Source: Candidatus Gastranaerophilales bacterium
GTDB taxonomy: Bacteria > Cyanobacteriota > Vampirovibrionia > Gastranaerophilales > UBA9971
Direction: 5' to 3'
NCBI GenBank assembly: GCA_028281965.1
Contig: JANQIY010000092.1
Location: 1 to 54,361 of the forward strand
DNA: 54,361 nucleotides
Part shown: positions 1-54,361 of the stretch, one piece after another
Layout of the letters: each line of letters begins with the position of its first letter
Numbering within the stretch: position 1 is the stretch's first letter
Made by a program: the position numbers and the translations under genes
The notes under the pieces: generated by a model
Databases searched by the model: none
The model's input: only the letters and a program-made list of their open reading frames with translations
Told to the model about the DNA's origin: nothing

Positions 1-30
1 TAAAATGACCGGCAAAGCCGGACCATTTTA
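1..30 (-). terminator. possible terminator hairpin 3' of GT-C gene
   Basis: Near-palindrome taaaatgaccggc-aaa-gccggaccatttta lies ~70 nt downstream of the minus-strand stop at 101. The GC core is only ~5 bp and the U-tract is weak. Confidence 0.25.
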
Positions 31-60
31 CGCTCCCGCTTCGCAAACAAATATTGCTCA

Positions 61-104
61 GTCATATCCTGGCTTTTGGCTAATTAGAGATTGGGGTTAA
101 TTAA
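61..104. repeat. dispersed repeat, core unit (gtcatatcctggcttttggctaatt)
   Basis: The 25-nt core recurs at 3711, 10110 (rc), 13029 and 41630. This copy overlaps the stop codon of CDS 101..1828. Confidence 0.8.
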
Positions 105-1828
105 GTGCTCTGCCTTTCTTTAATAGGTTTTTGAAAGACATAAACCTTCCATATAGTCTGAATGTCCTGGATTTCAACCAGCTCCAGGTTCTCATCGGCA
201 ATTTCAATAGTGTCGTTTACTATTTTAGAAACAAGCATTCTAAACATTGCCGTATTGTGGTATAGTCCGGGATCCTCTAAAATAGAGTTCAGGTCTTGTT
301 TTTCATACATGGCATAATCTGTTTTTCTAACAATTACAAAATACCTGCCGTCTTTTAAATCTAAAACTGCTGTTGATATTAATTCCAGAAGCTTTTCATC
401 GGGATTTTCTTTTCCCAGGAAGAGTTTTAAAGAGCTATGAGCGTTATTTTTATTAGTGTGGTTAATAATATCCTTGCCGGAAAACAGTTTCTGAAGGGAC
501 TTCCCGGTTTTATCAAGAAGAATGGCCTCCATATAATCCAGCTCAAGTATTTCAGGGAAAGCCAGGTATTTTCTTGCAAACCCGCTGTGGCAGGGTACCA
601 GGACAAAATCCCCGCTTTTTAAGTCATACCGGCTTAAAAAGCTCGTAACCGGCTTAATCCCGGCCCTTTCCCACTTTGATACACTGTTTTCAGAAGTAAA
701 GTTGTATAAATAAAAGCTCAAAACCATTGCGGTTGAAAAAAGTATAATCTTTTTATTACTAATTTTATATAAACCGGCGCAGCATAAAAATAAAACAGGA
801 GGAAAAACCAGCAAAGTATGCCTTGTAACCAAACAAAAATCCCCTCTCAAAGCCGCTAAAATCCCGAAAAACAAAAACACAACACAAGGGGTGATAATTA
901 ACCAGAATTTATGCTTGTAAAACTTTAAGCTTTTTAAAAACCCAAATATAAAAAGTCCTATTACCGGTAAAATAATTCCAAAAACAAAAATAGAACCCGT
1001 TGTCCCGTTAAAAAAAACTTTTTTGTAAAAAGTAAAATCATGCCGGTAAATCCCGCTTAACATTGGTGTAAACCAGTCCTGTAAAGTAATTAAGATACTA
1101 TACCAGCCGAGTTTTGAATAAAAAAACGGCTCAATGAAAGCTGAATTGTAATAATAAGAAAAATTATTTATAACTGAGACCAAATAAGGCAAATATAAGA
1201 ATATTACGGCAAAAACCATTAAAATAAAGTTCTTAAGCGGCTTTTTCCCGATAAATTTCAAATATATAAACAAAATTAGCGCCTGCGAAAAAACGAAAAC
1301 AAAGCCTATTGTATATGTATAAAGAATCAAAACGTTTATAACCGCTAACAGGGAAAAATTTAAAGATCCGGGGTTTCTCACCGCTCTTAAGACAAAAAGC
1401 ACGGAAAGAGCTCCTAAAAGAGCTAAAAGCGAATAAGGCCTGACTTCCTGGGAATAGTAAATTAAAAGAGGGTTTAAACTAACCATTAACGAGGCAAATA
1501 GCCCCAATCCCCGGGAATGAACCTCTTTTCCCAGAAAAAATACGGCGGGGATTAAAAAAACGCCTAAAATTAAAGAAGAAAGCCTTAAAGACATATCGCT
1601 TTCCCCGAATAAAAACATCCAGAGCGCTAAATAAAGATAATGAAATACTCCCTGGAACGAATTTTTTGCAACAGCCTCAATAACTCCAAAAGGAAAAGGC
1701 TCTTTTGCAAGGGAATAACTCAGTATTTCATCGTACCAGAGGCCGTTTTCCTTATCTATTCCGTAAAATCTAAGAAAAATACCTAAAAATACAATTAAAA
1801 CAAGAAAAATATAACTATTTTTTTTCAT
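101..1828 (-). CDS. GT-C family (ArnT/PMT-like, GT39/GT83-type) membrane glycosyltransferase
   Basis: 575-aa ORF with many hydrophobic segments. It has the early loop motif WYDEILSY typical of GT-C enzymes and a soluble C-terminal domain. It is a paralogue of 4968..6812 and overlaps the upstream gene by 14 nt. Confidence 0.75.
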
Positions 1829-3395
1829 GATAAATTTTCTCAGAGTTTACGCCCCAGATATTTTCCTTACTTTTGCGGCCATTCAGGATATTTTCAACCG
1901 CAGCCATAGCAGTAAGCATTGAGTGATCCATGTTATTATACCTGTGCATCCCGTTCCTGCCTACCGGGTAAAGGTTTTCAAACCCGTCCAGAAAAGACTT
2001 AACCTCTTCAAACCGCTCATAAGTCCCGAAGTAAGCGGGATATGCCTTTTTAACCCTTATCAATAACGAATCCAGGACATCGCTCCTATCGATAAAATTA
2101 ATCCGCACCAGCTCGTCAACAGCAAACTTCTTAAACTCCTCATCATTTTTGCCCCAGAGCTCATCCCCCTCGTTGCAAAAATATTCCAAACCCAACCATA
2201 TTTTACTCAGGTCATTTACCATATAAGGACTCCAGTTATTAAATACCTGGATGCGTCCCATCTTAACGCTTGTTTCCTGGACATAAATCCAATTATCAGG
2301 AATTATGTTATTAACGGTTTTTATGGAAGTAGTATTTTGAAGGTTTATCTTATTAAGCAAAAGCCCAACCGTAATAAAATCCCTGTATAAAAGCCCCTCA
2401 GAGACATCTTTTACATTATCAGGGACTTCACGGTTTAAACACCTTATTAAATCCCTGACCGGCATTGAGGAAAAGTAAAAATCAGCAGATGAGGAAAAAC
2501 GGGTATTTGAATCCTTATTTTCCGCAATAACTTCTAAAATACGGTTATGTTGGGCTTTTATCCCAACTACTTCATGTTTTAAATAGATTTTACCGCCCTT
2601 TTCAAGAATTTTCCCGGCAACTTCTTCCCATAGCTGCCCGGGCCCGTATTTAGGATACATAAATTGTTCTATAAGACTTGTCTCCGTAGAAGATTGATCT
2701 AAAAAAGCCTTTGCATTAAGAGCTTTTTTAACAAAATGCATTACCGCCTTAGAAACGGAAAGCCCTTTTATTCTCTGCTCTCCCCACTCCGCGTTTATGC
2801 TCCGGCAGGAAACTCCCCATACCTTCTCTGTATAATCCTTAAAAAACGTCTCATAAAGCTCTTTTCCAAACCTGCTTATAAAAAATTCCTCGAGATTTTC
2901 CTGTTTTTTAACCGGCATTAATTTTGTTTTCAGATAACTGAAACCCATTTTAAATGCTTTATCAATACCTAAATTAGAGAGCGTATTTAAGTTTAAAGAT
3001 ACAGGATAATCAAAAAAGCTCCCCATAAAAAAGATCCTGGAAATTCTACCGCGAAAAAGCATTACTTTATCGGATTTTTCCGGGTCGGCTTCTTCCGGTT
3101 GAATATCGCCATTAATAACAAAGGGCCTGTTTAAAATAATATCGTCCTTTGCAGGATGCGTTTGCACAGGCAGGATCTTTTTCCACCAGTCAACCACTTT
3201 TTTTGATTTGGAAAAAAACCTGTGCCCGCCAATATCTATTTTATTCCCGTTATAATCAACCGTTCTGGAAATTCCCCCGATAGAACCGCCTGCCTCATAA
3301 ATTACCGGAATAATATCGGTTTTTTCCAGCAGCTCATAAGCGGCGGTAAGCCCGGCCGGCCCAGCTCCTATTATTATCGCCTGTTTTTTCGTCAA
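1815..3395 (-). CDS. FAD/NAD(P)-binding oxidoreductase (amine-oxidase / UDP-galactopyranose-mutase-like fold)
   Basis: 526 aa. N-terminal Rossmann motif [12 protein letters not shown] followed by YEAGGSIGG. It is translationally coupled to the GT-C gene downstream. Confidence 0.7.
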
Positions 3396-3432
3396 TATTC
3401 TTTTCTCTTATAACCAGGTTTTTACTTATTTT

Positions 3433-3616
3433 AACTCAAGTTGCTGCTTATAAATTTTTTCAAAATGCCCGCCCGCCTCACCCTTAGAGGAGTGAAAAGG
3501 CTCCGCCTGCTAAAATGCGGACAGCTCCGCCTGCTTCGCCTTTTCTAATCTATATACATTTTGAAAAAATTTTGTAATGTAAAATAGAGAAATTTTTATA
3601 GACGGCAACTTGAGTT
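3433..3616. repeat. dispersed nested-palindrome element (long form)
   Basis: Terminal inverted repeats aactcaagttgc (3433) and gcaacttgagtt (3605). The internal ttttcaaaatg...cattttgaaaa palindrome and the aatgcggacag..ccgcctgcttcgcc block are shared with the copies at 10108, 41439 and 44400. Confidence 0.8.
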
Positions 3617-3690
3617 TATTTTACTATTTTTTTTCACCTATTTTCAAAGTAGTTACAAATTTTATTTTTGTTTATTTAAATCGTATTTTA
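3612..3690. repeat. left copy of 79-bp perfect inverted repeat
   Basis: The reverse complement of 3612..3690 is identical to 8721..8799, which is the last 29 nt of the MerR-family CDS plus 50 nt downstream. Confidence 0.9.
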
Positions 3691-3748
3691 CTCGAGTTGC
3701 TAATTGCATAGTCATATCCTGGCTTTTGGCTAATTTGCGACTCGAGTT
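3690..3748. repeat. dispersed repeat, core unit with flanking inverted arms
   Basis: Sequence actcgagttgctaattgcata-gtcatatcctggcttttggc-taatttgcgactcgagtt. The arms are near-complementary. Confidence 0.8.
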
Positions 3749-3750
3749 AT

Positions 3751-4971
3751 TTAGCGACTCTCAAGCAGGCTGTTGATTAAATTTTTATACTTTTGCGAAA
3801 TTATGCTCCATTCAAAATTGTTTACTATAAATTTTCTTCCATTTTTCCCCATTTGTTTTGTTTTATCAGGGTTTTTAAGAAGGAGTATGATTTTTTTTGC
3901 CAGCTGTTTAGAATTTTTTTGCTCAACAGCAAACCCATTTATATTATTTTGTACTATATCAGCGATTGCAGGTAAATCAGTCGTAATTACCGGGGTTTGA
4001 CAACTTAAGGCTTCGGCAAAAACAAGCCCGAACCCTTCGCTATCCCCCGAGGATACCGTAATAGAAGGACCTATAAATATATCAGCCGCAGCAAAGTACC
4101 CAGGCAAATTTTTGTGAAGTACCGCGCCCGTAAAAATTATGTTTTTATTAAGGTTTAAGTCCTTTGTAAGCTCTAATAATTTTGTTTTTTCAGGCCCATC
4201 CCCTATTATTAATAATTTTATGTCGGGAAATTCCTTCAAAACCTCGGGAAATGCTTTAATTAAATAATAAAGACCTTTTTTTTCAACAAGCCTGCCGGTG
4301 AAAAGTAAAAAACCGGCCGTAATTTTATATTTTTCCTTGACCGTATGGTTATATTTTGCCGAATCAAACCTGGCAGTATCTATTCCCATTGGTATAACCC
4401 GTATATTATCTTTTTCATAAAGGTTTACTACTTCCTGTTTTAGCGCATTGCTTACACAGGTTATACTATCAGAATTTTTTATAATAAAGCGTTTTAATAA
4501 AGAAGAAAAAGGACTTTTAAATCCGTATATATCAGCTCCATGAGCCGTGCAAAGTAATTTTATTTTTTTATTGAAAAAAATCTTGTAAATTACTGCAACA
4601 AGACCCTGTGGAAGTATCCAGTGAGAATGAATTATATTCATATTATACTTTTTGACCAATTTTATAATGTTTAACAGCTGAAAAAAAAGGAAAAAGGGTA
4701 CTTGAAAGTAATTTAGAGGGCTTTGCCTCAATTTTGGCCCGATTCCCCCTTCATATGCAAGAGAACCAGGGTTAAAAGGGAGATATTTATATCTGTAAAT
4801 AGTGAGATTATCTTTTTTTTCAAAGGTTTTTGCGGTTTTATCAAATGGGGCAAGTATAATGACTTCAAAGGCATCTGAAATATTTTTTGCATAATCATAA
4901 ACAAAGGAAGGAGTTGTATCCCCCTCATATCTTGGAAAAGTAGATGTTATAACTAAAATGCGTTCTTTCAT
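3751..4971 (-). CDS. glycosyltransferase family 4 (GT-B)
   Basis: 406 aa. C-terminal GT4 signature GRLVEKKG ... EGFGLVFAEALSCQTPVI (E-x7-E). It overlaps the upstream GT-C gene by 4 nt. Confidence 0.8.
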   Translation of the reverse strand: MKERILVITSTFPRYEGDTTPSFVYDYAKNISDAFEVIILAPFDKTAKTFEKKDNLTIYRYKYLPFNPGSLAYEGGIGPKLRQSPLNYFQVPFFLFFQLLNIIKLVKKYNMNIIHSHWILPQGLVAVIYKIFFNKKIKLLCTAHGADIYGFKSPFSSLLKRFIIKNSDSITCVSNALKQEVVNLYEKDNIRVIPMGIDTARFDSAKYNHTVKEKYKITAGFLLFTGRLVEKKGLYYLIKAFPEVLKEFPDIKLLIIGDGPEKTKLLELTKDLNLNKNIIFTGAVLHKNLPGYFAAADIFIGPSITVSSGDSEGFGLVFAEALSCQTPVITTDLPAIADIVQNNINGFAVEQKNSKQLAKKIILLLKNPDKTKQMGKNGRKFIVNNFEWSIISQKYKNLINSLLESR

Positions 4972-6812
4972 GATGTCTTTTTCTTAAAAATATAAATATC
5001 CCATACTTTTGTGCTTTCTTTTTCTTTAAGCTCGAGTTCCTGCTTTGCATACTCAATGAGGTCAAAGTTTATTCTTGAATGTATCATATACATTAATATT
5101 TTATCTCTATATGCTTCTTCATTATTATTAGCTATTTCCTTTATTTCTGAGATATCAGGATAAATGACCATAGCTTTAGAAGTAATAATTACGAAAAAAT
5201 TATCATCAGAAATATTTGATAATAATTCCTCTTTTAATCCGGAACCGTTAAAAACATTATCCCGGCAGCCAATAATATCTTTGTAGTAATCGTACATATA
5301 ACTTTCATAATCATTAGTTTTTTTATAGTCTTTATAAAGTTTTGTTTCTTTTAACCTGTTACTTATATATTCACGCCCGGCAATAACCTTTTGCGGCATT
5401 TTGGCATTCATAGTCGAATAATAACCTATTTCAGTTATGTATTTAAGTGGAAATTCGTTTTTTAAGAAGAAGGGAATAAAATGTAAGTTCCAATTATGTA
5501 AGCAGAAAAAAGAACCGGAAAAACTTGGTTTGAAATATTTATGAAAATGACTTTTTTTACCGCCGATCAGAATAAAGTAATCCTTATCAGTAAAATTATA
5601 ACGGTTAAGTATGTCTGCCGCAGGCTTTATCCCAAGACCCCTACTTTGCTTGGAAGCGCTTACGGGAGTAAAAATTAAGAAAAACAGGCATATAGAAACA
5701 ACTAACCCAATTAAAAAATTCGATATAAATTTATTTTTAATCCGTGATAAACCATATGCGGATAAAAGAAGAAATACCGGTGTTACCTCAATTAAATACC
5801 TGCTTACATATACAACCCTGCCTTCAGCGGCCTTTACCGCGAAAATAGCCATGAACCCAACACAGGTAAGCAATAATAATAAATTAACAGGTCTTTTAAT
5901 TACAGCGGTTATAATTCCATAAATCCCTATTATTAAAGGTATAAAGACAAAAACCAGGAAAATTGCCGTAAATACCTGACTTTGCAGGACAAAATCGAGA
6001 TAATTACCGGGCGGGCTTTGATTGGCTATAAGAAAAGGAGAAAAAGAATCTCCAAGAACAAATAATATTTGGTCTAAAGTAAACTTAGACCACCATTGAG
6101 CAGTAATACCGCTGGTTTTAACATTAATAAGCCGGAACATTTTAAATAAAAGAGGAATATACAGGATAAAAACCAAAATACCTGAGTAAATCAAGGGCTT
6201 AAAGGATTTTTTTTGCTTAAATAAAAAATATAACCCAAAAAACAGGAACTCAAAGAAAACAAACACAAAGGAAATGGAATGAGTATATAAAAGCCCGGCA
6301 TTAGCCAGGGCAAGCCCCGTAATATTTAATTTTGAAGGGTTATTGGTTACTTTTAGCAAGAATAAGGTTATAAGGGAAGAAAAAAGAGCAATAAGGGAAT
6401 AGAAACGCAATTCCTGGGAATAGTAAATTAAAAGGGAATTGATTGCGATAAAAAAAGCAGCTAATAGTGCGGTTTTATTGCATTTAAGCTCCTTTCCGCA
6501 AAGGTATGCCGCCAGTATGGCTAATACCCCGAAAATAAGGGGTAGAATCCTTAGAGTTAAGTCGGCTTCCCCGAAAAGCTTTATCCAGAAATGAAGTATA
6601 AAGTAAAATAACGGGGTATGTATATGCCTTATAAAAAATATCTGAAAAAAATCAGTAAAAGACATTTTTGCTTCAAGCCAGGTCTGCATTTCATCAAACC
6701 ATAGACCCCCGGGTTTATCTAAATGCCAGGTTCTCAGGCAAAACCCAAAAAGAATTATTAAAATTAAAAGAATTATATTTTTATTTTCCTTAATTTTTGA
6801 GAATAAAAACAT
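4968..6812 (-). CDS. GT-C family (ArnT/PMT-like) membrane glycosyltransferase
   Basis: 614 aa, multi-TM, with loop motif WFDEMQTW and a soluble C-terminal domain. It is a paralogue of 101..1828. Confidence 0.75.
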   Translation of the reverse strand: MFLFSKIKENKNIILLILIILFGFCLRTWHLDKPGGLWFDEMQTWLEAKMSFTDFFQIFFIRHIHTPLFYFILHFWIKLFGEADLTLRILPLIFGVLAILAAYLCGKELKCNKTALLAAFFIAINSLLIYYSQELRFYSLIALFSSLITLFLLKVTNNPSKLNITGLALANAGLLYTHSISFVFVFFEFLFFGLYFLFKQKKSFKPLIYSGILVFILYIPLLFKMFRLINVKTSGITAQWWSKFTLDQILFVLGDSFSPFLIANQSPPGNYLDFVLQSQVFTAIFLVFVFIPLIIGIYGIITAVIKRPVNLLLLLTCVGFMAIFAVKAAEGRVVYVSRYLIEVTPVFLLLSAYGLSRIKNKFISNFLIGLVVSICLFFLIFTPVSASKQSRGLGIKPAADILNRYNFTDKDYFILIGGKKSHFHKYFKPSFSGSFFCLHNWNLHFIPFFLKNEFPLKYITEIGYYSTMNAKMPQKVIAGREYISNRLKETKLYKDYKKTNDYESYMYDYYKDIIGCRDNVFNGSGLKEELLSNISDDNFFVIITSKAMVIYPDISEIKEIANNNEEAYRDKILMYMIHSRINFDLIEYAKQELELKEKESTKVWDIYIFKKKTS

Positions 6813-6921
6813 TTCTAACCCTTTTTTATAAATTTTAAGGAATTTCGAATCAGTCTTACCAATGGATTTCCTATTTCGTGACGGGAGTTATTTAACCGTA
6901 TCCAAAAGTTAAAAAATTTAA

Positions 6922-7893
6922 TCATTTTGATTCCTTTTTGTAATTGCTTTGTTGTTTTTTGTATTCCATTTTTCTTAATTTGTATTGTATATCCTCAAGC
7001 ATTTTTCTATTTACGGCAAGTAAGTCGGCTAAAAAAGCGACAAGTATGGTTTGAAAGCCCATACCAAGGAGAATGGCCGATAAAATAAGGGATTGAACGT
7101 GCCCATCCCCGCTTTCGGTAAGAAAGAAGTACAAAAACCTTAATCCAATGATGAATCCAAGGAAAAATATTCCAAAACCCACAAGAATAAAGTATTTAAA
7201 AGGGTTATAAACAACAAAAAATCTTAATATAGTTAAGATAGAAGTTCTAATATATCCTGAAAGGCTTGATATTAGCCTTGATTTTCTTAAATCTCCATTA
7301 ACCCGCACCGGAACGGAAATTATGGACATATTTTTTTCTCCGGCCTGGATTATGGTTTCCAGGGTATAGGTGTATTTGCTGAAAACGTTAAGACGCATTG
7401 CCGCATCCCTGCTAAATGCCCTGAACCCGGACGGGGCATCAATTACGCTGGTGTTACTTACCATTCTTACCACAGAGCTGCCTATTTTTTGCAGGAACTT
7501 TTTTAAAAGCGAAAAATGCCTGATCTGCCGGATAGGCCTTGCGCCTATAGCAATATCTGCCTGGCCTTCAAGGATTGGGCGGGTAAGTTTTGGAATATCT
7601 TCGGCGTTATATTGATTGTCAGCGTCAGTATTGACAATTACGTCTGCACCGTAAGCTATGCAGGCATTAATTCCCGCCATGAAAGCACTGGCAAGGCCTT
7701 TGTTTTTGTTAAAGCATATTATATGGTCTACGCCATATTTTTCGGCAATTTCTACCGAGTTATCGGTGCAGCCGTCGTTAATTATTAGCCATTCCACTTT
7801 AGTAAAACCTTCAACTTCCCTTGGAAGCCGGGATAAAGTCTCAGGAAGGCTTTCTTCTTCGTTATAGCAAGGAATTTGTATTATTAATTTCAA
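6922..7893 (-). CDS. GT2 polyprenyl-phosphate sugar synthase-like glycosyltransferase (GtrB/ArnC/DPM1-type)
   Basis: 323 aa. GT-A motifs IPCYNEE, INDGCTDNS and TDADNQY, plus two C-terminal TM helices. Confidence 0.8.
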   Translation of the reverse strand: MKLIIQIPCYNEEESLPETLSRLPREVEGFTKVEWLIINDGCTDNSVEIAEKYGVDHIICFNKNKGLASAFMAGINACIAYGADVIVNTDADNQYNAEDIPKLTRPILEGQADIAIGARPIRQIRHFSLLKKFLQKIGSSVVRMVSNTSVIDAPSGFRAFSRDAAMRLNVFSKYTYTLETIIQAGEKNMSIISVPVRVNGDLRKSRLISSLSGYIRTSILTILRFFVVYNPFKYFILVGFGIFFLGFIIGLRFLYFFLTESGDGHVQSLILSAILLGMGFQTILVAFLADLLAVNRKMLEDIQYKLRKMEYKKQQSNYKKESK

Positions 7894-8029
7894 GACTTTT
7901 ACCCAAATAAATATAAATAAATTGTACTTTTGTTTTATTTTAAGGGCAAGAAAACAACCAGGGAATAAAGAAAAAATCCTTACGTGTCAAAACGGGTTTG
8001 ACCCAACCTGCCCAACTTTTTGTCGTTTG

Positions 8030-8308
8030 CTACTCTTTGTCTATAAATAAATTTTCAAATGGTAATGCTTTTTCAAACTCTGCAAATATTTGGGACAAAG
8101 GTATTTCAATAGCTTCTGACAAACGATATAACGTTGTTAACTGGGTATCATTTAAGCCCCGCTCAATTTTTGACCAGTTTCCTGTTGACAATTCCACTTC
8201 ATGAGCAGTTTTGTTTAAGGATTTACCCGTGCTTTCTCTAAGCTTTTTTAAAACTTCACCAAATGTTTTACAAATTATTTCCCGTTCTTTCTTGAATTTT
8301 TCTTGCAT
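8030..8308 (-). CDS. XRE-family HTH transcriptional regulator
   Basis: 92 aa. HTH region GKSLNKTAHEVELSTGNWSKIERG. It is divergent from the MerR-like gene. Confidence 0.7.
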   Translation of the reverse strand: MQEKFKKEREIICKTFGEVLKKLRESTGKSLNKTAHEVELSTGNWSKIERGLNDTQLTTLYRLSEAIEIPLSQIFAEFEKALPFENLFIDKE

Positions 8309-8326
8309 AAGTAAATTCTAGTGTTA

Positions 8327-8357
8327 AATTAGAAACAGTTACTTCTAATTAGAAACA
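8327..8357. promoter_or_regulatory. direct-repeat candidate operator (AATTAGAAACA x2)
   Basis: Identical 11-mers at 8327..8337 and 8347..8357 (20-bp period) lie in the divergent XRE/MerR intergenic region. Confidence 0.4.
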
Positions 8358-8419
8358 ACTTGTTTAAAAAAATTATTGCTATTTTGAAGTCTAATGAAAT
8401 CAGAAAGGTAGGGAGTTTT

Positions 8420-8749
8420 ATGGATAGCCCCTTAATAAGTCCGGATAAGCCGGTATTCCCGATAAGTGCTGTTGCCCTGCATTTAAAAATTAACCAGCAT
8501 ACATTGAGAATTTACGAACAAAAGAAAATTTTATGTCCTCAAAGGTCTGCTAAAAACAGAAGGCTATATTCTTTTAATGACATAAAAAAAGGAGAAGTTA
8601 TCCGGTACCTGACAAAAAATCAGGGAGTTAACCCGGCAGGGGTAAGGATTACCCTGAAATTACTTGAAAAATTAAAAGTTTCTACTGATAACTATGAACA
8701 AACAATCGAAGAAATAGATTTAAAATACGATTTAAATAAACAAAAATAA
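8420..8749 (+). CDS. MerR-family transcriptional regulator
   Basis: HTH ISAVALHLKINQHTLRIYEQKKIL..R....RRLYS. The ATG at 8420 has GGTAGGGAG upstream, whereas the track start 8360 is TTG with no RBS. The last 29 nt lie inside the 79-bp inverted repeat. Confidence 0.7.
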   Translation: MDSPLISPDKPVFPISAVALHLKINQHTLRIYEQKKILCPQRSAKNRRLYSFNDIKKGEVIRYLTKNQGVNPAGVRITLKLLEKLKVSTDNYEQTIEEIDLKYDLNKQK

Positions 8750-8799
8750 AATTTGTAACTACTTTGAAAATAGGTGAAAAAAAATAGTAAAATAAACTC
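8721..8799. repeat. right copy of 79-bp perfect inverted repeat
   Basis: Identical to the reverse complement of 3612..3690. Confidence 0.9.
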
Positions 8800-8885
8800 G
8801 TTATAATTGATTTTAACCTGATTCGTGATTCGGGTTAAATAATTTGTAAAAGCGAAAAATCAAACACAAAGGAGAAAAGACCGGG

Positions 8886-10115
8886 ATGAATATCCTTGTT
8901 TTAACAGGTTCTGCCAAAAAAGGCGGCACAGAAAGAATTTTTTCAAATTTAATAAACGGTCTAAATCAAGCCCGGGAAAATTATAATATCACCCTGCTTG
9001 TACTGCAGGGAGAAATAGAGTTTGATTATGAATTAAACTGCAAGACCATATGTTTAAAATCGAGTCCCCCGAAGAGCATTTTAAGCTTCTTTTTTTATTT
9101 TTTTAATATGGCCGGGCAGGTACGGCAAATCAAAAAAAAAGAAAATATTAATATCACGATAAGTTTCTTTAACGTGGCTAATATTATAAATATTCTCTCT
9201 ATGAAAGGCGATAAGGTAATTTTAGTTATACAGAATTTTTTATCTGAAAAAGTAAAGGACTTTGGTTTTTTAAAAGGGAATATTTTCAAGTATTTTATAA
9301 AGTATTTTTATAATCTTTCTGATGGTATTGTAGTACCTTCTAAAGGAATGGTATCAGATTTAACAAAAAACTTTGGTATAAAAAAAAATAAAATAAAAGT
9401 TATTTATAATTTTATTAATAAAGATAAAATCCTGCGTTGCGCAAAAGAAGACCTGGGAAAGTTTAGCAGTGTATTTAATTCTCCTGTTCTTATTAATGTT
9501 GGTCGACTGGAAAGACAAAAAAATCAAAAAAGCCTGATTAAAATTTTCAAACTTGTAAAAAACTCAATTCCGGAGGCTAAATTAATAATCCTGGGAGAAG
9601 GAAAACTGGAATCAAGCCTTGTCAAATTATCGGAAGAGTTAAAACTGAGAATATATAAAGACCGGGAGGATGATGGCAACAGCCGTATCATGGAAAACTT
9701 TGATGTATATTTCCTGGGATTTCAGGATAATCCCTTTAAATTTATTGCCGGGTCAGATCTTTTTCTTCTTACTTCCGTATTTGAGTCCTTTGGCTTTGTC
9801 CTGGTTGAATCAATGATATGCAGCACTCCCGTTATTTCTACGGATTGCGGCTCCGGGCCCAGGGAGATAATTGCGCCTGAAACAAGTTTTTTATATAAAA
9901 CTAAAATGCCTGAATATGCTAAATACGGGATTTTGATGCCTGTTTTAAATACTACTTCTTATGAGCAGGTATGGGCCCGGGAAATTATTAAATTACTAAA
10001 AAATAGGGAAACTCTAAACAAATACTCTTCTTTTGGCTTGAAAAGAGCAGGGCAATTCAATTCTGACAAAATAATACCTGCCTGGATAAGTTATTTAGAT
10101 CAGGTCGCCAATTAG
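8886..10115 (+). CDS. glycosyltransferase family 4 (GT-B)
   Basis: 409 aa. Motifs GRLERQKNQ ... FESFGFVLVESMICSTPVIS (E-x7-E). AAAGGAGAA RBS upstream. The stop codon lies in the dispersed repeat. Confidence 0.8.
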   Translation: MNILVLTGSAKKGGTERIFSNLINGLNQARENYNITLLVLQGEIEFDYELNCKTICLKSSPPKSILSFFFYFFNMAGQVRQIKKKENINITISFFNVANIINILSMKGDKVILVIQNFLSEKVKDFGFLKGNIFKYFIKYFYNLSDGIVVPSKGMVSDLTKNFGIKKNKIKVIYNFINKDKILRCAKEDLGKFSSVFNSPVLINVGRLERQKNQKSLIKIFKLVKNSIPEAKLIILGEGKLESSLVKLSEELKLRIYKDREDDGNSRIMENFDVYFLGFQDNPFKFIAGSDLFLLTSVFESFGFVLVESMICSTPVISTDCGSGPREIIAPETSFLYKTKMPEYAKYGILMPVLNTTSYEQVWAREIIKLLKNRETLNKYSSFGLKRAGQFNSDKIIPAWISYLDQVAN

Positions 10116-10312
10116 CCAAAAGCCAGGATATGACCATGCAATTAGTGCTCAGTTAAGTTAATTTTGCAGGACTAATTTTGTTTATGAGGGTTTTTCAAAA
10201 TGCCCACCCTCCTCTCCCTCAGAGGTGGAAAAGGCTTCGCCTGCCAAAATGCGGACAGCACCGCCTGCTTCGCCTTTTCAAATCCGTATACATTTGGCAA
10301 ATTAACTTAACA
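10108..10312. repeat. dispersed nested-palindrome element (inverted orientation)
   Basis: Contains the rc core aattagccaaaagccaggatatgac and the block ttttcaaaatgccc..agaggtgg..aaaatgcggacagcaccgcctgcttcgcc. It sits between convergent genes. Confidence 0.8.
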
Positions 10313-10317
10313 ATGCA

Positions 10318-11160
10318 TTAGCGGCCCGGGTTTATTAAGGTAAAAACTTTATATCTTAATAAAGAAGGGGTTATTTTAAAAAGAGATATTAATATTATGT
10401 TTTTTATTGCCATTAATAAAAAATATAACTTAATTTTTAATAAATTCCCTAAAACTTTACTTAAACATTTATATTTTATATAACGCGCCTTTAGTACGGG
10501 TAAAAAATAAGGTTTCTCATAGGGACTGTTTGCGGAGACTCCTCCTCCCAGGCAACTTGCTATAACTTTATTTTCCCTTTTAAACCTTAATTTTTTATTA
10601 TAATAGAAATCAAGAAGCATTATTATATCACCGGCTGTTCTTTCATAATCTTCATTTAACACAAATTTATTTTGCTTTATTATACCTGTTTTAACAAAAC
10701 AGGCCTGATGTCCTGGAATATGAAGCCAAAACTCCTTTTCCGGCTTCACGGATTTTATTAATTTAGGAATTTTATTGTTTCCAATGTAAAAAGTATGATA
10801 ATGATCCCCATATATCACCTCTTCTTCAATGTTTTTATTCTTAAAAATCTTTTCCAGTATATCGTCCGTATAAAAAAAATCCCCGGCATTCATAAAGTTT
10901 ACCCACTCCCCTGTTGCCAGGTCAATTCCCTTATTCATCGCGTCAAAAATCCCTTTATCAGGTTCACTTTTCCACAGGGTAATTTTATCTTCATATTTCC
11001 TGATTATATCAAGGGTTCCGTCTGTTGAACCGCCGTCTATGATTATGTATTCAATATTAGAGTACGTCTGGTTTATAACGCTCAGTACCGTCTGTTCAAT
11101 ATGGTCTTTTGCGTTTAATACAACCGTTACGACAGTTATAAGAGGATTTATTCCATCCAT
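10318..11160 (-). CDS. glycosyltransferase family 2
   Basis: 280 aa. N-terminal ITVVTVVLNAKDHI..SVINQTY..IEYIIIDGGSTDGT signature. Confidence 0.8.
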   Translation of the reverse strand: MDGINPLITVVTVVLNAKDHIEQTVLSVINQTYSNIEYIIIDGGSTDGTLDIIRKYEDKITLWKSEPDKGIFDAMNKGIDLATGEWVNFMNAGDFFYTDDILEKIFKNKNIEEEVIYGDHYHTFYIGNNKIPKLIKSVKPEKEFWLHIPGHQACFVKTGIIKQNKFVLNEDYERTAGDIIMLLDFYYNKKLRFKRENKVIASCLGGGVSANSPYEKPYFLPVLKARYIKYKCLSKVLGNLLKIKLYFLLMAIKNIILISLFKITPSLLRYKVFTLINPGR

Positions 11161-12236
11161 TCGGTGATAACCTCTTTTACTTTATCGACAGTTATTAAAT
11201 TAATGTCAAGAGTTGATGCGTATTTATATTTTTCAACCAAGTCATCCGTATTACATAGGTTTTCTTCAATCTGAGGCGGGAAAATACAGGTTACAAGTTC
11301 TGTAATCTCCTTTGGATATGGAATAAAACGTTTAAAGGTATTTCCGTTAGAAAGGCAAATCACTTTAGTATCAACAGCTACAGCTATATGATAGAAACTT
11401 GTATCTCCTGACATCACAAATTCAGCATTTTGAAGGACATAGGACAAATCCATAAGGGAAGTTTTGCCGCATAAATTTATTGTATCCGTATTTTTAGCAA
11501 GCTTTTGTATCTGTTTTGCCGGAATTTTATCTTTTTTACTTCCGCAAATTAATATATTAAAAGCTTTTTCTTTTGCTAGAAAATCTGCAATACCGGCAAA
11601 GTTTTCAGGGTTCCATTGCCTGTTTGGACGGGAAGCCCCGGGGCAAATAACTACATATTTATTTTTTGGCGGTTTTATTTTTGATTTATACGAACCCGGC
11701 TCAATAAAAGGTTTATTAATATTTATTTCTTCCTGCAATAAATTTTCAAAAAATTCTTTATTCCTTAAAAACTCAAACATAACTTCATTTTTAGCTGGAA
11801 TTATCCTGGTATAAAAATCATCCGCCAGTGTTTTTTTACCTCCGGTAATATTTGTCAAATCTCCTGCGTTTCCTATTTTTTCCTCTGCATTAACAGATTT
11901 AATAATTGATTCCGTAATATGATAGTCTCTTGAGTAAACGGGATTTATTAAAATATCAAATTTTTTTTGGTTTAATTTATAATTAACAAGCAATTTATAA
12001 AACGGATTATATTTATAGTGCAGCCTGTTTAACGGGATAAATTCATCGAGATACTCTAAATCAATGTTTTTTGCCAGGTTTTCATAAACAAAATTTCCCA
12101 GTAGCGTAATTTTATAGTCTTTATATCTTTCGCTTTGTTTAAGTATTTTTATAAAATTCCTGAATAAAACATAGTCTCCAATAAGATCAGGTCTTATCAA
12201 AAGCAGTCTTTTTTCTTTTTTTAAAATATTATTCAT
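11148..12236 (-). CDS. glycosyltransferase family 9 (heptosyltransferase-like)
   Basis: 362 aa. C-terminal GT9-type motif SGDTSFYHIAVAV and overall GT9 length and layout. Confidence 0.65.
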   Translation of the reverse strand: MNNILKKEKRLLLIRPDLIGDYVLFRNFIKILKQSERYKDYKITLLGNFVYENLAKNIDLEYLDEFIPLNRLHYKYNPFYKLLVNYKLNQKKFDILINPVYSRDYHITESIIKSVNAEEKIGNAGDLTNITGGKKTLADDFYTRIIPAKNEVMFEFLRNKEFFENLLQEEININKPFIEPGSYKSKIKPPKNKYVVICPGASRPNRQWNPENFAGIADFLAKEKAFNILICGSKKDKIPAKQIQKLAKNTDTINLCGKTSLMDLSYVLQNAEFVMSGDTSFYHIAVAVDTKVICLSNGNTFKRFIPYPKEITELVTCIFPPQIEENLCNTDDLVEKYKYASTLDINLITVDKVKEVITEWME

Positions 12237-12238
12237 AT

Positions 12239-12844
12239 TTAATTATCACAAATTTTTTCAGCGCAAATATAAAAGCTATACATTACATCGGGCTTTTCAC
12301 TTGCACATAAAATTTTAAAATTATTCTTTTCCAGGTAATCTCTAATTACTTCAAAGTCTGGAATCCACTTATGTCCAGTATTAACAAAAGGCGACCCGGG
12401 ATGCCAGATTTCACAGTCTGAATGAGGTAAGTATAAAAATAATATACCACTATTTTTTATTTTGGAACACCAGAGTTCTAAAGCTTTTTCCCATTCTAAA
12501 ATATGCTCAAGGCAATGGGAGCTGAAGACATAATCAAGGGAATTATCATCAAAATCTTCTATTCGATTATTTAACCCTTCTCCCCTGCCTATGTCCACGG
12601 GGATTGCCTGAGGAAATTGCCAATAACCGGCGCCTATATCAACACCCTTTCCATTACAATACTTCCGGGCTGTTTGAAATATTGCGCAACAGGCTCCTCC
12701 CATATGTAAATAATCAGGATAAACCTTGTTTTTATACAGAAAACCACCTTTTACCCTTTTAACATAAGGACTTAAAAGAAATCTTCTATAACACCTGAAA
12801 AAATCAGGGGAATCCGGATAAATTTCTAAAGGAATTAAAAACAT
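12239..12844 (-). CDS. class I SAM-dependent methyltransferase (shortened start)
   Basis: Motifs VDIGAGYW and LDYVFSSHCLEHI. The first 63 codons of the track ORF (to 13033) translate the dispersed repeat, so M64 (ATG 12844) is the preferred start. Confidence 0.6.
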   Translation of the reverse strand: MFLIPLEIYPDSPDFFRCYRRFLLSPYVKRVKGGFLYKNKVYPDYLHMGGACCAIFQTARKYCNGKGVDIGAGYWQFPQAIPVDIGRGEGLNNRIEDFDDNSLDYVFSSHCLEHILEWEKALELWCSKIKNSGILFLYLPHSDCEIWHPGSPFVNTGHKWIPDFEVIRDYLEKNNFKILCASEKPDVMYSFYICAEKICDN

Positions 12845-12907
12845 TAATGTTTCTTTTATTTTTAGAAAAACAAAAGAAAATACTTTTTCTAAAAACTCCA
12901 CTAATAT

Positions 12908-13066
12908 ACTCGAGTTGTTAATTGCATGTATGCAACATTTGCCAAAACCCACCCACAGCCACCCTAAAGGTGGAAAAGAGGCGGAGCCTCTTTTCGATTC
13001 TCTATAATTTTTTGGCAAATGTTGCATAGTCATATCCTGGTTTTTGGCTAATTAGCAACTCAAGTT
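12908..13066. repeat. dispersed nested-palindrome element (short form)
   Basis: Arms actcgagttgttaatt / aattagcaactcaagt. Inner perfect 18-bp palindrome arms atgcaacatttgccaaaa / ttttggcaaatgttgcat, hairpin ccaccctaaaggtgg, and core copy at 13029. It is co-oriented with the copy at 41439. Confidence 0.85.
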
Positions 13067-13082
13067 ATATAAACACCCTTAA

Positions 13083-14003
13083 TCAAACTAAATTTAAGTC
13101 TTTAATTTTGATATTTTTTTCATTTTCGATATCGTAAACAAGTAAGTCCTGCATCATTTTTATTCTATCATCAAAACTTTTTTCTAAATCCAGTTCGCGC
13201 CTTTTATTAAAAACCCCCTTGGCTTTTATTTTAAAATAAGCATCTTTATGATTTATTTTTTTTATATTCTGTGCATATTTATTTTTAACAAAAAACAAAT
13301 TGGAACCTGTAACATTAGAACCTGCAAGACAATATCCTTTTTCATCAGCAAGCCCGGTTAAGGCTGCTATGGAAGCGCCAAAGTATTGGCCCGAATAATG
13401 CGCTTTAAACCTGTCAAAGTTTTTATAATAAGGTATAGTAACTTTTACGTCCGGGCCAAACAAACTATTATATTCACAAACAACGATCTGAGGGTCGATA
13501 ACATTTATTGCTTTCCAAACCCAATAATCATTTCCGTCAATATCTATTGACAATAAACCTATTTCACCTTTCACACCTGCCTGTTCTAATAAATTATTTA
13601 TATTTTCACCTGTAATAAAAGCATACTTAGCTTGCAAATCATAATTATAAGCCGATGGAGAAGTTTTTATAAAATCAATATTTTTTTTTGATGAGTCAAG
13701 AACTAAACCTGACCAGTTATTATTATGTAAAAGAAATTTTGTATTGGATTCCAGGTAGTTTCCAACGCCAAATTCTACAAAAAAATCGTTTTTTATTTCT
13801 ACTTTATTAATTAAATATTGAATTATTCCATCTTCGCCATATTGTGAAAATACTTTAAACTCATAATCGTTTATATTATTAGAATTAATATTTTTTAATT
13901 GTCTTATCTCAATTCTACCCAAAGCTAATTGTATATCTTCTTCTATTTCCATAATATTTATGAATTTTCTAAATTTTAATCTTATTTTTTTTAAAATATT
14001 CAT
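13083..14003 (-). CDS. hypothetical protein, tentatively FkbM-type methyltransferase-like
   Basis: 306 aa. The FSQYGEDGII motif near the N-terminus recalls sugar-modifying methyltransferase-like proteins. This assignment comes from memory only. Confidence 0.35.
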   Translation of the reverse strand: MNILKKIRLKFRKFINIMEIEEDIQLALGRIEIRQLKNINSNNINDYEFKVFSQYGEDGIIQYLINKVEIKNDFFVEFGVGNYLESNTKFLLHNNNWSGLVLDSSKKNIDFIKTSPSAYNYDLQAKYAFITGENINNLLEQAGVKGEIGLLSIDIDGNDYWVWKAINVIDPQIVVCEYNSLFGPDVKVTIPYYKNFDRFKAHYSGQYFGASIAALTGLADEKGYCLAGSNVTGSNLFFVKNKYAQNIKKINHKDAYFKIKAKGVFNKRRELDLEKSFDDRIKMMQDLLVYDIENEKNIKIKDLNLV

Positions 14004-14107
14004 TTATATCGTCCTTGGTTTAAATTTACATCTTTTACTGAGAGTAATAACAATGAAAATTTTACTGTAATAATCAAATATAAGCCAGGATTTACCGCAG
14101 TCTCTTT

Positions 14108-14713
14108 TTATTGAAAATTCCATTTTTTCTTTAATTCCCGTGCAAAAAAAGTATTTTGCAGGTTTTTAGGCAAGTTTTTCAAAAAATCAGCTGCTTGTTC
14201 TTTGCTCAGGTCCAGGGGCGACTTTTTACTTTCCTTTTCACTTTTTTTATACTTTGGATAGTTAATTCCCGTTAATTGTGTATTGTGATGGTATTTTGGC
14301 AATTTTTTTTCAGAATAAAAATTAAATTTATTATTTATTTTTTGATTTATTTGTTTATTATCAATTTTTGAACCATTTAAATTACAATATTTAGACTTTT
14401 CAGGTTCAATATTTAAACTTTCAAAAAAAAGAGCTGTAAAAGAGTAATGATTAACATTTTTAGTTTCGTATAAAATAAACCCTAATTTTGACAATTCTTT
14501 TAAAGAATTGATTACACTTGTTTTAGAGGATATACCGGATTCATTCTGAATAGTTTTAATACTGGGGTATATGTTTGGGTAATGTGAAGTTAAAACAATT
14601 AAAACAAGCCTTGAAGACGGGCTCATTTTATTTTTTGAAAAGAACTTACTGTTAATTAGTTTTTTAGAAAGCTCAAACTGGGTAAATTCATTTTTTGGTG
14701 CTAAATTTTGCAT
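14108..14713 (-). CDS. winged-helix DNA-binding protein (phage/plasmid replication- or regulator-like)
   Basis: 201 aa. The segment SIKTIQNESGISSKTSVINSLKELSKLGFI is wHTH-like and the C-terminus is basic. Confidence 0.4.
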   Translation of the reverse strand: MQNLAPKNEFTQFELSKKLINSKFFSKNKMSPSSRLVLIVLTSHYPNIYPSIKTIQNESGISSKTSVINSLKELSKLGFILYETKNVNHYSFTALFFESLNIEPEKSKYCNLNGSKIDNKQINQKINNKFNFYSEKKLPKYHHNTQLTGINYPKYKKSEKESKKSPLDLSKEQAADFLKNLPKNLQNTFFARELKKKWNFQ

Positions 14714-14746
14714 AAAAACTCCTCCTATTTTTAGAAATAAAGCGCA

Positions 14747-14775
14747 TTGACAAAATTCCCTTTAGGGAGGATAAT
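14747..14775 (+). promoter_or_regulatory. sigma70-type promoter TTGACA-17-GATAAT
   Basis: TTGACA at 14747..14752 and GATAAT at 14770..14775. A hairpin aatcccctc-ccaaa-gagggatt plus T6 at ~14804..14830 follows, before the CDS at 14950. Confidence 0.45.
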
Positions 14776-14949
14776 ATAATTGCTAATTTAATGATTTTTT
14801 TTTAATCCCCTCCCAAAGAGGGATTTTTTGTATTTAATTTTTCTTCATTTAACGATCATGATTCTACAGGTTGTTGTATAATTATGTCAATAGAGGTTAA
14901 ATTTCACATATAACTAATTAAATTTAACTGTAAAATAGGAGTGAAAATA

Positions 14950-15483
14950 GTGAAAAAAATAACTTTAACAGCACTTTCAAGAGATTTAAACATGTCATAT
15001 AACGGGACGGTTAAAAAGGTTAAAAAACTGGTTCAAGATAAAAAGTTAAAAGATAAAATAAAATTAACAGAAGAGTTGAATGAACATGGAAGAAAAGTAA
15101 AAACCGTTGTTATTTCTGAAGATTTTTATAGAAAATTACTAAAAGAGCATGCTTTAAAAAGTGAGATTGTTGAATTTGGTGAAAATTATGAAAATGAACC
15201 TGTTCAAAGTGAAATTGAACAAAAAACCGAACCTGATTCAAGCGAAGTTATAAAAAAGCTTGTAAATGAGCTTATAGACTCAAAAAATCAGTTAATTAAC
15301 TATGCGGAGCAGGTTGGACAGGTCAGGTTATTAACAGATAACCTCATGAATAAGGAAAAAGATGCTAAATACTGGCAGGAAAGATATTTTGAACTTCAGT
15401 TTGAGATGGAAAAAGTTAAAAAAGAAAATGAATATTTAAAAGAAAAAGTAAATAAAAAATGGTGGCAAGTTAAATTAATGTAA
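14950..15483 (+). CDS. hypothetical HTH plus coiled-coil protein
   Basis: The GTG at 14950 lies 8 nt after GGAG (14937-14940). The track start 14941 overlaps that RBS. The C-terminal half is coiled-coil-like. Confidence 0.45.
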   Translation: MKKITLTALSRDLNMSYNGTVKKVKKLVQDKKLKDKIKLTEELNEHGRKVKTVVISEDFYRKLLKEHALKSEIVEFGENYENEPVQSEIEQKTEPDSSEVIKKLVNELIDSKNQLINYAEQVGQVRLLTDNLMNKEKDAKYWQERYFELQFEMEKVKKENEYLKEKVNKKWWQVKLM

Positions 15484-15486
15484 ACT

Positions 15487-15516
15487 AAAAAAGCAGGTAC
15501 TAAGACCTGCTTTTTA
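15487..15516. terminator. bidirectional intrinsic terminator
   Basis: Hairpin aaaaagcaggt-actaag-acctgcttttt sits between the convergent genes 14950..15483 (+) and 15551..15790 (-). Confidence 0.7.
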
Positions 15517-15550
15517 AATAATATATGGAAAAAATGGTATTTAACCCTGG

Positions 15551-15790
15551 TTAAATACGGTTAAATAACGAATATTTGTTAAAAATAAATACTATTAAAT
15601 CAATTAAAACCCCCAGAATTTTTTCTTCCAGAAACTCCGGAATAACAGGAATATCAACTATTTTATTAATAATTTCAATTACTTTTTGTTTCTTTTCTTC
15701 CCCGGATTCAGGTATGTTAAAAAACTCTTTTTCTATCTCTATTATTGTGTTAATAAGCTTTTTGAAAAATTCCATATTAATAATCTCCAT
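15551..15790 (-). CDS. small lysis-cassette protein (LL-H holin-family-like motif)
   Basis: 79 aa. SGEEKKQKVIEIINKIVDIP...LIDLIVFIFNK resembles the conserved block of LL-H-type holin-associated proteins. It overlaps the endolysin by 14 nt. Confidence 0.35.
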   Translation of the reverse strand: MEIINMEFFKKLINTIIEIEKEFFNIPESGEEKKQKVIEIINKIVDIPVIPEFLEEKILGVLIDLIVFIFNKYSLFNRI

Positions 15791-16223
15791 ATAATTTTTT
15801 TAAACCTTCATCAATAGATGTATATTTGCCAATAACCTGTGACCACCTTGCTTTATAACCTCTTACATCAAGGTGGAAACCGGGCTTAAACCAGTCAGGA
15901 TAAACTCCTAATCCTACAAAATCTTCAGTCTGAAATTCTTTTAAAACTTTTATCATAATTTCATAAGCTTCTAATGCGGTAATGTTTTCAAAATGAAAAT
16001 CAGCTGCATTTCCTTTATAATGCTGAGAATTAAGACTATGCCCGGATGTTTCATAGGCACAATGAATTATGCAGGGGGAAATCCTTTTGTATTTATTCCA
16101 ACAGTATTCTTTGACCCTGTCTGTTATTTTATCCAGAAGCAATACCAGAAGCCCGTTTATCTTGTTTTTATCTCCCCATTTTTCACCGGGATTAAAATGT
16201 TTTACTTTTAACCAAATAGACAT
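15777..16223 (-). CDS. peptidase M15 family endolysin
   Basis: 148 aa. Motifs SGHSLNSQHYKGNAADFHF and GFHLDVR fit the zinc-ligand H/D/H pattern of M15 cell-wall peptidases. Confidence 0.75.
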   Translation of the reverse strand: MSIWLKVKHFNPGEKWGDKNKINGLLVLLLDKITDRVKEYCWNKYKRISPCIIHCAYETSGHSLNSQHYKGNAADFHFENITALEAYEIMIKVLKEFQTEDFVGLGVYPDWFKPGFHLDVRGYKARWSQVIGKYTSIDEGLKKLYGDY

Positions 16224-16224
16224 T

Positions 16225-16392
16225 TTAAAACCTTTTTCCTAATAAATGTTCCAGAATCATATCTATTTTTTTATTCAACCCCTTTATTTGCTCGTGTATA
16301 GGGCAGCTTTTTTCGTGTTTTTCCAATATATGGCTTACGTATAAGACCATTCCAAGAGCAACGGGCAAGGGCATTAAATCAAGCCAGTTCAT
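16225..16392 (-). CDS. putative holin (unannotated 55-aa ORF)
   Basis: MNWLDLMPLPVALGMVLYVSHILEKHEKSCPIHEQIKGLNKKIDMILEHLLGKRF has one TM helix and a charged C-terminus. Its stop lies 1 nt from the endolysin ATG. It is below the track length cut-off. Confidence 0.5.
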   Translation of the reverse strand: MNWLDLMPLPVALGMVLYVSHILEKHEKSCPIHEQIKGLNKKIDMILEHLLGKRF

Positions 16393-16410
16393 ATTATAAT
16401 CCCTTCTTTG

Positions 16411-16776
16411 TTAACTTATAGTTATATAACTTGAGCCGTCGTAAATTTTAATTTTATTGCTGTCTGATGTATCTTTAAAAATATCACCGGCCAGGTTATT
16501 TCCCGGATCACCGGCAGATTCCCCCCGCCACCTGCAGAAAATATTATCTGTAATTGTTATTTTGCCGTTTGCATCGCTTGTAAGGTTTTTTGAGGGGGTT
16601 AAAGTTGTATCAATAATATCTGCCGCTGCTCCGCCGGAAGCTCCGCCTTTAACAAGGTCCTGGACAGTGCATTTTTTTGAAACGGGCGTTCCTGAGGGAT
16701 CGTCCACAACATAGGTAAGATCAAGCGAATTAACGCTGACCAGGGCATTTAACTGGGTTAGCTTTTGATTTGACAT
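16411..16776 (-). CDS. small tail-fibre-like protein
   Basis: 121 aa. The N-terminus KLTQLNALVSVNSLDLTYVVDDPSGTPVSKKCTVQDL resembles conserved phage fibre N-termini. It lies just downstream of the host-specificity gene. Confidence 0.45.
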   Translation of the reverse strand: MSNQKLTQLNALVSVNSLDLTYVVDDPSGTPVSKKCTVQDLVKGGASGGAAADIIDTTLTPSKNLTSDANGKITITDNIFCRWRGESAGDPGNNLAGDIFKDTSDSNKIKIYDGSSYITIS

Positions 16777-16781
16777 ATTTT

Positions 16782-19700
16782 TTACTCCTTAGCTATACAT
16801 TTATAATCTTCTGAGAGAATAAATCCTGATAAATCTTCTGTATAAAGGTAATTGGTAGTATCTGAATATCCGGTTTCAGTAATGATAATATAGGGCAGCC
16901 CAAACTCGTTAAACCGGTCACCCACGGTTAATACAGTACCGGTTGAAATAGTTTTAGGCCCTAATCTCATTGAAAGTGCAAATGGTTCAAGACAGGATAT
17001 ATCAATCACTTTTGTTAACTGGATAAAATGCCCTGAAGAAGAGCCGCTATTGGGCAATCTTATTCCTGTTGCGCCTATGCACTCCGTGTTTTTGAAAAGG
17101 GTTAAAACAGCATTATTCCCGCCGCTTGACTGTGTAAGATAAACAGCTGGAACAACACATTCCAGCTTTATACGTGCTCTTGAGTTTTTAGGCTGATATA
17201 TGCAGTTTAGAACTTCGTCTCCCTCGGAAAACAGGGGTGTTGAACCGTCAAAAGGAATAACATTGCTAATTTCCATCCCTTCCTGGCTAACTGTCTCGGA
17301 AGTTATTATTTCACTATGAATATGGCTGTTTTTAAAACTTATACCATTGCCGGAACCGCCCTCACTATTGCCATAAGTTTCTATAAACCCTTCAAAATCG
17401 TTATCTTTAAAGACATAGCCATCATTTCCCGAAACATCATCAAGAGCGGTGCTGTCATAGAAGTCCATCAGCCTGTTATTTTTGCAAATAAAGCCGGAAC
17501 AGTCCTTTATTTTAATAAATTTTGTCCCTTTTTGAATAAAATTATTAATAACAAGCAGGTTATCACTGTTATCAGCATTAATAAACCAGGGATCCGAAAG
17601 ATTTTCAATGCCTTCAATAAAGGTATTATTTAATATTTTACAGTTGACGGTGTTTTTAAATGTTTTGAAATAAGTACTTATATTCTTAAATAGACAGCTT
17701 TCAATGCTTAAATTATTTACTATTTGCGAACTTCCGCCATTAACTGTGCCGTCAATATTTCCTATTTCATCTGTTATGGTATCAATAACACAGTTTCTGA
17801 TAATGTTATCAGAAGCTATAAGTGTTCCGTCACGGCTTAAATCAACACAGCGTATTAAATTTTCTATATTTTTAAATGTAACGTTCTCTACCACGTTATT
17901 CTTAGAGATTGGGACTATATCAACACCAAATCCTTTATAGTTGGAAATAGTCCCGTTTCTTACAATATTGCCGTAGCAGCCGGTAACATGGTATTCATTG
18001 CCGAATTTAATCGCAGAGAGATTGCTTCCGTATTTTTGGTCTCCTCCTACAATGGTAAACCCGTCAATTGTGTTAAAAGACTCATCCCCGCCGTGAAAGT
18101 CAATGTCAGAAACCCTGGCATTGACTGAAATTACGTTAGATACCCGATTATTGCTTGCTCCCCTGAAAAGTAAATAGGAATGCCTGCATCCGTAAGCCTT
18201 GCAATTAACTATATTATTATGGTTTGCCCGGTATATCGTAAATCCGTAACCTTCAGAAGCGTCAACATGTTCAGGTGCAAGTACAGTACAGTTTTCAACC
18301 GAGCAGTTTATACTGCGGTCAATTCTGAACCCATGTCCTTTACTGGTATAATTTCCCTGGTTTTCAACCTGGCAATCCTTTATGTAGCAATCTTTTGCAT
18401 AAGCTATAGTAAACGCGTTTACCGTAAATGAATCCGGTTCAGCGTTATAGTTAACTCTTGCTCCTTTAATGCTGGCATTTTCAACAGGATTCATTTTTAT
18501 AATGTAAGCGTCTTTGGAAATTTCATAATCATGACACAATGTATTTTCAAGACGGATGGTATTGCCGGAAATACCAATAATTTTATTTACTTCATGCCTG
18601 AAAGTATTTTTGGAATCCCCCGCAATATCCCCGGGGGTCTTGTTATCACCAAAGAATACATAGTCTCCAACAGAAAAACTGCTGCTATTGGCAACATTAA
18701 TACTTGTATCCCCCCTGACAGCATTAGAATTCAATGTTGTGAACCTTGAAAATGTAATATAAGTGCGATCAACAGTACCGAAGTTTTCTTCATAGTCTCC
18801 CGCCGGGTAAACGGCTTTAAAGTTATATTCCAGAGGCTCTGCAATGGTTACAATATTGCTGCCCGTATTAATACCTGCTATAGTAGCTTCCTGGTATTCT
18901 ATAGCTTTGCCGTTGCCGTCAGACATTCCCCTGATAATTATCCTGTCGCCTATAGAGTAATTATTGGCGTGTGATTCAGCGCCTTCACCGCAGTAAATAG
19001 TATACCCGCCGGCAGTTAAATCCTGGCGGAGCTGGGGAAGGTTTTCCGAGGGGGTTTCGTAAAAACCGCCATAAATTCTTAATTGCCCGTATTTACCCAG
19101 GAAAACAGGACACTTAAAGTTTAAATGCACATTAGATTTAACATTAAGTGACGCGTTAATGTAAACGCCGGTTTCTGATGCGTCAACGTTAAGAGTTCCG
19201 CCGGTTTCTTCGCTTAAGTTGTCTATTAACTGCTGTAAAATCCGGGTCTGGTCGTTATCAACATCTCCCTGTAAGGTTATATCAGTAACTGTCGTGTTAA
19301 AAGTATTTGTCCCGTCAATTATGTCAATGCTGGGGGCAACGCTTCCCGCGGTGTCCCCGTATATGTTAGGATTGTACTCTTTGCATACGATGTCAATTTG
19401 GCCGTCCTGAACTTCGGTTAAGGCAGTTATGCGAAATTCTTTGCCTGTATATCCCATAACAGAAGAGGTAACGTCAATAATATCTCCTACAGTCCTATCT
19501 AAGCCCTCTTTTGTTGTTGTAAATGAAAGAAATTTATAAGCAGTCGAGGCTTCATTGAGATAGAACCATGCCAGCCTTGATGCCTGTTGAAAATTATTAA
19601 TCCCAAAAGCTTCGACAGTTTTGACAAGAGGCTGCTCATTGCCGTAACTGGTAAGTTCCGCTACCGCATAAACCCTTGCATATTCATTTTCCGGATCGAT

Positions 19701-20681
19701 AAACTGGACTTTTACGATGTCATATTTGTTTTCCCTGGGTGTAGTCCAGAACTTTTCGCTGCCGGTAATTATATTGTCTTCATTAAAGCTTTGAACGCTG
19801 TTTCCTGATTGGTCAATTTTGAGGTAAACCTTACCGTTCTGGTATACCAGATAACCCCTGCATACCAGGAGCATTGCGTTTAACCAGTCCAGACGGGATT
19901 TTTTATCATCAAGAATAAAGTTCAGGGTAAATCGTTTTTGACCTTCTACCAGGGCATCACAGAAAGAGGCTGCCTCAATGAAGCTTTGAATGTCTATTTC
20001 ATCATGAGAAAGTCCCATTCCGTTGTAGCAGGTTAAGAAATCAAGAATACACCATGCAGGGTTATTGCTGTATTGTACCCCATATGTTTCAGTTCCGATG
20101 TAAACTCTTACTTTCCTGCCCTTTACCACGCATGTAACGTTAAATCCGGAACTTGAAAGCTTTTTTGAGGCTTTAGCGGTTATTGCCAGGTAAGCGTCAT
20201 ATTTTAAGCCGCCGACTTTTGCTGCTTTAACTGCCTGGCTTGCGCCGGGAACCCTGGAATCTATATTTTGGCTTCCATTTCCGTAATATGCAGTATATGA
20301 GCACCCGGCAAGAGTGCCTATATCGAAATCATTAAGCTTTACATCAGATATAGCTTCAATTTCACCGTCGCACAGGCTTACTATAAGCTTGATTGTAGAT
20401 GTATTTTCCCCCGTCTGCCAGATTTTATTACCCGCAATCTTCACTTCTCCATAAACTATGGGGCGGGGCATAAGGTTGGACACCTGGGTCTGTAAAATAC
20501 CAAAAGTATATGTAGGACTCTTAGAGCCGGATACAGAGCTATCCTGCTTGTTTGTAAGAGAGTCTATAGCCGTATAGACAGAGTAAATAAAACTTATTGT
20601 ATTATTAAGACCAGCACCTGACAAAGCGCCGGCAAAAGCTCCGCCAAGGCTTACAGCTGTGCTTATTATTGATGATGCCAT
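16782..20681 (-). CDS. host-specificity / central tail fibre protein (lambda J-like N-terminus, beta-helix domain)
   Basis: 1299 aa following M/L/K-like genes. The middle third has repeated N-x-x-V-x-N-C/V rungs (NCSVENCTV, NNIVNCKAYG, NNRVSNV) typical of right-handed beta-helix depolymerases. Confidence 0.7.
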   Translation of the reverse strand: MASSIISTAVSLGGAFAGALSGAGLNNTISFIYSVYTAIDSLTNKQDSSVSGSKSPTYTFGILQTQVSNLMPRPIVYGEVKIAGNKIWQTGENTSTIKLIVSLCDGEIEAISDVKLNDFDIGTLAGCSYTAYYGNGSQNIDSRVPGASQAVKAAKVGGLKYDAYLAITAKASKKLSSSGFNVTCVVKGRKVRVYIGTETYGVQYSNNPAWCILDFLTCYNGMGLSHDEIDIQSFIEAASFCDALVEGQKRFTLNFILDDKKSRLDWLNAMLLVCRGYLVYQNGKVYLKIDQSGNSVQSFNEDNIITGSEKFWTTPRENKYDIVKVQFIDPENEYARVYAVAELTSYGNEQPLVKTVEAFGINNFQQASRLAWFYLNEASTAYKFLSFTTTKEGLDRTVGDIIDVTSSVMGYTGKEFRITALTEVQDGQIDIVCKEYNPNIYGDTAGSVAPSIDIIDGTNTFNTTVTDITLQGDVDNDQTRILQQLIDNLSEETGGTLNVDASETGVYINASLNVKSNVHLNFKCPVFLGKYGQLRIYGGFYETPSENLPQLRQDLTAGGYTIYCGEGAESHANNYSIGDRIIIRGMSDGNGKAIEYQEATIAGINTGSNIVTIAEPLEYNFKAVYPAGDYEENFGTVDRTYITFSRFTTLNSNAVRGDTSINVANSSSFSVGDYVFFGDNKTPGDIAGDSKNTFRHEVNKIIGISGNTIRLENTLCHDYEISKDAYIIKMNPVENASIKGARVNYNAEPDSFTVNAFTIAYAKDCYIKDCQVENQGNYTSKGHGFRIDRSINCSVENCTVLAPEHVDASEGYGFTIYRANHNNIVNCKAYGCRHSYLLFRGASNNRVSNVISVNARVSDIDFHGGDESFNTIDGFTIVGGDQKYGSNLSAIKFGNEYHVTGCYGNIVRNGTISNYKGFGVDIVPISKNNVVENVTFKNIENLIRCVDLSRDGTLIASDNIIRNCVIDTITDEIGNIDGTVNGGSSQIVNNLSIESCLFKNISTYFKTFKNTVNCKILNNTFIEGIENLSDPWFINADNSDNLLVINNFIQKGTKFIKIKDCSGFICKNNRLMDFYDSTALDDVSGNDGYVFKDNDFEGFIETYGNSEGGSGNGISFKNSHIHSEIITSETVSQEGMEISNVIPFDGSTPLFSEGDEVLNCIYQPKNSRARIKLECVVPAVYLTQSSGGNNAVLTLFKNTECIGATGIRLPNSGSSSGHFIQLTKVIDISCLEPFALSMRLGPKTISTGTVLTVGDRFNEFGLPYIIITETGYSDTTNYLYTEDLSGFILSEDYKCIAKE

Positions 20682-21001
20682 CTATAAATATCCTTTAAAA
20701 AAGTTTTGTAACCTGATAACCCGGAAATTCTTAACCTATGGCGTTTGCAACAATGGAAAAAATTTCCTTTTTCTTCGTATATACCGAAATGAAAGCCGTT
20801 TAAAAACTTAAAAACCAGTAAGTCACCCTTTTTAAGCTCGTTAACTTCTGTAAAATATTTTTTAATAAGCGGTTTAAAATAAGCCTCATCCTGAACTAAC
20901 CTGTATTCGGGTATTTCAGGAAAAAGCAAATATATGGGATAAAGGCAGTCGAGCTTTTCATTGTAACTGCCTATTTTCTCAAATAATATACTTAAATTCA
21001 T
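20666..21001 (-). CDS. NlpC/P60-like tail protein (lambda K / RcGTA g14-like)
   Basis: 111 aa. It has a candidate catalytic Cys (LDCLYPI) and His residues (GFHFGIY, FFHC), and sits between the L-like and J-like genes. Confidence 0.5.
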   Translation of the reverse strand: MNLSILFEKIGSYNEKLDCLYPIYLLFPEIPEYRLVQDEAYFKPLIKKYFTEVNELKKGDLLVFKFLNGFHFGIYEEKGNFFHCCKRHRLRISGLSGYKTFLKDIYRWHHQ

Positions 21002-21711
21002 GCTTTAATCACTAATTCCGCAGGAATTGAAGGATAACCGCCAAATCGGGTTTCATTGCTCCTTGCCTGGCAAGAGGAGAAAGTTTTATCACAAGTAGTT
21101 TCTTCTCCGGAGTACTGGCACCTGGAATCCTTAAAGGCCCACTGGCAGTTTACGTCATAGGTTGTATTGGGGCTAAGCGTCGAATACCCGCCAAGAACCC
21201 GCTCAACGTCAAAGGAAAATTCTGTCTCGGTAAGTTTTATATTATTTATAAACCCTTCAAAAATATTGACAGGACTACCTATCACAGAATTAAAAATTTC
21301 CAGGCAAAGGGAATTTCCGTTTTCAAGCTGAAGTCCGGACTCATCCTGAAATAACAGGATATCTTCATGGTCATAGAAAATGATTTCCTCAATTTTGCAG
21401 CGGGAATTTGTCAAAACATCTCCCTGCTCAGACTGGTTAACTATGATTTGGCTGTAAGTCCGGTTTATATTGCTAATTTTGATATTGCACCTCTGAGGTC
21501 CGCCTTCCATATGGTTTTCTATAGAACCACGGTTTACCATGGCGCTTAAATACGTTTCCCCATTATACTCAAAACTGCTAATAGTATCATTTTCAAGGAT
21601 TTTAACAACCTCTTTTTCCTCGTTATTAAGGACTATTGTTAAAAGAATCCTTGTTTTAATCTTTTTTTGGGCAATTTCCGTTTTTTGACTGTCGTTTAGA
21701 CCTTTGCTCAT
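20998..21711 (-). CDS. minor tail protein L-like (DUF2163/BR0599-type)
   Basis: 237 aa. The C-terminal Cys-rich block CQWAFKDSRCQYSGEETTCDKTFSSCQ...RFGGYPSIP matches the BR0599-type motif. Confidence 0.6.
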   Translation of the reverse strand: MSKGLNDSQKTEIAQKKIKTRILLTIVLNNEEKEVVKILENDTISSFEYNGETYLSAMVNRGSIENHMEGGPQRCNIKISNINRTYSQIIVNQSEQGDVLTNSRCKIEEIIFYDHEDILLFQDESGLQLENGNSLCLEIFNSVIGSPVNIFEGFINNIKLTETEFSFDVERVLGGYSTLSPNTTYDVNCQWAFKDSRCQYSGEETTCDKTFSSCQARSNETRFGGYPSIPAELVIKA

Positions 21712-22085
21712 TAGCCTGTTACCTCAACAAAAGTAATTTGAAAGTTTTTATACCCCATGTTTAAATGTTCCATACTTAATTCGTCATGATCAAACCTGAC
21801 GGTATAAACATTTCCATCCCCGCCTAAATTTTCCCCTGTTACGGGATGAGACGCCAGCCATGTCCAGTTAAAAGCTTCGTAGCGCCCTTTTCTGGCATTA
21901 AAAAACGCCATTATGGCGTTGGTGTCAGAATCATCCTTGGAAAATTCCAGAACCCATTTTCTACGGGGGTTTGTCCATAAATTCCTGCGCTGTTCTCCCC
22001 CGGAATAAACGTCATCTACAATGGTATTCCATTGAGAACTAACTTGATAAGCTCTTTTATACTGATAATTAAATGTAGCTGTCAT
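21711..22085 (-). CDS. minor tail protein M-like (DUF2460-type distal tail protein)
   Basis: 124 aa. Motif SGGEQRR...RRKW.L.F...FFNARKGRYEAF. It lies directly after the tape-measure-like genes. Confidence 0.5.
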   Translation of the reverse strand: MTATFNYQYKRAYQVSSQWNTIVDDVYSGGEQRRNLWTNPRRKWVLEFSKDDSDTNAIMAFFNARKGRYEAFNWTWLASHPVTGENLGGDGNVYTVRFDHDELSMEHLNMGYKNFQITFVEVTG

Positions 22086-22088
22086 AGA

Positions 22089-22904
22089 TTATGTACTCCT
22101 TACAGCGTTTCTAAGGTTGGAATCCTTTTGCACACCTTCTGAAATCATCGAAAAAAACCGCCTGTTGTGCTGGTTAAGAACGTTAAACACATCCTGGGCC
22201 GATACTCCTGTCTTAATCTGCGGGGCATAAAGGTAGTTCGGCGAACTTTGGGTTTGGGCCTGTCCCTTGCCGTTTAGCATATTAAACAAATTAGCCTGCT
22301 GGCCCGGGTTCAAAACCATTTCGGAACCATGGGCCATAACCGGTACAGGCTGGGAAAAACTTCCCGGAACAATCCCCCCGGTGTCAAATCTATAAATAAA
22401 TCCTGCTAAATCAACCCAGGGCGATATTTTAGATGCCGAATCCGGGAAAAATGCATTTATAATCTTATCTACTGAATCCCTGGAAAGACCCTGGCCAACC
22501 CCGTCTGTCCCGCCGCCAAAGGATAAGGTGTTACCAATATTGTTTGAAACAGATGTTAGCTGCCCTAAAATGTCTTTAATATTTGAATTGGCTTTTTCCA
22601 GTGATTTATTGGCGCCTTTAGCTTCGTCCAGCATATTTTTTGAATTGTCCAGGGATTCATTCATAGCTTCGACATTTTCTTCAATCACCTCGGAAGTGTT
22701 GTTAAAGTTTTCCTGCAGTGCGTTCAGGGACGTTTGCAAACCGTCTGTATTTATTGATAAGTGAAGGCTGTTTAATTCATAAAACCTGCTTGATAATGCT
22801 TTGGAAGTGTCATCAAAAGTTTGGGATAAACTTTTTGAGTCTTCTTTAAAGTTTTTACTAAGAGTTTGTAAAGATTTTTTTAATTCTGATATATTTAATT
22901 CCAT
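22089..22904 (-). CDS. tape-measure-like protein, paralogue B
   Basis: 271 aa with a coiled-coil-like N-terminus. The C-terminal block GGIVPGSFSQPVPVMAHGSEMVLNPGQQANLFNML is shared with 22929..24071. Confidence 0.55.
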   Translation of the reverse strand: MELNISELKKSLQTLSKNFKEDSKSLSQTFDDTSKALSSRFYELNSLHLSINTDGLQTSLNALQENFNNTSEVIEENVEAMNESLDNSKNMLDEAKGANKSLEKANSNIKDILGQLTSVSNNIGNTLSFGGGTDGVGQGLSRDSVDKIINAFFPDSASKISPWVDLAGFIYRFDTGGIVPGSFSQPVPVMAHGSEMVLNPGQQANLFNMLNGKGQAQTQSSPNYLYAPQIKTGVSAQDVFNVLNQHNRRFFSMISEGVQKDSNLRNAVRST

Positions 22905-22928
22905 CTATTTTTTCCTTTAAGGCTTTAA

Positions 22929-24071
22929 TTAAAAGTTGTTTAAGGAGTTTTGCCTTTCTTTTACCAAAGCGAGAAACTCCAGGGAAGTTTTTTGCAGGGC
23001 ACTAATCAATTCCTGCCCGGAATGCGCCTCGATGACAGGAGAATATACAATATCCCGGCTTGTCCGGTTTTTTGGGTTGAGTATATTGAAAAGTTTTGCC
23101 TGTTGTGATGGGCTTAAGAGCATTTCAGAACCGTGAGCGGTAATAGGTACAGATTGCGAAGAGTCTCCGGGAATAACCCCGCCTGAGCTGTAAGTAAGAT
23201 TTTTATTTATAATTTTGCCGTAAACGTCTTTCTGTACTTCTGTTCCGTCGTCATCATCATCTTGCTCATCATCATCTTCGTTGTCTTCATCTTCGTCGTC
23301 GTCTTCGTCACCTTCGTCTTCACCGTCTTCGTCGTCTTCATCTTCATCGTCGTCCTGGCTTTTTTCCCTTTCTCTTTTTATTTTTTCAACAGCTTCGTGC
23401 ATTTGATCCATTTTTTCAGGGAGTTCAGATATTTTTTCGTTAAAAGTTTCCAGAGTTTTTTGAAAACTTTCGTTGTCTATAAGATTATTTAATTCATCTG
23501 AAGTGTTTTGTAAGGTATTTTGAAGCTTGTCAAAGTTTTCGGGCAAATCCATCATAGCTTTTTTGAAGTTATTTTTTAATTCTATTATGGAGTCACAAAC
23601 TTCTTGCAAGGAATCCATCTCTCTTGCCCAGCCTTTATAAGCCTCTTCAACAGGAGTTATTGCCATTTTAGCAAATAAACCAAGAGGAATAAAAGTTGTT
23701 ATAAAAGGAAGTCCATGTATTCCAAGAGTTTTAGGCAATCCATATTTTTCATAATCTCTGTTGATTTCTTTTGCTAAGTCAGCCAGATTTAAACCTTTAA
23801 CGAGTTTAGCACTCCCTTTAAAGAATTTAAGATTTTTACGTGCTTCTTTAAGATCTTCTTTCAGGGTTTTATTTAGTTTTCTGGCATAAGTATTATCGTT
23901 TTTTGCCAGCGACTCATAGCTTTCGCCAACACTTTCAAGATATTGTTCTAATTTTTTTAAGGCTTTTTCTATTTGTTCTTTTAGATAGTATTCTGATGCT
24001 TTAGTTATATATGGTTTATATTTGTTTTTTTTATTATTTTTATCAGATTTTCCAGTCACAATATACTCCAA
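22929..24071 (-). CDS. tape-measure-like protein, paralogue A (with poly-acidic tract)
   Basis: 380 aa with a hydrophobic segment and a helical region. It has a D/E tract of about 40 residues and the C-terminal block GGVIPGDSSQSVPITAHGSEMLLSPSQQAKLFNIL. Confidence 0.55.
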   Translation of the reverse strand: MEYIVTGKSDKNNKKNKYKPYITKASEYYLKEQIEKALKKLEQYLESVGESYESLAKNDNTYARKLNKTLKEDLKEARKNLKFFKGSAKLVKGLNLADLAKEINRDYEKYGLPKTLGIHGLPFITTFIPLGLFAKMAITPVEEAYKGWAREMDSLQEVCDSIIELKNNFKKAMMDLPENFDKLQNTLQNTSDELNNLIDNESFQKTLETFNEKISELPEKMDQMHEAVEKIKREREKSQDDDEDEDDEDGEDEGDEDDDEDEDNEDDDEQDDDDDGTEVQKDVYGKIINKNLTYSSGGVIPGDSSQSVPITAHGSEMLLSPSQQAKLFNILNPKNRTSRDIVYSPVIEAHSGQELISALQKTSLEFLALVKERQNSLNNF

Positions 24072-24579
24072 TTTTATACAAAAAGCTTTTTCTCATTGCT
24101 TTTTGGTCTAAATTGTTTTGTTTTAAATTAGATTCAATATATTCTAAAGTTTTTTCTTTAAAATCTTCGGGGTCGGGAACGATAAGAATTTTAGGGAAGA
24201 AAGAATTAGAAAGTTTAAAAAATAAAGTACTGATGTTTTGTAAGTCATAGATTATTTGGCTTAAATCAGAAGTTGCAGGCTTTATAATACCGATATAAAT
24301 TATATTTTTTAGCCAAATGCACTTATGTTTGAAAAAAATATTTTGATAAACAATTTTTTTATTAGTTAAAATGACGTTTGAGCATAAAGAATAAATAAGC
24401 CAATATGTTAAGAAAATAAGTAAAAAAATTACTATTAAAACTATTTTACTTTTATTTAAGCCCGGCAAAAGATAAAATATCAATGCTATACAGGTTATAA
24501 TTATAAAAGAATATAGAATTTTAGTTATAAGTGTTCTTTTAGGTTTAAAGATTATTATTTCATCCTTATCCAGCTTCAT
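24043..24579 (-). CDS. membrane protein, bacterial PH-domain (DUF304/bPH_2)-like, moron copy 1
   Basis: Start at the MKLDKDEIIIFKPK Met (ATG 24579, AAGGA RBS). Two TM helices are followed by LTNKKIVYQNIFF, typical of bPH_2 proteins. The track N-terminal extension translates the duplicated leader. Confidence 0.55.
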   Translation of the reverse strand: MKLDKDEIIIFKPKRTLITKILYSFIIITCIALIFYLLPGLNKSKIVLIVIFLLIFLTYWLIYSLCSNVILTNKKIVYQNIFFKHKCIWLKNIIYIGIIKPATSDLSQIIYDLQNISTLFFKLSNSFFPKILIVPDPEDFKEKTLEYIESNLKQNNLDQKAMRKSFLYKIGVYCDWKI

Positions 24580-24612
24580 GATAGTCCTTTTTTGGTTTAT
24601 ACAACAGGGACA

Positions 24613-24688
24613 ATTATATCCGGAAAACACCTCATAATTAAGCGGCAATTATCACGGAAAACTTCCGTATTTTAAGGAAAAATTCCTT
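24613..24688 (-). promoter_or_regulatory. moron leader with promoters and GGAA-N3-TTCC palindromes (copy 1)
   Basis: Minus-strand TATAAT (24618-24613) and TTAAAA-16-GATAAT (24675-24648). Palindromes acGGAAaacTTCCgt (24654-24668) and aaGGAAaaaTTCCtt (24674-24688) occupy the spacer and the -35. Confidence 0.4.
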
Positions 24689-24735
24689 GATAATAAATAT
24701 TATGAAAAAATTATTATTATCTTTTGTCATAATTA

Positions 24736-25239
24736 TTATTCCAGTTGATAAAGCCAGTCCTGATTTAAAGAATTGTCTTTTATGTTGTTATAAATATATT
24801 CCATAGTAATTTCCTGAAAATCGTCAGGTTCAGGTGTTAAAACTCTTCTTTTAAAAAATTTGCCGGACAGTGTAAAAACAAGCTTTCTCAGGTTTTGCAA
24901 ATCAAACATTAACGCAGACTCTCCTGAAAAGGAAGATTCAATTTCAATGTCTACTATATCTTTTAACCATATGCTTTTAGTAATAAAAAAAATATTTTGA
25001 TATAAAACTCTTTTATTGGTTAATAAAACAGGAGAAAGGAACATATGGATACTTAATAGGGTTGTAAGTAACATAATTGCTGCCAATATTATATGGTCAA
25101 AACTATGAGTTATAATTGCTACCAATAAAATATAACCAAGCGCATAGAGAGTTAATGAAAGCAAAATTGTATTAAAAATTTTAGTAAAAAGGTTTCTTTT
25201 AGGTTTAAAGATTATTATTTCATCCTTATCCAGCTTCAT
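24736..25239 (-). CDS. membrane protein, bacterial PH-domain (DUF304/bPH_2)-like, moron copy 2
   Basis: It has the same MKLDKDEIIIFKPK N-terminus (ATG 25239) and the same RBS as copy 1. Two TM helices are followed by LTNKRVLYQNIFF. The body has diverged from copy 1. Confidence 0.55.
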   Translation of the reverse strand: MKLDKDEIIIFKPKRNLFTKIFNTILLSLTLYALGYILLVAIITHSFDHIILAAIMLLTTLLSIHMFLSPVLLTNKRVLYQNIFFITKSIWLKDIVDIEIESSFSGESALMFDLQNLRKLVFTLSGKFFKRRVLTPEPDDFQEITMEYIYNNIKDNSLNQDWLYQLE

Positions 25240-25330
25240 GATAGTCCTTTTTTGTTTATACACCAGGGACAATTATATCCGGAAAACACCTCATAATTAA
25301 GCAGTAATTATCACGGAAAACTTCCGTATT

Positions 25331-25527
25331 TTAAGGAAAATTTCCTTTGAGATATTTTGTAAGGCATTTTGAAACTTGTGAAAGTTTTTGGGCAAACCCA
25401 TCATAGCTTTGCAAAATCTTTATAAGCCTAACGTGAAATAAAACAGTGGTTTTTTGATTGTTTTTTAACTTGCATATATTATTACGGAATTTCTCCTTGA
25501 GCCATAAGGAAATTTTCCTTAAAAACT
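25331..25527 (-). pseudogene. decayed tape-measure 5' fragment / non-coding remnant
   Basis: 25346-25412 is ~85% identical to 23497-23565 inside paralogue A. In the homologous frame it reads AMMGLPKNFHKFQNALQN versus AMMDLPENFDKLQNTLQN, is interrupted by stops and has an internal deletion. The track ORF 25331..25576 uses a different frame. Confidence 0.45.
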
Positions 25528-25757
25528 CAAGGCTGCATAAGCTGGCTAAAAGCCTGCTTGTTTCTTTCCTCAACATTATTTTTGCCGGGAGCGTTTACTT
25601 CCATGTATTTATAAGCCAATACGGATAATTTCCGCGGAGTTAAGCACCAGAATTCTTTTTCACTCATTTTTAAAAGCACGGTTGCACAGTAGTAAAGCCA
25701 GGCCCAGTCCCATTTACTTTGATTATGGCTATCAGAACCCGGCTTTATGAGTTTTTT
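25527..25757 (-). CDS. -1 frame extension of tail assembly chaperone (GT-like fusion, ~184 aa with 25758..26080)
   Basis: The -1 frame is open from the slippery site to TGA at 25529-25527. It encodes ..SKWDWAWLYYCATVLLKMSEKEFWCLTPRKL.., matching the DW..L...FW.LTP.EL motif of chaperone extensions. Confidence 0.7.
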   Translation of the reverse strand, partial: KKLIKPGSDSHNQSKWDWAWLYYCATVLLKMSEKEFWCLTPRKLSVLAYKYMEVNAPGKNNVEERNKQAFSQLMQP

Positions 25758-26080
25758 GATTCTGTTTCCGGGTTTTGTTGAGGAATAGCCCTGACAATAG
25801 CAAGATTTACCTGCCCGCCAATTTCTTTTAGCCGGGAAAGATCAAACATTTTGCCGACTTCTCTTGTGGTCAGGCTTTCATTTTCATGAAGCAATCCGGC
25901 TCTAAGCACGTTTATAATAGCCTTTATACTGCCGGAGGAAAGCGCGGCCATTGCCTCGTCAATCGAGCCGTAAATCTCTTCAAGCTCAGCAAAAGCATTC
26001 AGGTCATAATGCAGGTGTTTTGTCTCATTATCAATTATTATAGGGGTTTTTTTCTCTCTTATATCGTTTAAATTGCTCAT
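25745..26080 (-). CDS. tail assembly chaperone (G-like zero-frame product)
   Basis: 111 aa. The YDLNAFAELEEIYGS...LRAGL pattern is typical of TAC proteins, and it sits between tube and tape-measure genes. Confidence 0.7.
   Translation of the reverse strand: MSNLNDIREKKTPIIIDNETKHLHYDLNAFAELEEIYGSIDEAMAALSSGSIKAIINVLRAGLLHENESLTTREVGKMFDLSRLKEIGGQVNLAIVRAIPQQNPETESKNS
25751..25757 (-). promoter_or_regulatory. programmed -1 frameshift slippery heptamer A_AAA_AAC
   Basis: The zero-frame codons tcA AAA AAC lie 2 codons before the TAC stop, and the -1 frame continues for 74 further codons. Confidence 0.7.
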
Positions 26081-26090
26081 AAATACACCC

Positions 26091-26119
26091 TTATGTTCTT
26101 ATCTAAATTTTGGTATAAT
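26091..26119 (+). promoter_or_regulatory. extended -10 promoter (TGgTATAAT) for antisense moron
   Basis: TGG at 26111-26113, TATAAT at 26114-26119, and a weak -35 TTATGT at 26091-26096. The promoter lies inside the 5' end region of the minus-strand TAC gene. Confidence 0.5.
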
Positions 26120-26146
26120 AATTTAATCAAATTTGGAGTAACAATA

Positions 26147-26428
26147 GTGGAATTAATAATATCTTCAATTACTTTATTAACGGTCATAGTTGGTTTTTTA
26201 GGACTGCTTATAATGATGCTCCGGCTCCATAACCAGGTAAGAACAGAAGTTAGAAGCCAGATCAGTGAATTTAAAAAAGAAGTAAGAATGGAAATATCTG
26301 AAATCAAGCAGGAAACCAGGGACCTGAAGCAAGAAATCAGGGATTTAAAACAGGAAATAAGGATTACTAATATGCGAATAGACAGCTTATACCGGGAATT
26401 ATTTAAAAAAGACCAGGATGTAGCCTGA
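26147..26428 (+). CDS. TM plus coiled-coil protein (plus-strand moron)
   Basis: The GTG at 26147 lies 8 nt after GGAG (26135-26138). The track ATG 26093 falls inside the predicted -35. There is an N-terminal TM helix followed by the tandem repeat ETRDLKQEIRDLKQEIR. Confidence 0.5.
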   Translation: MELIISSITLLTVIVGFLGLLIMMLRLHNQVRTEVRSQISEFKKEVRMEISEIKQETRDLKQEIRDLKQEIRITNMRIDSLYRELFKKDQDVA

Positions 26429-26926
26429 TTAAATTGTCATATAAGGAATTTCCAGCTGAATTTTACTTCTGTAGCCGTAAATAATACTCTTAAACTGTTG
26501 TAATTTTTGCACAGGAATCCTTTGAGGTTTTTCCTCGTAAAAATGCCTGTAGCTGAAATCCCAATGGCCCGCGTGAATGCCCTTTTTTTCGATTAATTGG
26601 TATCTTCCGTCAAGGATCCCATATAAAACAGCCCGCTTATAACCCTGCTTAAGAGCAAAATCAAGTGCAAAGGAAGCTACGGTATAAGCGCCGAACAAGT
26701 CTATATTTGGCTCAAAAGGCAAATAAGGCTCATACAAGCTCCCGTTTCTCTTGTATACGCAGTTTCCAAAGCTTTTATTATCTATCCATAACCGGTAATC
26801 TACAAAAGGAAAGAACTCGGGGAAGCGGTTAAGACCTATTGAAGGATATTCCTTCAACAAGTCAAAAACCTCATCCCCAAGTTCAGAAATACGGTCAGAA
26901 CAGCCGAAAATTTGTATTGTATCCAT
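26429..26926 (-). CDS. hypothetical protein (faint MptE/Maf DUF115-like pattern)
   Basis: 165 aa between the tube and TAC genes. The pattern GAYTVASFALDFALKQGYKRAVLYGILDG resembles the T-V...A...A...G....I.L.G.D block of DUF115-type folds. The assignment is weak. Confidence 0.4.
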   Translation of the reverse strand: MDTIQIFGCSDRISELGDEVFDLLKEYPSIGLNRFPEFFPFVDYRLWIDNKSFGNCVYKRNGSLYEPYLPFEPNIDLFGAYTVASFALDFALKQGYKRAVLYGILDGRYQLIEKKGIHAGHWDFSYRHFYEEKPQRIPVQKLQQFKSIIYGYRSKIQLEIPYMTI

Positions 26927-26970
26927 CTGAGTACCTTTTGTCAGAGAGGAGGGTGACTGACTTATAGCTA

Positions 26971-27525
26971 TTAACTTATAGCAGTTGCAGACTCATTGAA
27001 CACAATGGACTTAATCTGGCCGTTATTAACAGTCCTGACGGCTTTTGCCTTGAAGTTAATAGTGGCAAAGCCGTCTTCAATGCTGTAATCCAGGCTTTGG
27101 ATCTTGCATTTTTTGAACTGGATATGAATATCGGAAATATCCCCGGCATCAGCATGAGCTTTTGCAGAAGCTATTTCCAGGAAGAAGTAACCGGGAATAT
27201 TATTATACTCAAGGGCATAGGTCTGAGTCTCCTCAGAACCGGAGCCGCCCGCGGAAATTTCGCCGCCTGTAAATATGTTTAAGACATCCAGGGGAACCCT
27301 TGCGATAGCCCCGCTGATGTCAGCCGACTGCAGGACTGATTCCACGGCCTGCACCTGGTCATCATGCTTTAGCTCGTAGTTTTCCCGGTTTTCAGTGATG
27401 TTTAAATTTTTAATAGGAACGTCATAAAGAGTCCCTTTTGCATAAGAAGTTGTATTATCAGCAGATATTGCGGCAACCTTACAGTCGGAAATACCGCGAA
27501 AAGCCGCTGTCTTACTTATAGTCAT
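26971..27525 (-). CDS. major tail (tube) protein, phi13-family-like
   Basis: The ATG at 27525 is preceded by AAAGGAGAG. The N-terminus FRGISDCKVAAISADNTTSYAKGTLYDVP..NLNITEN fits siphovirus major tail proteins. The track start 27579 lies inside the upstream gene. Confidence 0.6.
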   Translation of the reverse strand: MTISKTAAFRGISDCKVAAISADNTTSYAKGTLYDVPIKNLNITENRENYELKHDDQVQAVESVLQSADISGAIARVPLDVLNIFTGGEISAGGSGSEETQTYALEYNNIPGYFFLEIASAKAHADAGDISDIHIQFKKCKIQSLDYSIEDGFATINFKAKAVRTVNNGQIKSIVFNESATAIS

Positions 27526-27538
27526 GTTGTTCTCTCCT

Positions 27539-27943
27539 TTATGAGTAATTCTCTGTCGGAACGGTAAAAGAAAAGGCATACTGCCACAGACCGTTCTCTT
27601 CTGCTAAAAAATCAACTTTTGTCAGGTACATCTTGTTGCACCCGGTAGGAGTGAACCCCGTTAAAGCTGAGATTATATTATCAATATATGAATATGCCCC
27701 GTTTTTATCACGAAGACCTTTTATAAGAAGGGTTAAGCCGAAATCCAGACTTACGGTCTGCTGTAAAAGAACGTTTTCTTCCGGCACGCCATAGCTTCCA
27801 CCCTGAAAATGCACTAATATAGCGCCTTTAGGATGAAGCAGTTTATAATCCTCAGGCTTATCAGGAAAACCTTCTATCTTAAGATCGGTTATGCTTGCCT
27901 GTAATTTTGAAATTATATCTTTTTCAATGGTATTTATGCTCAT
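27539..27943 (-). CDS. head-tail connector protein (Mu gp37 / DUF1834-like)
   Basis: 134 aa, assigned from position and the N-terminal I..L......L.IEGFPDKPEDY...HPKGAILVHFQGG pattern. Confidence 0.45.
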   Translation of the reverse strand: MSINTIEKDIISKLQASITDLKIEGFPDKPEDYKLLHPKGAILVHFQGGSYGVPEENVLLQQTVSLDFGLTLLIKGLRDKNGAYSYIDNIISALTGFTPTGCNKMYLTKVDFLAEENGLWQYAFSFTVPTENYS

Positions 27944-28407
27944 AAATCATACTCGTCCCATTTGCCTGAATCATAATACTTATTAACAGAAGATGAAGAG
28001 CCGGATTTATTTGTCTTTATTGTCGGGTTATTAAACCCCTCAGAAGACTCAACCCCTAAATTAAATAACCCTTTTTGAATTTGGGTAAGAATTTTTATGA
28101 CGTTCTGGTATTTTTCGCTGATGCTCTGTGGAACTTCAGTGTACATCCTGCGGGAATATAACCTGTAGACCACGAAATCCGCGGCGATATATCTTAGCTC
28201 GTCAGGAACCTGCACCAGGGGAAGGTCATACCTTCCCCGCAGGTAGCCGTCAATTATATTGTCCACATAGGCGATAGCTTCCGTTATTTTGGAAGTATCG
28301 GCAAAATCCCCGCCCGTATCGTTGGTAAGTTGTACCAGGTCGTCGTTTGAAATAATTGATTGTATATCACTGGTTGAACAATAGCTCATAATTTTCTCCT
28401 TTGTCAC
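27940..28407 (-). CDS. head-tail adaptor (Mu gp36 / DUF1320-like)
   Basis: 155 aa. YCSTSDIQSIISNDDLVQLTND...ITEAIAYVDNIIDGYLRGRYDLPL matches the DUF1320 pattern. Confidence 0.6.
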   Translation of the reverse strand: MTKEKIMSYCSTSDIQSIISNDDLVQLTNDTGGDFADTSKITEAIAYVDNIIDGYLRGRYDLPLVQVPDELRYIAADFVVYRLYSRRMYTEVPQSISEKYQNVIKILTQIQKGLFNLGVESSEGFNNPTIKTNKSGSSSSVNKYYDSGKWDEYDL

Positions 28408-28434
28408 CCCGTATTAAAGAACAGGGTCTGTATA

Positions 28435-28460
28435 GATTCCGAATTAAGCCCGGAATGACA
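28435..28460 (-). repeat. TGTCAYYCCG-type hairpin repeat
   Basis: The minus strand reads tgtcattccgggcttaattcggaatc, 6 nt after the capsid stop codon. Confidence 0.7.
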
Positions 28461-28465
28461 AATCA

Positions 28466-29467
28466 CTATGTCACAATAGTGTCTTTAAACATATAACCTG
28501 CTTCCGCGCAAACCTGAAGCTGGTCACGGAGTTCCCCAACCTCGTAAACATCCTGGTGGTTAGAGGCTTCTCTCCATTTCATAACTCTTTCATGCCCGCC
28601 GCCTTCTTCCTCGTCAAATTTATCGTTTATTATAAGCCCGGCAGACATTACCCTTAAACCGAGACGTTTTGGATAGGCGTAAAGTAAAGCCATTCCGTTT
28701 GTCCCGTTAATTTTCCATACCCTTGAGGCCGTAAATTCTGTTCCGGCCTTTGTTTCCCTGGCGGTATTCTCAATAACCGACGGCACAATCACTTTATCTA
28801 TTTTTAGCATTCTTGCAAGCATATCCGGTGTAATAGATTCGGCAGAAGTATATTTAAACTGCTCTTTCACGCCGGGAATTTCAGTTACCTGGTCAAATGT
28901 TAAATCATCCACAAGCAGTCTAATTTCCATATTAGCGCCGGAAACAATGCCTTTTGACCTGAGAACCTGCAGTGCAGTCCTTATATCAGCCACAAAAGTG
29001 TTGACTCCCGCATCGGAAGCCCACTGCCCGTTAGCGTCAGAGCCTCCGGGGGCACCATCTGCCCAGGTGGCCGTCGTAATTAACGAAGCGACTTCCGATT
29101 CTCTTTTAAGCATAACTTTTCTTTTGGCAAGCTCAATTGCTTCTATATCGGGCTGTAGAGGTTGAGCAGACTGTTTTTTAGCGTTTCTCCTTAATTCATC
29201 AGTAATAGGAACCGCGAAAGCTGTTTCAACAGTACTGTAAGAGACTTCTGTAGTTTTAAAACCGCCTCTTCTTGCCTCGCCGCCTTCTCCCCTGACGTCA
29301 GCATCGTTTCTGAAGTAATCAGCAGGGAGGTACTTGGTAATTTTCATTGTCGGGGCATTGGTTTGAAGCACCGGAAAAACCTGTTCAGCCAGGAATTCCG
29401 GGGACTGGTAAAAAATTGAAGCGTTTTTAAGAGCGCTTGCTGTAACAATATTTTTTCCTATGACCAT
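28466..29467 (-). CDS. major capsid protein
   Basis: 333 aa. It follows the protease/scaffold and DUF2190-like genes, has a strong AAAGGAGAAAT RBS, and has size and position typical of HK97-fold coat proteins. Confidence 0.65.
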   Translation of the reverse strand: MVIGKNIVTASALKNASIFYQSPEFLAEQVFPVLQTNAPTMKITKYLPADYFRNDADVRGEGGEARRGGFKTTEVSYSTVETAFAVPITDELRRNAKKQSAQPLQPDIEAIELAKRKVMLKRESEVASLITTATWADGAPGGSDANGQWASDAGVNTFVADIRTALQVLRSKGIVSGANMEIRLLVDDLTFDQVTEIPGVKEQFKYTSAESITPDMLARMLKIDKVIVPSVIENTARETKAGTEFTASRVWKINGTNGMALLYAYPKRLGLRVMSAGLIINDKFDEEEGGGHERVMKWREASNHQDVYEVGELRDQLQVCAEAGYMFKDTIVT

Positions 29468-29525
29468 TTATATTTCTCCTTTTTAATCTATAAAAATTTT
29501 TTGTGTGTCATAATAAGTTAATTTC

Positions 29526-29918
29526 CTATGATAAACCGACATAAGGTGTAAGAAGTACACTGCAAAGGTCGCCGTCAGCTCCTGAAGCCCCGACAACACG
29601 TCCCATGGTTAAACTTTTTGTGCTTTCTGATGATGCAGCCTTACCGCAGTCAGCGTCTATTGAATACATTCCCTTAACAAAAGTTCCCTCATCCAGAGAA
29701 GCTTTTGCAACAACTTTAGAAATCCCCAGTATCCTGACAGTTGCTTCTTCTCCTTCTGCAGGGGCGTTTTGCAGAACTCCGTCCGGAAGCTCATTGCTTG
29801 CATCAAGAAGTTTTGCTTTGCCTGAGGTGTCAATTTTTACAAAATGATACTGGTAACTGCTGAGGTCCTCAGCGGCTTTAAAACTAAAATCCAGTACCGG
29901 TGAACTTTGAAATGCCAT
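29526..29918 (-). CDS. DUF2190-like head decoration / cement-type protein
   Basis: 130 aa. YQYHFVKIDTSGKAKL...PDGVLQNAPAEGEEATVRILGISKVVA matches the DUF2190 pattern usually encoded just before the capsid gene. Confidence 0.55.
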   Translation of the reverse strand: MAFQSSPVLDFSFKAAEDLSSYQYHFVKIDTSGKAKLLDASNELPDGVLQNAPAEGEEATVRILGISKVVAKASLDEGTFVKGMYSIDADCGKAASSESTKSLTMGRVVGASGADGDLCSVLLTPYVGLS

Positions 29919-29982
29919 AATTTATCTCCTTTTCTCTAAAATTTTTGACATTAACACAAATAATATTCATTGTGAAAAAGCT

Positions 29983-30063
29983 TGTCCCGGAGTTAATCCG
30001 GGGTGACAATGCTCACTTTTAAGTAAATAATAAACATCTGTCATCCCGGGCTTGGCCCGGGAT
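29983..30063. repeat. inverted pair of TGTCAYYCCG-type hairpin repeats
   Basis: gtcccggagttaatccggggtgaca (29983-30007, rc orientation) and tgtcatcccgggcttggcccgggatc (30038-30063). Confidence 0.7.
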
Positions 30064-30128
30064 CTGATTAATTAACATTAAAAAGTAAGCCTTGTATATT
30101 AGATTCCGCATAGAATACGGTTGGTTTC

Positions 30129-31040
30129 CTAAATCTCCATGGCGGCTTTTTCGGCGAGCTCGGGGTTTTCCATCTGTACAAGGCTTAATGCCTCGCTATA
30201 GCTGATGTTATCTTTTCCGGCGCGTTCCTCGGTAAGCAGGTTTATCTGCTCGGAAGCAAGCGACTGCCTGACCATTTCCTCTTTTACAACTTCCCCAAAA
30301 TGAACGATAGGCGGCTGTTTTTCCAGATAGTCCCTGAACTTGTCCACTACATAAACGTTGCCCTCTGAAAATTCATACTCTCCAATCTGGTGCATAACTT
30401 CCATAAGCTCAACCACGTCATCCCGGAGCTCGGAAACAATTTTCCCGCCGGAATGAAGCCGGTTTACGAATTCCTTAAACTCGGATAACCTGTTTTTCTT
30501 TTGCTCTTCTTTAAGTTGGGCCTTTAGCCTGCTTACTTCTGATTCCCTGTCAGTTTTTCTTGCTGTCATTGATTGTGACCCCCTTGTCTTTTGACTAAAT
30601 GCTTTTTCTCCTGACCCGTTTTTATCGTTAAATTCGATGGTGATACTTTCATTCTCGCAGAATTTTATATCCGCTAATCCCTTTATAGCAGGAGGGACTG
30701 CCCCTAAAAACCCGATATGCCTTAATGAAAAATCAGGATAAAGAGAAATTGAACGTTTTTTGTATAACCCGCGCTTAACAGCGTCAATAAATTCAGGTAT
30801 TAACTGCTTGAAGCGGGCGTATAATTTTTTCCCGTCAGTTTTAAGCCCTGCAACCCAGCCGAAAGCAGGGGCGTTATCTTTTGGATGCCCGACTACTACA
30901 GGAGCTTCATGTTGTTTTGCGTTGTAATTTTTCACTATTTTTTCAAGGTCAGAGGTTGTCCAGTTTTTTGTATTGCCGGAAGAGTCGGTCTGTTCCCCGG
31001 CTTGAAAAACCTCCACCCACTGGTTTTCAAAAAAATTCAT
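30129..31040 (-). CDS. capsid maturation protease / scaffold (Mu gpI-like)
   Basis: 303 aa. N-terminus EVFQAGEQTDSSGN...EAPVVVGHPKDNAPAFGWV with a helical charged C-terminal half. It sits between the portal and capsid genes. Confidence 0.55.
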   Translation of the reverse strand: MNFFENQWVEVFQAGEQTDSSGNTKNWTTSDLEKIVKNYNAKQHEAPVVVGHPKDNAPAFGWVAGLKTDGKKLYARFKQLIPEFIDAVKRGLYKKRSISLYPDFSLRHIGFLGAVPPAIKGLADIKFCENESITIEFNDKNGSGEKAFSQKTRGSQSMTARKTDRESEVSRLKAQLKEEQKKNRLSEFKEFVNRLHSGGKIVSELRDDVVELMEVMHQIGEYEFSEGNVYVVDKFRDYLEKQPPIVHFGEVVKEEMVRQSLASEQINLLTEERAGKDNISYSEALSLVQMENPELAEKAAMEI

Positions 31041-31130
31041 ATTTTTTCTCCATTATTTTTTTAGAATTGGTCTCAAAAATCAAAAATTTTAATTTTGAGA
31101 CAGATTCTAAATTAAAAACCCCGTTAAGGC

Positions 31131-31331
31131 CTAAATTCCCTTTGTCAAAGATAAAAAAGGCCTTGCAAAGACTGTTTTTTTCTGCTCCCTGAGCATTGAT
31201 TCCTTAAACCGGAGAACAGCCATATAACTGTTATAAGCCTTTACCGTTTCTTTATACCCGGAAAACGCCGGATATTTATCTGAATAAGGCAAAACCGGCC
31301 GGCTTAAAATTCCCGTGTCAGAATTACTCAT
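31131..31331 (-). CDS. hypothetical small protein
   Basis: 66-aa ORF overlapping the portal stop by 8 nt, with no recognisable motif. Confidence 0.3.
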   Translation of the reverse strand: MSNSDTGILSRPVLPYSDKYPAFSGYKETVKAYNSYMAVLRFKESMLREQKKTVFARPFLSLTKGI

Positions 31332-32571
31332 CTTTTACTCCCCTTGAATCTTTGCTGTCAATCTCAAAATCCCTGTCATTAAGCCCATAATTTTCAATAT
31401 AATAAGACTTAGAAAACTTAACGCCCTGCTTAACAAGAATCTCATCACGTTCCGCCAGGGCCTTGTTAACGTCTTCTTCCTCAAACATGGAAAATTCGGG
31501 AATTTCGCCGCTGTTGAAGTTAATTTCCCAAATCCACCTGATAAGGCGGTTATGAGTCCTCTCCACAATTTTTTTATCAGAATAAACAATATCCTTTCTC
31601 ACCTCTGCATGAACCTTCCCAAGCGCATAAGAACCTGTCCCCTTGCTGGTTATGTCAGTTGTCAGGGTCTGCCCGAGAATTGCCTTTGAAATAGAGCTGT
31701 CACAGGTATTTATAAGGTTCTCGTACAGGTCAGAACTGGTGTTTCTGTTGCCCGGCTCAATAAAATTAAGCTCGGCATCATCGGAAATAACAGCCACAGC
31801 ATCCATTACCATAGCTTCCAGTTGGTCTTTCATGTTTTCCCGGTCAGAATCCATGGTTGAGCGGGGAAGCTTTCCGACGATATAGGGCATTCCGTATTTT
31901 TCAGCAAACGTTACCCACCATTTAAACCCTGATTTCTTAAAAGTAACGGGCCAGAAACACGAGGACAAAACCCTGTCCCCATAAGGGTTGTAGTAGTGGT
32001 TATTTATATCGTTATAAGTCGGCGTCAGGAACTTTTTATCAGGCAAAACCTCTCCGCTGATGCAGTTATTTATTGTGGACAGCCTCAATTTTGAGTCCTT
32101 ATCATATAAAAACCATTCCTGGTTTTTGGGGATAAGCTCAACAGGCAGGATATAATTCCCAACCTTGCCCCAGATGACTTCTATAGGCTGAAACCCGAAC
32201 ATCGGCGCATTGAGGATTGCCTGGTTAAAAGCGTGAATATCAAGATCATTATACAGGTCATAAATGAGCTTAGCCTGTTTTGACTTGCTTTTACCCTTGT
32301 CTATTTCCCACAGGAGACTTAGTATCCCTGATTTCCTGCTGTTAACGCACGCCCTGACCTGTGAATCCACCATTAACTTACGGTAAGCGGAAACATCCTT
32401 ACCGGTATTTTGAAGGATTTCATCAGGGTCGGGAAGATATCCCAGGATAAAATTAAGGTCAACCCGCTCACGTTTTGCTAACTCCTGCCCTAACAGCCTG
32501 GGCGCTTCTTTGTAGTGATATTTTGCCCTTTGCTGCGGTGTTTTTTTCTTAAAAAAATCAAGTAAATTCAT
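31324..32571 (-). CDS. portal protein (Mu gp29 / DUF935-like)
   Basis: 415 aa. N-terminal LPDPDEILQNTGKDVSAYRKLMVDSQVRACVNSRKSG matches the DUF935 portal signature. Confidence 0.7.
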   Translation of the reverse strand: MNLLDFFKKKTPQQRAKYHYKEAPRLLGQELAKRERVDLNFILGYLPDPDEILQNTGKDVSAYRKLMVDSQVRACVNSRKSGILSLLWEIDKGKSKSKQAKLIYDLYNDLDIHAFNQAILNAPMFGFQPIEVIWGKVGNYILPVELIPKNQEWFLYDKDSKLRLSTINNCISGEVLPDKKFLTPTYNDINNHYYNPYGDRVLSSCFWPVTFKKSGFKWWVTFAEKYGMPYIVGKLPRSTMDSDRENMKDQLEAMVMDAVAVISDDAELNFIEPGNRNTSSDLYENLINTCDSSISKAILGQTLTTDITSKGTGSYALGKVHAEVRKDIVYSDKKIVERTHNRLIRWIWEINFNSGEIPEFSMFEEEDVNKALAERDEILVKQGVKFSKSYYIENYGLNDRDFEIDSKDSRGVKDE

Positions 32572-32618
32572 TATTTTACCTCTTTATATCCGGCTATTTT
32601 TAAGCATAAAGCGACGCT

Positions 32619-32654
32619 AAAAAACGTCCTGAACTTTACCAGAACGTTTTTTTT
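32619..32654 (-). terminator. intrinsic terminator closing the TerL-portal moron
   Basis: The minus-strand RNA reads AAAACGUUCUG-GUAAAGUU-CAGGACGUUUUUU. The single imperfect position is a G-U pair on this strand only, and a U6 tract follows. Confidence 0.6.
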
Positions 32655-32693
32655 AAAATTATTTAAGATTCCTAAAAAAGAAATAACAACTTT

Positions 32694-32882
32694 TTATGTT
32701 TTACAGAAAACCAGTTCTTTTTTAGCCTGTTCTATATGCTGTGCACAATCATTACAAATATAACTGCTATTTCTTCTGATAAATTTTAAATCTGAAAGGT
32801 TTTGATTTCCGCAATAATAGCAACTTGCATTTTTATCAATTTTCTTTCTTTTTATGAATTTTTTTATTGTTGTAATAATCAT
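32694..32882 (-). CDS. stand-alone ClpX-type C4 zinc-finger protein
   Basis: 62 aa. SCYYCGNQNLSDLKFIRRNSSYICNDCAQHI parallels the ClpX N-terminal CSFCGK....V.KLI.G...YICDECV. Cys residues at 21, 24, 43 and 46. AGAGG RBS. Confidence 0.6.
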   Translation of the reverse strand: MIITTIKKFIKRKKIDKNASCYYCGNQNLSDLKFIRRNSSYICNDCAQHIEQAKKELVFCKT

Positions 32883-32970
32883 TTTACTTTTACCTCTTTA
32901 GTTATATTAAAACAAAAACCAAAAAATTTTTTCACTTTCATAATTGATTTTTTACTAATCTATACAAATT

Positions 32971-34485
32971 TTAGGATTTTATCGACATTGCCTGATGATA
33001 AGCATCTCTTATTTTATAGTTAAAGTCGTGATTAATTTTGAATTCAGGATCTTCGTTAAAGTAAGTTGCGTCTTTGCTTCCCTGGTGTCTATTATAGCCT
33101 ATAAATCCACGCTGATATAATATTAGCATCAAAGCATCGATATTATGATCACAATAATCATGTAAAAACTTTTTTTCTTTATTTTCATCCCATGCATGAC
33201 TTACACATAAATCATTTAAAATTTTATTTATTTCATTATAAGAGTAAATTGGTTTATTTCCTTCAAATACTATTATTATGGGTTCAATGTCCCAGGTCCA
33301 AATTGTTTTAAAATAATTTTTTAGCTCGCTTAATTTTTGCTGAGAAAAAGTTAACGAAAGCCTTCTTAGCTCATCTTTATTTAATTTTTCTCCTTTTTCT
33401 ATGCAAGAATCTATACATACTTTATAAACTTGAAGAATGTCCCTTGGTGTTCCAGTTGTTGTTTTATATAAATCTTTAAAATCGATATTAGAAGTAAATA
33501 TTTCTTTAAAGTCATTTATTTTAAAAAATTCCAGCCGTTTATTAAGAATTTTTTGACAGCCTGAAGGATTCCACCTCAAATAACGAACGTAATCATTGTT
33601 TATTTTATCCTGAATGTGTCTTAAGTTAATTTCTTTGTAAACTGATTCAAGTAAAGTCGTAATTACTTTGAATTTTGATTTTTTATTTAAGTAATGGATA
33701 GACTGAATTAAACCCTCTATATATAATTTTGAAAAAGCAGTGTTATCCCAGGCTTCATCCAAATCATCAATAAGAACAAAATAACTTCCCTGTTTATCAA
33801 GCTCATCTAATTTATTAACGAATTCATCCATAAATTTTAAACTTTTATTAAATTTATCAACAATGTCGAGCTCTTTTTCTGTTTTTAAATTTTTTGCGTC
33901 AATACCTCCCTCTATGGAAGTTTCTGTTTTTACCATTTTGAAATCAAAGATGATTTTTTGGCTTCCTTTAATGAAAAAATCGAAAGAATTACCTTTTTTG
34001 GTTATGCCAAAAAAGTCATCAATTTCTTTAAAATAAGGGTTTGTAAATCTTGTAAACCCCTGATCAAAAATATTTTTATTTTCAAATATTTTTTTTGCTA
34101 TTGCTGAACATACTATAAACATCCACAAAAGCTTAAAAGCATATCTTTTTTCGCTAAAGTTTTCATCTGTAAAAAATTCAGATAAAGCTCTTTGAGACGA
34201 AACTACCCCAAAATCTCGATTACTTATATTTATAATTGACTTTGAGTTATTGATATTTCTAACTTGTTGGAGAATGGCGCTTTTCCCCGTACCCTTTTCG
34301 CCAATCATGATAGAAAGTGAATTATTAATATCTTTTATATGTTCATATACTGTATTTTCAACGAAATAATTACTTAAATTTAAATCCCTTTCTGCTTCAG
34401 TAGGACCTAAATTAATACTTTTTAATAATTCTAAAGGAATTCCAGCTTCTTTTTTAGGCGTTTTCTTTGGTCTTAGTCTTGCCAT
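32971..34485 (-). CDS. P-loop NTPase (AAA+/STAND-like), family unassigned
   Basis: 504 aa. Walker A GEKGTGKS (aa 62-69), Walker B YFVLIDDLDE (aa 235-244) and a sensor-like TGTPRDIL. The gene is visibly more AT-rich than the flanking terminase and portal genes. Confidence 0.7.
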   Translation of the reverse strand: MARLRPKKTPKKEAGIPLELLKSINLGPTEAERDLNLSNYFVENTVYEHIKDINNSLSIMIGEKGTGKSAILQQVRNINNSKSIINISNRDFGVVSSQRALSEFFTDENFSEKRYAFKLLWMFIVCSAIAKKIFENKNIFDQGFTRFTNPYFKEIDDFFGITKKGNSFDFFIKGSQKIIFDFKMVKTETSIEGGIDAKNLKTEKELDIVDKFNKSLKFMDEFVNKLDELDKQGSYFVLIDDLDEAWDNTAFSKLYIEGLIQSIHYLNKKSKFKVITTLLESVYKEINLRHIQDKINNDYVRYLRWNPSGCQKILNKRLEFFKINDFKEIFTSNIDFKDLYKTTTGTPRDILQVYKVCIDSCIEKGEKLNKDELRRLSLTFSQQKLSELKNYFKTIWTWDIEPIIIVFEGNKPIYSYNEINKILNDLCVSHAWDENKEKKFLHDYCDHNIDALMLILYQRGFIGYNRHQGSKDATYFNEDPEFKINHDFNYKIRDAYHQAMSIKS

Positions 34486-34517
34486 ATTAAATATTTATAC
34501 TTATATTATAAACTTTA

Positions 34518-34545
34518 ATTATAAATCAAAACCATAAATAATCAA
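34518..34545 (-). promoter_or_regulatory. sigma70-type promoter TTGATT-16-TATAAT
   Basis: On the minus strand the -35 is at 34545-34540 and the -10 at 34523-34518. It lies between the TerL stop and the NTPase ATG. Confidence 0.5.
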
Positions 34546-34572
34546 TTAGCGTTAACCCGTTTTATGACCTAT

Positions 34573-35919
34573 TTAATACCCTCTGGTTATTTTTGACGAT
34601 CTATCCAGTTTTTCGGTTATAATTTGCCCGGGGCCTTTTCCGGCCAGCTGCTCAAAAGCCCCGCTTGCGGCGTCAACCTGGTCATCATGGAACCCTTTCT
34701 GCGGAAAAACAACGCATTCCTCAATAAACTCCCTGTTCCAGATACCTCTTACCAGCTTTACATTAGAGTTTTCAACAGCCGACATAAGAGGCTTTGCGCG
34801 GGTAATCTTGCTGCCTGTGGACTTAATTCCCCTGAAGCAAAACCCCTTAAGGACATTTCTTGCGTAGTGACTTATGGTGTTCAGCCCGGAACTGCCGGGT
34901 TCCTGCTCCATAAAGACCTCAGTGTGAACCCCGTCTAATTCAGCGGTCTGCCTTATCAACTCCTCAACCCCCATAGGAGAAAGGCGTTTTCTTATGACGT
35001 CAATAATCCAGTAAACGCCTTTATATTCACAAATTTTCACCCCCGCGGTAAAGTCGGAATCCCTGCCGGCAACCTCATCCGTGCCGGCTAAATCCCAGAA
35101 CCTGACGGCCCTTGCTTTTTTAGGGTAATCCTCAACGATCTCGAATTTCTCCCGTTTAAAAAAGTTTCCGCCGGGCATTATATTCCAGTCACCGTCTTTT
35201 AACTGTTTTCTGGTAACCGGGTCAAGCTCGTCCAGGTTTTTTTCATATTCTTCCCTGTCTAAATGCGGGTTATCCCTTAGACCTGCCGGGATAAATACCC
35301 TTCCCTGTTTTTTCTCGGTGATAAACCTGTTTTTTACCCACTCATGCCCAACCCCGCCGGGGTTGGAAGTGCTTCTAAAACGCAGGGGAATGCGGGAATC
35401 AATAATTTTCCGGTTCCTGGAAAACAGGTATGTATACTGCGGTTCAGTAAACTGTGTCAGCTCGTCAAACCCCACAAAGTGAAAGGCTGAGCCCTGATAC
35501 CTGTACTTGTCGTTTTCGGAATCCAGGAACCCGAAGTTTAAGGTTGCTCCTGAAGGGAAAAGCCACTGCTTTTCCTGGTTTACCCATTTTGCCCCGGTAG
35601 GTTCAAGCCATTCATGGCTTATATCAATCAATGCCCCGGGCAGGTTTAGCTGTGAATAGTTTCTCCTGAGGATTAAAGCCCTGTAAGTCGGCTCTGCAAC
35701 AAACATTAATGCAGCCATCAACAACGCAACGGATTTCCCTCCCCCTGCAGCACCTCCATATAAGATTTCTTTTTCAAATCCCAAAAGAAATTCAAGCTGT
35801 TTATCTGTAGGAGTAAAGGGGATATAAGGGTTTTCAAGAATCGTTACCTGGTAAATCGCTTTCAATATTGCTTTGTTCAAATTTCTCAAAAACATCGGCT
35901 TTTTCTTGTATTTTCTCAA
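34573..35919 (-). CDS. terminase large subunit
   Basis: 448 aa. Walker A GGAAGGGKS, a C-terminal nuclease-type acidic motif (HDDQVDA) and the usual position after TerS. The start is uncertain, with alternatives at 35919 and 35895, because it overlaps TerS. Confidence 0.8.
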   Translation of the reverse strand: MRKYKKKPMFLRNLNKAILKAIYQVTILENPYIPFTPTDKQLEFLLGFEKEILYGGAAGGGKSVALLMAALMFVAEPTYRALILRRNYSQLNLPGALIDISHEWLEPTGAKWVNQEKQWLFPSGATLNFGFLDSENDKYRYQGSAFHFVGFDELTQFTEPQYTYLFSRNRKIIDSRIPLRFRSTSNPGGVGHEWVKNRFITEKKQGRVFIPAGLRDNPHLDREEYEKNLDELDPVTRKQLKDGDWNIMPGGNFFKREKFEIVEDYPKKARAVRFWDLAGTDEVAGRDSDFTAGVKICEYKGVYWIIDVIRKRLSPMGVEELIRQTAELDGVHTEVFMEQEPGSSGLNTISHYARNVLKGFCFRGIKSTGSKITRAKPLMSAVENSNVKLVRGIWNREFIEECVVFPQKGFHDDQVDAASGAFEQLAGKGPGQIITEKLDRSSKITRGY

Positions 35920-36280
35920 AAATATTCTCTTTTATCAGGTTATCAGGGTTGTTTTTAAAGTCTGAAAATGTCAGCTTATCGAAACCAAAGGCTTTTCCTT
36001 TAGTCTCGATTGCTTTTATCAAAGTGGCGGGGTTTCCGGACTTATAAGCCAGTTCAATAGCCTTATCCAGTTCATGGATATAAGCATTAATGGAATAGTC
36101 CTGTTTTTGCTGAAGTTCTGCCAGGTATTTTTTAAAGTAAGGGTTTTTCAGCCATCCCTCTGCCCGGGCTTTCGCCGTGGAATGGGCATAACCCGCTTTA
36201 ACCGCCGCTTCATAGGCGTCATCAGTTTGTATAAAGTATTTGCAAAATGCTTTTTGTCTTTTTGTAAGATATTTAGCCAT
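35834..36280 (-). CDS. terminase small subunit (Terminase_2-like)
   Basis: 148 aa. LTKRQKAFCKYFIQTDDAYEAAVKAGYAHSTAKARAEGWLKNPYFKKYL matches the small-terminase HTH pattern. Confidence 0.7.
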   Translation of the reverse strand: MAKYLTKRQKAFCKYFIQTDDAYEAAVKAGYAHSTAKARAEGWLKNPYFKKYLAELQQKQDYSINAYIHELDKAIELAYKSGNPATLIKAIETKGKAFGFDKLTFSDFKNNPDNLIKENIFEKIQEKADVFEKFEQSNIESDLPGNDS

Positions 36281-36515
36281 AGATTATCTTTCAGGTTAGA
36301 GTAAGTTTTTATATATGAAAATCAATCGGCAATAAATTTTTACCAATTTGTTTTTAGTTTTGTAAACATTTTTATATTTATGAATTTATTTTGTGCTTTC
36401 AGGGATGTTTAATTGAATAAGCGTTTTATAAATTCAAAATGCATTCGGAAAATCCTGATAACCCTTTTCCAGCATAGCTGATGCGAAATATTAATTAAAA
36501 AACGGAGAAAAAACA

Positions 36516-36725
36516 ATGGTACCAAGAACTTTGCATACAAGAGACTATATAAAGGCATTAACTGAAAATAAAGGATTAACAGGCCGGTTAAAAGCAAAAA
36601 CTCTTGATGCTTCTGCAAAAGAAAAACCTTTTTCGGGTGCATTAGCTCGAAACTTGGGTCTTCAAGAAAAAAGAAAATTTGGCAGCACTATCCACGGCAA
36701 ACTACTTTCCTGTGACTTGTACTAA
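36516..36725 (+). CDS. hypothetical basic small protein
   Basis: 69 aa with GGAG 8 nt before the ATG. It is preferred over the overlapping minus ORF 36409..36642, which looks like low-complexity junk. Confidence 0.4.
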   Translation: MVPRTLHTRDYIKALTENKGLTGRLKAKTLDASAKEKPFSGALARNLGLQEKRKFGSTIHGKLLSCDLY

Positions 36726-36755
36726 TGATAGAAAATTAAAAAAAAGGGGTAAAAA

Positions 36756-37148
36756 ATGCAATTACATAACATTTCGTTTGGACAACAATTAACCATTAAG
36801 ACTATCGATATAGATGGTAAGAAATTTGAAGATTCTATTGAAATCAATACAGGTTTATATCCGCAAACTGGAGACCCAACAAGATTTAGTGTTTTACCCT
36901 ATGAAGATGGCTATTTCGAAATTGAAATTCATAATGAAGGAGATGAAATAGTTGATGAAGAAGATAGGATAAAAAACCGTATTGGTGGGGTTCCTTTAGG
37001 ACAATTAAGAAGAGCCTGGAGTGGTTTATTTGATATGATGCAAAATGGCGAAGACACCACGATACGTGTAAATCGACAAAGAGAAACCGTAGCGGTAATT
37101 CACGCCCAAACGTCACAAAGAAAAGGCAATCTTGATTCCCTTGCTTAA
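36756..37148 (+). CDS. hypothetical protein
   Basis: 130 aa with an AAGGGG RBS. It is followed by a 12-bp stem hairpin tctaattaaccc-gtcatt-ggggttaattaga. No motif recognised. Confidence 0.5.
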   Translation: MQLHNISFGQQLTIKTIDIDGKKFEDSIEINTGLYPQTGDPTRFSVLPYEDGYFEIEIHNEGDEIVDEEDRIKNRIGGVPLGQLRRAWSGLFDMMQNGEDTTIRVNRQRETVAVIHAQTSQRKGNLDSLA

Positions 37149-37381
37149 ATCTAATTAACCCGTCATTGGGGTTAATTAGACAAATCCTCCCTTGTCAAGC
37201 AGGCAAAGGTAGGTGTCATTCCTGGTATAAGATACGTTATGAGTCATAACGATTTTATTTACGGATTGGATAATATTCTTTAAAAACAAAAATTTTGTAA
37301 TAAAATTGTAAAATTTTTGTCAAATTTTATTTTTAGGCTTTTTATTAATAATAAGATAACAAAATTATCAAAGGTTTAAAG

Positions 37382-38179
37382 ATGATTAATAACAGTATAA
37401 ATTTAAATTATTACAGTACAGGCGCAGTTAGAAAGCCTTTCTTTGGAATTCAAGAGGTACATGATCATAACTTTTACGTGCCTGTTGGAGAAGGCAGTCA
37501 TACAAACATAAAAAGAATTTTTGGACACGAACAAGATGATGAAAAAGTTAAAAGCGTATTAATAGAAGGAGTTGATTTTTTAAATGATCAATATAAAAAA
37601 GAGGGAATTAGCAACGACAAAAGGAAAGAGAAAATTTCTACAATCAGGGCAAATGCCGAAAGCTTAAGAGGATCGTGGACAGATATTTATAAACTGGAAG
37701 AAGCGTTGAAAATAGATTCCCCAAACACAATTTATGCTGATAACCAGGCTCAAAAAATCAGCGAAGATAGTATTGAAAACCAGGAAAAAGTTCTTATTAA
37801 AGGGAACCTGCTTATTCTTATATTTGACCTGGCAGATGATTTTACTAAAAAGAAATTATTCGAAATACTGTCTATCTCGGATGAAGCTTTTGATAATACG
37901 TTAAACAGTATAGTTGATAAAATGGAACAGGTAGATTTTGACAGTTATGTTTATAATTTAAAAAAGAATAAACAGCATATAACACTTGAAGAGCTTCAGA
38001 AAATTGCAGGCCAAGAGGTGGAAGATGGGAAAAGGATTAATTTAAGTGAGTTAACCGAGATAGTCGTCCGGGAAAGCAATCTACATAAATATAATCGTAG
38101 GTCAACCGATAAATCAATCGAAGGCGAAAGTGTATTTGTTGACCCATATATGTTTCTAGGTGGGAAACGGATTCAGTAA
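37382..38179 (+). CDS. hypothetical protein
   Basis: 265 aa, acidic and helical, with no motif recognised. It converges on the XRE gene at 38221..38439. Confidence 0.5.
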   Translation: MINNSINLNYYSTGAVRKPFFGIQEVHDHNFYVPVGEGSHTNIKRIFGHEQDDEKVKSVLIEGVDFLNDQYKKEGISNDKRKEKISTIRANAESLRGSWTDIYKLEEALKIDSPNTIYADNQAQKISEDSIENQEKVLIKGNLLILIFDLADDFTKKKLFEILSISDEAFDNTLNSIVDKMEQVDFDSYVYNLKKNKQHITLEELQKIAGQEVEDGKRINLSELTEIVVRESNLHKYNRRSTDKSIEGESVFVDPYMFLGGKRIQ

Positions 38180-38220
38180 ACTTTAAATAACTCGAATCTC
38201 TAAATTCCTTAAAACAATTT

Positions 38221-38439
38221 CTAATAATCAAAATCAAACAATTGTTGAATTTTGATGTTTAAGGCGTTAGATAACTTTAACATCGTATCTAAACTGGGTT
38301 TTCCTACTGCCCTTTCAATTTTCCCCACAAATTTTGGATGAATGTCCGCCAATTCAGATAAATCGTTCTGGGTCAAACCTTTTTCGACCCGTAATTTCTT
38401 TATATGCTTCCCCAGTTCTCTATAAAAATTTTCAAACAT
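38221..38439 (-). CDS. XRE-family HTH regulator (Cro/early-region-like)
   Basis: 72 aa. KGLTQNDLSELADIHPKFVGKIERAVGKPSLDTMLKLSNAL. Confidence 0.7.
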   Translation of the reverse strand: MFENFYRELGKHIKKLRVEKGLTQNDLSELADIHPKFVGKIERAVGKPSLDTMLKLSNALNIKIQQLFDFDY

Positions 38440-38512
38440 AAATTAAATATTAATGTTATATTAATTTTGTTAAACACCCAGGCTGGGTCTCTTTAAGTTA
38501 TAGGAGAACAAA

Positions 38513-38662
38513 AATGGAAAAGAATAAAATTAGCCGGGAAGAAGTATATTCAGGACTAATAACCGACGCAAGACTGATAATTGACGAGCTTGAACATATA
38601 CTTGAACAAGTCTTAAAGGAAAACACCGAACTTAAAACCCGATCCGGAAATAAAGATCAATA
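38513..38662 (+). CDS. unannotated small ORF (49 aa)
   Basis: ATG preceded by AGGAG (38501-38505). Product MEKNKISREEVYSGLITDARLIIDELEHILEQVLKENTELKTRSGNKDQ. It is below the track cut-off. Confidence 0.4.
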
Positions 38663-38937
38663 AATTAAAATTTAATTAACTCATTCTGGTATAAAAGAAT
38701 TGAAGCAATAAAAATGACAGGAATTGAAATTTTACAATTTGGAATAGCTAGCGGTTTTTTTATTTTAATATTAATTGCCGCTGTAAAAATGACTAAAAAG
38801 CCTGTTCACAAAGAAAACCATAAATAATTATTTTGGATGACGTTTATTATGTTAATTTTAAACGTTTTTTGAATTTTACACACAATACTGCGTCCCAAAA
38901 AAATAAACCCCGCATAAGCCAGATTTTGTGAGCTTTG

Positions 38938-39036
38938 TTAATGTTTTAAATCTGCATCTTTAGGCATTGAGATGAAAGAAATATAAGCAATGCCGCCAAA
39001 AACAATAATAGCTGTTAATATAGCAAGATATTCCAT
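38938..39036 (-). CDS. unannotated single-TM peptide (32 aa)
   Basis: MEYLAILTAIIVFGGIAYISFISMPKDADLKH. AAAGGAA RBS. It starts 4 nt after the stop of 39041..39301. Confidence 0.35.
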   Translation of the reverse strand: MEYLAILTAIIVFGGIAYISFISMPKDADLKH

Positions 39037-39040
39037 AAAG

Positions 39041-39301
39041 TTATTCCTTTTTCTCCAAATTTTTTAATTCTTTTAATATTGTATCAATCTTTTTATTAAA
39101 GGAATAGATTATTAATATTAGTATAATAATTAAAGCAAATCCGCTAAAAATAAAAACAGTTTCAACAATACCCGGTTCTATTCGACAAGCGCTTAAAAAT
39201 AAACCAACTGTAGCACCAGATGAAAGCAAAAAAGCATTCCATACTCCCATTCTGTATGTTCTGAGGGTATTTAACATTTCAATTAAGTATTTATCGTTCA
39301 T
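39041..39301 (-). CDS. small two-TM membrane protein
   Basis: 86 aa with two hydrophobic helices and a charged C-terminus. Confidence 0.45.
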   Translation of the reverse strand: MNDKYLIEMLNTLRTYRMGVWNAFLLSSGATVGLFLSACRIEPGIVETVFIFSGFALIIILILIIYSFNKKIDTILKELKNLEKKE

Positions 39302-39514
39302 AAGCTGTTTATAAGTTTATCTATACTGCTTATAAGAGAGCTTAGCATAACTTGAACGAAAAAATAACCGATAATATTTATTATGTAACACGGGTCGTTT
39401 TTAGTAATTTGTGTGCTTCTATATACCCCCGGAAAATAAAGCGGGCTTAAAATTGATTCTGTGAGCTCTATATTGATTAAAATTTTGCTTTTTATGAAAT
39501 TCGAAAAAACCTGA

Positions 39515-39544
39515 TCAGAAATATAATTTCTGAAAATCAGAAAT
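39515..39544. promoter_or_regulatory. candidate operator (TCAGAAAT half-sites)
   Basis: Perfect palindrome tcagaaat-ata-atttctga (39515-39533) plus a third tcagaaat (39537-39544). Confidence 0.3.
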
Positions 39545-39567
39545 TATTATATGCAAAAATCTTAAGT

Positions 39568-39598
39568 AAAAAATAAAAACAGGGGCAAATGCCCCTGT
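39568..39598 (-). terminator. intrinsic terminator
   Basis: The minus strand reads acaggggc-attt-gcccctgt followed by tttttatttttt. It lies 38 nt after the stop of 39636..40016. Confidence 0.7.
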
Positions 39599-39635
39599 AA
39601 AAAGGAAGTCAGTGTGATTAATAAAGAATCTAAAG

Positions 39636-40016
39636 CTATACAGCTATTAAATCTAAATCTTCTCTGCTGATAAGTCTGTTTGTAGCTAGTTCTCGCACTT
39701 CCTGGCGGATTTTGTTCCTCTTTAAATCCCAGAAAGTATTACAGTAATGGAACCCTTTCGCAGTATTTTTCCTATACTGCCGATGTTTTTTAGCCTCAAC
39801 AAGCCTGTGTTGATTTTCCTCAAGAAAATTTACAGCCCGTTTTCCTCGCAGGATTTGTTTTTCAATCCGGCCCAAAACACTGATTTTTTCCATTTCAAGT
39901 AAAAGAACCTTGCAACTGGAATTGCTACAATACCCTACTTTTAAAACATGTAAACCTTCTTCATCCGTAAACATAAACCTTTTCGGCCTAACCAGTCTTC
40001 CGCAACATTTAAGCAC
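39636..40016 (-). CDS. hypothetical protein (GTG start)
   Basis: 126 aa. The GTG at 40016 lies 7 nt after AAGGGGG. The protein is Cys-containing and basic, with no motif recognised. Confidence 0.5.
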   Translation of the reverse strand: MLKCCGRLVRPKRFMFTDEEGLHVLKVGYCSNSSCKVLLLEMEKISVLGRIEKQILRGKRAVNFLEENQHRLVEAKKHRQYRKNTAKGFHYCNTFWDLKRNKIRQEVRELATNRLISREDLDLIAV

Positions 40017-40319
40017 TCAAAAACCCCCTTGTCGATCTCTTCTCAGGATATATACATACTCACGGCAAACACCGAACACCATTTAAGCCGTTTTTCTATG
40101 ACATACATCCTGCCGGTCCAAGAATCCGCCAAGCCATTCCGCTAAGCACCAGGACAAGCATATCACCCGTGAAACAACTTTGGAACTTAACCATTTTAAT
40201 AAAATACCAGCTGTAGTAATTATTTCGTTGTTTTATTAATCCCTGAGCGAAAACAGCAGATTAATTCCAGTGATATTTTGATTTTAGCAAAAGTTTATAT
40301 GCTCATTTGTAAACTTAGA

Positions 40320-40574
40320 TTAAGTATCCCTACGGAATATAGAAGATTTTATTAACTTTATATCAGACAGCCTGTAAAGCTCATCTAAAAATTTATGTTT
40401 ATCTTTTATAAGGATTTCAACACTATCATATATATGTATTTTCTCCGTTAACTGCTTTAAAGTGTTGTAAGCACTTATCCAGCGTTTAAAATAAACATTA
40501 AACCTGTTGATTTTACTTTCATCCTCTACCAGCTCAGAAATAAAATCTTCTAAAAAAATTTCTTTTTTGTTCAT
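40320..40574 (-). CDS. hypothetical early-region protein
   Basis: 84 aa. It is the first minus-strand gene leaving the divergent switch region opposite the CI-like gene. Confidence 0.45.
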   Translation of the reverse strand: MNKKEIFLEDFISELVEDESKINRFNVYFKRWISAYNTLKQLTEKIHIYDSVEILIKDKHKFLDELYRLSDIKLIKSSIFRRDT

Positions 40575-40719
40575 ATAACAACCCCTTTTTACATAAACAC
40601 CCTTAATACACTAGGTTTTTATCCAGCTATAAATTTTTTATATTTCGTTTTTATAGTTTAATAAAATTTTCTAAAACATTTTAAGGTTTATTCTTATGTC
40701 TAACCCTAAAGTATAAAGT

Positions 40720-40752
40720 TATCAAAAAGTAATCCTGGTATACTTTTTGATA
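40720..40752. promoter_or_regulatory. 12-bp inverted repeat in the divergent switch region
   Basis: tatcaaaaagta (40720-40731) / tactttttgata (40741-40752) with a 9-nt spacer. Confidence 0.35.
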
Positions 40753-41029
40753 GTAAAAAACAATGCACCGAAAAAATATTTATTTTTATAACGTTTAATT
40801 ATTTACTAAACTTAATTTTTTGAAATAAACGCAAATATATAAATTGCTATTTTTTTATATTAATAAGCACCTGATCTTATTTTACATTTTATTCATCATA
40901 ATTTACATGAAAATAGTATTCAAATTTGCATATCTTGTGCTATATTTATAAAACATATAAACTACATTGTAAAGAATTTTATCTATAAAGTCAAGGAGTT
41001 TTTCCTTAGTTAAGAAAATTTTTAATATT

Positions 41030-41440
41030 ATGAAAACATCAGAAAGATTAAAATATATTAGACAACAAACAGGATTAAGCCAGGAAAGGTTTGCTGACCT
41101 GCTTAAAGAAAAATTGAGCAGGATTAATAGCATTGAAGCCGGTAAACAAGCAAAATTTCCGTATGATTTAGCGGAAAAAATCCTTAAAACTTTTCCGGAG
41201 CAATACTATAACTTTAAGTGGCTGACCACCGGGGAAGGAGAGCCTTTTATCAAGAATATTCCGCGTAAATTAATACAAAAAGCCGAAAAAATTGCTGAAA
41301 AGCTTTTAAGTAAAGTAACGGATGCAGAATTTGAACTTTTAATGAAATGTTTAAAAGAAAACAAAGAATTAACAATAATGTTCCTAAAAAAACTCCAAAA
41401 TGATGAAAGATCAATTAAAAGTTTTTTATTGGATAATTAA
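41030..41440 (+). CDS. CI-like phage repressor (HTH)
   Basis: 136 aa. RLKYIRQQTGLSQERFADLL...INSIEAGK...WLTTGEGEPF matches the CI-repressor HTH family signature WLxTGEG. Confidence 0.7.
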   Translation: MKTSERLKYIRQQTGLSQERFADLLKEKLSRINSIEAGKQAKFPYDLAEKILKTFPEQYYNFKWLTTGEGEPFIKNIPRKLIQKAEKIAEKLLSKVTDAEFELLMKCLKENKELTIMFLKKLQNDERSIKSFLLDN

Positions 41441-41667
41441 CTCGAATCTCTAATTGCATACATGCAATATTTGCCAAAACCCAACCATGAATGAGCTACT
41501 GCGTTAGCTCCCGCTGCCGCGCACAGCCACCCTAAAGGTGAAAAAGAGGCTACGCCGCGAAATGCGGACAGCGCCGCCTGCTTCGCGCCTCTTTTCGATT
41601 CTCTATAATTTTTTGGCAAATGTTGCATATTCATATCCTGGCTTTTGGCTAATTCGCAACTCAAGTT
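41439..41667. repeat. dispersed nested-palindrome element (long form)
   Basis: It is collinear with 12908..13066 and has the same orientation, but carries two internal insertions, including the aatgcggacagcgccgcctgcttcgc block. It overlaps the CI-like stop codon. The track ORF 41437..41676 is its translation. Confidence 0.85.
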
Positions 41668-41682
41668 TTTAAGCATTCAGGG

Positions 41683-42480
41683 TTAATCATTTGGCAGGAC
41701 AAATCCATATTCTTTTAGTATTTTTTGCCCGCTTTCTCCTGAGAGAAATTCCACGAATTTTTGCGCGATTTGTTTTTTGGCGGAATTCTGCAAAACCGCA
41801 ACAGGATACTCTGCAGTCACGTTGAACTTCTCATCAATTTGCACAGGCCTGATTTTATCGGAATTTTCGTTTGTTATGTCTGTTGCGTAGACTATGCCTG
41901 CATCAACCTCGCCAAGTTCAATTTTTGCAACGACGCTTTTTACGTTTAGCTCTTTGCTTATGATATTTTTAAGGAATTTTTCCTTAAAATCAGCGGGAAA
42001 ATCCTGTGATTCCCGGATTTTACCAAGCACGGCAAGCGTATACCTGCCGGCAGGGACGGCTTCATCTGCTATGGAAATTTTTACCCCGGGCTTTGCAAGG
42101 TCTTTTAATTCGCCAACACCCGTTAATTCCCTGTTAATCACCGCAGTAAGCCTGTTTTTAGCTATTATTACAGGACTTTTAGCAAGGTTTTGCCCTACTA
42201 AAATGTTCATATACTTTTGATTTGCGCTGGCAAAAACATCAGCATATATCCCCTGCCGTATTTGTTGTGCCAGCTTTTGGCTTCCTGCAAAGTTAAGCTC
42301 GACTTCAATTTCCGGATATTTTTCCTCAAATTGTTTTTTCGCCGCGGTAAAAACCTGTGTCATGCTTGATGCGGCCATTACCCTTATACTTGTTGCGGTT
42401 TTCTTTTGCCCGCATCCTGAAAGGGTAATGACAGATATAACCACAACAATTAAAGTTATGTAATCAGCAATTTTTTTCAT
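41683..42480 (-). CDS. modA: molybdate ABC transporter substrate-binding lipoprotein
   Basis: 265 aa. Lipobox LSGC, with IRVMAASSMTQ..., FASAN and AEYPVAV blocks typical of ModA. It overlaps the ferredoxin gene by 4 nt. Confidence 0.8.
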   Translation of the reverse strand: MKKIADYITLIVVVISVITLSGCGQKKTATSIRVMAASSMTQVFTAAKKQFEEKYPEIEVELNFAGSQKLAQQIRQGIYADVFASANQKYMNILVGQNLAKSPVIIAKNRLTAVINRELTGVGELKDLAKPGVKISIADEAVPAGRYTLAVLGKIRESQDFPADFKEKFLKNIISKELNVKSVVAKIELGEVDAGIVYATDITNENSDKIRPVQIDEKFNVTAEYPVAVLQNSAKKQIAQKFVEFLSGESGQKILKEYGFVLPND

Positions 42481-42779
42481 GGTATTAATAATCTTTCTAC
42501 TGTTGAATTTTCTTCCAATGCGTCCATAATTTCCTCAACGTCATCAGGGGTAACACTGCCATACCAGGTCCCCTGGGGATAAATAACCACAACCGGGCCT
42601 TTATCGCATATCCCGAAACAGCCGGTGTTATTTACCATTGCAGAAATTCCCCTGTCCTGGATTTCTTCCAGGAAATTTGCGGCAATCCCCGCCGCGTCCT
42701 TGGATATGCAAAACCCTTTCTGCTGGCCGTTTATACGGGAACTTGAACATACAAAAATATGACAATCAGGTTTTTTCAT
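42477..42779 (-). CDS. thioredoxin-fold [2Fe-2S] ferredoxin
   Basis: 100 aa. The Cys11/Cys24/Cys54/Cys58 spacing closely mirrors the clostridial 2Fe ferredoxin ligand pattern (11/24/56/60 as I recall). Confidence 0.7.
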   Translation of the reverse strand: MKKPDCHIFVCSSSRINGQQKGFCISKDAAGIAANFLEEIQDRGISAMVNNTGCFGICDKGPVVVIYPQGTWYGSVTPDDVEEIMDALEENSTVERLLIP

Positions 42780-42797
42780 AAAATTCCTCCTTGTTAA

Positions 42798-44033
42798 TTA
42801 AGCTTCACAAACTGCAGGGATTTCAGCAAAGGCTTCTGATGATCTTATAATACCGTTTTGCACGGTATCGTATATTTCAAATACTTTAAATCCGGCATTT
42901 TTAAGTTTTGCTTTAGGCTCAGAACCTATCCTCATTGAAAGTACCGCTGCGCAGTCTTTTAAAGTATCTGCTATACTTATAATATAGTCTTTTTTATCCT
43001 CACAATCTTCTTTGCCGGTACAATACCTTGGAACTTTCCTTTTATCTATAAGCTCTATTTTGTTATTAGCGAATTTATAGATAAAAAATTCCTCAACCTG
43101 CCCGAAATGCTGGTCAATTATTTTTCCGTCGCTTGTCGCAACAGCAAAAACGTAAATGTCTTCACGGGAAGTTTTACGGGAAACCCGGGAAGAACAGCCT
43201 CCCCTGAATTCGACTGACCTGTCCCGGTGCAGCAGGCCTATTGCATCCGCCCTGCACTGCCGGCAATGATACATCTGGCTTATGTAGCCCGAGCATTTTT
43301 TTCTTATTTCGTTTAGCCTTTTGTTACTTAGCATCTCAACATTCTCAAATTTAGTATTTGGAGCGGGTATTAACTGCATTATGTTTGTTTTAAAAGCCCC
43401 CAGGGCTTTTACCTTTTTTGCAATTTCTTCTATGTGCCCTTCGTTAATATCTTTTATGGCAACGATGTTTACTTTGCAGATTATATCCCTTTCCGCAAGA
43501 TATTTTAGTCCCTGAAGCTGGTTTTTTATAAGGATTTCCGCTGCTTCTTCACCCGTGTAAACTTTTCCCCGGTAATTAATATACTCATAGATTTTCCCGC
43601 CAATTACCCTGTCTATAGCATTTATAGTTATCGTAACGTGAGTTATGCCTGAATTTACGATTTCTTCGGCGTAATGAGGCAGCATGAGCCCGTTTGTTGA
43701 AAGACAAAAAAGGACTTCAGGATCGGCGCCGCTTATTAATTCTATGGTTTTTTTAACTTTGTCAAAATTGGCAAGGGCGTCTCCCGGGCCTGCAAATCCA
43801 ATTACAGAGAGGTTTTGAACCTTCTCTTTCACTTTCAGGAACTTATCGAGGGATTGCCCGGGGGTTAGGATTTCACTTGTAACTCCCGGCCTGCTTTCAT
43901 TCACACAGTCATAATCCCTATGGCAGTAATTGCACTGGATGTTACAGGCAGGAGCAACAGGTAAATGCATTCTGGCATAGATCTTATGCCCGGTATCAGA
44001 AAAACAGGGATGTTTGTGTATTTTAATGCTCAT
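42798..44033 (-). CDS. nifB: nitrogenase cofactor biosynthesis radical-SAM protein NifB (with C-terminal NifX-like domain)
   Basis: 411 aa. HPCFSD..ARMHLPVAPACNIQCNYCHRDYDCVNESRPGV, plus a C-terminal NifX-fold domain. Confidence 0.9.
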   Translation of the reverse strand: MSIKIHKHPCFSDTGHKIYARMHLPVAPACNIQCNYCHRDYDCVNESRPGVTSEILTPGQSLDKFLKVKEKVQNLSVIGFAGPGDALANFDKVKKTIELISGADPEVLFCLSTNGLMLPHYAEEIVNSGITHVTITINAIDRVIGGKIYEYINYRGKVYTGEEAAEILIKNQLQGLKYLAERDIICKVNIVAIKDINEGHIEEIAKKVKALGAFKTNIMQLIPAPNTKFENVEMLSNKRLNEIRKKCSGYISQMYHCRQCRADAIGLLHRDRSVEFRGGCSSRVSRKTSREDIYVFAVATSDGKIIDQHFGQVEEFFIYKFANNKIELIDKRKVPRYCTGKEDCEDKKDYIISIADTLKDCAAVLSMRIGSEPKAKLKNAGFKVFEIYDTVQNGIIRSSEAFAEIPAVCEA

Positions 44034-44048
44034 TTCTACTTCCTATAA

Positions 44049-44336
44049 TTAAATTTTTTCAATTGCCTTGACCGGATCCGGGACTTCAGTTTCAATAATT
44101 GCCTTTATCCCAAGGTTATCAAGGTTTTGTATCATACCTTCCCCGATTTGCCCGGAAATTACAGCGCCGCAATCAAGGATTTCATCTATGATGTGGTCTG
44201 TATAGCTGCCTTTTCCGATTCTTTTTTCAATAAAATCCACTGTGCCGTTTTCATAATTATATATGAAAAAAGTTTCAGCCCTACCCAGGTGTGGAGCCAC
44301 TTTTCCTTCTTTGTCAACACTGACTGCTATTTTCAT
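44049..44336 (-). CDS. NifX/NifB-C-terminal family FeMo-cofactor-binding protein
   Basis: 95 aa. MKIAVSVDKEGKVAPHLGRAETFFIY... has the typical small dinitrogenase FeMo-cofactor biosynthesis domain. Confidence 0.7.
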   Translation of the reverse strand: MKIAVSVDKEGKVAPHLGRAETFFIYNYENGTVDFIEKRIGKGSYTDHIIDEILDCGAVISGQIGEGMIQNLDNLGIKAIIETEVPDPVKAIEKI

Positions 44337-44399
44337 TCTTTTTTCTCCTTTTTATTATAGTGATCTTAAAAAGTAATCAGGAAATTAATTAAATTTAAA

Positions 44400-44545
44400 A
44401 ATAAAAAATGCCTGAAACTACCATCCCCCTGCCCCCTTCCTTCAAAGGAAGGGGGAAACCGTTTTGGGTAGGGCTTCGTGCGTAATGCGGACAGTGCCGA
44501 CCGGCCCCTGCACCTAACCCTTAAAATACTTCTATTACTGCTTTT
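44400..44545. repeat. divergent member of the dispersed repeat family inside the nif operon
   Basis: It shares the aatgcggacag block (44484-44494) and has the hairpin cccccttcc-ttcaaa-ggaaggggg. The track ORF 44366..44554 is its translation. Confidence 0.6.
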
Positions 44546-44615
44546 CATCCTCATTTATTAAATCCTGTTTATTTTCTCAGATTACTATACTTTTATTATG
44601 GGATAGCTGTTGAAA

Positions 44616-45986
44616 TTAACTTGCGTACTTAGCGTAAATCCTGTTCCTGTAGGTAGTGTATTTCCTGTCAAGATAGGTGTTTGTGAGCAAGTCCAGAAAC
44701 CTTGTCGACCCTTCATAACCGGCAAACATAATCCTCTGGCTGCCTATCCGGTCATTTACCGGGAATCCGTACCTTACCAGCGGAATCCCGTCTCTTTCCG
44801 TTATGAACTTACCGTCTGAATGCCCGATCAAAAGGTTAACGTCAAGCTGCTTGACCAGTTCCCTGATTGTCTCAAAGTCTGTATCATCAATAATAACGGG
44901 GGTTTCATGAAGGTTATTCATTTCTTCCTGCTTTTGAAGCAGGGATTGAAGCCTGGAAGTCTTTGACCCCGTGGAGATCAACGCCGGAAGAATCCCATTT
45001 TCCAGGCACATCCTGCTAGCAGCGTATACGGATTCCGGTTCGCCAAAAATTGCCGCCCTTATTTCCGAATTGTACTTATGCGAATCTATCATCGCATCAA
45101 GCATTCTGCCCCTCTCTTTTGCAAACCTATCCGGAATTTCCCGGCCGGTTACTTCGGATAAAATCCTTAAAAATTCATCGTTATTTTGCAGCCCGATTGG
45201 AATTGAACACCTATAAAGCGGTACTTTATAAGTGTCATTAAGGTATTCTCCCGGAGAAACCGCTTTATCGGCCAGTTTGCTTATTTCAACAGTCGCCCTG
45301 GCTCCTGCCGCCCTTTTTATGTTTGAAAAAGAAGACCCCCCTGGAGGTATTTTAGAGAAAGAGTAAGCAAATGGAGCATCGAGCGTTTCTGAAAAATCCG
45401 GTATCAGGTTGTATTCGACCTCATATTCTTTTAAAACATCTTTTATAAACCTGACTTCGGCCGGTGTAATATTTGGGACTATTATATTTATTGAGTTATT
45501 GGGCTTTGTTTCTTCTGTAAGGTACTCAATGATTTTTCTTACAGCCTGGAAATACCCTTCAAACTGGGTCGCCCCGTATCCCGGGGTTGAAACCGGGACA
45601 AAATGCCTGTCATTGAGGTTTTCTTCCTCTATAAATTCCCGGATAATCATATCTATATTTTCACCGATGGTCTCGGCAAGACATGTTGTGGCTATCCCGA
45701 TGATTTTCGGGTCATAAAGCCTTATAACGTTTTTAAGCCCATTTTTTAAGTTTGCAGCGCCGCCGTAAACCGTTCCTTTTTCGCTTAACGAGGATGATGC
45801 AACATCTATCGGCTCGTTATAATGCCTTGCCATGTGTCTTCTGATATACGTACTGCATCCCTGGGAGCCATGCAGGAGCATCATCGCATTTTCAATCCCC
45901 TTGAACGCAATAGCTGCGCCCATTGGCATACACATCTTACAGGGATTTACGTTTAAATTGGTAAAATTTCGTTTGTTTTTCATCAT
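44616..45986 (-). CDS. nifN: nitrogenase FeMo-cofactor scaffold subunit NifN
   Basis: 456 aa. NifK-like CKMCMPMGAAIAFKGIENAMMLLHGSQGCSTYIR. It follows nifE after a 15-nt gap. Confidence 0.85.
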   Translation of the reverse strand: MMKNKRNFTNLNVNPCKMCMPMGAAIAFKGIENAMMLLHGSQGCSTYIRRHMARHYNEPIDVASSSLSEKGTVYGGAANLKNGLKNVIRLYDPKIIGIATTCLAETIGENIDMIIREFIEEENLNDRHFVPVSTPGYGATQFEGYFQAVRKIIEYLTEETKPNNSINIIVPNITPAEVRFIKDVLKEYEVEYNLIPDFSETLDAPFAYSFSKIPPGGSSFSNIKRAAGARATVEISKLADKAVSPGEYLNDTYKVPLYRCSIPIGLQNNDEFLRILSEVTGREIPDRFAKERGRMLDAMIDSHKYNSEIRAAIFGEPESVYAASRMCLENGILPALISTGSKTSRLQSLLQKQEEMNNLHETPVIIDDTDFETIRELVKQLDVNLLIGHSDGKFITERDGIPLVRYGFPVNDRIGSQRIMFAGYEGSTRFLDLLTNTYLDRKYTTYRNRIYAKYAS

Positions 45987-46001
45987 TTCCTCTTTAAAAA
46001 A

Positions 46002-47375
46002 CTAAATTTTAGTCCTTATATGCCGCCAGACCGGACTGTTTACCGAGGCGTCAACCTCTTTTGCAAAGTTAACCGCCCCTTCAAACCCGCATAAAGGATG
46101 TTTTCTTTCGTGGTTATGGTCACAAAACCCTATTCCCAGCTTGTAAGCCAGCGGTCTTTCCTTCACCCCGCCGATTAAAAAATCCGCCTTCTGTGTTTTT
46201 ATAAAATGTTCAAGCTCTGTAGGGTTTGAATCATCGACTATTATTGTGCCTTCGTCGGTCAATTCCCTTATATTGTCGTAATCCTCTTTTTTCCCGGTTT
46301 GCGTCCCAATCAGGACAGGCTTTATATCAAGGTCTTTTAACTGCTTTATTAACGAAACCGCTTTGAACCCGCCTCCGACATAAGCCGCGGCTCTCTTACC
46401 CCTGAGCCTGTCACGGTATTTCCCTAGCTGGAATTCTGTTATACTTGCCTGTTCCTCGGTAAATTCTTCCGCTTTTTCTATGATTTCCGGGTTTTTAGTC
46501 ATCATGGCGATTCTAAGCATTGATTTTACAGTGTCTTCCACGCCGATAAAACTGATTTTGATAAACGGCAGGCCGTATTTTTCCTTCATCAGCTTGCCCA
46601 GATAGCCCATGGAACCGGCACATTGAATTATATTAAACGATGCTGCCGGGGCTTTACGTATTTCTTCAATTGTAGAATCCCCGGTTATCTTTGATACAAC
46701 ATCGATTCCAATTTCCCTGAGATAATTTTTAATTATCCAGATTTCTCCCGCAAGGTTAAAATCGCCAAGAATGTTTATTAAATTGCCTTCGGGCTGCTTC
46801 GCAGCCCTCGTAACGTCAGGGGAATGAGCATTTTCTGTCTCCATTAACCTCATCAGGGCTTCACAGGCAGCTCTGTAGCCCATTGCCTTGTTGCCCGCAA
46901 ATCCCGTAGACTGCACAGGGATCACGTTTATGCCGTGTTTTTCAGAAGCAATCCTGCATACGGCTTCCAGGTCATCGCCAATTACCCCGACAACGCAGGT
47001 GGAGTAGACAAAAACCGCTTTTGGCCTGTTTTTTTCAGTAATTTCATCAATTGCGGCGGCCAGTTTTTTTTCGCCTCCAAAAATTATGTCATCTTCCCGC
47101 AGGTCAGTGGAAAAACTGTTCCTGTAAGTTTCTTCCCCGCTGCTCAGGCTCCCCCTGATGTCCCAGGTGTAACTTGCGCAGCCTATCGGGCCATGGACAA
47201 TGTGAACAGCATCGGTAATAGGGTTCAGCACAACACGCGCGCCGCAATAAACGCATGCCCGCTGGCTCACCGATCCTTCAAGGCTGTTTTTATCGCATTT
47301 TATGGCACGGTTGTCTTTTTTATTGCAGACTATAAAATCCTGTCTTTCATCTAATGTTTTAATATTTGCGTTCAT
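46002..47375 (-). CDS. nifE: nitrogenase FeMo-cofactor scaffold subunit NifE
   Basis: 457 aa. NifD-like CVYCGARVVLNPITDAVHIVHGPIGCASY and IIQCAGSMGYL. Confidence 0.85.
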   Translation of the reverse strand: MNANIKTLDERQDFIVCNKKDNRAIKCDKNSLEGSVSQRACVYCGARVVLNPITDAVHIVHGPIGCASYTWDIRGSLSSGEETYRNSFSTDLREDDIIFGGEKKLAAAIDEITEKNRPKAVFVYSTCVVGVIGDDLEAVCRIASEKHGINVIPVQSTGFAGNKAMGYRAACEALMRLMETENAHSPDVTRAAKQPEGNLINILGDFNLAGEIWIIKNYLREIGIDVVSKITGDSTIEEIRKAPAASFNIIQCAGSMGYLGKLMKEKYGLPFIKISFIGVEDTVKSMLRIAMMTKNPEIIEKAEEFTEEQASITEFQLGKYRDRLRGKRAAAYVGGGFKAVSLIKQLKDLDIKPVLIGTQTGKKEDYDNIRELTDEGTIIVDDSNPTELEHFIKTQKADFLIGGVKERPLAYKLGIGFCDHNHERKHPLCGFEGAVNFAKEVDASVNSPVWRHIRTKI

Positions 47376-47394
47376 TTTTTACCCTTATCCGCTG

Positions 47395-48768
47395 CTACAT
47401 TACAAGTTCAAAGTCACAATCTTCCGCATCCCTGTCTTCACGGTCTAAAATAGCGTTGCTTATCATTTCAATAAGCCTCATTGCTCCTTTATATCCCGCT
47501 ACAGGCATATAAGAATGTACGCTCCTGTCGAGAATCGGGAATCCCAGCCTTACAAGCGGTATATCTTCCGCTTTTGAGATATACTTGCCGTAAGTGTTGC
47601 CGATTATCAGGTCTACAGGGTCATTTTTAATCCATTGGTGAAGTGTAAACAGGTCACCTGCGGCTTTTACCTGGTAATTTACAGCCACGTCCATCATCAG
47701 CTCGTTAATTTCCCGGGAGAAAGCTTCCCCGGGAGTCCCGGTCAGGATGTACTTCGGCCTCATTCCCAGGCTGAGGCAGAATTCGGTCATGGCGGTTACA
47801 ATGTCCGGGTCGCCAAATATAGCGACTTCCTTGCCGTGGAAATGCATATGGGTGTCGGTCATAATGTCGACAAGCTGTCCCCTCTCTTCCTCAAGCTCAT
47901 AAGGCACTTCTTTCTGGGTTAATTTCAAAAGTTTCATTATGTAATCGTCAGTTGCCCTGATCCCAATAGGAGTTTTCAGCACGTAAGGCTTAACTCCGCA
48001 TTTTTTCTCCAGTTCAAACGCTCCCTGCTCGGATGCGAATTTCCCAAGCGCTACAGTTGCCTTTGAATCGCCGGTTTTTGCTATATCATCAACCTTAGCG
48101 CCGCCCCGTGGGTACATTTCATACTTTCCAGTATTAGGAGAATCCACAACACCTGATGTATCAGGGAACATAATGTATGGAATCCCCAGCAATGAGGTGA
48201 TTCGCTTGATTTCCCGCATATCTGCCGGGTTAACAAACCCGGGAATTATGTTTATATTGTCGGTCTTCACTTCCGGGTGGTCTGAGGCGGATTCGGCGAG
48301 GTAATTGACTATTCCTTTTACCATGTTTGAAAAACCGGTAATGTGCGAACCCTGGTAACTCGGGGTATTGGCATGGATCATCCTTTTTCCCTCGGGGATT
48401 TCAATATCGGCAATAATTGCGTTGATATCATCCCCAATTGTCTCAGACAGGCAGGTCGTATGAACAGCTATAACGTCCGGGTTATAAATGGCAAAAATGT
48501 TTTTTGCCGCTGTTTTTAAATTGCTTTTCCCGCCAAAAACCGAGCTGCCCTCAGTAAATGAACTGGTAGAAGCCATAACCGGGTCGCGAAAATGCCTTGT
48601 CAGGTGCATTCTATGGTAAGAACAACACCCCTGCGAGCCGTGGCTGTGCGGAAGGCACCTGTGGATTCCCAGCGCCGCATACATTGCGCCGATCGGCTGG
48701 CATGTCTTGGCCGGGTTTATAATCAGGGCCTCTCTTTCTTTTAATTCTTTCGGGGTTAAGTCTAGCAT
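47395..48768 (-). CDS. nifK: nitrogenase MoFe protein beta subunit
   Basis: 457 aa (short N-terminus). CQPIGAMYAALGIHRCLPHSHGSQGCCSYHR P-cluster Cys motifs. AGGGAGA RBS. Confidence 0.9.
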   Translation of the reverse strand: MLDLTPKELKEREALIINPAKTCQPIGAMYAALGIHRCLPHSHGSQGCCSYHRMHLTRHFRDPVMASTSSFTEGSSVFGGKSNLKTAAKNIFAIYNPDVIAVHTTCLSETIGDDINAIIADIEIPEGKRMIHANTPSYQGSHITGFSNMVKGIVNYLAESASDHPEVKTDNINIIPGFVNPADMREIKRITSLLGIPYIMFPDTSGVVDSPNTGKYEMYPRGGAKVDDIAKTGDSKATVALGKFASEQGAFELEKKCGVKPYVLKTPIGIRATDDYIMKLLKLTQKEVPYELEEERGQLVDIMTDTHMHFHGKEVAIFGDPDIVTAMTEFCLSLGMRPKYILTGTPGEAFSREINELMMDVAVNYQVKAAGDLFTLHQWIKNDPVDLIIGNTYGKYISKAEDIPLVRLGFPILDRSVHSYMPVAGYKGAMRLIEMISNAILDREDRDAEDCDFELVM

Positions 48769-48855
48769 TTTATTTTATCTCCCTGGTTTAAATGATAAAT
48801 ATTTTCAATATTTTAGTGTGTAGATTTGTAATTAACCTGATGAAATTTGCCTGAT

Positions 48856-49042
48856 TGTCATTCCGAGGAGCGAAGCGACGTGGGAATCTGGCCGGCGTGG
48901 AATTTAACTATATATTTTGAGGCTTTAATAAGGAGTTTCCCGGATTGCCAGGGGTAAAAATGAGTTAAAACTCCTGTTCCCCCAGGCTAAAGCCCTCGCA
49001 ATGAAATGTGTTCGCTTTGTCGCTTCATTTCTTGCAATGAGG
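48856..49042. repeat. cluster of hairpin repeats in the nifD-nifK spacer
   Basis: tgtcattccgaggagcgaagcgacgtgggaatc (48856-48888), aggagttt...aaactcct stem, and ccctcgcaatgaaatg...catttcttgcaatgagg (48993-49042). Confidence 0.65.
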
Positions 49043-49049
49043 CCTTTTG

Positions 49050-50690
49050 CTATTGTTCAACCGATTCCGGTATATAGCTGACCTCGCCTTCAAGCGAAGG
49101 CTCTTTTTTCCACGGCGGCACAAGGTAACTCCACGTCGGGGTGTGGATTCCCATTGCAATATCCCTTGCGAAATTAACCGCGCCTTTAAATCCCGCATAA
49201 GGCCCGCCGTAGTCGTAAGAGTGCATTTGCTTGGAAAATATCCCCATTTTCTGGGCAATATACTTGTCTTTTATCCCCGAACCAAATACGTCAGGTTTCA
49301 ATATCCTGATTAGTTCTTCTGTTTCATAATGGTTAAGGTCGTCTATGACTACGCTTCCGTCTTTCATTTCGTTAATCATCCCGGCGTAGTTATTTAGAGG
49401 GATTTCCTGTTCTAATTTTTCCCGTCTTTGAGGGGGAATTACAATTCTGTAGTTTTGAGGGTCTTTCTGGACGTCAAGGTCTTCGATGTTTCGGTTATCC
49501 GCGTCAATCTGGATGTCCGGAATAACATGCCTGCCCTCATAATCGTCCCTGTGGGCGAATTCATAACCGGCTAAAACCGTTTCAATACCGATTTCCTTGT
49601 ATAAGCCCTGGTAATGGTGAGCCCTTGAGCCTCCCACAAACAGGAATGCCGTTTTCCCCGCGCATTGCCCCCTGTAATACTCAACATCCTCCCTGATATC
49701 CTCCAGTTCCTCTTTTATAACTTCTTCCGTGCGGCTGAGGATTTCCGGGTCATCGAAAAATTTCGCCATGTCCCTCAGAGTCCTGACAGTTGCTTCAATG
49801 CCGATAAAATTCACTTTTAACCACGGCGTGCCGTACTTTTTTTCAATCATTTCAGCGATGTAGTTAATCGACCTGTGGCATTGAACGAGGTTAAGATCGG
49901 CTTTATGGGCATTTCTCAGCTCTTCGGTCGTGCCGTTGCCCGTCATCCTTGCGATTATGTTATAGCCGATTTTGCTTAATATCCTCGAAATTTCCCATTC
50001 ATCGCCTCCGATATTATACTCTCCCAGAATGTTTATAGAGTATTTTGGAGCTACAAAGTCGTTATTTGAGCCGATAACGTGTTTCATCAGGGCGTTATTT
50101 GCTATATGATGTCCGCCTGACTGGCTTACGCCTTTGTAACCTTCACAACTGGTGGCAAAAATAGTAATCCCATATTCCTTTTCGGCTTCTGCGGCAACGG
50201 AATTAATGTCATCACCTATAAGCCCCACCGGACAGGTGGAACATATTGCTATGTTTTTGGGGTTAAAAATCTCTACGGCCTCTTTTATAGCCTGCTTTAA
50301 CTTCTTTTCACCCCCGAAAACAATGTCTTTCTCCTGCATATCCGTTGAAAAAGAGTAGGGAAGGTAATTTTGCTCTCCTTCTTTTGGTTTTCCCTTATGC
50401 CTCCTGGTTCCCCAGGCATAATAAGAACACCCTATCGGGCCGTGGACTATGTGCACCATATCCCTTAAAGGCCCAAGCACAACGCCTTTACAGCCTGCGT
50501 AACAGCAACCCCTGTTTGTTATAATCCCCGGGACCGTCCTGGTGTTTGCTTTTATCTGCTGCTTATCCTGCGAGCAATCCCTGACAAGCATGTGCTCTTT
50601 CCTGTTTTTGGAAACCTTTGCCGGATAGGAATATAGCAGCTTGTCTATTACGTTGTCTATCTTCTCTTTTGAAAAATCTTTATCATTCAT
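49050..50690 (-). CDS. nifD: nitrogenase MoFe protein alpha subunit
   Basis: 546 aa. FeMo-co ligand contexts LVQCHRSINYI (Cys275-equivalent) and QMHSYDYGGPYAGF (His442-equivalent), plus P-cluster Cys motifs. It has a long insertion (see findings). Confidence 0.9.
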   Translation of the reverse strand: MNDKDFSKEKIDNVIDKLLYSYPAKVSKNRKEHMLVRDCSQDKQQIKANTRTVPGIITNRGCCYAGCKGVVLGPLRDMVHIVHGPIGCSYYAWGTRRHKGKPKEGEQNYLPYSFSTDMQEKDIVFGGEKKLKQAIKEAVEIFNPKNIAICSTCPVGLIGDDINSVAAEAEKEYGITIFATSCEGYKGVSQSGGHHIANNALMKHVIGSNNDFVAPKYSINILGEYNIGGDEWEISRILSKIGYNIIARMTGNGTTEELRNAHKADLNLVQCHRSINYIAEMIEKKYGTPWLKVNFIGIEATVRTLRDMAKFFDDPEILSRTEEVIKEELEDIREDVEYYRGQCAGKTAFLFVGGSRAHHYQGLYKEIGIETVLAGYEFAHRDDYEGRHVIPDIQIDADNRNIEDLDVQKDPQNYRIVIPPQRREKLEQEIPLNNYAGMINEMKDGSVVIDDLNHYETEELIRILKPDVFGSGIKDKYIAQKMGIFSKQMHSYDYGGPYAGFKGAVNFARDIAMGIHTPTWSYLVPPWKKEPSLEGEVSYIPESVEQ

Positions 50691-50710
50691 TAAACTTACC
50701 TCATGTCGCT

Positions 50711-51094
50711 TTATACTGCTACGAGTCCTGTCTCAGCCGTCCTCACCCTGACCGCGTCAAGTACCGGGAGGATAAAAATCTTGCCGTCGCCGGGGTTGCC
50801 TGTCTGGTTGGTTGAAATTATTATCTCAACGGCTTTACCTGCTTCATCATCGTTTACGACTATTGTTAACATCCTTTTAGGTACCAGCCTGTGACCTTCT
50901 GAAACCGATTCCGCCACTATCGGCGATTCAATTTCCCCGCCCTGAAGCAGGCCCTGGATTAACTCGTAGTCAACTTTCTTTTTTCCCCTGCCAAATACTT
51001 TCCTGCAGGTAATTGAACTGAAACCGGCTTCCAGCAGTGCTTCTTTTGTTTTGTTAATCATATTCATCCTGATTATTGCCATTATTTCTTTCAT
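50711..51094 (-). CDS. nifI2: PII-family nitrogenase regulator NifI2
   Basis: 127 aa. It is GlnB-like (MAIIRMNMINKTKEALLEAGF...GRGKKK) and is the second PII gene after nifH. Confidence 0.8.
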   Translation of the reverse strand: MKEIMAIIRMNMINKTKEALLEAGFSSITCRKVFGRGKKKVDYELIQGLLQGGEIESPIVAESVSEGHRLVPKRMLTIVVNDDEAGKAVEIIISTNQTGNPGDGKIFILPVLDAVRVRTAETGLVAV

Positions 51095-51114
51095 TTTAAG
51101 CCTACTCCCTCCAT

Positions 51115-51441
51115 TTAAAGCTCATTCAGGCCGCTGCTGATGGTGTATACTTCATCAACTTCGCTGATAAAGATTTTCCCATCTCCAAAAGCTCCTTTTT
51201 CACCGGTTTTTGCGTTTTTAAGTATGATTTTTATCACGTCATCCTGTTCTTCATCCTGAACAACCAGCATTAAAAGCTCTTTAGGGATTTCATCGTAGTA
51301 AACGTCGCCGACTTTGACCCCGCGTTGCTTTCCCCGTCCGGCCACGTCGATTTTTGTAACCGCGGGAAACCCGGCATCACTAAGTTCCGACATTACCTGG
51401 CCGGTTTTTTCCGGCCTGATTATTGCTCTTACCAATCTCAT
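51115..51441 (-). CDS. nifI1: PII-family nitrogenase regulator NifI1
   Basis: 108 aa. It is GlnB-like (VRAIIRPEKTGQVMSELSDAGF..VAGRGKQRG) and is the first PII gene after nifH. Confidence 0.8.
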   Translation of the reverse strand: MRLVRAIIRPEKTGQVMSELSDAGFPAVTKIDVAGRGKQRGVKVGDVYYDEIPKELLMLVVQDEEQDDVIKIILKNAKTGEKGAFGDGKIFISEVDEVYTISSGLNEL

Positions 51442-51615
51442 TCTTTGCTCCTTTACTAAAATTTTGCTTAAAACACTTTTTGTCTTTATTGCTGCAACTC
51501 ACCGGAAGAAGCAGTTAACCCGGGAAACCGGCGCCATTAAGAAGCGTCCCGTAAAACCGGGGAGTATCTTAAAAGTCCGGTTAACGCCACCTGGTTATGT
51601 ATTCGTTTATAAAAA

Positions 51616-52458
<843 letters not shown>

Positions 52459-52638
52459 TTAATACTTTTTAAACTAAACCGAAAACCGGTAATTTTTACG
52501 GGTTCAGTTTTTTACTTAGTCCTTTCGTGTTTAATCTTTTCGTAAATTATATTTTTTGAAAAATTTACAAAATTTCCACTTGATATAATTCTTCAAGTTG
52601 GTATAAAATTATTTTTACTAAATTAATTTGAAAATTTT

Positions 52639-52702
52639 AAAACCCGCTGATTTTTTTTAAGTCTGCGGGTTTTCTTTTTTATAAGTGAAATTTCGCAGAC
52701 TT
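52639..52702 (-). promoter_or_regulatory. two mutually exclusive hairpins (antiterminator/terminator candidate) in the nifH leader
   Basis: Stem 1 is 52702-52694 with 52667-52659 (9 bp, perfect). Stem 2 is 52673-52662 with 52650-52639 (12 bp, one mismatch), followed by AAAAUUUU. The arms share 52662-52667. Confidence 0.5.
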
Positions 52703-52773
52703 TACGTTGTCTGTTTTTGTTGTTGCTGGTTTTGAAACTGCTGCTGGCTTTGAAATTGTTGAAAAACTTTCAT
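52702..52773 (-). CDS. candidate Gln-rich leader peptide (23 codons)
   Basis: MKVFQQFQSQQQFQNQQQQKQTT, with 12 CAA/CAG codons. GGGGAAG lies 6 nt before the ATG. The stop codon abuts stem 1. Confidence 0.4.
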   Translation of the reverse strand: MKVFQQFQSQQQFQNQQQQKQTT

Positions 52774-52824
52774 TAAATACTTCCCCATGATTCTTGTAAG
52801 ATGTTTCTTTATTTTACAATTTGC

Positions 52825-52853
52825 ATTATATAAAATTTAGTTCCGCCTGTTAA
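52825..52853 (-). promoter_or_regulatory. sigma70-type promoter TTAACA-17-TATAAT
   Basis: On the minus strand the -35 is at 52853-52848 and the -10 at 52830-52825, about 50 nt upstream of the leader ORF ATG. Confidence 0.5.
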
Positions 52854-53201
52854 GTGTATTTGATACATTTGTTAAGTTATATTAAGTTAAGAAGCGCTTA
52901 TATATTTACTTTTATTTTTCAGGTTTTTCATTTTTTTTTAAATTTTACTTAAAATTATTTTTGTTTTTAAGTTATTTTCAACTTTTTTTCTTATTTATTT
53001 AATTTTTTATTGCTAAAATCAGATAAATTTTACAAAAAATAATTTTTGAAATTTTAACAAAATTACGTTTAGCATTAACTTTAATTTCTATTAGCGACTC
53101 GAGTCAATTACTTTTTAAGATCACTAAAGTTGCTGAACCAATACTGAAAGAAAGTTAAGGACATGCTAATATTTATTTAAAGTGAACCGGTTTCAGAGTT
53201 T

Positions 53202-54170
53202 ATGTCCATACCTGTATACATACTAAAAAGAATACTTCAGGCGATACCGCTGCTGATTATGGTATCTATAATCAGCTTTATGGTTATAAAGCTAAGCCCT
53301 GTGGACCCGCTGGCGGAATTAAAGATGAACCCGGCAATTTCACCGGAGACCCTTCAAGCGGAAAAAGAGCGTCTGGGACTGGATTTGCCTGCTCATGAGC
53401 AGTATCTGAGATGGGCGGGGAACTTTATCCGTGGGGATCTTGGCGTTTCAACCTCGGGCGAAAAGGTTTCAAACAGGCTTATGGAGAGAATCCCCAATAC
53501 GCTTCTTTTAACAGCGGTGGTAATCCTTGTCACCTGGCTGGCAGCTATACCGCTGGGAATTTACTCTGCTCTCAATTGGAAGACAACGGCCGACAGGGTC
53601 TTGACCATAATATCCTCCGTGGGAATGGCGGTTCCGTCGTTCTTTTTTGCCTTACTGCTGCTGATTTTTGCGGTAAAGACAGGCTGGTTTCCTGTAGGAG
53701 GACTTACCAGCGTTGGGTTTGAAGAGTTCACTCCCGCGGAAAAGTTTATAGATATTGCTCACCATCTTATCCTGCCTGTGATAGTGCTTTCAACAATAAG
53801 CCTTGCGGGCTTGCAGAGGCAAATGCGAGGAAACCTGCTGGATGTCCTGGAATCCGATTATGTAAAAATGGCACGGGCAAAGGGGCTTCCGGAAAACAAA
53901 GTTATTTACAAACACGCTGTGAGAAACGCTGTAAATCCCCTGGTAACAATGCTGGGGTTTGAGTTTGCCGCTCTTTTGAACGGCGCTGCACTTACCGAGT
54001 TTGTTTTGCAATACCCGGGGCTTGGCAGGTTAATCCTCGAAGCGGTTATGAAATCCGACATAAACCTTGTTATGGCCTCGCTTATGATAGGTTCTGTTAT
54101 GCTTATAGCAGGGAATTTAATAGCTGATATCCTGCTTAAGCTGGTTGATCCCAGGGTTAGCCTTGGTTGA
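53202..54170 (+). CDS. ABC transporter permease, Opp/Dpp/Nik (OppB-like) family
   Basis: 322 aa with six hydrophobic segments. N-terminus ILKRILQAIPLLIMVSIISFMVIKLSPVDP and the EAA-type loop DYVKMARAKGLPENKVIYKHAVRNA. Confidence 0.85.
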   Translation: MSIPVYILKRILQAIPLLIMVSIISFMVIKLSPVDPLAELKMNPAISPETLQAEKERLGLDLPAHEQYLRWAGNFIRGDLGVSTSGEKVSNRLMERIPNTLLLTAVVILVTWLAAIPLGIYSALNWKTTADRVLTIISSVGMAVPSFFFALLLLIFAVKTGWFPVGGLTSVGFEEFTPAEKFIDIAHHLILPVIVLSTISLAGLQRQMRGNLLDVLESDYVKMARAKGLPENKVIYKHAVRNAVNPLVTMLGFEFAALLNGAALTEFVLQYPGLGRLILEAVMKSDINLVMASLMIGSVMLIAGNLIADILLKLVDPRVSLG

Positions 54171-54305
54171 CGCATAATTTTTTTAATTCAACCCTCCGGT
54201 CAATTTTTTTTCAAGTATAATGAAAAACTTTAATTTTTCTTTAAAGAGACATCGTCAAACTTAACAGGGCAATTCAGTTCTAAATTGGATAAATTAAACT
54301 TAAAC

Positions 54306-54331
54306 TGTCACCCCGCACTTGATGCGGGGTC
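54306..54331 (+). repeat. TGTCAYYCCG-type hairpin repeat
   Basis: tgtcaccccgcacttgatgcggggtc. Confidence 0.7.
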
Positions 54332-54361
54332 TAGCCAATTAATGCTGATACGCGATAAGTA

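Follow-up and report, generated by a model that had tools for sequence, protein, structure and literature searches.

The tail-gene operon of a prophage in a Candidatus Gastranaerophilales genome carries two members, genes A and B, of a very rare and previously undescribed protein family, both encoded on the minus strand beside an extra tape-measure gene (TMP1) and predicted to be inner-membrane proteins with a PH-like cytoplasmic domain. The best-supported reading, to which we give a probability of about 0.4, is that the two proteins may act in superinfection exclusion by blocking the entry of phage DNA. Coordinates below refer to the window, the whole 54,361-nucleotide stretch of DNA that was analyzed (contig JANQIY010000092.1), in which flanking direct repeats and host genes on both sides place the prophage within the bacterial chromosome.

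Gene A (24043..24579, 178 aa) and gene B (24736..25239, 167 aa) are present where a first-pass annotation of this DNA had placed two AT-rich open reading frames, and their composition is as described there: GC content is 0.25 over positions 24001-25000 compared with ~0.36-0.44 nearby, and gene A (0.236) and gene B (0.278) depart from G (0.408), the major tail gene (0.44) and TMP2 (0.407), as well as from the flanking range of 0.355-0.44 used for comparison with morons. The two genes belong to an accessory block of ~2.6 kb that separates the GT chaperone gene from the ancestral tape-measure gene and consists of the family alleles B then A, TMP1, and fragments of earlier TMP1 copies. Upstream lies the tail assembly chaperone G (25745..26080, minus strand, 111 aa), which matches phrog_2115 (E 8e-18), has weak Pfam TAC matches, including Phage_TAC_12, and is 73% and 67% identical to its counterparts in the relatives L001 and L002. 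At 25757-25751 it carries a canonical -1 slippery heptamer, A AAA AAC, and the T portion that frameshifting adds to the GT product (25527..25757, minus strand; …WDWAWLYYCATVLLKMSEKEFW…QLMQP, then stop) is kept in frame and sequence in L001 and L002. Downstream, the ancestral tape-measure gene is TMP2 (22089..22904, minus strand, 271 aa; phrog_24676, E 8e-10), which corresponds to the only tape-measure gene present in L001 and L002, and not the adjacent TMP1 (22929..24071, minus strand, 376-380 aa, likely GTG start at 24059). The latter is a paralogue whose C-terminal 84 residues are 40% identical to TMP2, with one hydrophobic segment (residues ~111-137) and a long acidic run (23247-23357); it is missing from L001 and L002 and occurs in a further relative, L008, at 36% identity. 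Comparison of this junction among relatives, as the first-pass annotation had proposed, showed that GT joins the tape-measure gene directly in L001, L002 and L017, where the A/B family is absent. Because of this absence and the deviant GC content, the data support genes A and B being accessory, moron-like insertions at the G/GT-tape-measure junction. The earlier view that these two genes interrupt an otherwise contiguous junction thus agrees with the relatives, but the insert is larger than was supposed, since it also includes the TMP1 paralogue and rearrangement fragments. Searches of GenBank phages with the DNA of the region, gene A and TMP1 returned no DNA or protein match.

The A and B proteins are 47% identical overall and have in common the N-terminus MKLDKDEIIIFKPKR and the block LTNK(K/R)(I/V)(V/L)YQNIFF, both of which had been pointed out previously. 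Sliding-window identity between the copies is 91-100% over the leader and first ~15 codons and then 30-60%, so that the remaining coding sequence has indeed diverged strongly. Gene B is 77% identical to P0003, its orthologue in L008 (a Gastranaerophilales MAG), with a dN/dS of 0.15 at a dS of 0.95, a ratio which supports its being a real gene under purifying selection; the same conclusion is supported for gene A, with a dN/dS of 0.21-0.28 between A and B.

The near-identical segment, originally described as about 150 bp (24541-24690 versus 25201-25349), extends over ~172 nt (24517-24688 versus 25177-25347) with one 1-nt indel and 94-95% identity, and covers the leader, the ribosome-binding site and the first ~15 codons. 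Within it, leader A (24580..24688, minus strand) is ~95% identical to leader B (25240..25347, minus strand). Synonymous difference over codons 1-16 is 0.06 between A and B and 0.51 between B and L008, which shows that the identity of the leaders comes from recent sequence exchange and not from constraint. The flanks of gene B point to a more involved history. The fragment abutting leader B, termed TMP0 (25342..25429, minus strand), is a decayed TMP1-type sequence with an internal deletion, homologous to TMP1 positions 23493-23561 (86% over 69 nt) and 23624-23644, and directly after gene B lies a remnant of the first ~8 codons of TMP1 (24709..24730, minus strand; ATGACAAAAGATAATAATAA), collinear with the B-to-TMP1 junction of L008. 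The order is therefore mid-TMP1 fragment, leader B, gene B, ~8-codon TMP1 start and leader A, and because a TMP1 start follows B before leader A while a mid-TMP1 fragment precedes leader B, A and B have the look of two alleles that recombination between related phages has stacked, and not of an in-place duplication. After stacking, the leaders and first ~15 codons were homogenised by recent exchange. The proposal of duplication and divergence under a homogenised leader accordingly holds for the homogenisation and is too simple for the duplication. A degenerate third copy of the leader start (25478..25525, minus strand) follows immediately on the GT stop, as AAGGAAAATTTCCTT, 7 nt, AAGGAGAAATTCCGT and then AATAAT, and holds a 7-codon ATG mini-ORF resembling a remnant of a TMP1 start. 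With three nested remnants at one locus (the TMP0 fragment, the TMP1-start remnant and the degenerate leader), one or both genes could be taken for non-functional debris of repeated illegitimate recombination among tape-measure paralogues; both reading frames are intact, however, the family motifs are kept in each, and the dN/dS values given above speak for selection, such that we regard this explanation as highly improbable.

Each leader has an AAGGA ribosome-binding site, two palindromes (25333-25347, AAGGAAATTTTCCTT, and 25313-25327, ACGGAAGTTTTCCGT, in leader B; 24674-24688 and 24654-24668 in leader A) and the hexamers TTAATT and TATAAT separated by 17 nt (25300-25295 and 25277-25272 in leader B; 24641-24636 and 24618-24613 in leader A), and in leader B a second arrangement, TTAAAA-16-GATAAT, spans the palindrome at 25313-25327. 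The first-pass annotation was correct in assigning promoter-like elements to each leader, but such sites are not enriched over the region (22 found versus 16.9 +/- 4.9 expected). TTAATT-17-TATAAT, as a consensus match only, is kept in both window leaders and in L008, where it lies in a 114-nt divergent intergenic region. Each leader may thus contain a sigma-70-like promoter that also stands ahead of the single-copy L008 gene and, since the upstream gene of L008 is divergent, some promoter must lie in that intergenic region. The palindromes would be two 15-bp dyad-symmetric, operator-like sites specific to this locus; GGAA-N3-TTCC occurs seven times in the window, five of them within 24656-25518, compared with 1.6 expected, and a search of the prophage regulatory region for the leader palindromes found no recurrence. 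The palindromes were rejected as terminators, being AT-rich and lacking a U-tract, and a riboswitch or known RNA element was dropped, as Rfam gave only a chance-level match in the leaders (HIV_FS2, E 0.58) and folding of the leader RNA gave no more than mild stability (z = -2.35). No terminator-like sites were found on the minus strand between 24000 and 25350. Because neither A nor B is followed by a terminator and the last codons of gene A overlap the TMP1 start, transcripts begun in the leaders would continue into the tail genes, and a self-contained moron transcription unit is not supported by the sequence.

Topology prediction bore out the expectation of two N-terminal membrane helices. 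Hydropathy identifies a single hydrophobic block of ~50 residues per protein (residues ~15-72), which the AlphaFold model splits into two helices. The N-terminus and the segment after the hairpin are K/R-rich, and from this distribution of positive charge the N-terminus and PH-like domain are predicted to be cytoplasmic, leaving a loop of only 5-7 residues with predicted periplasmic exposure. The gene A model, of moderate confidence (pLDDT 63, pTM 0.54) and built from a 7-sequence alignment after a model from a 2-sequence alignment (pLDDT 44) was discarded, contains β1 (residues 9-11), membrane helices at 17-42 and 44-65, six β-strands and a C-terminal helix (137-153). The membrane hairpin therefore sits between β1 and the remainder of the PH-like domain, an arrangement also assigned to gene B, and at this moderate confidence β1, the six strands and the C-terminal helix are consistent with the PH-like superfamily (Pfam clan CL0266), whose architecture is a seven-strand β-sandwich with a helical cap at the C-terminus. 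Membrane proteins of this clan similarly have two N-terminal helices followed by a cytoplasmic PH-like β-sandwich and a C-terminal helix (PMC2817789), whereas in A and B β1 precedes the hairpin.

Structural comparison points to the same fold. Nearly all of the top 50 Foldseek matches in the PDB are PH, GRAM or GLUE domains or bacterial PHb proteins, at weak E-values (at least 7e-3), with target TM-scores of ~0.5 to 3hsa and 3dcx and query TM-scores of ~0.35, and in BFVD the leading matches include a phage 'Bacterial PH domain protein'. The first-pass comparison with bacterial PH (DUF304) membrane proteins survives in the hairpin and the fold matches and not in the named family: the profile search that it had called for gave no match to bPH_2/DUF304 (PF03703), with thresholds as loose as E<=10 or E<=1, for A, B or any of 14 relatives. 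No model in the Pfam, PHROGs, PADLOC or NCBIfam libraries matched A or B, a profile search of PDB sequences with the family found no match, and no family member reached the gathering score of the bPH_2/DUF304, bPH_3, bPH_6 or DUF6585 models. What remains at the profile level is faint, with DUF6585 as the best Pfam match of the family (19.8 bits versus a cut-off of 27.7), sub-threshold matches to the PH clan (bPH_3, 0.011; Vps36 GLUE, 0.017; GRAM, 0.073), and a bridge through P0011, a distant relative that the family profile finds at E 2.5e-4 and that matches bPH_6 over the cut-off (26.9 versus 22 bits). The conserved block (V/L)(I/L)LTNKR(I/L)(I/L)(Y/F) aligns to the bPH_3 core. A role as holins is unlikely, as the candidate lysis genes, read from ORF sequence only (a 55-aa single-helix candidate holin at 16225-16392 and an endolysin-like gene at 15777-16223), are ~8 kb away and A and B carry a predicted folded cytoplasmic domain of ~110 residues.

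An exhaustive profile search identified ~13 family members among ~15 billion proteins. Most of these are located in phage tail clusters, both of the members with named sources (n=2) come from Melainabacteria/Gastranaerophilales MAGs, and the family appears confined to Melainabacteria (Vampirovibrionia) and prophages of these bacteria. With gene A alone as query, a word-based protein search retrieved only A and B themselves, an exact look-up of protein B had no match, and scans of IMG/VR and JGI metagenomes yielded no more copies of the family, P0003 or TMP1. The surroundings of the members suggest a second reading, namely that A and B are late-expressed membrane partners which hold, chaperone or neutralise the membrane-active tape-measure paralogue (TMP1, or what takes its place in other clusters) in the producing cell, either for tail assembly or to shield the producer from pore-forming segments of its own protein. 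Three clusters, those of the window, L008 and L009, have a family member immediately upstream of, and co-oriented with, a gene that takes the tape-measure position; the proteins encoded downstream of the member in L005 and L007 are unclassified and have hydrophobic segments, and comparison of the downstream neighbours in the window, L005 and L007 detected no homology. Gaps to neighbouring tail genes in L007 and L009 are 4-25 nt, with no room for a promoter, and such tight packing fits a late, assembly-linked role as well as exclusion. The overlap of gene A with TMP1 in the absence of a terminator, the synteny of B and TMP1 in the window and L008, and the predicted cytoplasmic location of both termini and the PH-like domain, where new tape-measure protein would be, also favor a late partner. 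That the family is wholly missing from L001, L002 and L017 speaks against it, as do the moron-like GC content and leader with its putative promoter and the member that resides in a purine-biosynthesis (pur) operon with no phage genes nearby. Moreover, conservation between the window and L008 is 77% for B and only 36% for the adjacent TMP1, which argues against tight co-evolution of the pair, and the TMP1 of L008 has no hydrophobic segment, so that the idea of a membrane segment in each downstream neighbor failed. On balance we consider a late partner rather unlikely.

A stricter form of this proposal, in which the whole family is a dedicated membrane partner of tape-measure-type proteins and not a free-standing exclusion moron, is decidedly doubtful. 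Such a partner could be an 'immunity' protein against membrane insertion by the cognate tape-measure paralogue, or a membrane-anchored substitute for the G/GT chaperone; the latter option is suggested by L009, which has no G/GT gene and carries the family gene exactly where one would usually lie. Head genes are missing upstream in this tail-only cluster, which may therefore be a tailocin-like element. If this proposal were true, Melainabacteria tail clusters would hold toxin/immunity-like pairs of tape-measure and PH-like membrane proteins. Pore-forming colicins offer a conceptual likeness in their immunity proteins, which are inner-membrane proteins encoded beside, or acting on, a membrane-inserting protein; homology to A and B is absent.

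Another lysogenic-conversion or defense function, unconnected with DNA entry, was also considered: A and B might be membrane effectors or sensors in abortive infection, or might modify the envelope or membrane stress responses, as has been proposed for other PH proteins of bacterial membranes. Membrane-associated bacterial PH proteins have been tied to envelope stress (PMC2817789) and are found in phage lysogeny modules (PMC6127208), one family member is chromosomal, in the pur operon, and defense genes adjoin related clusters (CBASS and patatin in L005, patatin in L007 and L009). PADLOC nevertheless gives no match, A and B have no effector domain apart from the PH-like fold, and a function of this kind leaves the repeated position beside tape-measure-type genes unexplained; we judge it unlikely.

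Superinfection exclusion, the preferred reading, draws on a close precedent. HK97 gp15, an inner-membrane moron whose gene lies between those for the chaperone and the tape measure, blocks DNA entry, as stated in the first-pass annotation, and it has chromosomal homologues outside prophages and a GC content unlike that of neighboring genes (PMC3594210). The A/B family likewise consists of small inner-membrane proteins (as predicted) with a chromosomal homologue and deviant GC, and of the moron features described in HK97 and HK022 (PMC3594210) it has absence from the same junction in relatives and deviant composition and lacks its own terminator. A and B differ from gp15 in having no sequence relationship to it (no YebO, Pfam, NCBIfam or PHROG match), in being larger (167-178 aa), in their predicted build from a two-helix hairpin plus a cytoplasmic PH-like domain of ~110 residues, in occurring as two diverged copies with homogenised leaders and no terminator, and in being co-inherited with an extra tape-measure paralogue. 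By analogy with gp15, A and B would reside in the inner membrane of the lysogen and hinder related incoming phages at DNA entry, at the step where their tape-measure protein forms a channel; the range of tape-measure variants countered would differ between the alleles, and an exclusion gene beside the tape-measure gene would stay matched to the phage's own entry route. A second precedent is orf2 (sie285) of lactococcal phage bIL285, a gene at a recognized exclusion-gene position and made in lysogens (PMC6127208). Orf2 consists of bPH_3 (E 7e-23) and SHOCT and, like A and B on the predictions above, is a prophage-encoded, membrane-associated PH-domain protein, but its gene lies in the lysogeny module, between the integrase and repressor genes, whereas A and B are in the tail operon, and from reading its sequence, as opposed to computed prediction, it is without an evident membrane hairpin; hhalign of Orf2 against the A/B family gave a probability of 0.3. 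A direct link to lactococcal Sie proteins with demonstrated activity failed, since sie309 and sie312 have no PH matches. SNIPE-type defenses acting on the tape-measure protein are a conceptual likeness only, as A and B have neither homology to them nor a nuclease domain.

Collectively, the accessory status, purifying selection, predicted membrane hairpin, predicted PH-like fold, promoter-like hexamers conserved to L008, integration of the element, recent leader homogenisation, link to genes in the tape-measure position, presence of two divergent family paralogues in one cluster of L005, and the gp15 and sie285 precedents argue for exclusion. Weighing against it are the missing terminator and the overlap of A with the TMP1 start, the tight packing among tail genes in L007 and L009 together with the G/GT location in L009, the short predicted periplasmic loop, the model pLDDT and weak Foldseek E-values, the searches of PADLOC and PHROGs without matches, and the active sie309 and sie312 having no recognizable PH domain. 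If exclusion is the function, A and B would represent a second family, unrelated to HK97 gp15, doing the same job at the same genomic junction, and would strengthen the case that exclusion genes stay beside the tail gene that they counter. The hosts are uncultured, which limits practical value; the stacked alleles, with recently homogenised leaders that carry the putative promoters and with very different hairpins, are a natural pair for studying exclusion specificity, and the reading provides a first functional lead for an orphan family of the Melainabacteria, a poorly known gut and groundwater lineage.

The window is part of a bacterial chromosome, in which glycosyltransferase genes (0.1-12 kb) and radical-SAM and ABC-transporter genes (42-54 kb) enclose a prophage-like element of ~28.6 kb. 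Among the genes of this element are those for a Mu-type portal, a terminase, a capsid protein, a major tail protein and a fibre protein of 1299 aa; an integrase gene was not observed there. It is bounded by direct repeats at 12902-13066 and 41434-41667 (81 nt at 96% and 54 nt at 81%), which overlap two ORFs whose products have MQHLPKNYRESKRG in common. Downstream of the fibre gene lies a likely lysis cassette (15551-16392). Its products are a single-helix protein of 55 aa (16225-16392), one of 148 aa that has a peptidase-like motif of the SxHxxGxAxD type (15777-16223) and a third of 79 aa; no Pfam match at E≤1e-5 was obtained for any of them.

The gene upstream of the two small membrane-protein genes under study (genes A and B) is a true tail assembly chaperone (G/GT): G matches phrog_2115, and a -1 slippery heptamer A AAA AAC (25751-25757, minus strand) stands four codons ahead of its stop, with the shifted T frame open as far as 25527 and kept in the IMG/VR relatives L001 and L002, whose chaperones are 73% and 67% identical to that of the window. 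In these two relatives and a third (L017), GT is joined straight to the tape-measure gene. In a fourth relative, L003, the two are separated by a lipoprotein-like gene on the reverse strand (6107-6454), which indicates that this site takes insertions repeatedly. The interval from the major tail gene to G holds two more non-canonical genes (26093-26428, plus strand, and 26429-26926, minus strand): one encodes a 165-aa protein with a faint MptE-like/DUF115 match, kept in L001 and L002, and the other, on the opposite strand, a 111-aa protein with a membrane segment and a coiled coil, kept in L001 (7653-7934). The tail module of L002 also carries four accessory genes (139, 235, 131 and 77 aa; two of the four encode membrane proteins) after the distal tail gene, at 9479-11368.

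Genes A (24579..24043, 178 aa) and B (25239..24736, 167 aa), both on the minus strand, encode proteins that are 47% identical, with a common N-terminus, MKLDKDEIIIFKPKR, and the block LTNK(K/R)(I/V)(V/L)YQNIFF. The first-pass annotation had described two AT-rich genes with near-identical leaders interrupting the GT-tape-measure junction. Both ORFs were found, and GC is 0.25 at 24-25 kb versus ~0.36-0.44 on both flanks (0.236 for A and 0.278 for B, against 0.408 for G, 0.44 for the major tail gene and 0.407 for the ancestral tape-measure gene, TMP2). The repeat segments 24517-24597/25177-25257 (94%) and 24589-24688/25248-25347 (95%) merge into a single ~172-nt unit with a 1-nt indel, and a three-way alignment puts A-B identity at 91-100% across the leader and the first ~15 codons, beyond which it falls sharply to 30-60% and rises locally only over the conserved protein motif.

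The two genes do sit at the junction, but the insert is larger than first described, as it also holds an additional tape-measure paralogue. TMP2 (22904..22089) is the counterpart of the single tape-measure gene of L001 (241 aa) and L002 (202 aa), and the extra gene, TMP1 (24059/24071..22929, 380 aa), adjoins gene A and resembles TMP2 only in the C-terminal 84 residues (40% identity). For tape-measure genes, those of this phage group are unusually short (202-271 aa in L001, L002 and window TMP2), and the window has two tandem paralogues (22089-24071); the more distant L017 encodes a 996-aa protein (2293-5283) with the same C-terminal motif, GG.V.G.FSQ..P..AHG.EM.LNP.QQ. Inside TMP1, an imperfect 9-15-nt periodic repeat codes for a near-pure Asp/Glu run of ~37 residues (23247-23357); the TMP1-like protein of L008, a contig from a Candidatus Gastranaerophilales MAG, also has an acidic region, which is not identical to this run.

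To judge from the sequence, three remnants at the insert are a record of earlier recombination. The first is a TMP1 mid-gene fragment abutting leader B upstream (25342-25410, 86% identical to 23493-23561, with the similarity going on at 25409-25429); the second, immediately behind gene B, comprises the first ~8 TMP1 codons in an arrangement collinear with the junction between B and TMP1 in L008; and the third is a degenerate third copy of both leader palindromes right after the GT stop. L008 itself carries a reverse-strand phage-type gene, then a single B orthologue (P0003) with a TMP1-like gene directly behind it, and lastly a TMP2-like gene. The nearest relatives of the A protein are B and the L008 orthologue (42-44%), followed by P0004 (35%), so the split between A and B is older than that between the window and L008. 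This, the single copy in L008 and the remnant TMP1 start behind B together favour two alleles stacked by recombination between related phages over a duplication in place.

The likeness of the leaders is much younger. Over codons 1-16, A and B differ at synonymous sites by 0.06 and B and L008 by 0.51, and the proximal leaders of B and L008 are only ~77% identical; nucleotide-level constraint therefore cannot explain the A-B identity, which stems from a recent exchange of sequence (by gene conversion or through a recombination joint of recent date), in keeping with the homogenisation suggested by the first-pass annotation. The dN/dS values, 0.15 at dS 0.95 for B versus its L008 orthologue (77% amino-acid identity) and 0.21-0.28 for A versus B, indicate that both copies are under purifying selection. 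That the arrangement, remnants included, is debris seems highly improbable.

Neither A nor B matches PHROGs, PADLOC or NCBIfam, and Pfam gave no match above threshold. The best Pfam match is DUF6585 (19.8 bits versus a cut-off of 27.7), bPH_2/DUF304 was not matched at all, and assignment to DUF304, to whose membrane proteins the first-pass annotation had likened A and B, is thus not supported. When 1.84 billion cluster representatives were searched exhaustively with a profile, ten proteins, the query counted, were found, and iterated searches found three more; members are 155-178 aa long with a common layout, except for one 323-aa protein with two repeats. An AlphaFold model from a 7-sequence alignment (pLDDT 63, pTM 0.54) comprises β1 (residues 9-11), helices at 17-42 and 44-65, in agreement with the two membrane helices first noticed, six strands and a C-terminal helix (137-153). 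Foldseek matches in the PDB were almost only PH-like domains (E 7e-3 to 0.2), namely the myotubularin GRAM-PH, bacterial PHb 3hsa and 3dcx (target TM-scores ~0.5), the BTK PH domain and Vps36 GLUE, and a "Bacterial PH domain protein" was within the top three among viral models. Moreover, family members have faint Pfam matches to the PH-clan families bPH_3, Vps36 GLUE and GRAM, and the most distant relative (P0011) matches bPH_6 above its cut-off. These structural and clan-level matches lead us to assign, with moderate confidence, a bacterial PH-like fold with a membrane hairpin. The distribution of charges, with six K/R among residues 1-20 and a stretch rich in K following the second helix, favours a cytoplasmic location for both termini and the PH-like domain; only a loop of 5-7 residues would face outward.

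Most often a family member belongs to a tail cluster, where it immediately precedes the gene in the tape-measure position and has the same orientation; the positions in L005, L007, L008 and L009 and of P0014 suggest a family restricted to the Melainabacteria lineage. In L005 (an NCBI assembly), genes for the tail terminator, the major tail protein, G and GT come first; a 226-aa multi-pass membrane protein, a family member, a membrane protein of 253 aa and another family member, only 20% identical to the first, follow in that order. In L007, a family member stands between the terminator and a protein of 287+ aa with a hydrophobic segment. In L009, where no G/GT gene is present, the terminator and major tail genes are followed by a family member at the G/GT position; a 478-aa protein whose hydrophobic segments are rich in Gly/Ala fills the tape-measure position, ahead of distal tail genes. 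The tail clusters of L005 (3047-7393), L007 (7562-9349) and L009 (3782-11125) start at the terminator gene with no head genes upstream, where CBASS plus patatin, MarR/TPR genes, or TniB, integrase and radical-SAM genes are found instead; these clusters could be remnants of prophages or else resemble tailocins. P0014 (170 aa; L010 8001-8513, also L011-L014, six contigs), from Melainabacteria bacterium GWF2_37_15, is 59% identical to the second L005 paralogue and lies in a purC-purS-purQ-(52 aa)-[gene]-purL-purF operon that has no phage genes in its vicinity.

The main rival explanation, which we consider unlikely, is that A and B are late-expressed partners of tape-measure-type proteins. The tight packing of family members in L007 and L009, the G/GT position occupied in the latter and the lack of a terminator-like site after gene A or gene B are consistent with it. 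However, the comparison of related prophages suggested by the first-pass annotation cuts partly the other way: L001, L002 and L017 lack the genes at the junction, so the family is not a universal component. Two more points disfavour this rival: one member resides in the pur operon, and conservation between the window and L008 is discordant (77% for B versus 36% for TMP1).

Each leader has TTAATT-17-TATAAT ~30 nt upstream of an AAGGA ribosome-binding site, a consensus match that agrees with the promoter-like elements noted earlier; the TATAAT boxes are at 24613-24618 and 25272-25277. Hexamers and spacing are kept in L008, where a promoter must lie in the 114-nt gap because the upstream gene is divergent. 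Further upstream, two dyads of 15 bp each (AAGGAA-N3-TTCCTT and ACGGAA-GTT-TTCCGT) are centred 20 bp from one another, and the latter falls inside a TTAAAA-16-GATAAT match. GGAA-N3-TTCC occurs seven times in 54 kb (expected 1.6), five of them at 24656-25518 and none in the presumed regulatory region of the prophage, and L008 is without these dyads. The other two, in coding regions of a host substrate-binding protein gene (41973-41983) and the portal gene (31865-31875), are probably chance matches. Gene A overlaps the TMP1 start, and no Rfam family matches the leaders.

Of the readings considered, we favour, with a probability of roughly 0.4, that of A and B as predicted inner-membrane exclusion or immunity proteins acting on tape-measure channel formation: in the inner membrane of a lysogen, they would interfere with channel formation by an incoming phage. 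This reading draws on their accessory nature and foreign composition, their place in an integrated element, the conserved promoter-like leader, selection, the predicted membrane embedding and a position matching that of HK97 gp15, whose location next to the chaperone and tape-measure genes, membrane insertion and DNA-entry block are documented, in line with the first-pass annotation, together with chromosomal homologues (PMC3594210). bIL285 Orf2 (sie285), encoded where lactococcal sie genes lie, has been described as a membrane PHb protein (PMC6127208) and scores bPH_3 and SHOCT; it is a further partial precedent. Resistance, however, was demonstrated for sie309 and sie312, neither of which has a PH match. 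As SNIPE demonstrates, engagement of the tape-measure complex at the time of injection is possible for a protein that is anchored in the membrane and has cytoplasmic domains (PMC13190303). Some other conversion or defence role for these predicted membrane proteins is quite unlikely.

Taken together, the niche is already known, that of a tail-operon moron at the chaperone/tape-measure junction, and is occupied here, in uncultured bacterial hosts, by a very small new protein family with a predicted PH-like fold. What is unusual is the stacking of alleles with recently homogenised leaders, the co-inheritance of an extra tape-measure paralogue and the presence of locus-specific operator-like dyads.

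Follow-up and report, generated by a model that had tools for sequence, protein, structure and literature searches.

What are foreign-looking genes doing between the genes for the large terminase (TerL) and the portal in a Mu-like prophage, and could they protect its host against other phages? The locus lies in a 54,361-nt stretch of DNA (hereafter the window), whose initial annotation had pointed to about 2.0 kb of AT-rich DNA at this position. The gap proved to be exactly 2,001 bp, with TerL ending at 34573 and the portal gene starting at 32571. Its exact GC content is 0.265, as against 0.460 for TerL, 0.426 for the portal gene and 0.420 for the late operon. It contains an open reading frame (ORF) for a 504-aa P-loop protein, a second ORF for a 62-aa C4 zinc-finger protein, a promoter-like site and a terminator that forms a strong hairpin. 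The features are as follows.

31324..32571, minus strand: Mu-type portal gene, right flank of the hotspot (Portal_Mu, E 1.4e-94)
32572..34572, no strand: AT-rich cargo segment, 2,001 bp, GC 0.265 (composition profile; junction variable among sister phages)
32619..32654, minus strand: intrinsic terminator, A8 tract, stem ACGTTCTG / CAGGACGT, T6 tract (sequence and RNA fold)
32694..32882, minus strand: 62-aa C4 zinc-finger protein, C21-x2-C24 ... C43-x2-C46
32893..32897, minus strand: AGAGG Shine-Dalgarno motif preceding the zinc-finger ATG by 10 nt (sequence)
32971..34485, minus strand: 504-aa P-loop ATPase of the Sll1717 family (NF047389, phrog_13260, family alignment, AF2 model)
34518..34545, minus strand: sigma-70-like promoter TTGATT-16-TATAAT; the ATPase start codon follows 33 nt downstream (scan match 10/12)
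34573..35919, minus strand: large terminase TerL, left flank of the hotspot (Terminase_6N and Terminase_6C)

Extra genes of deviant base composition thus stand between phage neighbours, as in a moron in the sense of Juhala and Hendrix. The segment is horizontally acquired cargo of this kind, lodged in a variable hotspot at the TerL-portal junction in a lineage of Mu-like prophages. Sister phages without the cassette at this junction encode portals 59–80% and TerL proteins 61–76% identical to those of the window, and the window portal shares 77–80% identity with its counterparts in L035, L037, L038 and L168. When the regions around the stop codons were compared, homology with the sister phages stopped just past the TerL stop codon. 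Beyond that point L037 and L166 carry the pair AbiLi (271.6 bits) and AbiLii (86.1 bits), L168 an S8-peptidase-like gene in antisense, and L041 and L042 other genes. The L035 junction holds an ATPase and a zinc finger together with a DpdB-like gene (72 bits), a 288-aa ORF and a nucleotidyltransferase (PDC-S09). In L038 and L171 the junction measures 0.42–0.47 kb, against 2.0 kb in the window, and holds a single small antisense ORF; a wholly empty TerL-portal site was not found among the sister phages compared.

Because its contents differ between sister phages, from AbiL and DpdB-like genes to other genes or a spacer of about 0.4 kb, we regard the junction as a cargo hotspot. That sister phages lack the cassette, and have other cargo or 0.4–0.5 kb in its place, also upholds the earlier view of an accessory cassette rather than of assembly genes. 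A local tblastn search of every locus collected revealed no other phage whose portal is related or whose TerL is closely related; the sole extra match was a 38% identical TerL in L082. Defence cargo is enriched in phage hotspots and morons (bioRxiv 10.1101/2024.10.15.618418).

Putative transcription signals around the cassette

Of the elements expected of an autonomously expressed unit, the segment has a promoter-like site, which does not stand out statistically, and a strong hairpin, which also occurs with the different cargo of L037. The promoter TTGATT-16-TATAAT that had been proposed at 34545-34518 was recovered by our scan, and a second TATAAT lies at 34510-34505. In DNA of this composition, however, the match is unremarkable: the AT-rich region contains 19 promoter-like sites where shuffled sequences lead one to expect 20.0, and since such sites are no commoner than in shuffles, the site alone weighs little. 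It gains support from L001, where TTGTGC-17-TATAAT stands at a similar distance upstream of a 44%-identical orthologue of the ATPase. The cassette would probably be transcribed in the lysogen from this sigma-70-type promoter of its own.

The hairpin, placed initially at 32654-32619 as the terminator of the cassette, is real and has the single G-U pair ascribed to it. Its stem comprises 14 bp, counting A/U-tract pairs and the G-U pair; the portal ATG follows 47 nt downstream. The surrounding 81 nt fold with −19.5 kcal/mol (z = −3.4), and none of 200 shuffles folded as well. A simple terminator scan did not return this terminator. As judged from its sequence, it is potentially bidirectional. What did not hold is that it belongs to the cassette: in L037 the same hairpin, with a perfect stem and followed by TTTATGCTTA, is found behind AbiLii. 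As it is shared with a phage carrying AbiL, we assign the terminator to the border of the hotspot, where it would insulate the portal gene from cassette transcription. Scanning viral sequences for the 15-nt arm of the terminator gave at least 120 matching stretches, which look like chance matches.

A P-loop ATPase of a widespread family

The ATPase ORF and its motifs, Walker A (G62-S69), Walker B (Y235-E244) and G345-TPRD, are all present as first described. Residues G62/G65/G67, D240/L242/D243 and P347/R348 do not vary among 26 family members, at least 90% of which also conserve K68/S69. The initial annotation had been unable to place the protein in a named family. It does belong to one: NCBIfam model NF047389, "P-loop ATPase, Sll1717 family", matches with 186.7 bits (cutoff 75) and aligns end to end, residues 26-499 covering profile positions 1-453 of 454. 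PHROG 13260, annotated as function unknown, matches with E 6.7e-35 (residues 21-503, profile positions 4-492 of 497). Both families are functionally uncharacterised. From these two full-length matches the clade of the window ATPase differs by Leu279 and by the acquisition of a zinc-finger partner gene. The family namesake, Sll1717 of Synechocystis, is reportedly known only through an indirect effect on the plastoquinone redox state; a literature search for Sll1717 found no paper.

The AF2 model of the ATPase (pLDDT 82.4, pTM 0.82) predicts an AAA+ core resembling ORC/Cdc6 and STAND proteins, a helical lid (H347-396) that begins at the invariant P347-R348, and a C-terminal alpha/beta domain similar to a winged helix. 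A helical insert of ~140 aa (aa ~91-230) separates Walker A from Walker B. Foldseek placed Cdc6/Orc1, Sso1545, BrxC, MuB and RdrA among the top matches, with TnsC also listed; BrxC and RdrA are defence ATPases. As the TM-scores are low (0.29-0.51), the fold search establishes only the general architecture, and a profile search against PDB sequences gave matches only at the level of the P-loop. The best structural matches, 1fnn, 7tjh_I, 2fna and 2v1u, are ORC/Cdc6 proteins and archaeal ATPase_2 (Sso1545, 2fna). They share the three-part arrangement of AAA+ core, lid and winged helix at a Foldseek E of about 1e-5, whereas identity is 10-12% and the window ATPase lies outside any replication context. 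Several relatives pass the cutoff of PF24389 (ORC-CDC6-like) over the Walker A region; the window ATPase gave no match.

With the STAND immune NTPases (Avs, bNACHT, nSTAND) the protein shares the Walker A pattern GxxGxGKS, the Walker B pattern hhhhDDLD, a GxP-like motif (G-T-P-R) that opens the helical lid, and the C-terminal winged helix. Some distant relatives carry TIR or EAD7 effector or adaptor domains, and weak Pfam matches to AAA_16, nSTAND1, nSTAND3 and NPHP3_N are seen among the relatives. It departs from them in its length of only 504 aa, which includes neither a C-terminal repeat sensor (TPR, WD40 or LRR) nor an N-terminal effector, in the ~140-aa helical insert between the Walker motifs, and in lacking the conserved sensor-1 Arg after strand beta-4. 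Against the curated models, the window ATPase scored 17.5 bits with AAA_16 (cutoff 32.6) and had no nSTAND match. Position 279, the sensor-1 position, is Arg in 22 of 26 relatives and Leu in the window ATPase and in its two closest relatives (P0002 and P0005), so ATP hydrolysis may be altered in these proteins. As the initial annotation had observed, neither protein of the cassette has a recognisable effector domain (Pfam, models).

Assignment to the KAP family NTPases was rejected: PF07693 did not match, and no transmembrane helices lie between Walker A and Walker B. The highest 19-residue hydropathy, 1.58, occurs at aa 116-134. The family consensus shows the helix there to be charged and amphipathic, and in the AF2 model it is packed.

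The family is widespread, with ~630 representatives (clustered at 50% identity) matching at E <= 1e-3. In all 30 loci with a complete gene except L001, the GC content of the homologue lies ~5-23 points below that of its locus; L001 is a uniformly AT-rich contig of 1.7 kb and holds essentially just the ATPase gene. On phage contigs, one homologue adjoins a TerL fragment (L004) and another follows a putative Mor-type activator gene identified by eye (L003), and homologues on conjugative plasmids adjoin the toxin-antitoxin systems VapBC and ParDE. Among the top 150 relatives, only about 13 exceed the length of the core by > 100 aa. The extra domains among the long relatives scanned are TIR in three, including P0034 (77 bits) and P0053 (36 bits), EAD7 in two (P0070 and P0143) and a receiver domain (REC) in two. 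In conflict systems that depend on NTP, EADs serve to recruit effectors (PMC7159879). The fusions to TIR and EAD7 connect the ATPase core to such systems, in support of the initial interpretation.

Genomic neighbourhoods pointed less clearly to defence. Around 28 distant homologues, collected by a genome-contig scan with sub-alignment A2 and biased towards Planctomycetota, the neighbours are largely housekeeping genes, and matches to restriction-modification, Drm and PDC models are only sporadic. Among 138 neighbouring proteins no conserved operon partner for the wider family was found, so the association with defence islands that a defence role had led the initial annotation to look for is slight in this set. 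Other searches yielded few relatives or none. The genome-contig scan with the single ATPase protein found nothing, nor did the metagenome and viral scans with the close-clade profile (A6); tblastn of the ATPase against 50,697 GenBank phage records gave no match. A word-indexed protein search returned just four to six relatives, even with a profile.

The zinc-finger partner

The 62-aa protein had been labelled a ClpX-type zinc finger. Three concordant matches and the cysteine spacing agree with this label, but all of the matches are weak and fall below formal thresholds. Its spacing, C-x2-C-x18-C-x2-C, is that of the ClpX zinc-binding domain (ZBD). The Pfam model zf-C4_ClpX (PF06689) scored 19.7 bits (E 7.8e-4), below its cutoff of 27. 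The best three sequence matches in the PDB are all ClpX ZBDs (2ds7, 2ds5 and 1ovx), ungapped with E 0.08-0.18. Foldseek ranked 2ds7 first (TMt 0.66, rmsd 2.4 Å, probability 0.82, E 0.46) using a single-sequence model whose pLDDT is 68 overall and ~84 in the core. The likeness extends to the flanks of the cysteines, C-x-[FY]-C-G ... K-[LF]-I ... Y-I-C-x-[DE]-C; unlike the ClpX domain, the protein stands alone, with a basic N-terminal tail and no unfoldase attached. Marginal or weak matches were also obtained to mREase_II in PADLOC (E 0.004) and to the PHROG antitoxin family phrog_4681 (E 0.008). Homologues were absent from the word-indexed protein search and from the viral scan, and a literature search on ClpX-type zinc fingers returned nothing relevant.

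That the two genes form a module, as had been suggested, is borne out by their joint occurrence in all three close relatives, namely the window, L035 and L001. The L035 zinc finger is 71% identical with a dN/dS of 0.16, indicating purifying selection, and in L001 a partial orthologue follows the ATPase. Order, orientation and a spacing of ~90-100 nt are conserved while the ATPases diverge from 70% to 44% identity. The clade that bears the zinc finger is exactly the clade without the sensor-1-position Arg. On these comparative grounds the zinc finger is a clade-specific partner of the ATPase and is co-evolving with it.

Function of the cassette and rival explanations

Our best inference, about which we are evenly divided, is that the cassette is a prophage-encoded module for anti-phage defence or superinfection exclusion. 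In such a module the ATPase would be an NTP-dependent switch that binds a trigger and then oligomerises. The trigger could be invader DNA bound via the winged helix, or an invader protein bound via the helical insert. The zinc-finger protein may serve as adaptor, regulator or output of the ATPase. In favour of defence are the AbiL and DpdB-like cargo of sister phages, the TIR and EAD7 fusions, the fold matches to BrxC and RdrA, the gene pairing and the foreign GC content. Against it stand the lack of a PADLOC model, the few defence neighbours and the absence of an effector domain; the REC-fused relatives, which point to signalling rather than immunity; and the hotspot cargo of more distant sister phages, which is partly not obviously defensive. 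The PADLOC comparison, run on both proteins, matched neither to a known system: no family of PADLOC-DB v2.0.0 matched the ATPase, and the zinc finger gave just the marginal match to mREase_II.

The nearest known counterpart by position is AbiL, an established defence system. It occupies the identical hotspot, with the same terminator in L037, and likewise consists of two genes with an AT-rich promoter region of their own upstream. The proteins are unrelated, however. AbiLi is an ATPase of the ABC/OLD type and AbiLii is RloB/Toprim-like, whereas the window ATPase is AAA+/STAND-like and its 62-aa zinc-finger partner has no nuclease fold.

The same hotspot could also hold cargo that is not defensive, acting in counter-defence during the phage's own infection, in lysogenic conversion or in the regulation of host physiology, with the ATPase as a signalling switch. 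Anti-defence and other accessory genes are likewise found in phage hotspots, two relatives bear a fused receiver domain of the response-regulator type, the distant homologues sit amid housekeeping genes without defence neighbours, and the only effect said to attach to Sll1717 is the indirect one on plastoquinone redox state. The TIR and EAD7 fusions and the AbiL and DpdB-like genes at the same site speak for defence instead, and a sigma-70-type promoter with a terminator suits expression in the lysogen better than late lytic expression; we consider a non-defensive role possible but rather unlikely. An addiction module or otherwise selfish element akin to toxin-antitoxin systems, which would stabilise the cargo or the prophage with the zinc finger as antitoxin or regulator of a toxic ATPase, would account for the tight pairing of a large protein with a very small one encoded behind it. 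It would also fit the weak match to phrog_4681, the MNT-type nucleotidyltransferase in the L035 island, and the VapBC and ParDE systems beside plasmid homologues. Yet ~95% of the family members stand alone with no small partner, and the ATPase has no recognisable toxic domain, which leaves this account unlikely; it also overlaps largely with the defence reading, because the boundary between toxin-antitoxin and abortive-infection systems is blurred.

The zinc finger might instead be an independent small regulator, for instance a Com-like translational or transcriptional factor, that is merely linked to the ATPase. Its three co-occurrences with the ATPase all fall in one clade, protein and viral searches found no homologue elsewhere, and the distant ATPase homologues work without it. 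We nevertheless think mere linkage quite improbable, given an arrangement kept in order, orientation and ~90-100-nt spacing from 70% down to 44% ATPase identity and the exact coincidence of its clade with loss of the sensor-1-position Arg. Least probable is a role of the ATPase as a conserved accessory of Mu-like phages in morphogenesis, packaging or transposition, such as a MuB-like protein, native to the late operon. MuB and TnsC do appear among the fold matches, and in L004, an unrelated phage contig, a homologue adjoins a TerL fragment. This ATPase is missing, however, from the junction of the closest sister phages (L037, L038, L168 and L171), the GC content of its gene is 16-19 points below that of the late operon, and a promoter-like site of its own precedes the gene. 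The homologues lie mostly on chromosomes in a non-phage setting, and tblastn against the 50,697 GenBank phage records returned none. Absence from sister phages, foreign composition and mostly non-phage homologues largely refute this explanation.

Within the defence or exclusion reading, a more specific proposal, which we hold to be very improbable, is that the cassette is a new exclusion system. A minimal STAND/ORC-like ATPase with neither sensor repeats, effector nor sensor-1 Arg would act through a stand-alone mimic of the ClpX ZBD. The mimic could recruit or block the adaptor and substrate site of host ClpXP. ClpX is needed for remodelling Mu-type transpososomes and for degrading repressors. 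Superinfecting Mu-like phages might in this way be blocked without a nuclease, TIR or protease effector.

Should the cassette protect, it would provide the first function for a widespread family, named but uncharacterised, whose genes are low-GC foreign DNA in phages, on plasmids and in chromosomes. A STAND/ORC-like switch would also be seen to work without built-in sensor repeats or effector, and the ClpX-ZBD-like partner would suggest a link between prophage immunity and the host proteolysis machinery. Whatever the cassette does, this Mu-like lineage has at its TerL-portal junction a cargo hotspot with a conserved terminator border, and the hotspot can be mined for further systems. Translations read by eye place amidase-like and phosphoesterase-like genes, not obviously defensive, among the cargo of more distant sister phages.

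Cargo between the large terminase and the portal

The window is a bacterial contig in which the prophage, whose late operon runs along the minus strand, lies between lipopolysaccharide glycosyltransferase genes (0-12 kb) and a nifHDKENB cluster (42.8-52.4 kb). Exactly 2,001 bp separate the stop of the large terminase (TerL) from the portal start, and the GC content of this insert is 0.265, whereas TerL has 0.460, the portal 0.426 and the late operon 0.420. The AT-rich spacer, two open reading frames, promoter match and hairpin described in the initial annotation were all recovered:

35834-36280, minus: small terminase, first gene in late-operon order
34573-35919, minus: TerL (Terminase_6N/6C)
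34545-34518, minus: promoter-like TTGATT-16-TATAAT (consensus scan)
32971-34485, minus (operon orientation): 504-aa ATPase ORF
32694-32882, minus (operon orientation): 62-aa zinc-finger ORF
32654-32619, minus: hairpin terminator, 14-bp stem containing a single G-U pair, between A8 and T6 tracts
31324-32571, minus: Mu-type portal (Portal_Mu, E 1.4e-94)
Past the portal, minus: protease/scaffold-like, capsid and tail genes, ending with a 1,299-aa tail-fibre protein

The sister phages, whose portals and terminases are close relatives of those in the window, come from IMG/VR, metagenomes and Logan assemblies. Their homology to the window stops right after the TerL stop codon.

TerL-portal content in the window and sister-phage contigs
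Window: 2.0 kb, ATPase and zinc finger
L035 (portal 77%): ATPase (66-72% identical, frame change near the C-terminus), zinc finger, DpdB-like gene (72 bits), 288-aa ORF, nucleotidyltransferase (PDC-S09), 69-aa ORF
L037/L166 (portal 80%): 2.4 kb, 26-30% GC, the known abortive-infection system AbiL (AbiLi, 271.6 bits; AbiLii, 86.1 bits)
L168 (portal 78%): 2.65 kb antisense, S8-peptidase-like gene and small ORFs
L038/L167 and L171 (portal 78-79%): 0.42-0.47 kb, one small antisense ORF
L041 and L042 (portal 59-61%): 2.2 and 3.4 kb, other genes

The segment is therefore accessory cargo of foreign origin, placed in a TerL-portal hotspot whose content varies, set apart from conserved assembly genes as initially proposed, and a conserved assembly function for the cassette was rejected. 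The pattern fits the known enrichment of defence cargo in phage hotspots and morons (bioRxiv 10.1101/2024.10.15.618418).

The cassette had also been described as self-contained from promoter to terminator, a claim that stood only in part. A promoter-like site and a hairpin are present, and the hairpin folds better than 200 of 200 shuffles (z = -3.4). However, the same terminator, with TTTATGCTTA after it, follows AbiLii in L037, where the stem is perfect (L037 4975-5030) and about 170 extra nucleotides precede the portal; in the window the portal ATG is only 47 nt from the terminator. Since it is kept behind different cargo, the terminator belongs to the hotspot's right border, not to this cassette in particular. 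By itself the promoter match says little, as 19 such sites were found where 20 are expected from shuffled sequence. On the metagenome contig L001, however, TTGTGC-17-TATAAT precedes the probable start of a 44%-identical orthologue by a similar distance.

The listed TerL ORF has a TTG start and overlaps the small-terminase gene by 86 nt (35834-35919). As TerL of one sister phage (L168) begins at a Met equivalent to window residue 9 (MFL...), the true start is probably at about 35895. The divergent early region (36300-41700) holds small ORFs only, including two HTH regulators (38221-38439 and 41030-41440). A defective prophage, or a recombination module located elsewhere, may explain why no integrase- or transposase-sized ORF was seen there. 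The nitrogenase cluster (42798-52443), comprising NifH, two NifD/K-type pairs and a NifB-like radical-SAM protein with a NifX domain, directly adjoins the prophage and by its gene content marks the host as a diazotroph.

The ATPase and its relatives

Pfam gave only sub-threshold P-loop matches to the ATPase (AAA_16, 17.5 bits) and PADLOC gave none. It could nevertheless be placed in a named family, contrary to the initial annotation: NCBIfam NF047389 ("P-loop ATPase, Sll1717 family") matches end to end at 186.7 bits (cutoff 75), and among PHROGs the protein falls in phrog_13260, of unknown function (E 6.7e-35). Exhaustive phmmer searching of 1.84 billion cluster representatives (E <= 1e-3) returned 631 relatives, mostly stand-alone proteins of about 500 aa with about 25% identity.

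In a 26-sequence family alignment G62/G65/G67, W121, D240/L242/D243/W246 (the Walker B motif, LIDDLDxxW), K294, W305, R317 and P347-R348 are invariant, and K68/S69 are kept in at least 90%. The sensor-like GTPRD is thus a true family motif, located at the start of the lid helix and placed like the STAND GxP motif or ORC/Cdc6 sensor-2. At the sensor-1 position, which follows strand beta-4, 22 of the 26 relatives have Arg, whereas the window protein (L279, codon at about 33649-33651) and its two closest relatives, P0002 and P0005, have Leu.

AlphaFold2, run on this alignment, gave a confident model (pLDDT 82.4, pTM 0.82). Its nucleotide-binding domain has a helical insert, about 140 residues long, that separates Walker A from Walker B, and is joined by a helical lid and, at the C-terminus, an alpha/beta domain resembling a winged helix. 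Its best PDB matches by Foldseek were Cdc6/Orc1 (1fnn, 7tjh_I, 2v1u), the archaeal ATPase Sso1545 (2fna, TMt 0.51), BREX BrxC, MuB and RADAR RdrA, all with low TM-scores (0.3-0.5). The modelled general architecture is established, a level that kinship to any specific family from the fold search does not reach. Model and hydropathy revealed no repeat sensor, effector domain or convincing transmembrane helix, in agreement with the earlier failure to see a nuclease, TIR or protease effector. The L035 copy (L035 1-1010) changes frame at about residues 452-457, so that the called product ends early; this is either decay or an assembly error, and the zinc-finger gene downstream is intact.

Extensions longer than 100 aa occur in about 13 of the 150 top-ranking relatives. 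Of the extended proteins that were scanned, three have TIR (P0034, 77 bits; P0053, 36 bits; P0107, borderline), two have EAD7 (P0070, P0143) and two have an N-terminal receiver domain (P0051, P0124). Effector-associated domains are adaptors that recruit effectors in NTP-dependent conflict systems (PMC7159879). The family behaves as foreign DNA everywhere, since homologue genes lie about 5-23 GC points under their surroundings at all 30 complete-gene loci except L001, a uniformly AT-rich 1.7-kb contig that is essentially the gene itself. Homologues occur on IMG/VR phage contigs, adjoining a TerL fragment in a high-GC phage (L004) or just after a gene resembling, by eye, a Mor-type activator of Mu-like phage (L003), and in accessory regions of conjugative plasmids beside VapBC and ParDE.

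The defence-island enrichment around homologues that the initial annotation proposed to look for did not emerge. At 28 distant-homologue loci, mostly Planctomycetota owing to search patterns, the 138 neighbouring proteins included no conserved partner and belonged mainly to housekeeping families, with sporadic type IIG restriction-modification, DrmMI and PDC matches. An ORF just upstream of homologue P0007 (L175 1390-1596, 'IGNDAVHPGQIDLKDN...') reads by eye as a DUF4145-like fragment; DUF4145 is frequent in restriction and Abi contexts.

The zinc-finger protein

The small protein carries two cysteine pairs, C21-x2-C24 and C43-x2-C46, whose 18-residue separation and neighbouring residues match those of the ClpX zinc-binding domain (ZBD). 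Three independent results, individually weak, concur with its initial description as ClpX-type: zf-C4_ClpX scores 19.7 bits, under the Pfam cutoff of 27; the top three PDB sequence matches are ungapped ClpX ZBD entries (E 0.08-0.18); and a single-sequence AlphaFold2 model (core pLDDT about 84) has ClpX ZBD 2ds7 as its top Foldseek match (TMt 0.66, rmsd 2.4 A, E 0.46). The protein thus resembles the ClpX ZBD.

The gene is real, as its L035 orthologue is 71% identical with a dN/dS of 0.16. It trails the ATPase by about 90-100 nt in all three close-clade members (window, L001 and L035), was missing downstream of distant ATPase homologues and had no homologues elsewhere in a protein search and viral scan; its occurrence identifies it as a putative clade-specific partner. 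The same clade lacks the sensor-1-position Arg. Two distant homologues are each trailed on the same strand, after 350-400 nt, by an unrelated C4 zinc-ribbon ORF (111 aa at L005 4498-4833, 126 aa at L011 5882-6262), which may reflect chance or hint at recurring zinc-ribbon partners in the family.

Candidate functions of the cassette

The products of the cassette are an AAA+/STAND-like ATPase, a full-length member of the Sll1717 family, and a ClpX-ZBD-like zinc finger that co-evolves with it. Hotspot sharing with AbiL and DpdB-like cargo, the TIR and EAD7 fusions, and the consistently foreign composition of a family present on phages and plasmids are circumstantial grounds for expression from the lysogen and action in phage defence or superinfection exclusion. 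We give this reading roughly even credence, because an effector and a PADLOC match are lacking, L279 replaces the Arg, some relatives are receiver-fused and the defence association of distant homologues is weak. By analogy with STAND and ORC-type switches, the likeliest mechanism would be trigger-dependent, nucleotide-controlled oligomerisation, with DNA bound through the winged helix or protein through the helical insert as trigger, and the zinc-finger protein as adaptor, regulator or output. ClpX-directed exclusion is a long shot, though of high interest if true.

A non-defence accessory or counter-defence role, favoured by the same receiver fusions and housekeeping neighbourhoods, is unlikely, though the foremost of the rivals. 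A toxin-antitoxin or addiction module, favoured by VapBC and ParDE beside plasmid homologues and disfavoured by the mostly stand-alone family members, is improbable, and slightly more so is a regulatory zinc finger unlinked to the ATPase, which its constant position in the close clade does not favour. A morphogenesis or MuB-like role, suggested by the low-scoring MuB fold match, is essentially refuted by the sister phages and has a very slim chance.

Prophage hotspot cargo forming a candidate defence module on a STAND-like ATPase is a well-known kind, and the family is named though functionally uncharacterised. Three features are new: a minimal core with neither sensor nor effector, a sensor-1 position that has lost its Arg, and a partner resembling the ClpX ZBD, none of which was found described in the literature searched. 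The cassette is a good, concrete experimental candidate, one of many comparable.

A second AT-rich island (24043-25272, minus, GC about 0.25) directly follows a tape-measure-like gene (22929-24071). It is another moron-like insertion, encoding a paralogous pair of predicted membrane proteins (about 180-200 aa) with the common N-terminus KQKRTIMKLDKDEIIIFKPKR, and is a possible superinfection-exclusion candidate.

Follow-up and report, generated by a model that had tools for sequence, protein, structure and literature searches.

The window analyzed here, a stretch of 54,361 nucleotides, carries a nif cluster on its minus strand, in which nifH (51616–52443, with its ATG at 52443) is the first gene of a putatively regulated operon and is followed in the 3′ direction by nifI1, nifI2, nifD, nifK, nifE, nifN, nifB and further genes on the same strand. 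The closest relatives of NifD and NifH all belong to Bacillota, NifB is fused with a NifX-like domain, and LPS heptosyltransferase-like genes are present elsewhere in the window, the intergenic regions of which are very AT-rich. A housekeeping-type oxidoreductase has its best named match in a Gastranaerophilales bacterium (69%). The window also contains prophage genes, i.e., a terminase that is 50% identical to that of the Methanobacterium phages psiM2 and psiM100, and a portal protein that is 44% identical to that of Mu-like phages of Burkholderia and Ralstonia.

Upstream of nifH, the minus strand from 52853 to 52631 forms a leader region of ~230 nt that includes the promoter. The initial annotation had described this leader as a candidate glutamine-sensing attenuator, and all of the sequence features that it listed were found, in minus-strand reading, at the positions given below and above chance.

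Promoter region and spacer of the nif leader

A sigma70-type promoter occupies positions 52825–52853 (minus strand), with TTAACA at 52853–52848 and TATAAT at 52830–52825 separated by a 17-nt spacer. It matches the consensus at 11 of 12 positions and is the top promoter-like site both in the region 52300–53300 and in 35000–54361. The window and the related metagenomic contigs L081, L082 and L083 all have these hexamers (TTAACA/TTTACA and TATAAT/TATATT) at a distance of exactly 17 nt, with a spacer of varying sequence. Judged by these elements, transcription would start near 52818.

The promoter is overlapped on its upstream side by a block (52848–52887, minus strand) with three direct repeats ACTTAAYA at 52887–52880, 52877–52870 and 52855–52848, the third of which includes the −35 hexamer, and a dyad, TGTATCAAATACA, at 52867–52855 on the minus strand. 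The repeats are kept in L081 and L082, and the dyad half-sites are kept in L081, where the spacer has changed, and in L083; the block is probably a transcription-factor site. The earlier statement that a sigma54 element is missing holds, since no minus-strand match to TGGCAC-N5-TTGCW with up to three mismatches is present between 52443 and 52900. Across the whole window, sigma54-like matches are no more frequent than expected by chance.

The ATG of nifH lies 188 nt past the U tract that ends the leader, in agreement with the ~190 nt first estimated. The spacer in between (52444–52630, minus strand) is poorly conserved with large indels, and is only about 75–85 nt long in L082, L083 and the further related contig L091. 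It contains a conserved block, AATTAATTTAGTAAA, at 52628–52614, and a palindrome, ACTTGA-N9-TCAAGT, at 52598–52578 that is common to L082. A scan of the minus strand for −35/−10 promoters called none in 52444–52630, and there is no conserved promoter in this interval.

A short leader ORF with a run of glutamine codons

The leader ORF (52702–52773, minus strand) consists of 23 codons and a TAA stop codon, and encodes MKVFQQFQSQQQFQNQQQQKQTT. As annotated, 12 of the 23 codons specify Gln (seven CAA and five CAG). The ORF begins 52 nt past the −10 box, ~45 nt from the predicted transcription start, and a weak Shine-Dalgarno-like sequence, GGGGAAG (52780–52786), is located 6 nt 5′ of the ATG at 52773; an alternative in-frame ATG at 52788 would give a leader peptide of 28 amino acids. 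At the equivalent place in L082 there is a strong AAGGAG, and the Shine-Dalgarno sequences of the window, L081 and L083 are weak.

The glutamine content stands out against several controls. When the 382-nt leader was shuffled 2000 times with its dinucleotides preserved, the richest ATG ORF had six Gln codons, compared with the 12 observed, and the CAA/CAG triplets of the leader ORF are distributed over the three reading frames as 12/1/0. When the 54-kb window was scanned for ORFs of 8–60 codons with at least seven copies and at least 40% of any one residue, the leader ORF was the sole Gln-rich match, the others being Leu-, Ser- or Ile-rich. Within the 604 kb examined, three short ORFs have at least six Gln and at least 30% Gln, and these include the window leader and its homologue in L081.

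Mutually exclusive hairpins at the end of the leader ORF

Four segments can be distinguished in the distal half of the leader, all read on the minus strand. Segment 1, CAGAC (52709–52713), pairs across the stop codon with GUCUG (52700–52696). The resulting 1:2 hairpin of 4–5 bp, which would act as an anti-antiterminator, belongs to the minimum-energy fold as long as no ribosome occupies the ORF end. Counterparts of different sequence occur in L081 (GACU/AGUC) and L082 (AGACC/GGUCU). Segment 2, AAGUCUGCG (52694–52702), is the 5′ arm of the putative antiterminator, and its first base is also the final A of the TAA codon. Segment 3 (52659–52673) combines the antiterminator 3′ arm, CGCAGACUU (52667–52659), with the terminator 5′ arm, AAAACCCGCAGA (52673–52662), and segment 4 (52631–52650) comprises the terminator 3′ arm, UCAGCGGGUUUU (52650–52639), and the U-tract tail, AAAAUUUU (52638–52631).

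Both stems of the initial annotation were recovered. The antiterminator (stem 1), in which AAGUCUGCG pairs with CGCAGACUU, is a perfect helix of 9 bp, and the terminator (stem 2), formed by AAAACCCGCAGA and UCAGCGGGUUUU, has one A·A mismatch and is followed by AAAAUUUU; the two stems overlap at 52662–52667 and are mutually exclusive. The stem-1 duplex has an energy of −14.8 kcal/mol, compared with −3.7 ± 1.6 kcal/mol in shuffles, none of which (0/5000) is as low. For stem 2, the energy of −13.2 to −15.0 kcal/mol is that of a plausible intrinsic terminator, but the hairpin is not a textbook case: with a loop of more than 8 nt and no more than four U residues directly after the stem, it is not flagged by a canonical terminator scan.

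The energies computed for the two complete conformers are comparable, −16.3 kcal/mol with the antiterminator and −15.0 kcal/mol with the terminator in the window, and −19.1 and −21.2 kcal/mol, respectively, in L081. When folding is modeled with no ribosome present, the minimum-energy fold in the window, L081 and L082 contains the 1:2 hairpin together with the terminator. With a ribosome placed on codon 19 of the window leader, the antiterminator conformer becomes the minimum-energy fold. The footprint of a ribosome reaches about +12 nt, and masking of this stretch with the ribosome at the stop codon hides the 5′ arm in the model and leaves the terminator as the sole possible fold, as had been proposed. 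In L081, a ribosome on the last Gln codon would, according to the same model, already cover part of segment 2.

The distal Gln codons (52711–52728, minus strand) are Q16–Q19 at 52728–52717 and Q21 at 52713–52711. Gln codons 5, 6, 8, 10–12 and 14 are too far upstream for a ribosome positioned there to mask segment 1, so that a hard stall at any of these codons should permit formation of the 1:2 hairpin and the terminator.

Conservation of the leader in related contigs

Five leaders were compared, that of the window and those of the four related metagenomic contigs L081, L082, L083 and L091, the NifH proteins of which are 88–98% identical; two further contigs, L084 and L085, end too near nifH to provide a full leader. 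At fourfold-degenerate sites of nifH, identity to the window is 50% for L081, 37% for L082 and 34% for L083. A short ORF, an antiterminator and a competing hairpin/U-tract terminator are present upstream of nifH in the window and in all four relatives. Measured from the first base of the stop codon, the paired part of the antiterminator 5′ arm begins at −5 to +2 nt in each of the five leaders. Shuffled sequences gave an antiterminator of at least the same strength in 0/2000 cases for the window, 9/2000 for L081, 1/2000 for L082, 31/2000 for L083 and 1/2000 for L091. The window, L081 and L082 are nearly identical in the terminator, in segment 2 and in the promoter hexamers with their spacing; segment 2 is nearly invariant in the latter two, where its flanks have diverged. 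L081 and L082 likewise keep the terminator-region sequence GCGGGTTTTAAAATTT, of which L083, L085 and L091 have variants.

On alignment A3, 88.9% of the antiterminator cells can pair, compared with 22–47% in slid controls, and two pairs are altered in both bases in L083 (C-G to U-A and G-C to A-U); there are further G-U substitutions. The antiterminator covariation score was reached by 30 of 500 shuffles, and the terminator shows no compensatory change among the compared leaders. Support from covariation is modest, because there are only five sequences, which fall into three sub-types. In the five-sequence MAFFT alignment A4, L083 and L091 are misaligned at the 5′ arm, and the pair counts therefore exclude A4, with per-sequence duplex tests being used instead.

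The expectation that relatives would have a conserved Gln-rich ORF with covarying stems was borne out in part. The leader of L081, the contig most closely related to the window, is MKNIQQQNQSKQQQQQRL and has Gln at nine of its 18 codons, with CAA/CAG triplets distributed as 9/0/0 over the reading frames. Compared with the window, the L081 ORF has diverged in nucleotide sequence, differs in length and shows synonymous CAA/CAG differences, and of the peptide only the Gln content is conserved. That L081 remains Gln-rich in spite of its diverged ORF and a fourfold-site identity of 50% argues for selection on the Gln codons in these two leaders. In the three more distant leaders, L082, L083 and L091 (MNNSKQNTNKKQKRP, MSRFNYTYQNQAFEQWAINKARCL and MKWSRFNYIYNNETAEQWTTSQVQCL), the antiterminator is retained, but there are only two to three Gln codons, such that each of the five leaders has at least two. 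The Gln run is therefore not family-wide, and the signal may be different or more general in these relatives, and possibly in the window as well.

Beyond this group, none of 80 GTDB representative genomes (L001–L080; NifH 77–85% identical) has a short ORF rich in Gln before nifH, and the terminator and promoter motifs of the leader are absent from the same 80 genomes. A degenerate terminator pattern searched against JGI metagenomes returned solely L088, in which the terminator is unrelated and separates two convergent genes. Other types of leader precede nifH in L086 and L087 (NifH 86%), L089 (85%) and L090 (83%). Judging from these comparisons, many cluster-III nif clusters may have a premature terminator in front of nifH, in leaders of several different types.

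Proposed mechanism of nif attenuation

The architecture of a leader-peptide attenuator, as originally proposed, is recovered with the same geometry in four other contigs and with compensatory pairs, and the three modeled folding states are those required by such a mechanism. A ribosome-mediated nif attenuator is well supported because the layout is kept in relatives and the three states fit, and we are confident, from sequence and folding models, that the leader is a translation-coupled terminator/antiterminator switch. With glutamine specificity included, the full statement of a ribosome-mediated nif attenuator appears only somewhat probable. Glutamine as the signal is supported in part, by the Gln-rich leaders of the window and L081 and not by the Gln-poor leaders of L082, L083 and L091. 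We infer from the sequence where transcription starts, that the ORF is translated, that the hairpin terminates transcription and that the signal is the charging of Gln-tRNA.

According to this mechanism, the sigma70-type promoter would fire and the 23-codon leader would be translated while RNA polymerase proceeds. With plentiful Gln-tRNA(Gln), the ribosome would reach the TAA codon and cover segment 2, whereupon segments 3 and 4 would pair, the terminator would form, and transcription would end ~190 nt before nifH; after release of the ribosome, the small 1:2 hairpin would hold segment 2. When glutamine is scarce, i.e., under nitrogen limitation, the ribosome would slow at the Gln codons, chiefly at Q16–Q19 and Q21, and in this distal position it would cover segment 1 and leave segment 2 free. 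Segment 2 could then capture the emerging segment 3, thereby sequestering half of the terminator and allowing read-through into nifH. Nitrogenase would thus be handled like a glutamine-biosynthesis operon.

Charging may proceed via glutamine-dependent transamidation by GatCAB, which would also account for the Asn codons in related leaders. Stalling of this kind has a precedent in nitrogen-limited Escherichia coli, in which the two Gln codons are the specific sites of ribosome stalling (bioRxiv 10.1101/224204; PMC7858274).

Alternative explanations

A first alternative retains the translation-coupled attenuator and gives up its specificity for glutamine. The leader would respond to general translation capacity or to several amino acids (e.g., the amides Gln and Asn, which GatCAB forms on the tRNA in many bacteria), or it would encode an arrest peptide, the Gln run being a by-product of slippage, through which CAG/CAA repeats can persist. 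This would account for the retention of the ORF/antiterminator/terminator geometry in L082, L083 and L091 with their two to three Gln codons, and it is compatible with the combined Gln and Asn share of 57%, 61%, 40%, 25% and 23% in the five leaders. L083 and L091 have identical peptide blocks (SRFNY, EQW and CL-stop), and their variant of the leader might be closer to the arrest-peptide type; these blocks are, however, identical in nucleotide sequence too, and therefore provide no proof of selection at the peptide level. The 12 and nine in-frame Gln codons of the window and L081, kept at a neutral-site identity of 50% with no other residue enriched, speak against a non-specific signal, as do the fact that glutamine would be the logical cue for nif and the documented stalling at Gln codons under nitrogen limitation (bioRxiv 10.1101/224204). 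We consider this alternative unlikely.

In a second alternative, a nitrogen-responsive RNA-binding factor, of the ANTAR type or other, or an sRNA, stabilizes the antiterminator, and the ORF is incidental or modulatory. Geobacter sulfurreducens provides the precedent, since premature terminators in its nifH leaders are relieved by GnfR, an RNA-binding response regulator of the ANTAR type that recognizes CAGGCAANGGCGCC, downstream of an RpoN-dependent promoter (PMC2995071). This is the only system of nif-specific premature termination that we found in the literature, and it shares with the window leader an intrinsic-type terminator in the nifH leader and read-through as the regulated step. Hairpin and U-tract elements upstream of nifH are, furthermore, common among the cluster-III nif loci examined, with no Gln-rich ORF in L001–L080. 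The window leader differs from the Geobacter leaders in that it has a sigma70-type promoter and an ORF that abuts the antiterminator, and lacks CAGGCAANGGCGCC: the motif is absent, allowing up to three mismatches, from 52444–52830, the nearest match being at 52411–52424 inside nifH. No pair of hexaloop hairpins was seen in the leader by eye, the antiterminator loop, which is the expected protein site, is conserved neither in sequence nor in length, and no ANTAR gene is present among the proteins scanned in the window, a single 54-kb contig. A protein model, which we regard as improbable, does not explain why the stop codon keeps its place with respect to the 5′ arm in all five leaders.

The leader might also be an independent small gene or sRNA that has a terminator of its own, with the Gln-rich peptide or a ~180-nt RNA as its product, and nifH transcribed from a separate activator-dependent promoter in 52444–52630. 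A perfect TATAAT at 52551–52546 and the palindrome shared with L082 lie between the terminator and nifH, and effects in trans are reported for liberated attenuator RNAs and leader peptides of other systems (PMC6614838, PMC7968998). Opposed to this are the results for the interval itself, in which no minus-strand −35/−10 pair was called and which is poorly conserved and reduced to about 75–85 nt in three relatives. A conserved antiterminator that overlaps its own terminator would be needless for a stand-alone gene, and the peptide is not conserved between the window and L081 beyond its Gln content, which leaves this arrangement little likelihood.

An archaeal (methanogen) host, in which TTTATATA at 52833–52826 would be a TATA box and the hairpins no bacterial-type intrinsic terminator, is very improbable: the terminase similar to those of psiM2 and psiM100, weak sub-threshold matches to archaeal Agl glycosylation families, the AT-rich intergenic regions and the gene order nifH-nifI1-nifI2-nifD, which occurs in methanogens too, are outweighed by −35/17/−10 elements conserved in four leaders, by the decay of the TATA-like box to TTACTATA in L081 with TATAAT retained, by the Bacillota affiliation of the nearest NifD and NifH relatives, by the fusion of NifB to a NifX-like domain, a bacterial architecture, and by the LPS heptosyltransferase-like genes, the portal protein related to those of Mu-like phages and the oxidoreductase with its Gastranaerophilales match. 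Terminator scans across the window showed an enrichment insufficient to tell the bacterial from the archaeal domain. On balance, the host is probably bacterial and may be similar to Gastranaerophilales.

Identity with sP26 or sRNA154 of Methanosarcina, prompted by the nifH-I1-I2-DK order, the AT-rich spacers and the 23-amino acid ORF, was considered and rejected. In Methanosarcina mazei, sP26 (spRNA26) is a nitrogen-regulated protein of 23 amino acids encoded beside the acetyl-CoA decarbonylase/synthase operon, with a Val start (bioRxiv 10.1101/2020.05.06.080432); location and start codon of spRNA26 thus differ from those of the leader ORF, and the closest relatives of the nif proteins are Bacillota-like.

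Comparison with known regulatory leaders

The predicted ribosome-mediated nif attenuator shares several features with the classical attenuators trpL, hisL, pheL, thrL, leuL and ilvL of Proteobacteria and with the analogous leaders of Actinobacteria and Bacteroidetes, namely a promoter-proximal ORF that in the window and L081 is rich in the codons of one amino acid, a stop codon adjoining segment 2, and three hairpins that overlap one another, i.e., 1:2, the antiterminator 2:3 and the terminator 3:4 with its U tract. As in pheL, thrL and ilvL, the regulatory codons extend across the distal two-thirds of the peptide, and, as in the classical cases, the genes that follow would provide the amino acid that is sensed. 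In contrast to these attenuators, the nif leader would sense glutamine, and its operon encodes nitrogenase, which is not strictly an amino-acid pathway. Further differences are the very short 1:2 hairpin, the long interrupted loop and short U tract of the terminator, and the existence of relatives within the nif leader family that are without the codon run. There is no sequence similarity to known leader families in Rfam, Pfam or NCBIfam, and none of the five leader peptides has a match in Pfam or NCBIfam.

Sensing of glutamine or nitrogen status in cis at the RNA level would, if the proposal is true, be common to the nif leader and the glutamine riboswitches (glnA RNA and Downstream-peptide motifs). 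Unlike the riboswitches, the nif leader has no conserved aptamer-like loop, and sensing would be indirect, via tRNA charging and the ribosome. A search of the whole window against Rfam yielded nothing at the gathering score, neither a glutamine riboswitch nor a T-box nor any other cis-regulatory RNA, and in 52300–53300 with E-values up to 10 there were only chance-level matches, at less than a quarter of the gathering scores, with no glutamine riboswitch family among them. Wherever such a sub-threshold match overlaps the leader, it is on the plus strand; the two on the minus strand fall outside the leader.

With arrest-peptide leaders, such as TnaC of the tna operon and SpeFL of speF, the proposed nif attenuator would have in common that the position of the ribosome near the stop codon decides between termination and read-through. 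In TnaC and SpeFL, a free metabolite is detected by a conserved peptide within the exit tunnel, and termination is Rho-dependent; the window peptide, in contrast, is unconserved apart from its Gln content, and its terminator is of the hairpin type.

Our survey of the literature revealed no described Gln-codon attenuator before nitrogenase genes, in agreement with the initial annotation, and no described glutamine-sensing leader-peptide attenuator of any operon. A Gln-codon leader combined with a terminator/antiterminator switch before nif is apparently a new arrangement and a variant on the classical attenuators.

Implications for nif regulation

Known regulation of nif is exerted by proteins, i.e., NifA/NifL, NtrBC, GlnR, NrpR, PII and ANTAR regulators. 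If true, the proposal places a protein-free, cis-acting nitrogen sensor before nitrogenase and brings glutamine, the central metabolite of nitrogen status, within the attenuation paradigm, which is fifty years old. Stalling at Gln codons under nitrogen limitation would thereby be linked to a regulatory output, and the leader of ~230 nt would offer the engineering of nitrogen fixation a compact, host-independent and ammonium-repressible control part.

The leaders compared here would constitute a small family, in which L082 and the pair L083/L091 are members with differently composed peptides. We tentatively propose, as a reading that falls a little short of being probable, that charging of tRNA(Gln) gates nif in uncultured anaerobes that have Clostridia-type nif genes and no NifA/sigma54 signature, and that the leader would be the first of its kind on two counts, as a leader-peptide attenuator that senses glutamine and as a ribosome-mediated attenuator of nif. 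If true, it would provide a testable account of how nif is switched on in diazotrophs without NifA and sigma54.

Organization of the nifH leader

On the minus strand, nifH (52443–51616) is followed by nifI1, nifI2, nifD, nifK, nifE, nifN and a nifB-nifX fusion, and a very AT-rich spacer of 758 nt (G+C 14–30%) separates it from a divergent oligopeptide-type ABC permease gene that starts at 53202. The leader elements in this spacer all lie on the minus strand, and their positions and overlap agree with the initial annotation. The promoter, TTAACA (52853–52848) and TATAAT (52830–52825) at 17-nt spacing, is the best sigma70-like match in 52300–53300, and also in 35000–54361. GGGGAAG is located 6 nt 5' of the ATG (52773) of a 23-codon ORF, MKVFQQFQSQQQFQNQQQQKQTT, which ends with TAA at 52704–52702. 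Stem 1, the candidate antiterminator, pairs AAGUCUGCG (52702–52694) perfectly with CGCAGACUU (52667–52659); stem 2, the candidate terminator, pairs AAAACCCGCAGA (52673–52662) with UCAGCGGGUUUU (52650–52639) apart from a single mismatch, with AAAAUUUU directly 3' of it. Positions 52662–52667 are common to both stems. A consensus terminator scan did not call stem 2, because its loop is long and partly paired and only four U directly follow the stem.

These features depart clearly from chance. The leader ORF has 12 Gln codons, against a maximum of 6 in any ATG ORF of 12–40 codons in 2000 dinucleotide shuffles of the leader, and CAA/CAG triplets follow the reading frame of the ORF (12 in frame, 1 and 0 in the other two). 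No second short ORF with at least 7 Gln and at least 40% Gln occurs elsewhere in the 54-kb window; a looser cutoff (≥6 Gln, ≥30% Gln) retains only three short ORFs in 604 kb of compared sequence, two of them being the leader and its homologue. The stem-1 duplex (−14.8 kcal/mol) is reached by none of 5000 shuffles (mean −3.7, s.d. 1.6). The energies of the two conformers, a comparison proposed in the initial annotation, are similar (antiterminator −16.3, terminator −15.0).

Related leaders and their conservation

Neither a Gln-rich short ORF nor this leader is present in the 80 nifH loci of GTDB species representatives (NifH identity 77–85%), which include no close genome. Contigs encoding the closest NifH proteins yielded four further full leaders and a truncated one: L081 (NifH 98% identical to that of the window; leader ORF MKNIQQQNQSKQQQQQRL), L082 (88%; MNNSKQNTNKKQKRP), L083 (89%; MSRFNYTYQNQAFEQWAINKARCL, 738–812), L091 (NifH in the same 90% cluster as L083; MKWSRFNYIYNNETAEQWTTSQVQCL, 1269–1349) and L085 (87%), where only the terminator is captured. 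Fourfold-degenerate sites of nifH are 50% (L081), 37% (L082) and 34% (L083) identical to the window, marking wide neutral divergence among these lineages. The promoter block, the antiterminator 5' arm (A/G)GTCTGCGA and the terminator AACCCGCAGAY...GCGGGTTTTAAAATTT are nevertheless near-identical in the window, L081 and L082. Four leaders (window, L081, L082 and L083) keep both promoter hexamers at exactly 17-nt spacing, with varying spacer sequence, and the stretch from terminator to nifH is rich in indels, shrinking to ~75–85 nt in L082, L083 and L091.

Upstream of the promoter, three direct repeats ACTTAAYA (52887–52848, minus strand; 10- and 22-nt spacing), the last including the −35 hexamer, are kept in L081 and L082, and the half-sites of a dyad, TGTAT-N3-ATACA, just 5' of the −35 are kept in L083 and, with the spacer between them entirely altered, in L081. 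This block looks like a putative transcription-factor site, and the promoter may therefore itself be nitrogen-regulated. Directly 3' of the terminator, the block AATTAATTTAGTAAA (52628–52614, minus strand) is kept in the window, L081 and L082; a palindrome or hairpin, ACTTGA-N9-TCAAGT (52598–52578, minus strand), is kept in L082 with another loop, and the hairpin ACCGGTTTTCGGT (52490–52478, minus strand) is missing from L081.

Proposed antiterminator and terminator logic

The short ORF ends exactly at the antiterminator start in all five full leaders. Counted from the stop codon's first base, the paired 5' arm begins at +2 or +3 in the window, L081 and L082; in L083 and L091 it begins at −5 and contains the UAG stop. 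Shuffles at least as strong as the antiterminator duplex number 0, 9, 1, 31 and 1 of 2000 for the five leaders. In the four-sequence alignment A3, the share of paired cells is 88.9% for the antiterminator, compared with 22–47% when its partner is slid by 1–3 columns, and two pairs are changed on both sides, in addition to G-U substitutions. For the terminator the paired share is 90.9%, with no compensatory change. Of the conserved Gln-rich ORF with covarying stems that the initial annotation proposed to look for upstream of relatives' nifH genes, these leaders show the layout and two compensatory antiterminator pairs, no terminator covariation, and Gln richness in L081 only.

A small hairpin across the stop codon (CAGAC/GUCUG in the window, GACU/AGUC in L081, AGACC/GGUCU in L082) completes the set of alternative structures. 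With the ORF end free, the predicted minimum-energy fold in these three leaders is this hairpin plus the terminator; with the ribosomal A site on Gln codon 19, folded with free RNA from +13, it is the antiterminator in the window; and a ribosome positioned at the stop codon masks the 5' arm, leaving the terminator as the only structure that can form. The proposed leader-attenuator architecture fits these three-state folds and the conserved junction between ORF end and antiterminator, and the leader probably acts on the nif operon as a ribosome-mediated attenuator.

Glutamine as the proposed signal

Glutamine supply would be read through translation of the leader Gln codons. The leader is Gln-rich in the window (12/23 codons) and L081 (9/18 codons), all in frame. 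The two ORFs differ in length and show synonymous CAA/CAG differences, and neutral divergence is half-saturated; since Gln richness has outlasted all three kinds of divergence, the comparison argues for selection on Gln codons, not on peptide or nucleotide sequence. An alternative is CAG/CAA repeat slippage, by which a Gln run can persist.

Also in favor of a glutamine signal, the nitrogen supplied by the downstream operon is ultimately incorporated into glutamine. Each of the five full leaders has two or more Gln codons, and under nitrogen limitation ribosome stalling in E. coli is specific to the two Gln codons (bioRxiv 10.1101/224204; PMC7858274). Against it, the L082 leader is Lys/Asn-rich with 2 Gln codons, those of L083 and L091 have 3 each, the early Gln codons of the window leader are too far upstream for masking of segment 1 (52713–52709, minus strand), and the last Gln codon of L081 lies so near its stop that ribosome stalling on it would already mask part of segment 2, the antiterminator 5' arm. 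The codon run expected for the glutamine sensing initially proposed is present in the window and its nearest relative, L081, not across the family. In organisms using GatCAB, Gln-tRNA and Asn-tRNA both depend on glutamine, which, speculatively, would account for Asn codons in leaders too.

The L083 and L091 peptides share identical blocks (SRFNY, EQW, CL-stop) separated by highly variable codons. The blocks could reflect peptide-level or RNA-level constraint, and these leaders represent a second leader-peptide type of the same attenuator family, possibly an arrest-peptide-like variant.

Host affinities

The window is a complete contig of 54,361 nt, held by both NCBI and Logan. The host is treated as a bacterium because the nearest named NifH (84–89%) and NifD (74% or less) relatives are from Bacillota, NifB includes a NifX-like domain, a flavin oxidoreductase has its best named relative in a Gastranaerophilales bacterium (69%), heptosyltransferase-like genes are present and the −35/17/−10 promoter is conserved; an archaeal host is very improbable. 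Mixed signals on the domain come from window 1–14000, where a glycosyltransferase cluster (GT4, GT2, GT9 heptosyltransferase-like), likely for cell-envelope polysaccharide or LPS biosynthesis, accompanies two large membrane proteins whose resemblance to archaeal Agl23 is weak and below threshold.

A prophage-like block (~15700–36300) has mosaic affinities. It encodes a TipJ-like tail protein (16782–20681), a portal (31324–32571) whose closest counterparts are in Mu-like Burkholderia and Ralstonia phages (44% identical to Burkholderia phage phiE255) and a large terminase (34573–35919) closest to Methanobacterium phage psiM2 (50% identical), with a Sll1717-family P-loop ATPase (32971–34485) between the latter two. 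A 41-codon, 63% serine ORF (23281–23406, plus strand), antisense to a 380-aa gene (22929–24071), probably arises from a repetitive tract, acidic or Gly-rich, in that phage gene.

Comparison with known systems

Judged by structure and modeled folds, the window leader has the structural hallmarks, anatomy and logic of the trp, his, phe and thr attenuators. No Rfam family matches it, and the leader peptides have no match in Pfam or NCBIfam, known leader peptides included. A full-text literature search found no account of leader peptides with Gln codons or of nitrogenase control by a leader peptide, in agreement with the initial annotation, which knew of no such attenuator. The nearest nif-specific precedent is Geobacter sulfurreducens, where the ANTAR response regulator GnfR overcomes terminators in the nifH leader (PMC2995071); its recognition motif is missing from the window leader, and the promoter type also differs. 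In the GC-rich relative L090 (1–478; NifH 83%), the gene next to nifH on its upstream side is a divergent glutamine synthetase gene, and the spacer between them is long and structured, a nif/glnA arrangement different from that of the window.

Bacillota and Negativicutes-type nif clusters have other, unrelated conserved hairpin-plus-U-tract elements, placed between nifH and a promoter-like site: ~70–230 nt upstream of nifH (at 1501) in L086 and L087, and ~215–260 nt upstream in L024, L027, L029, L018, L080 and L061; no description of their mechanisms was found.

The attenuator leader family is so far known from five metagenomic contigs, and we lean towards a ribosome-mediated nif attenuator that in this lineage reads glutamine supply via Gln-codon translation. 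Hairpin-plus-U-tract elements, of several unrelated leader types, occur in 26 of 87 scanned nifH upstream regions; premature terminators in nifH leaders appear widespread, and premature termination may commonly contribute to nif control in these clusters.
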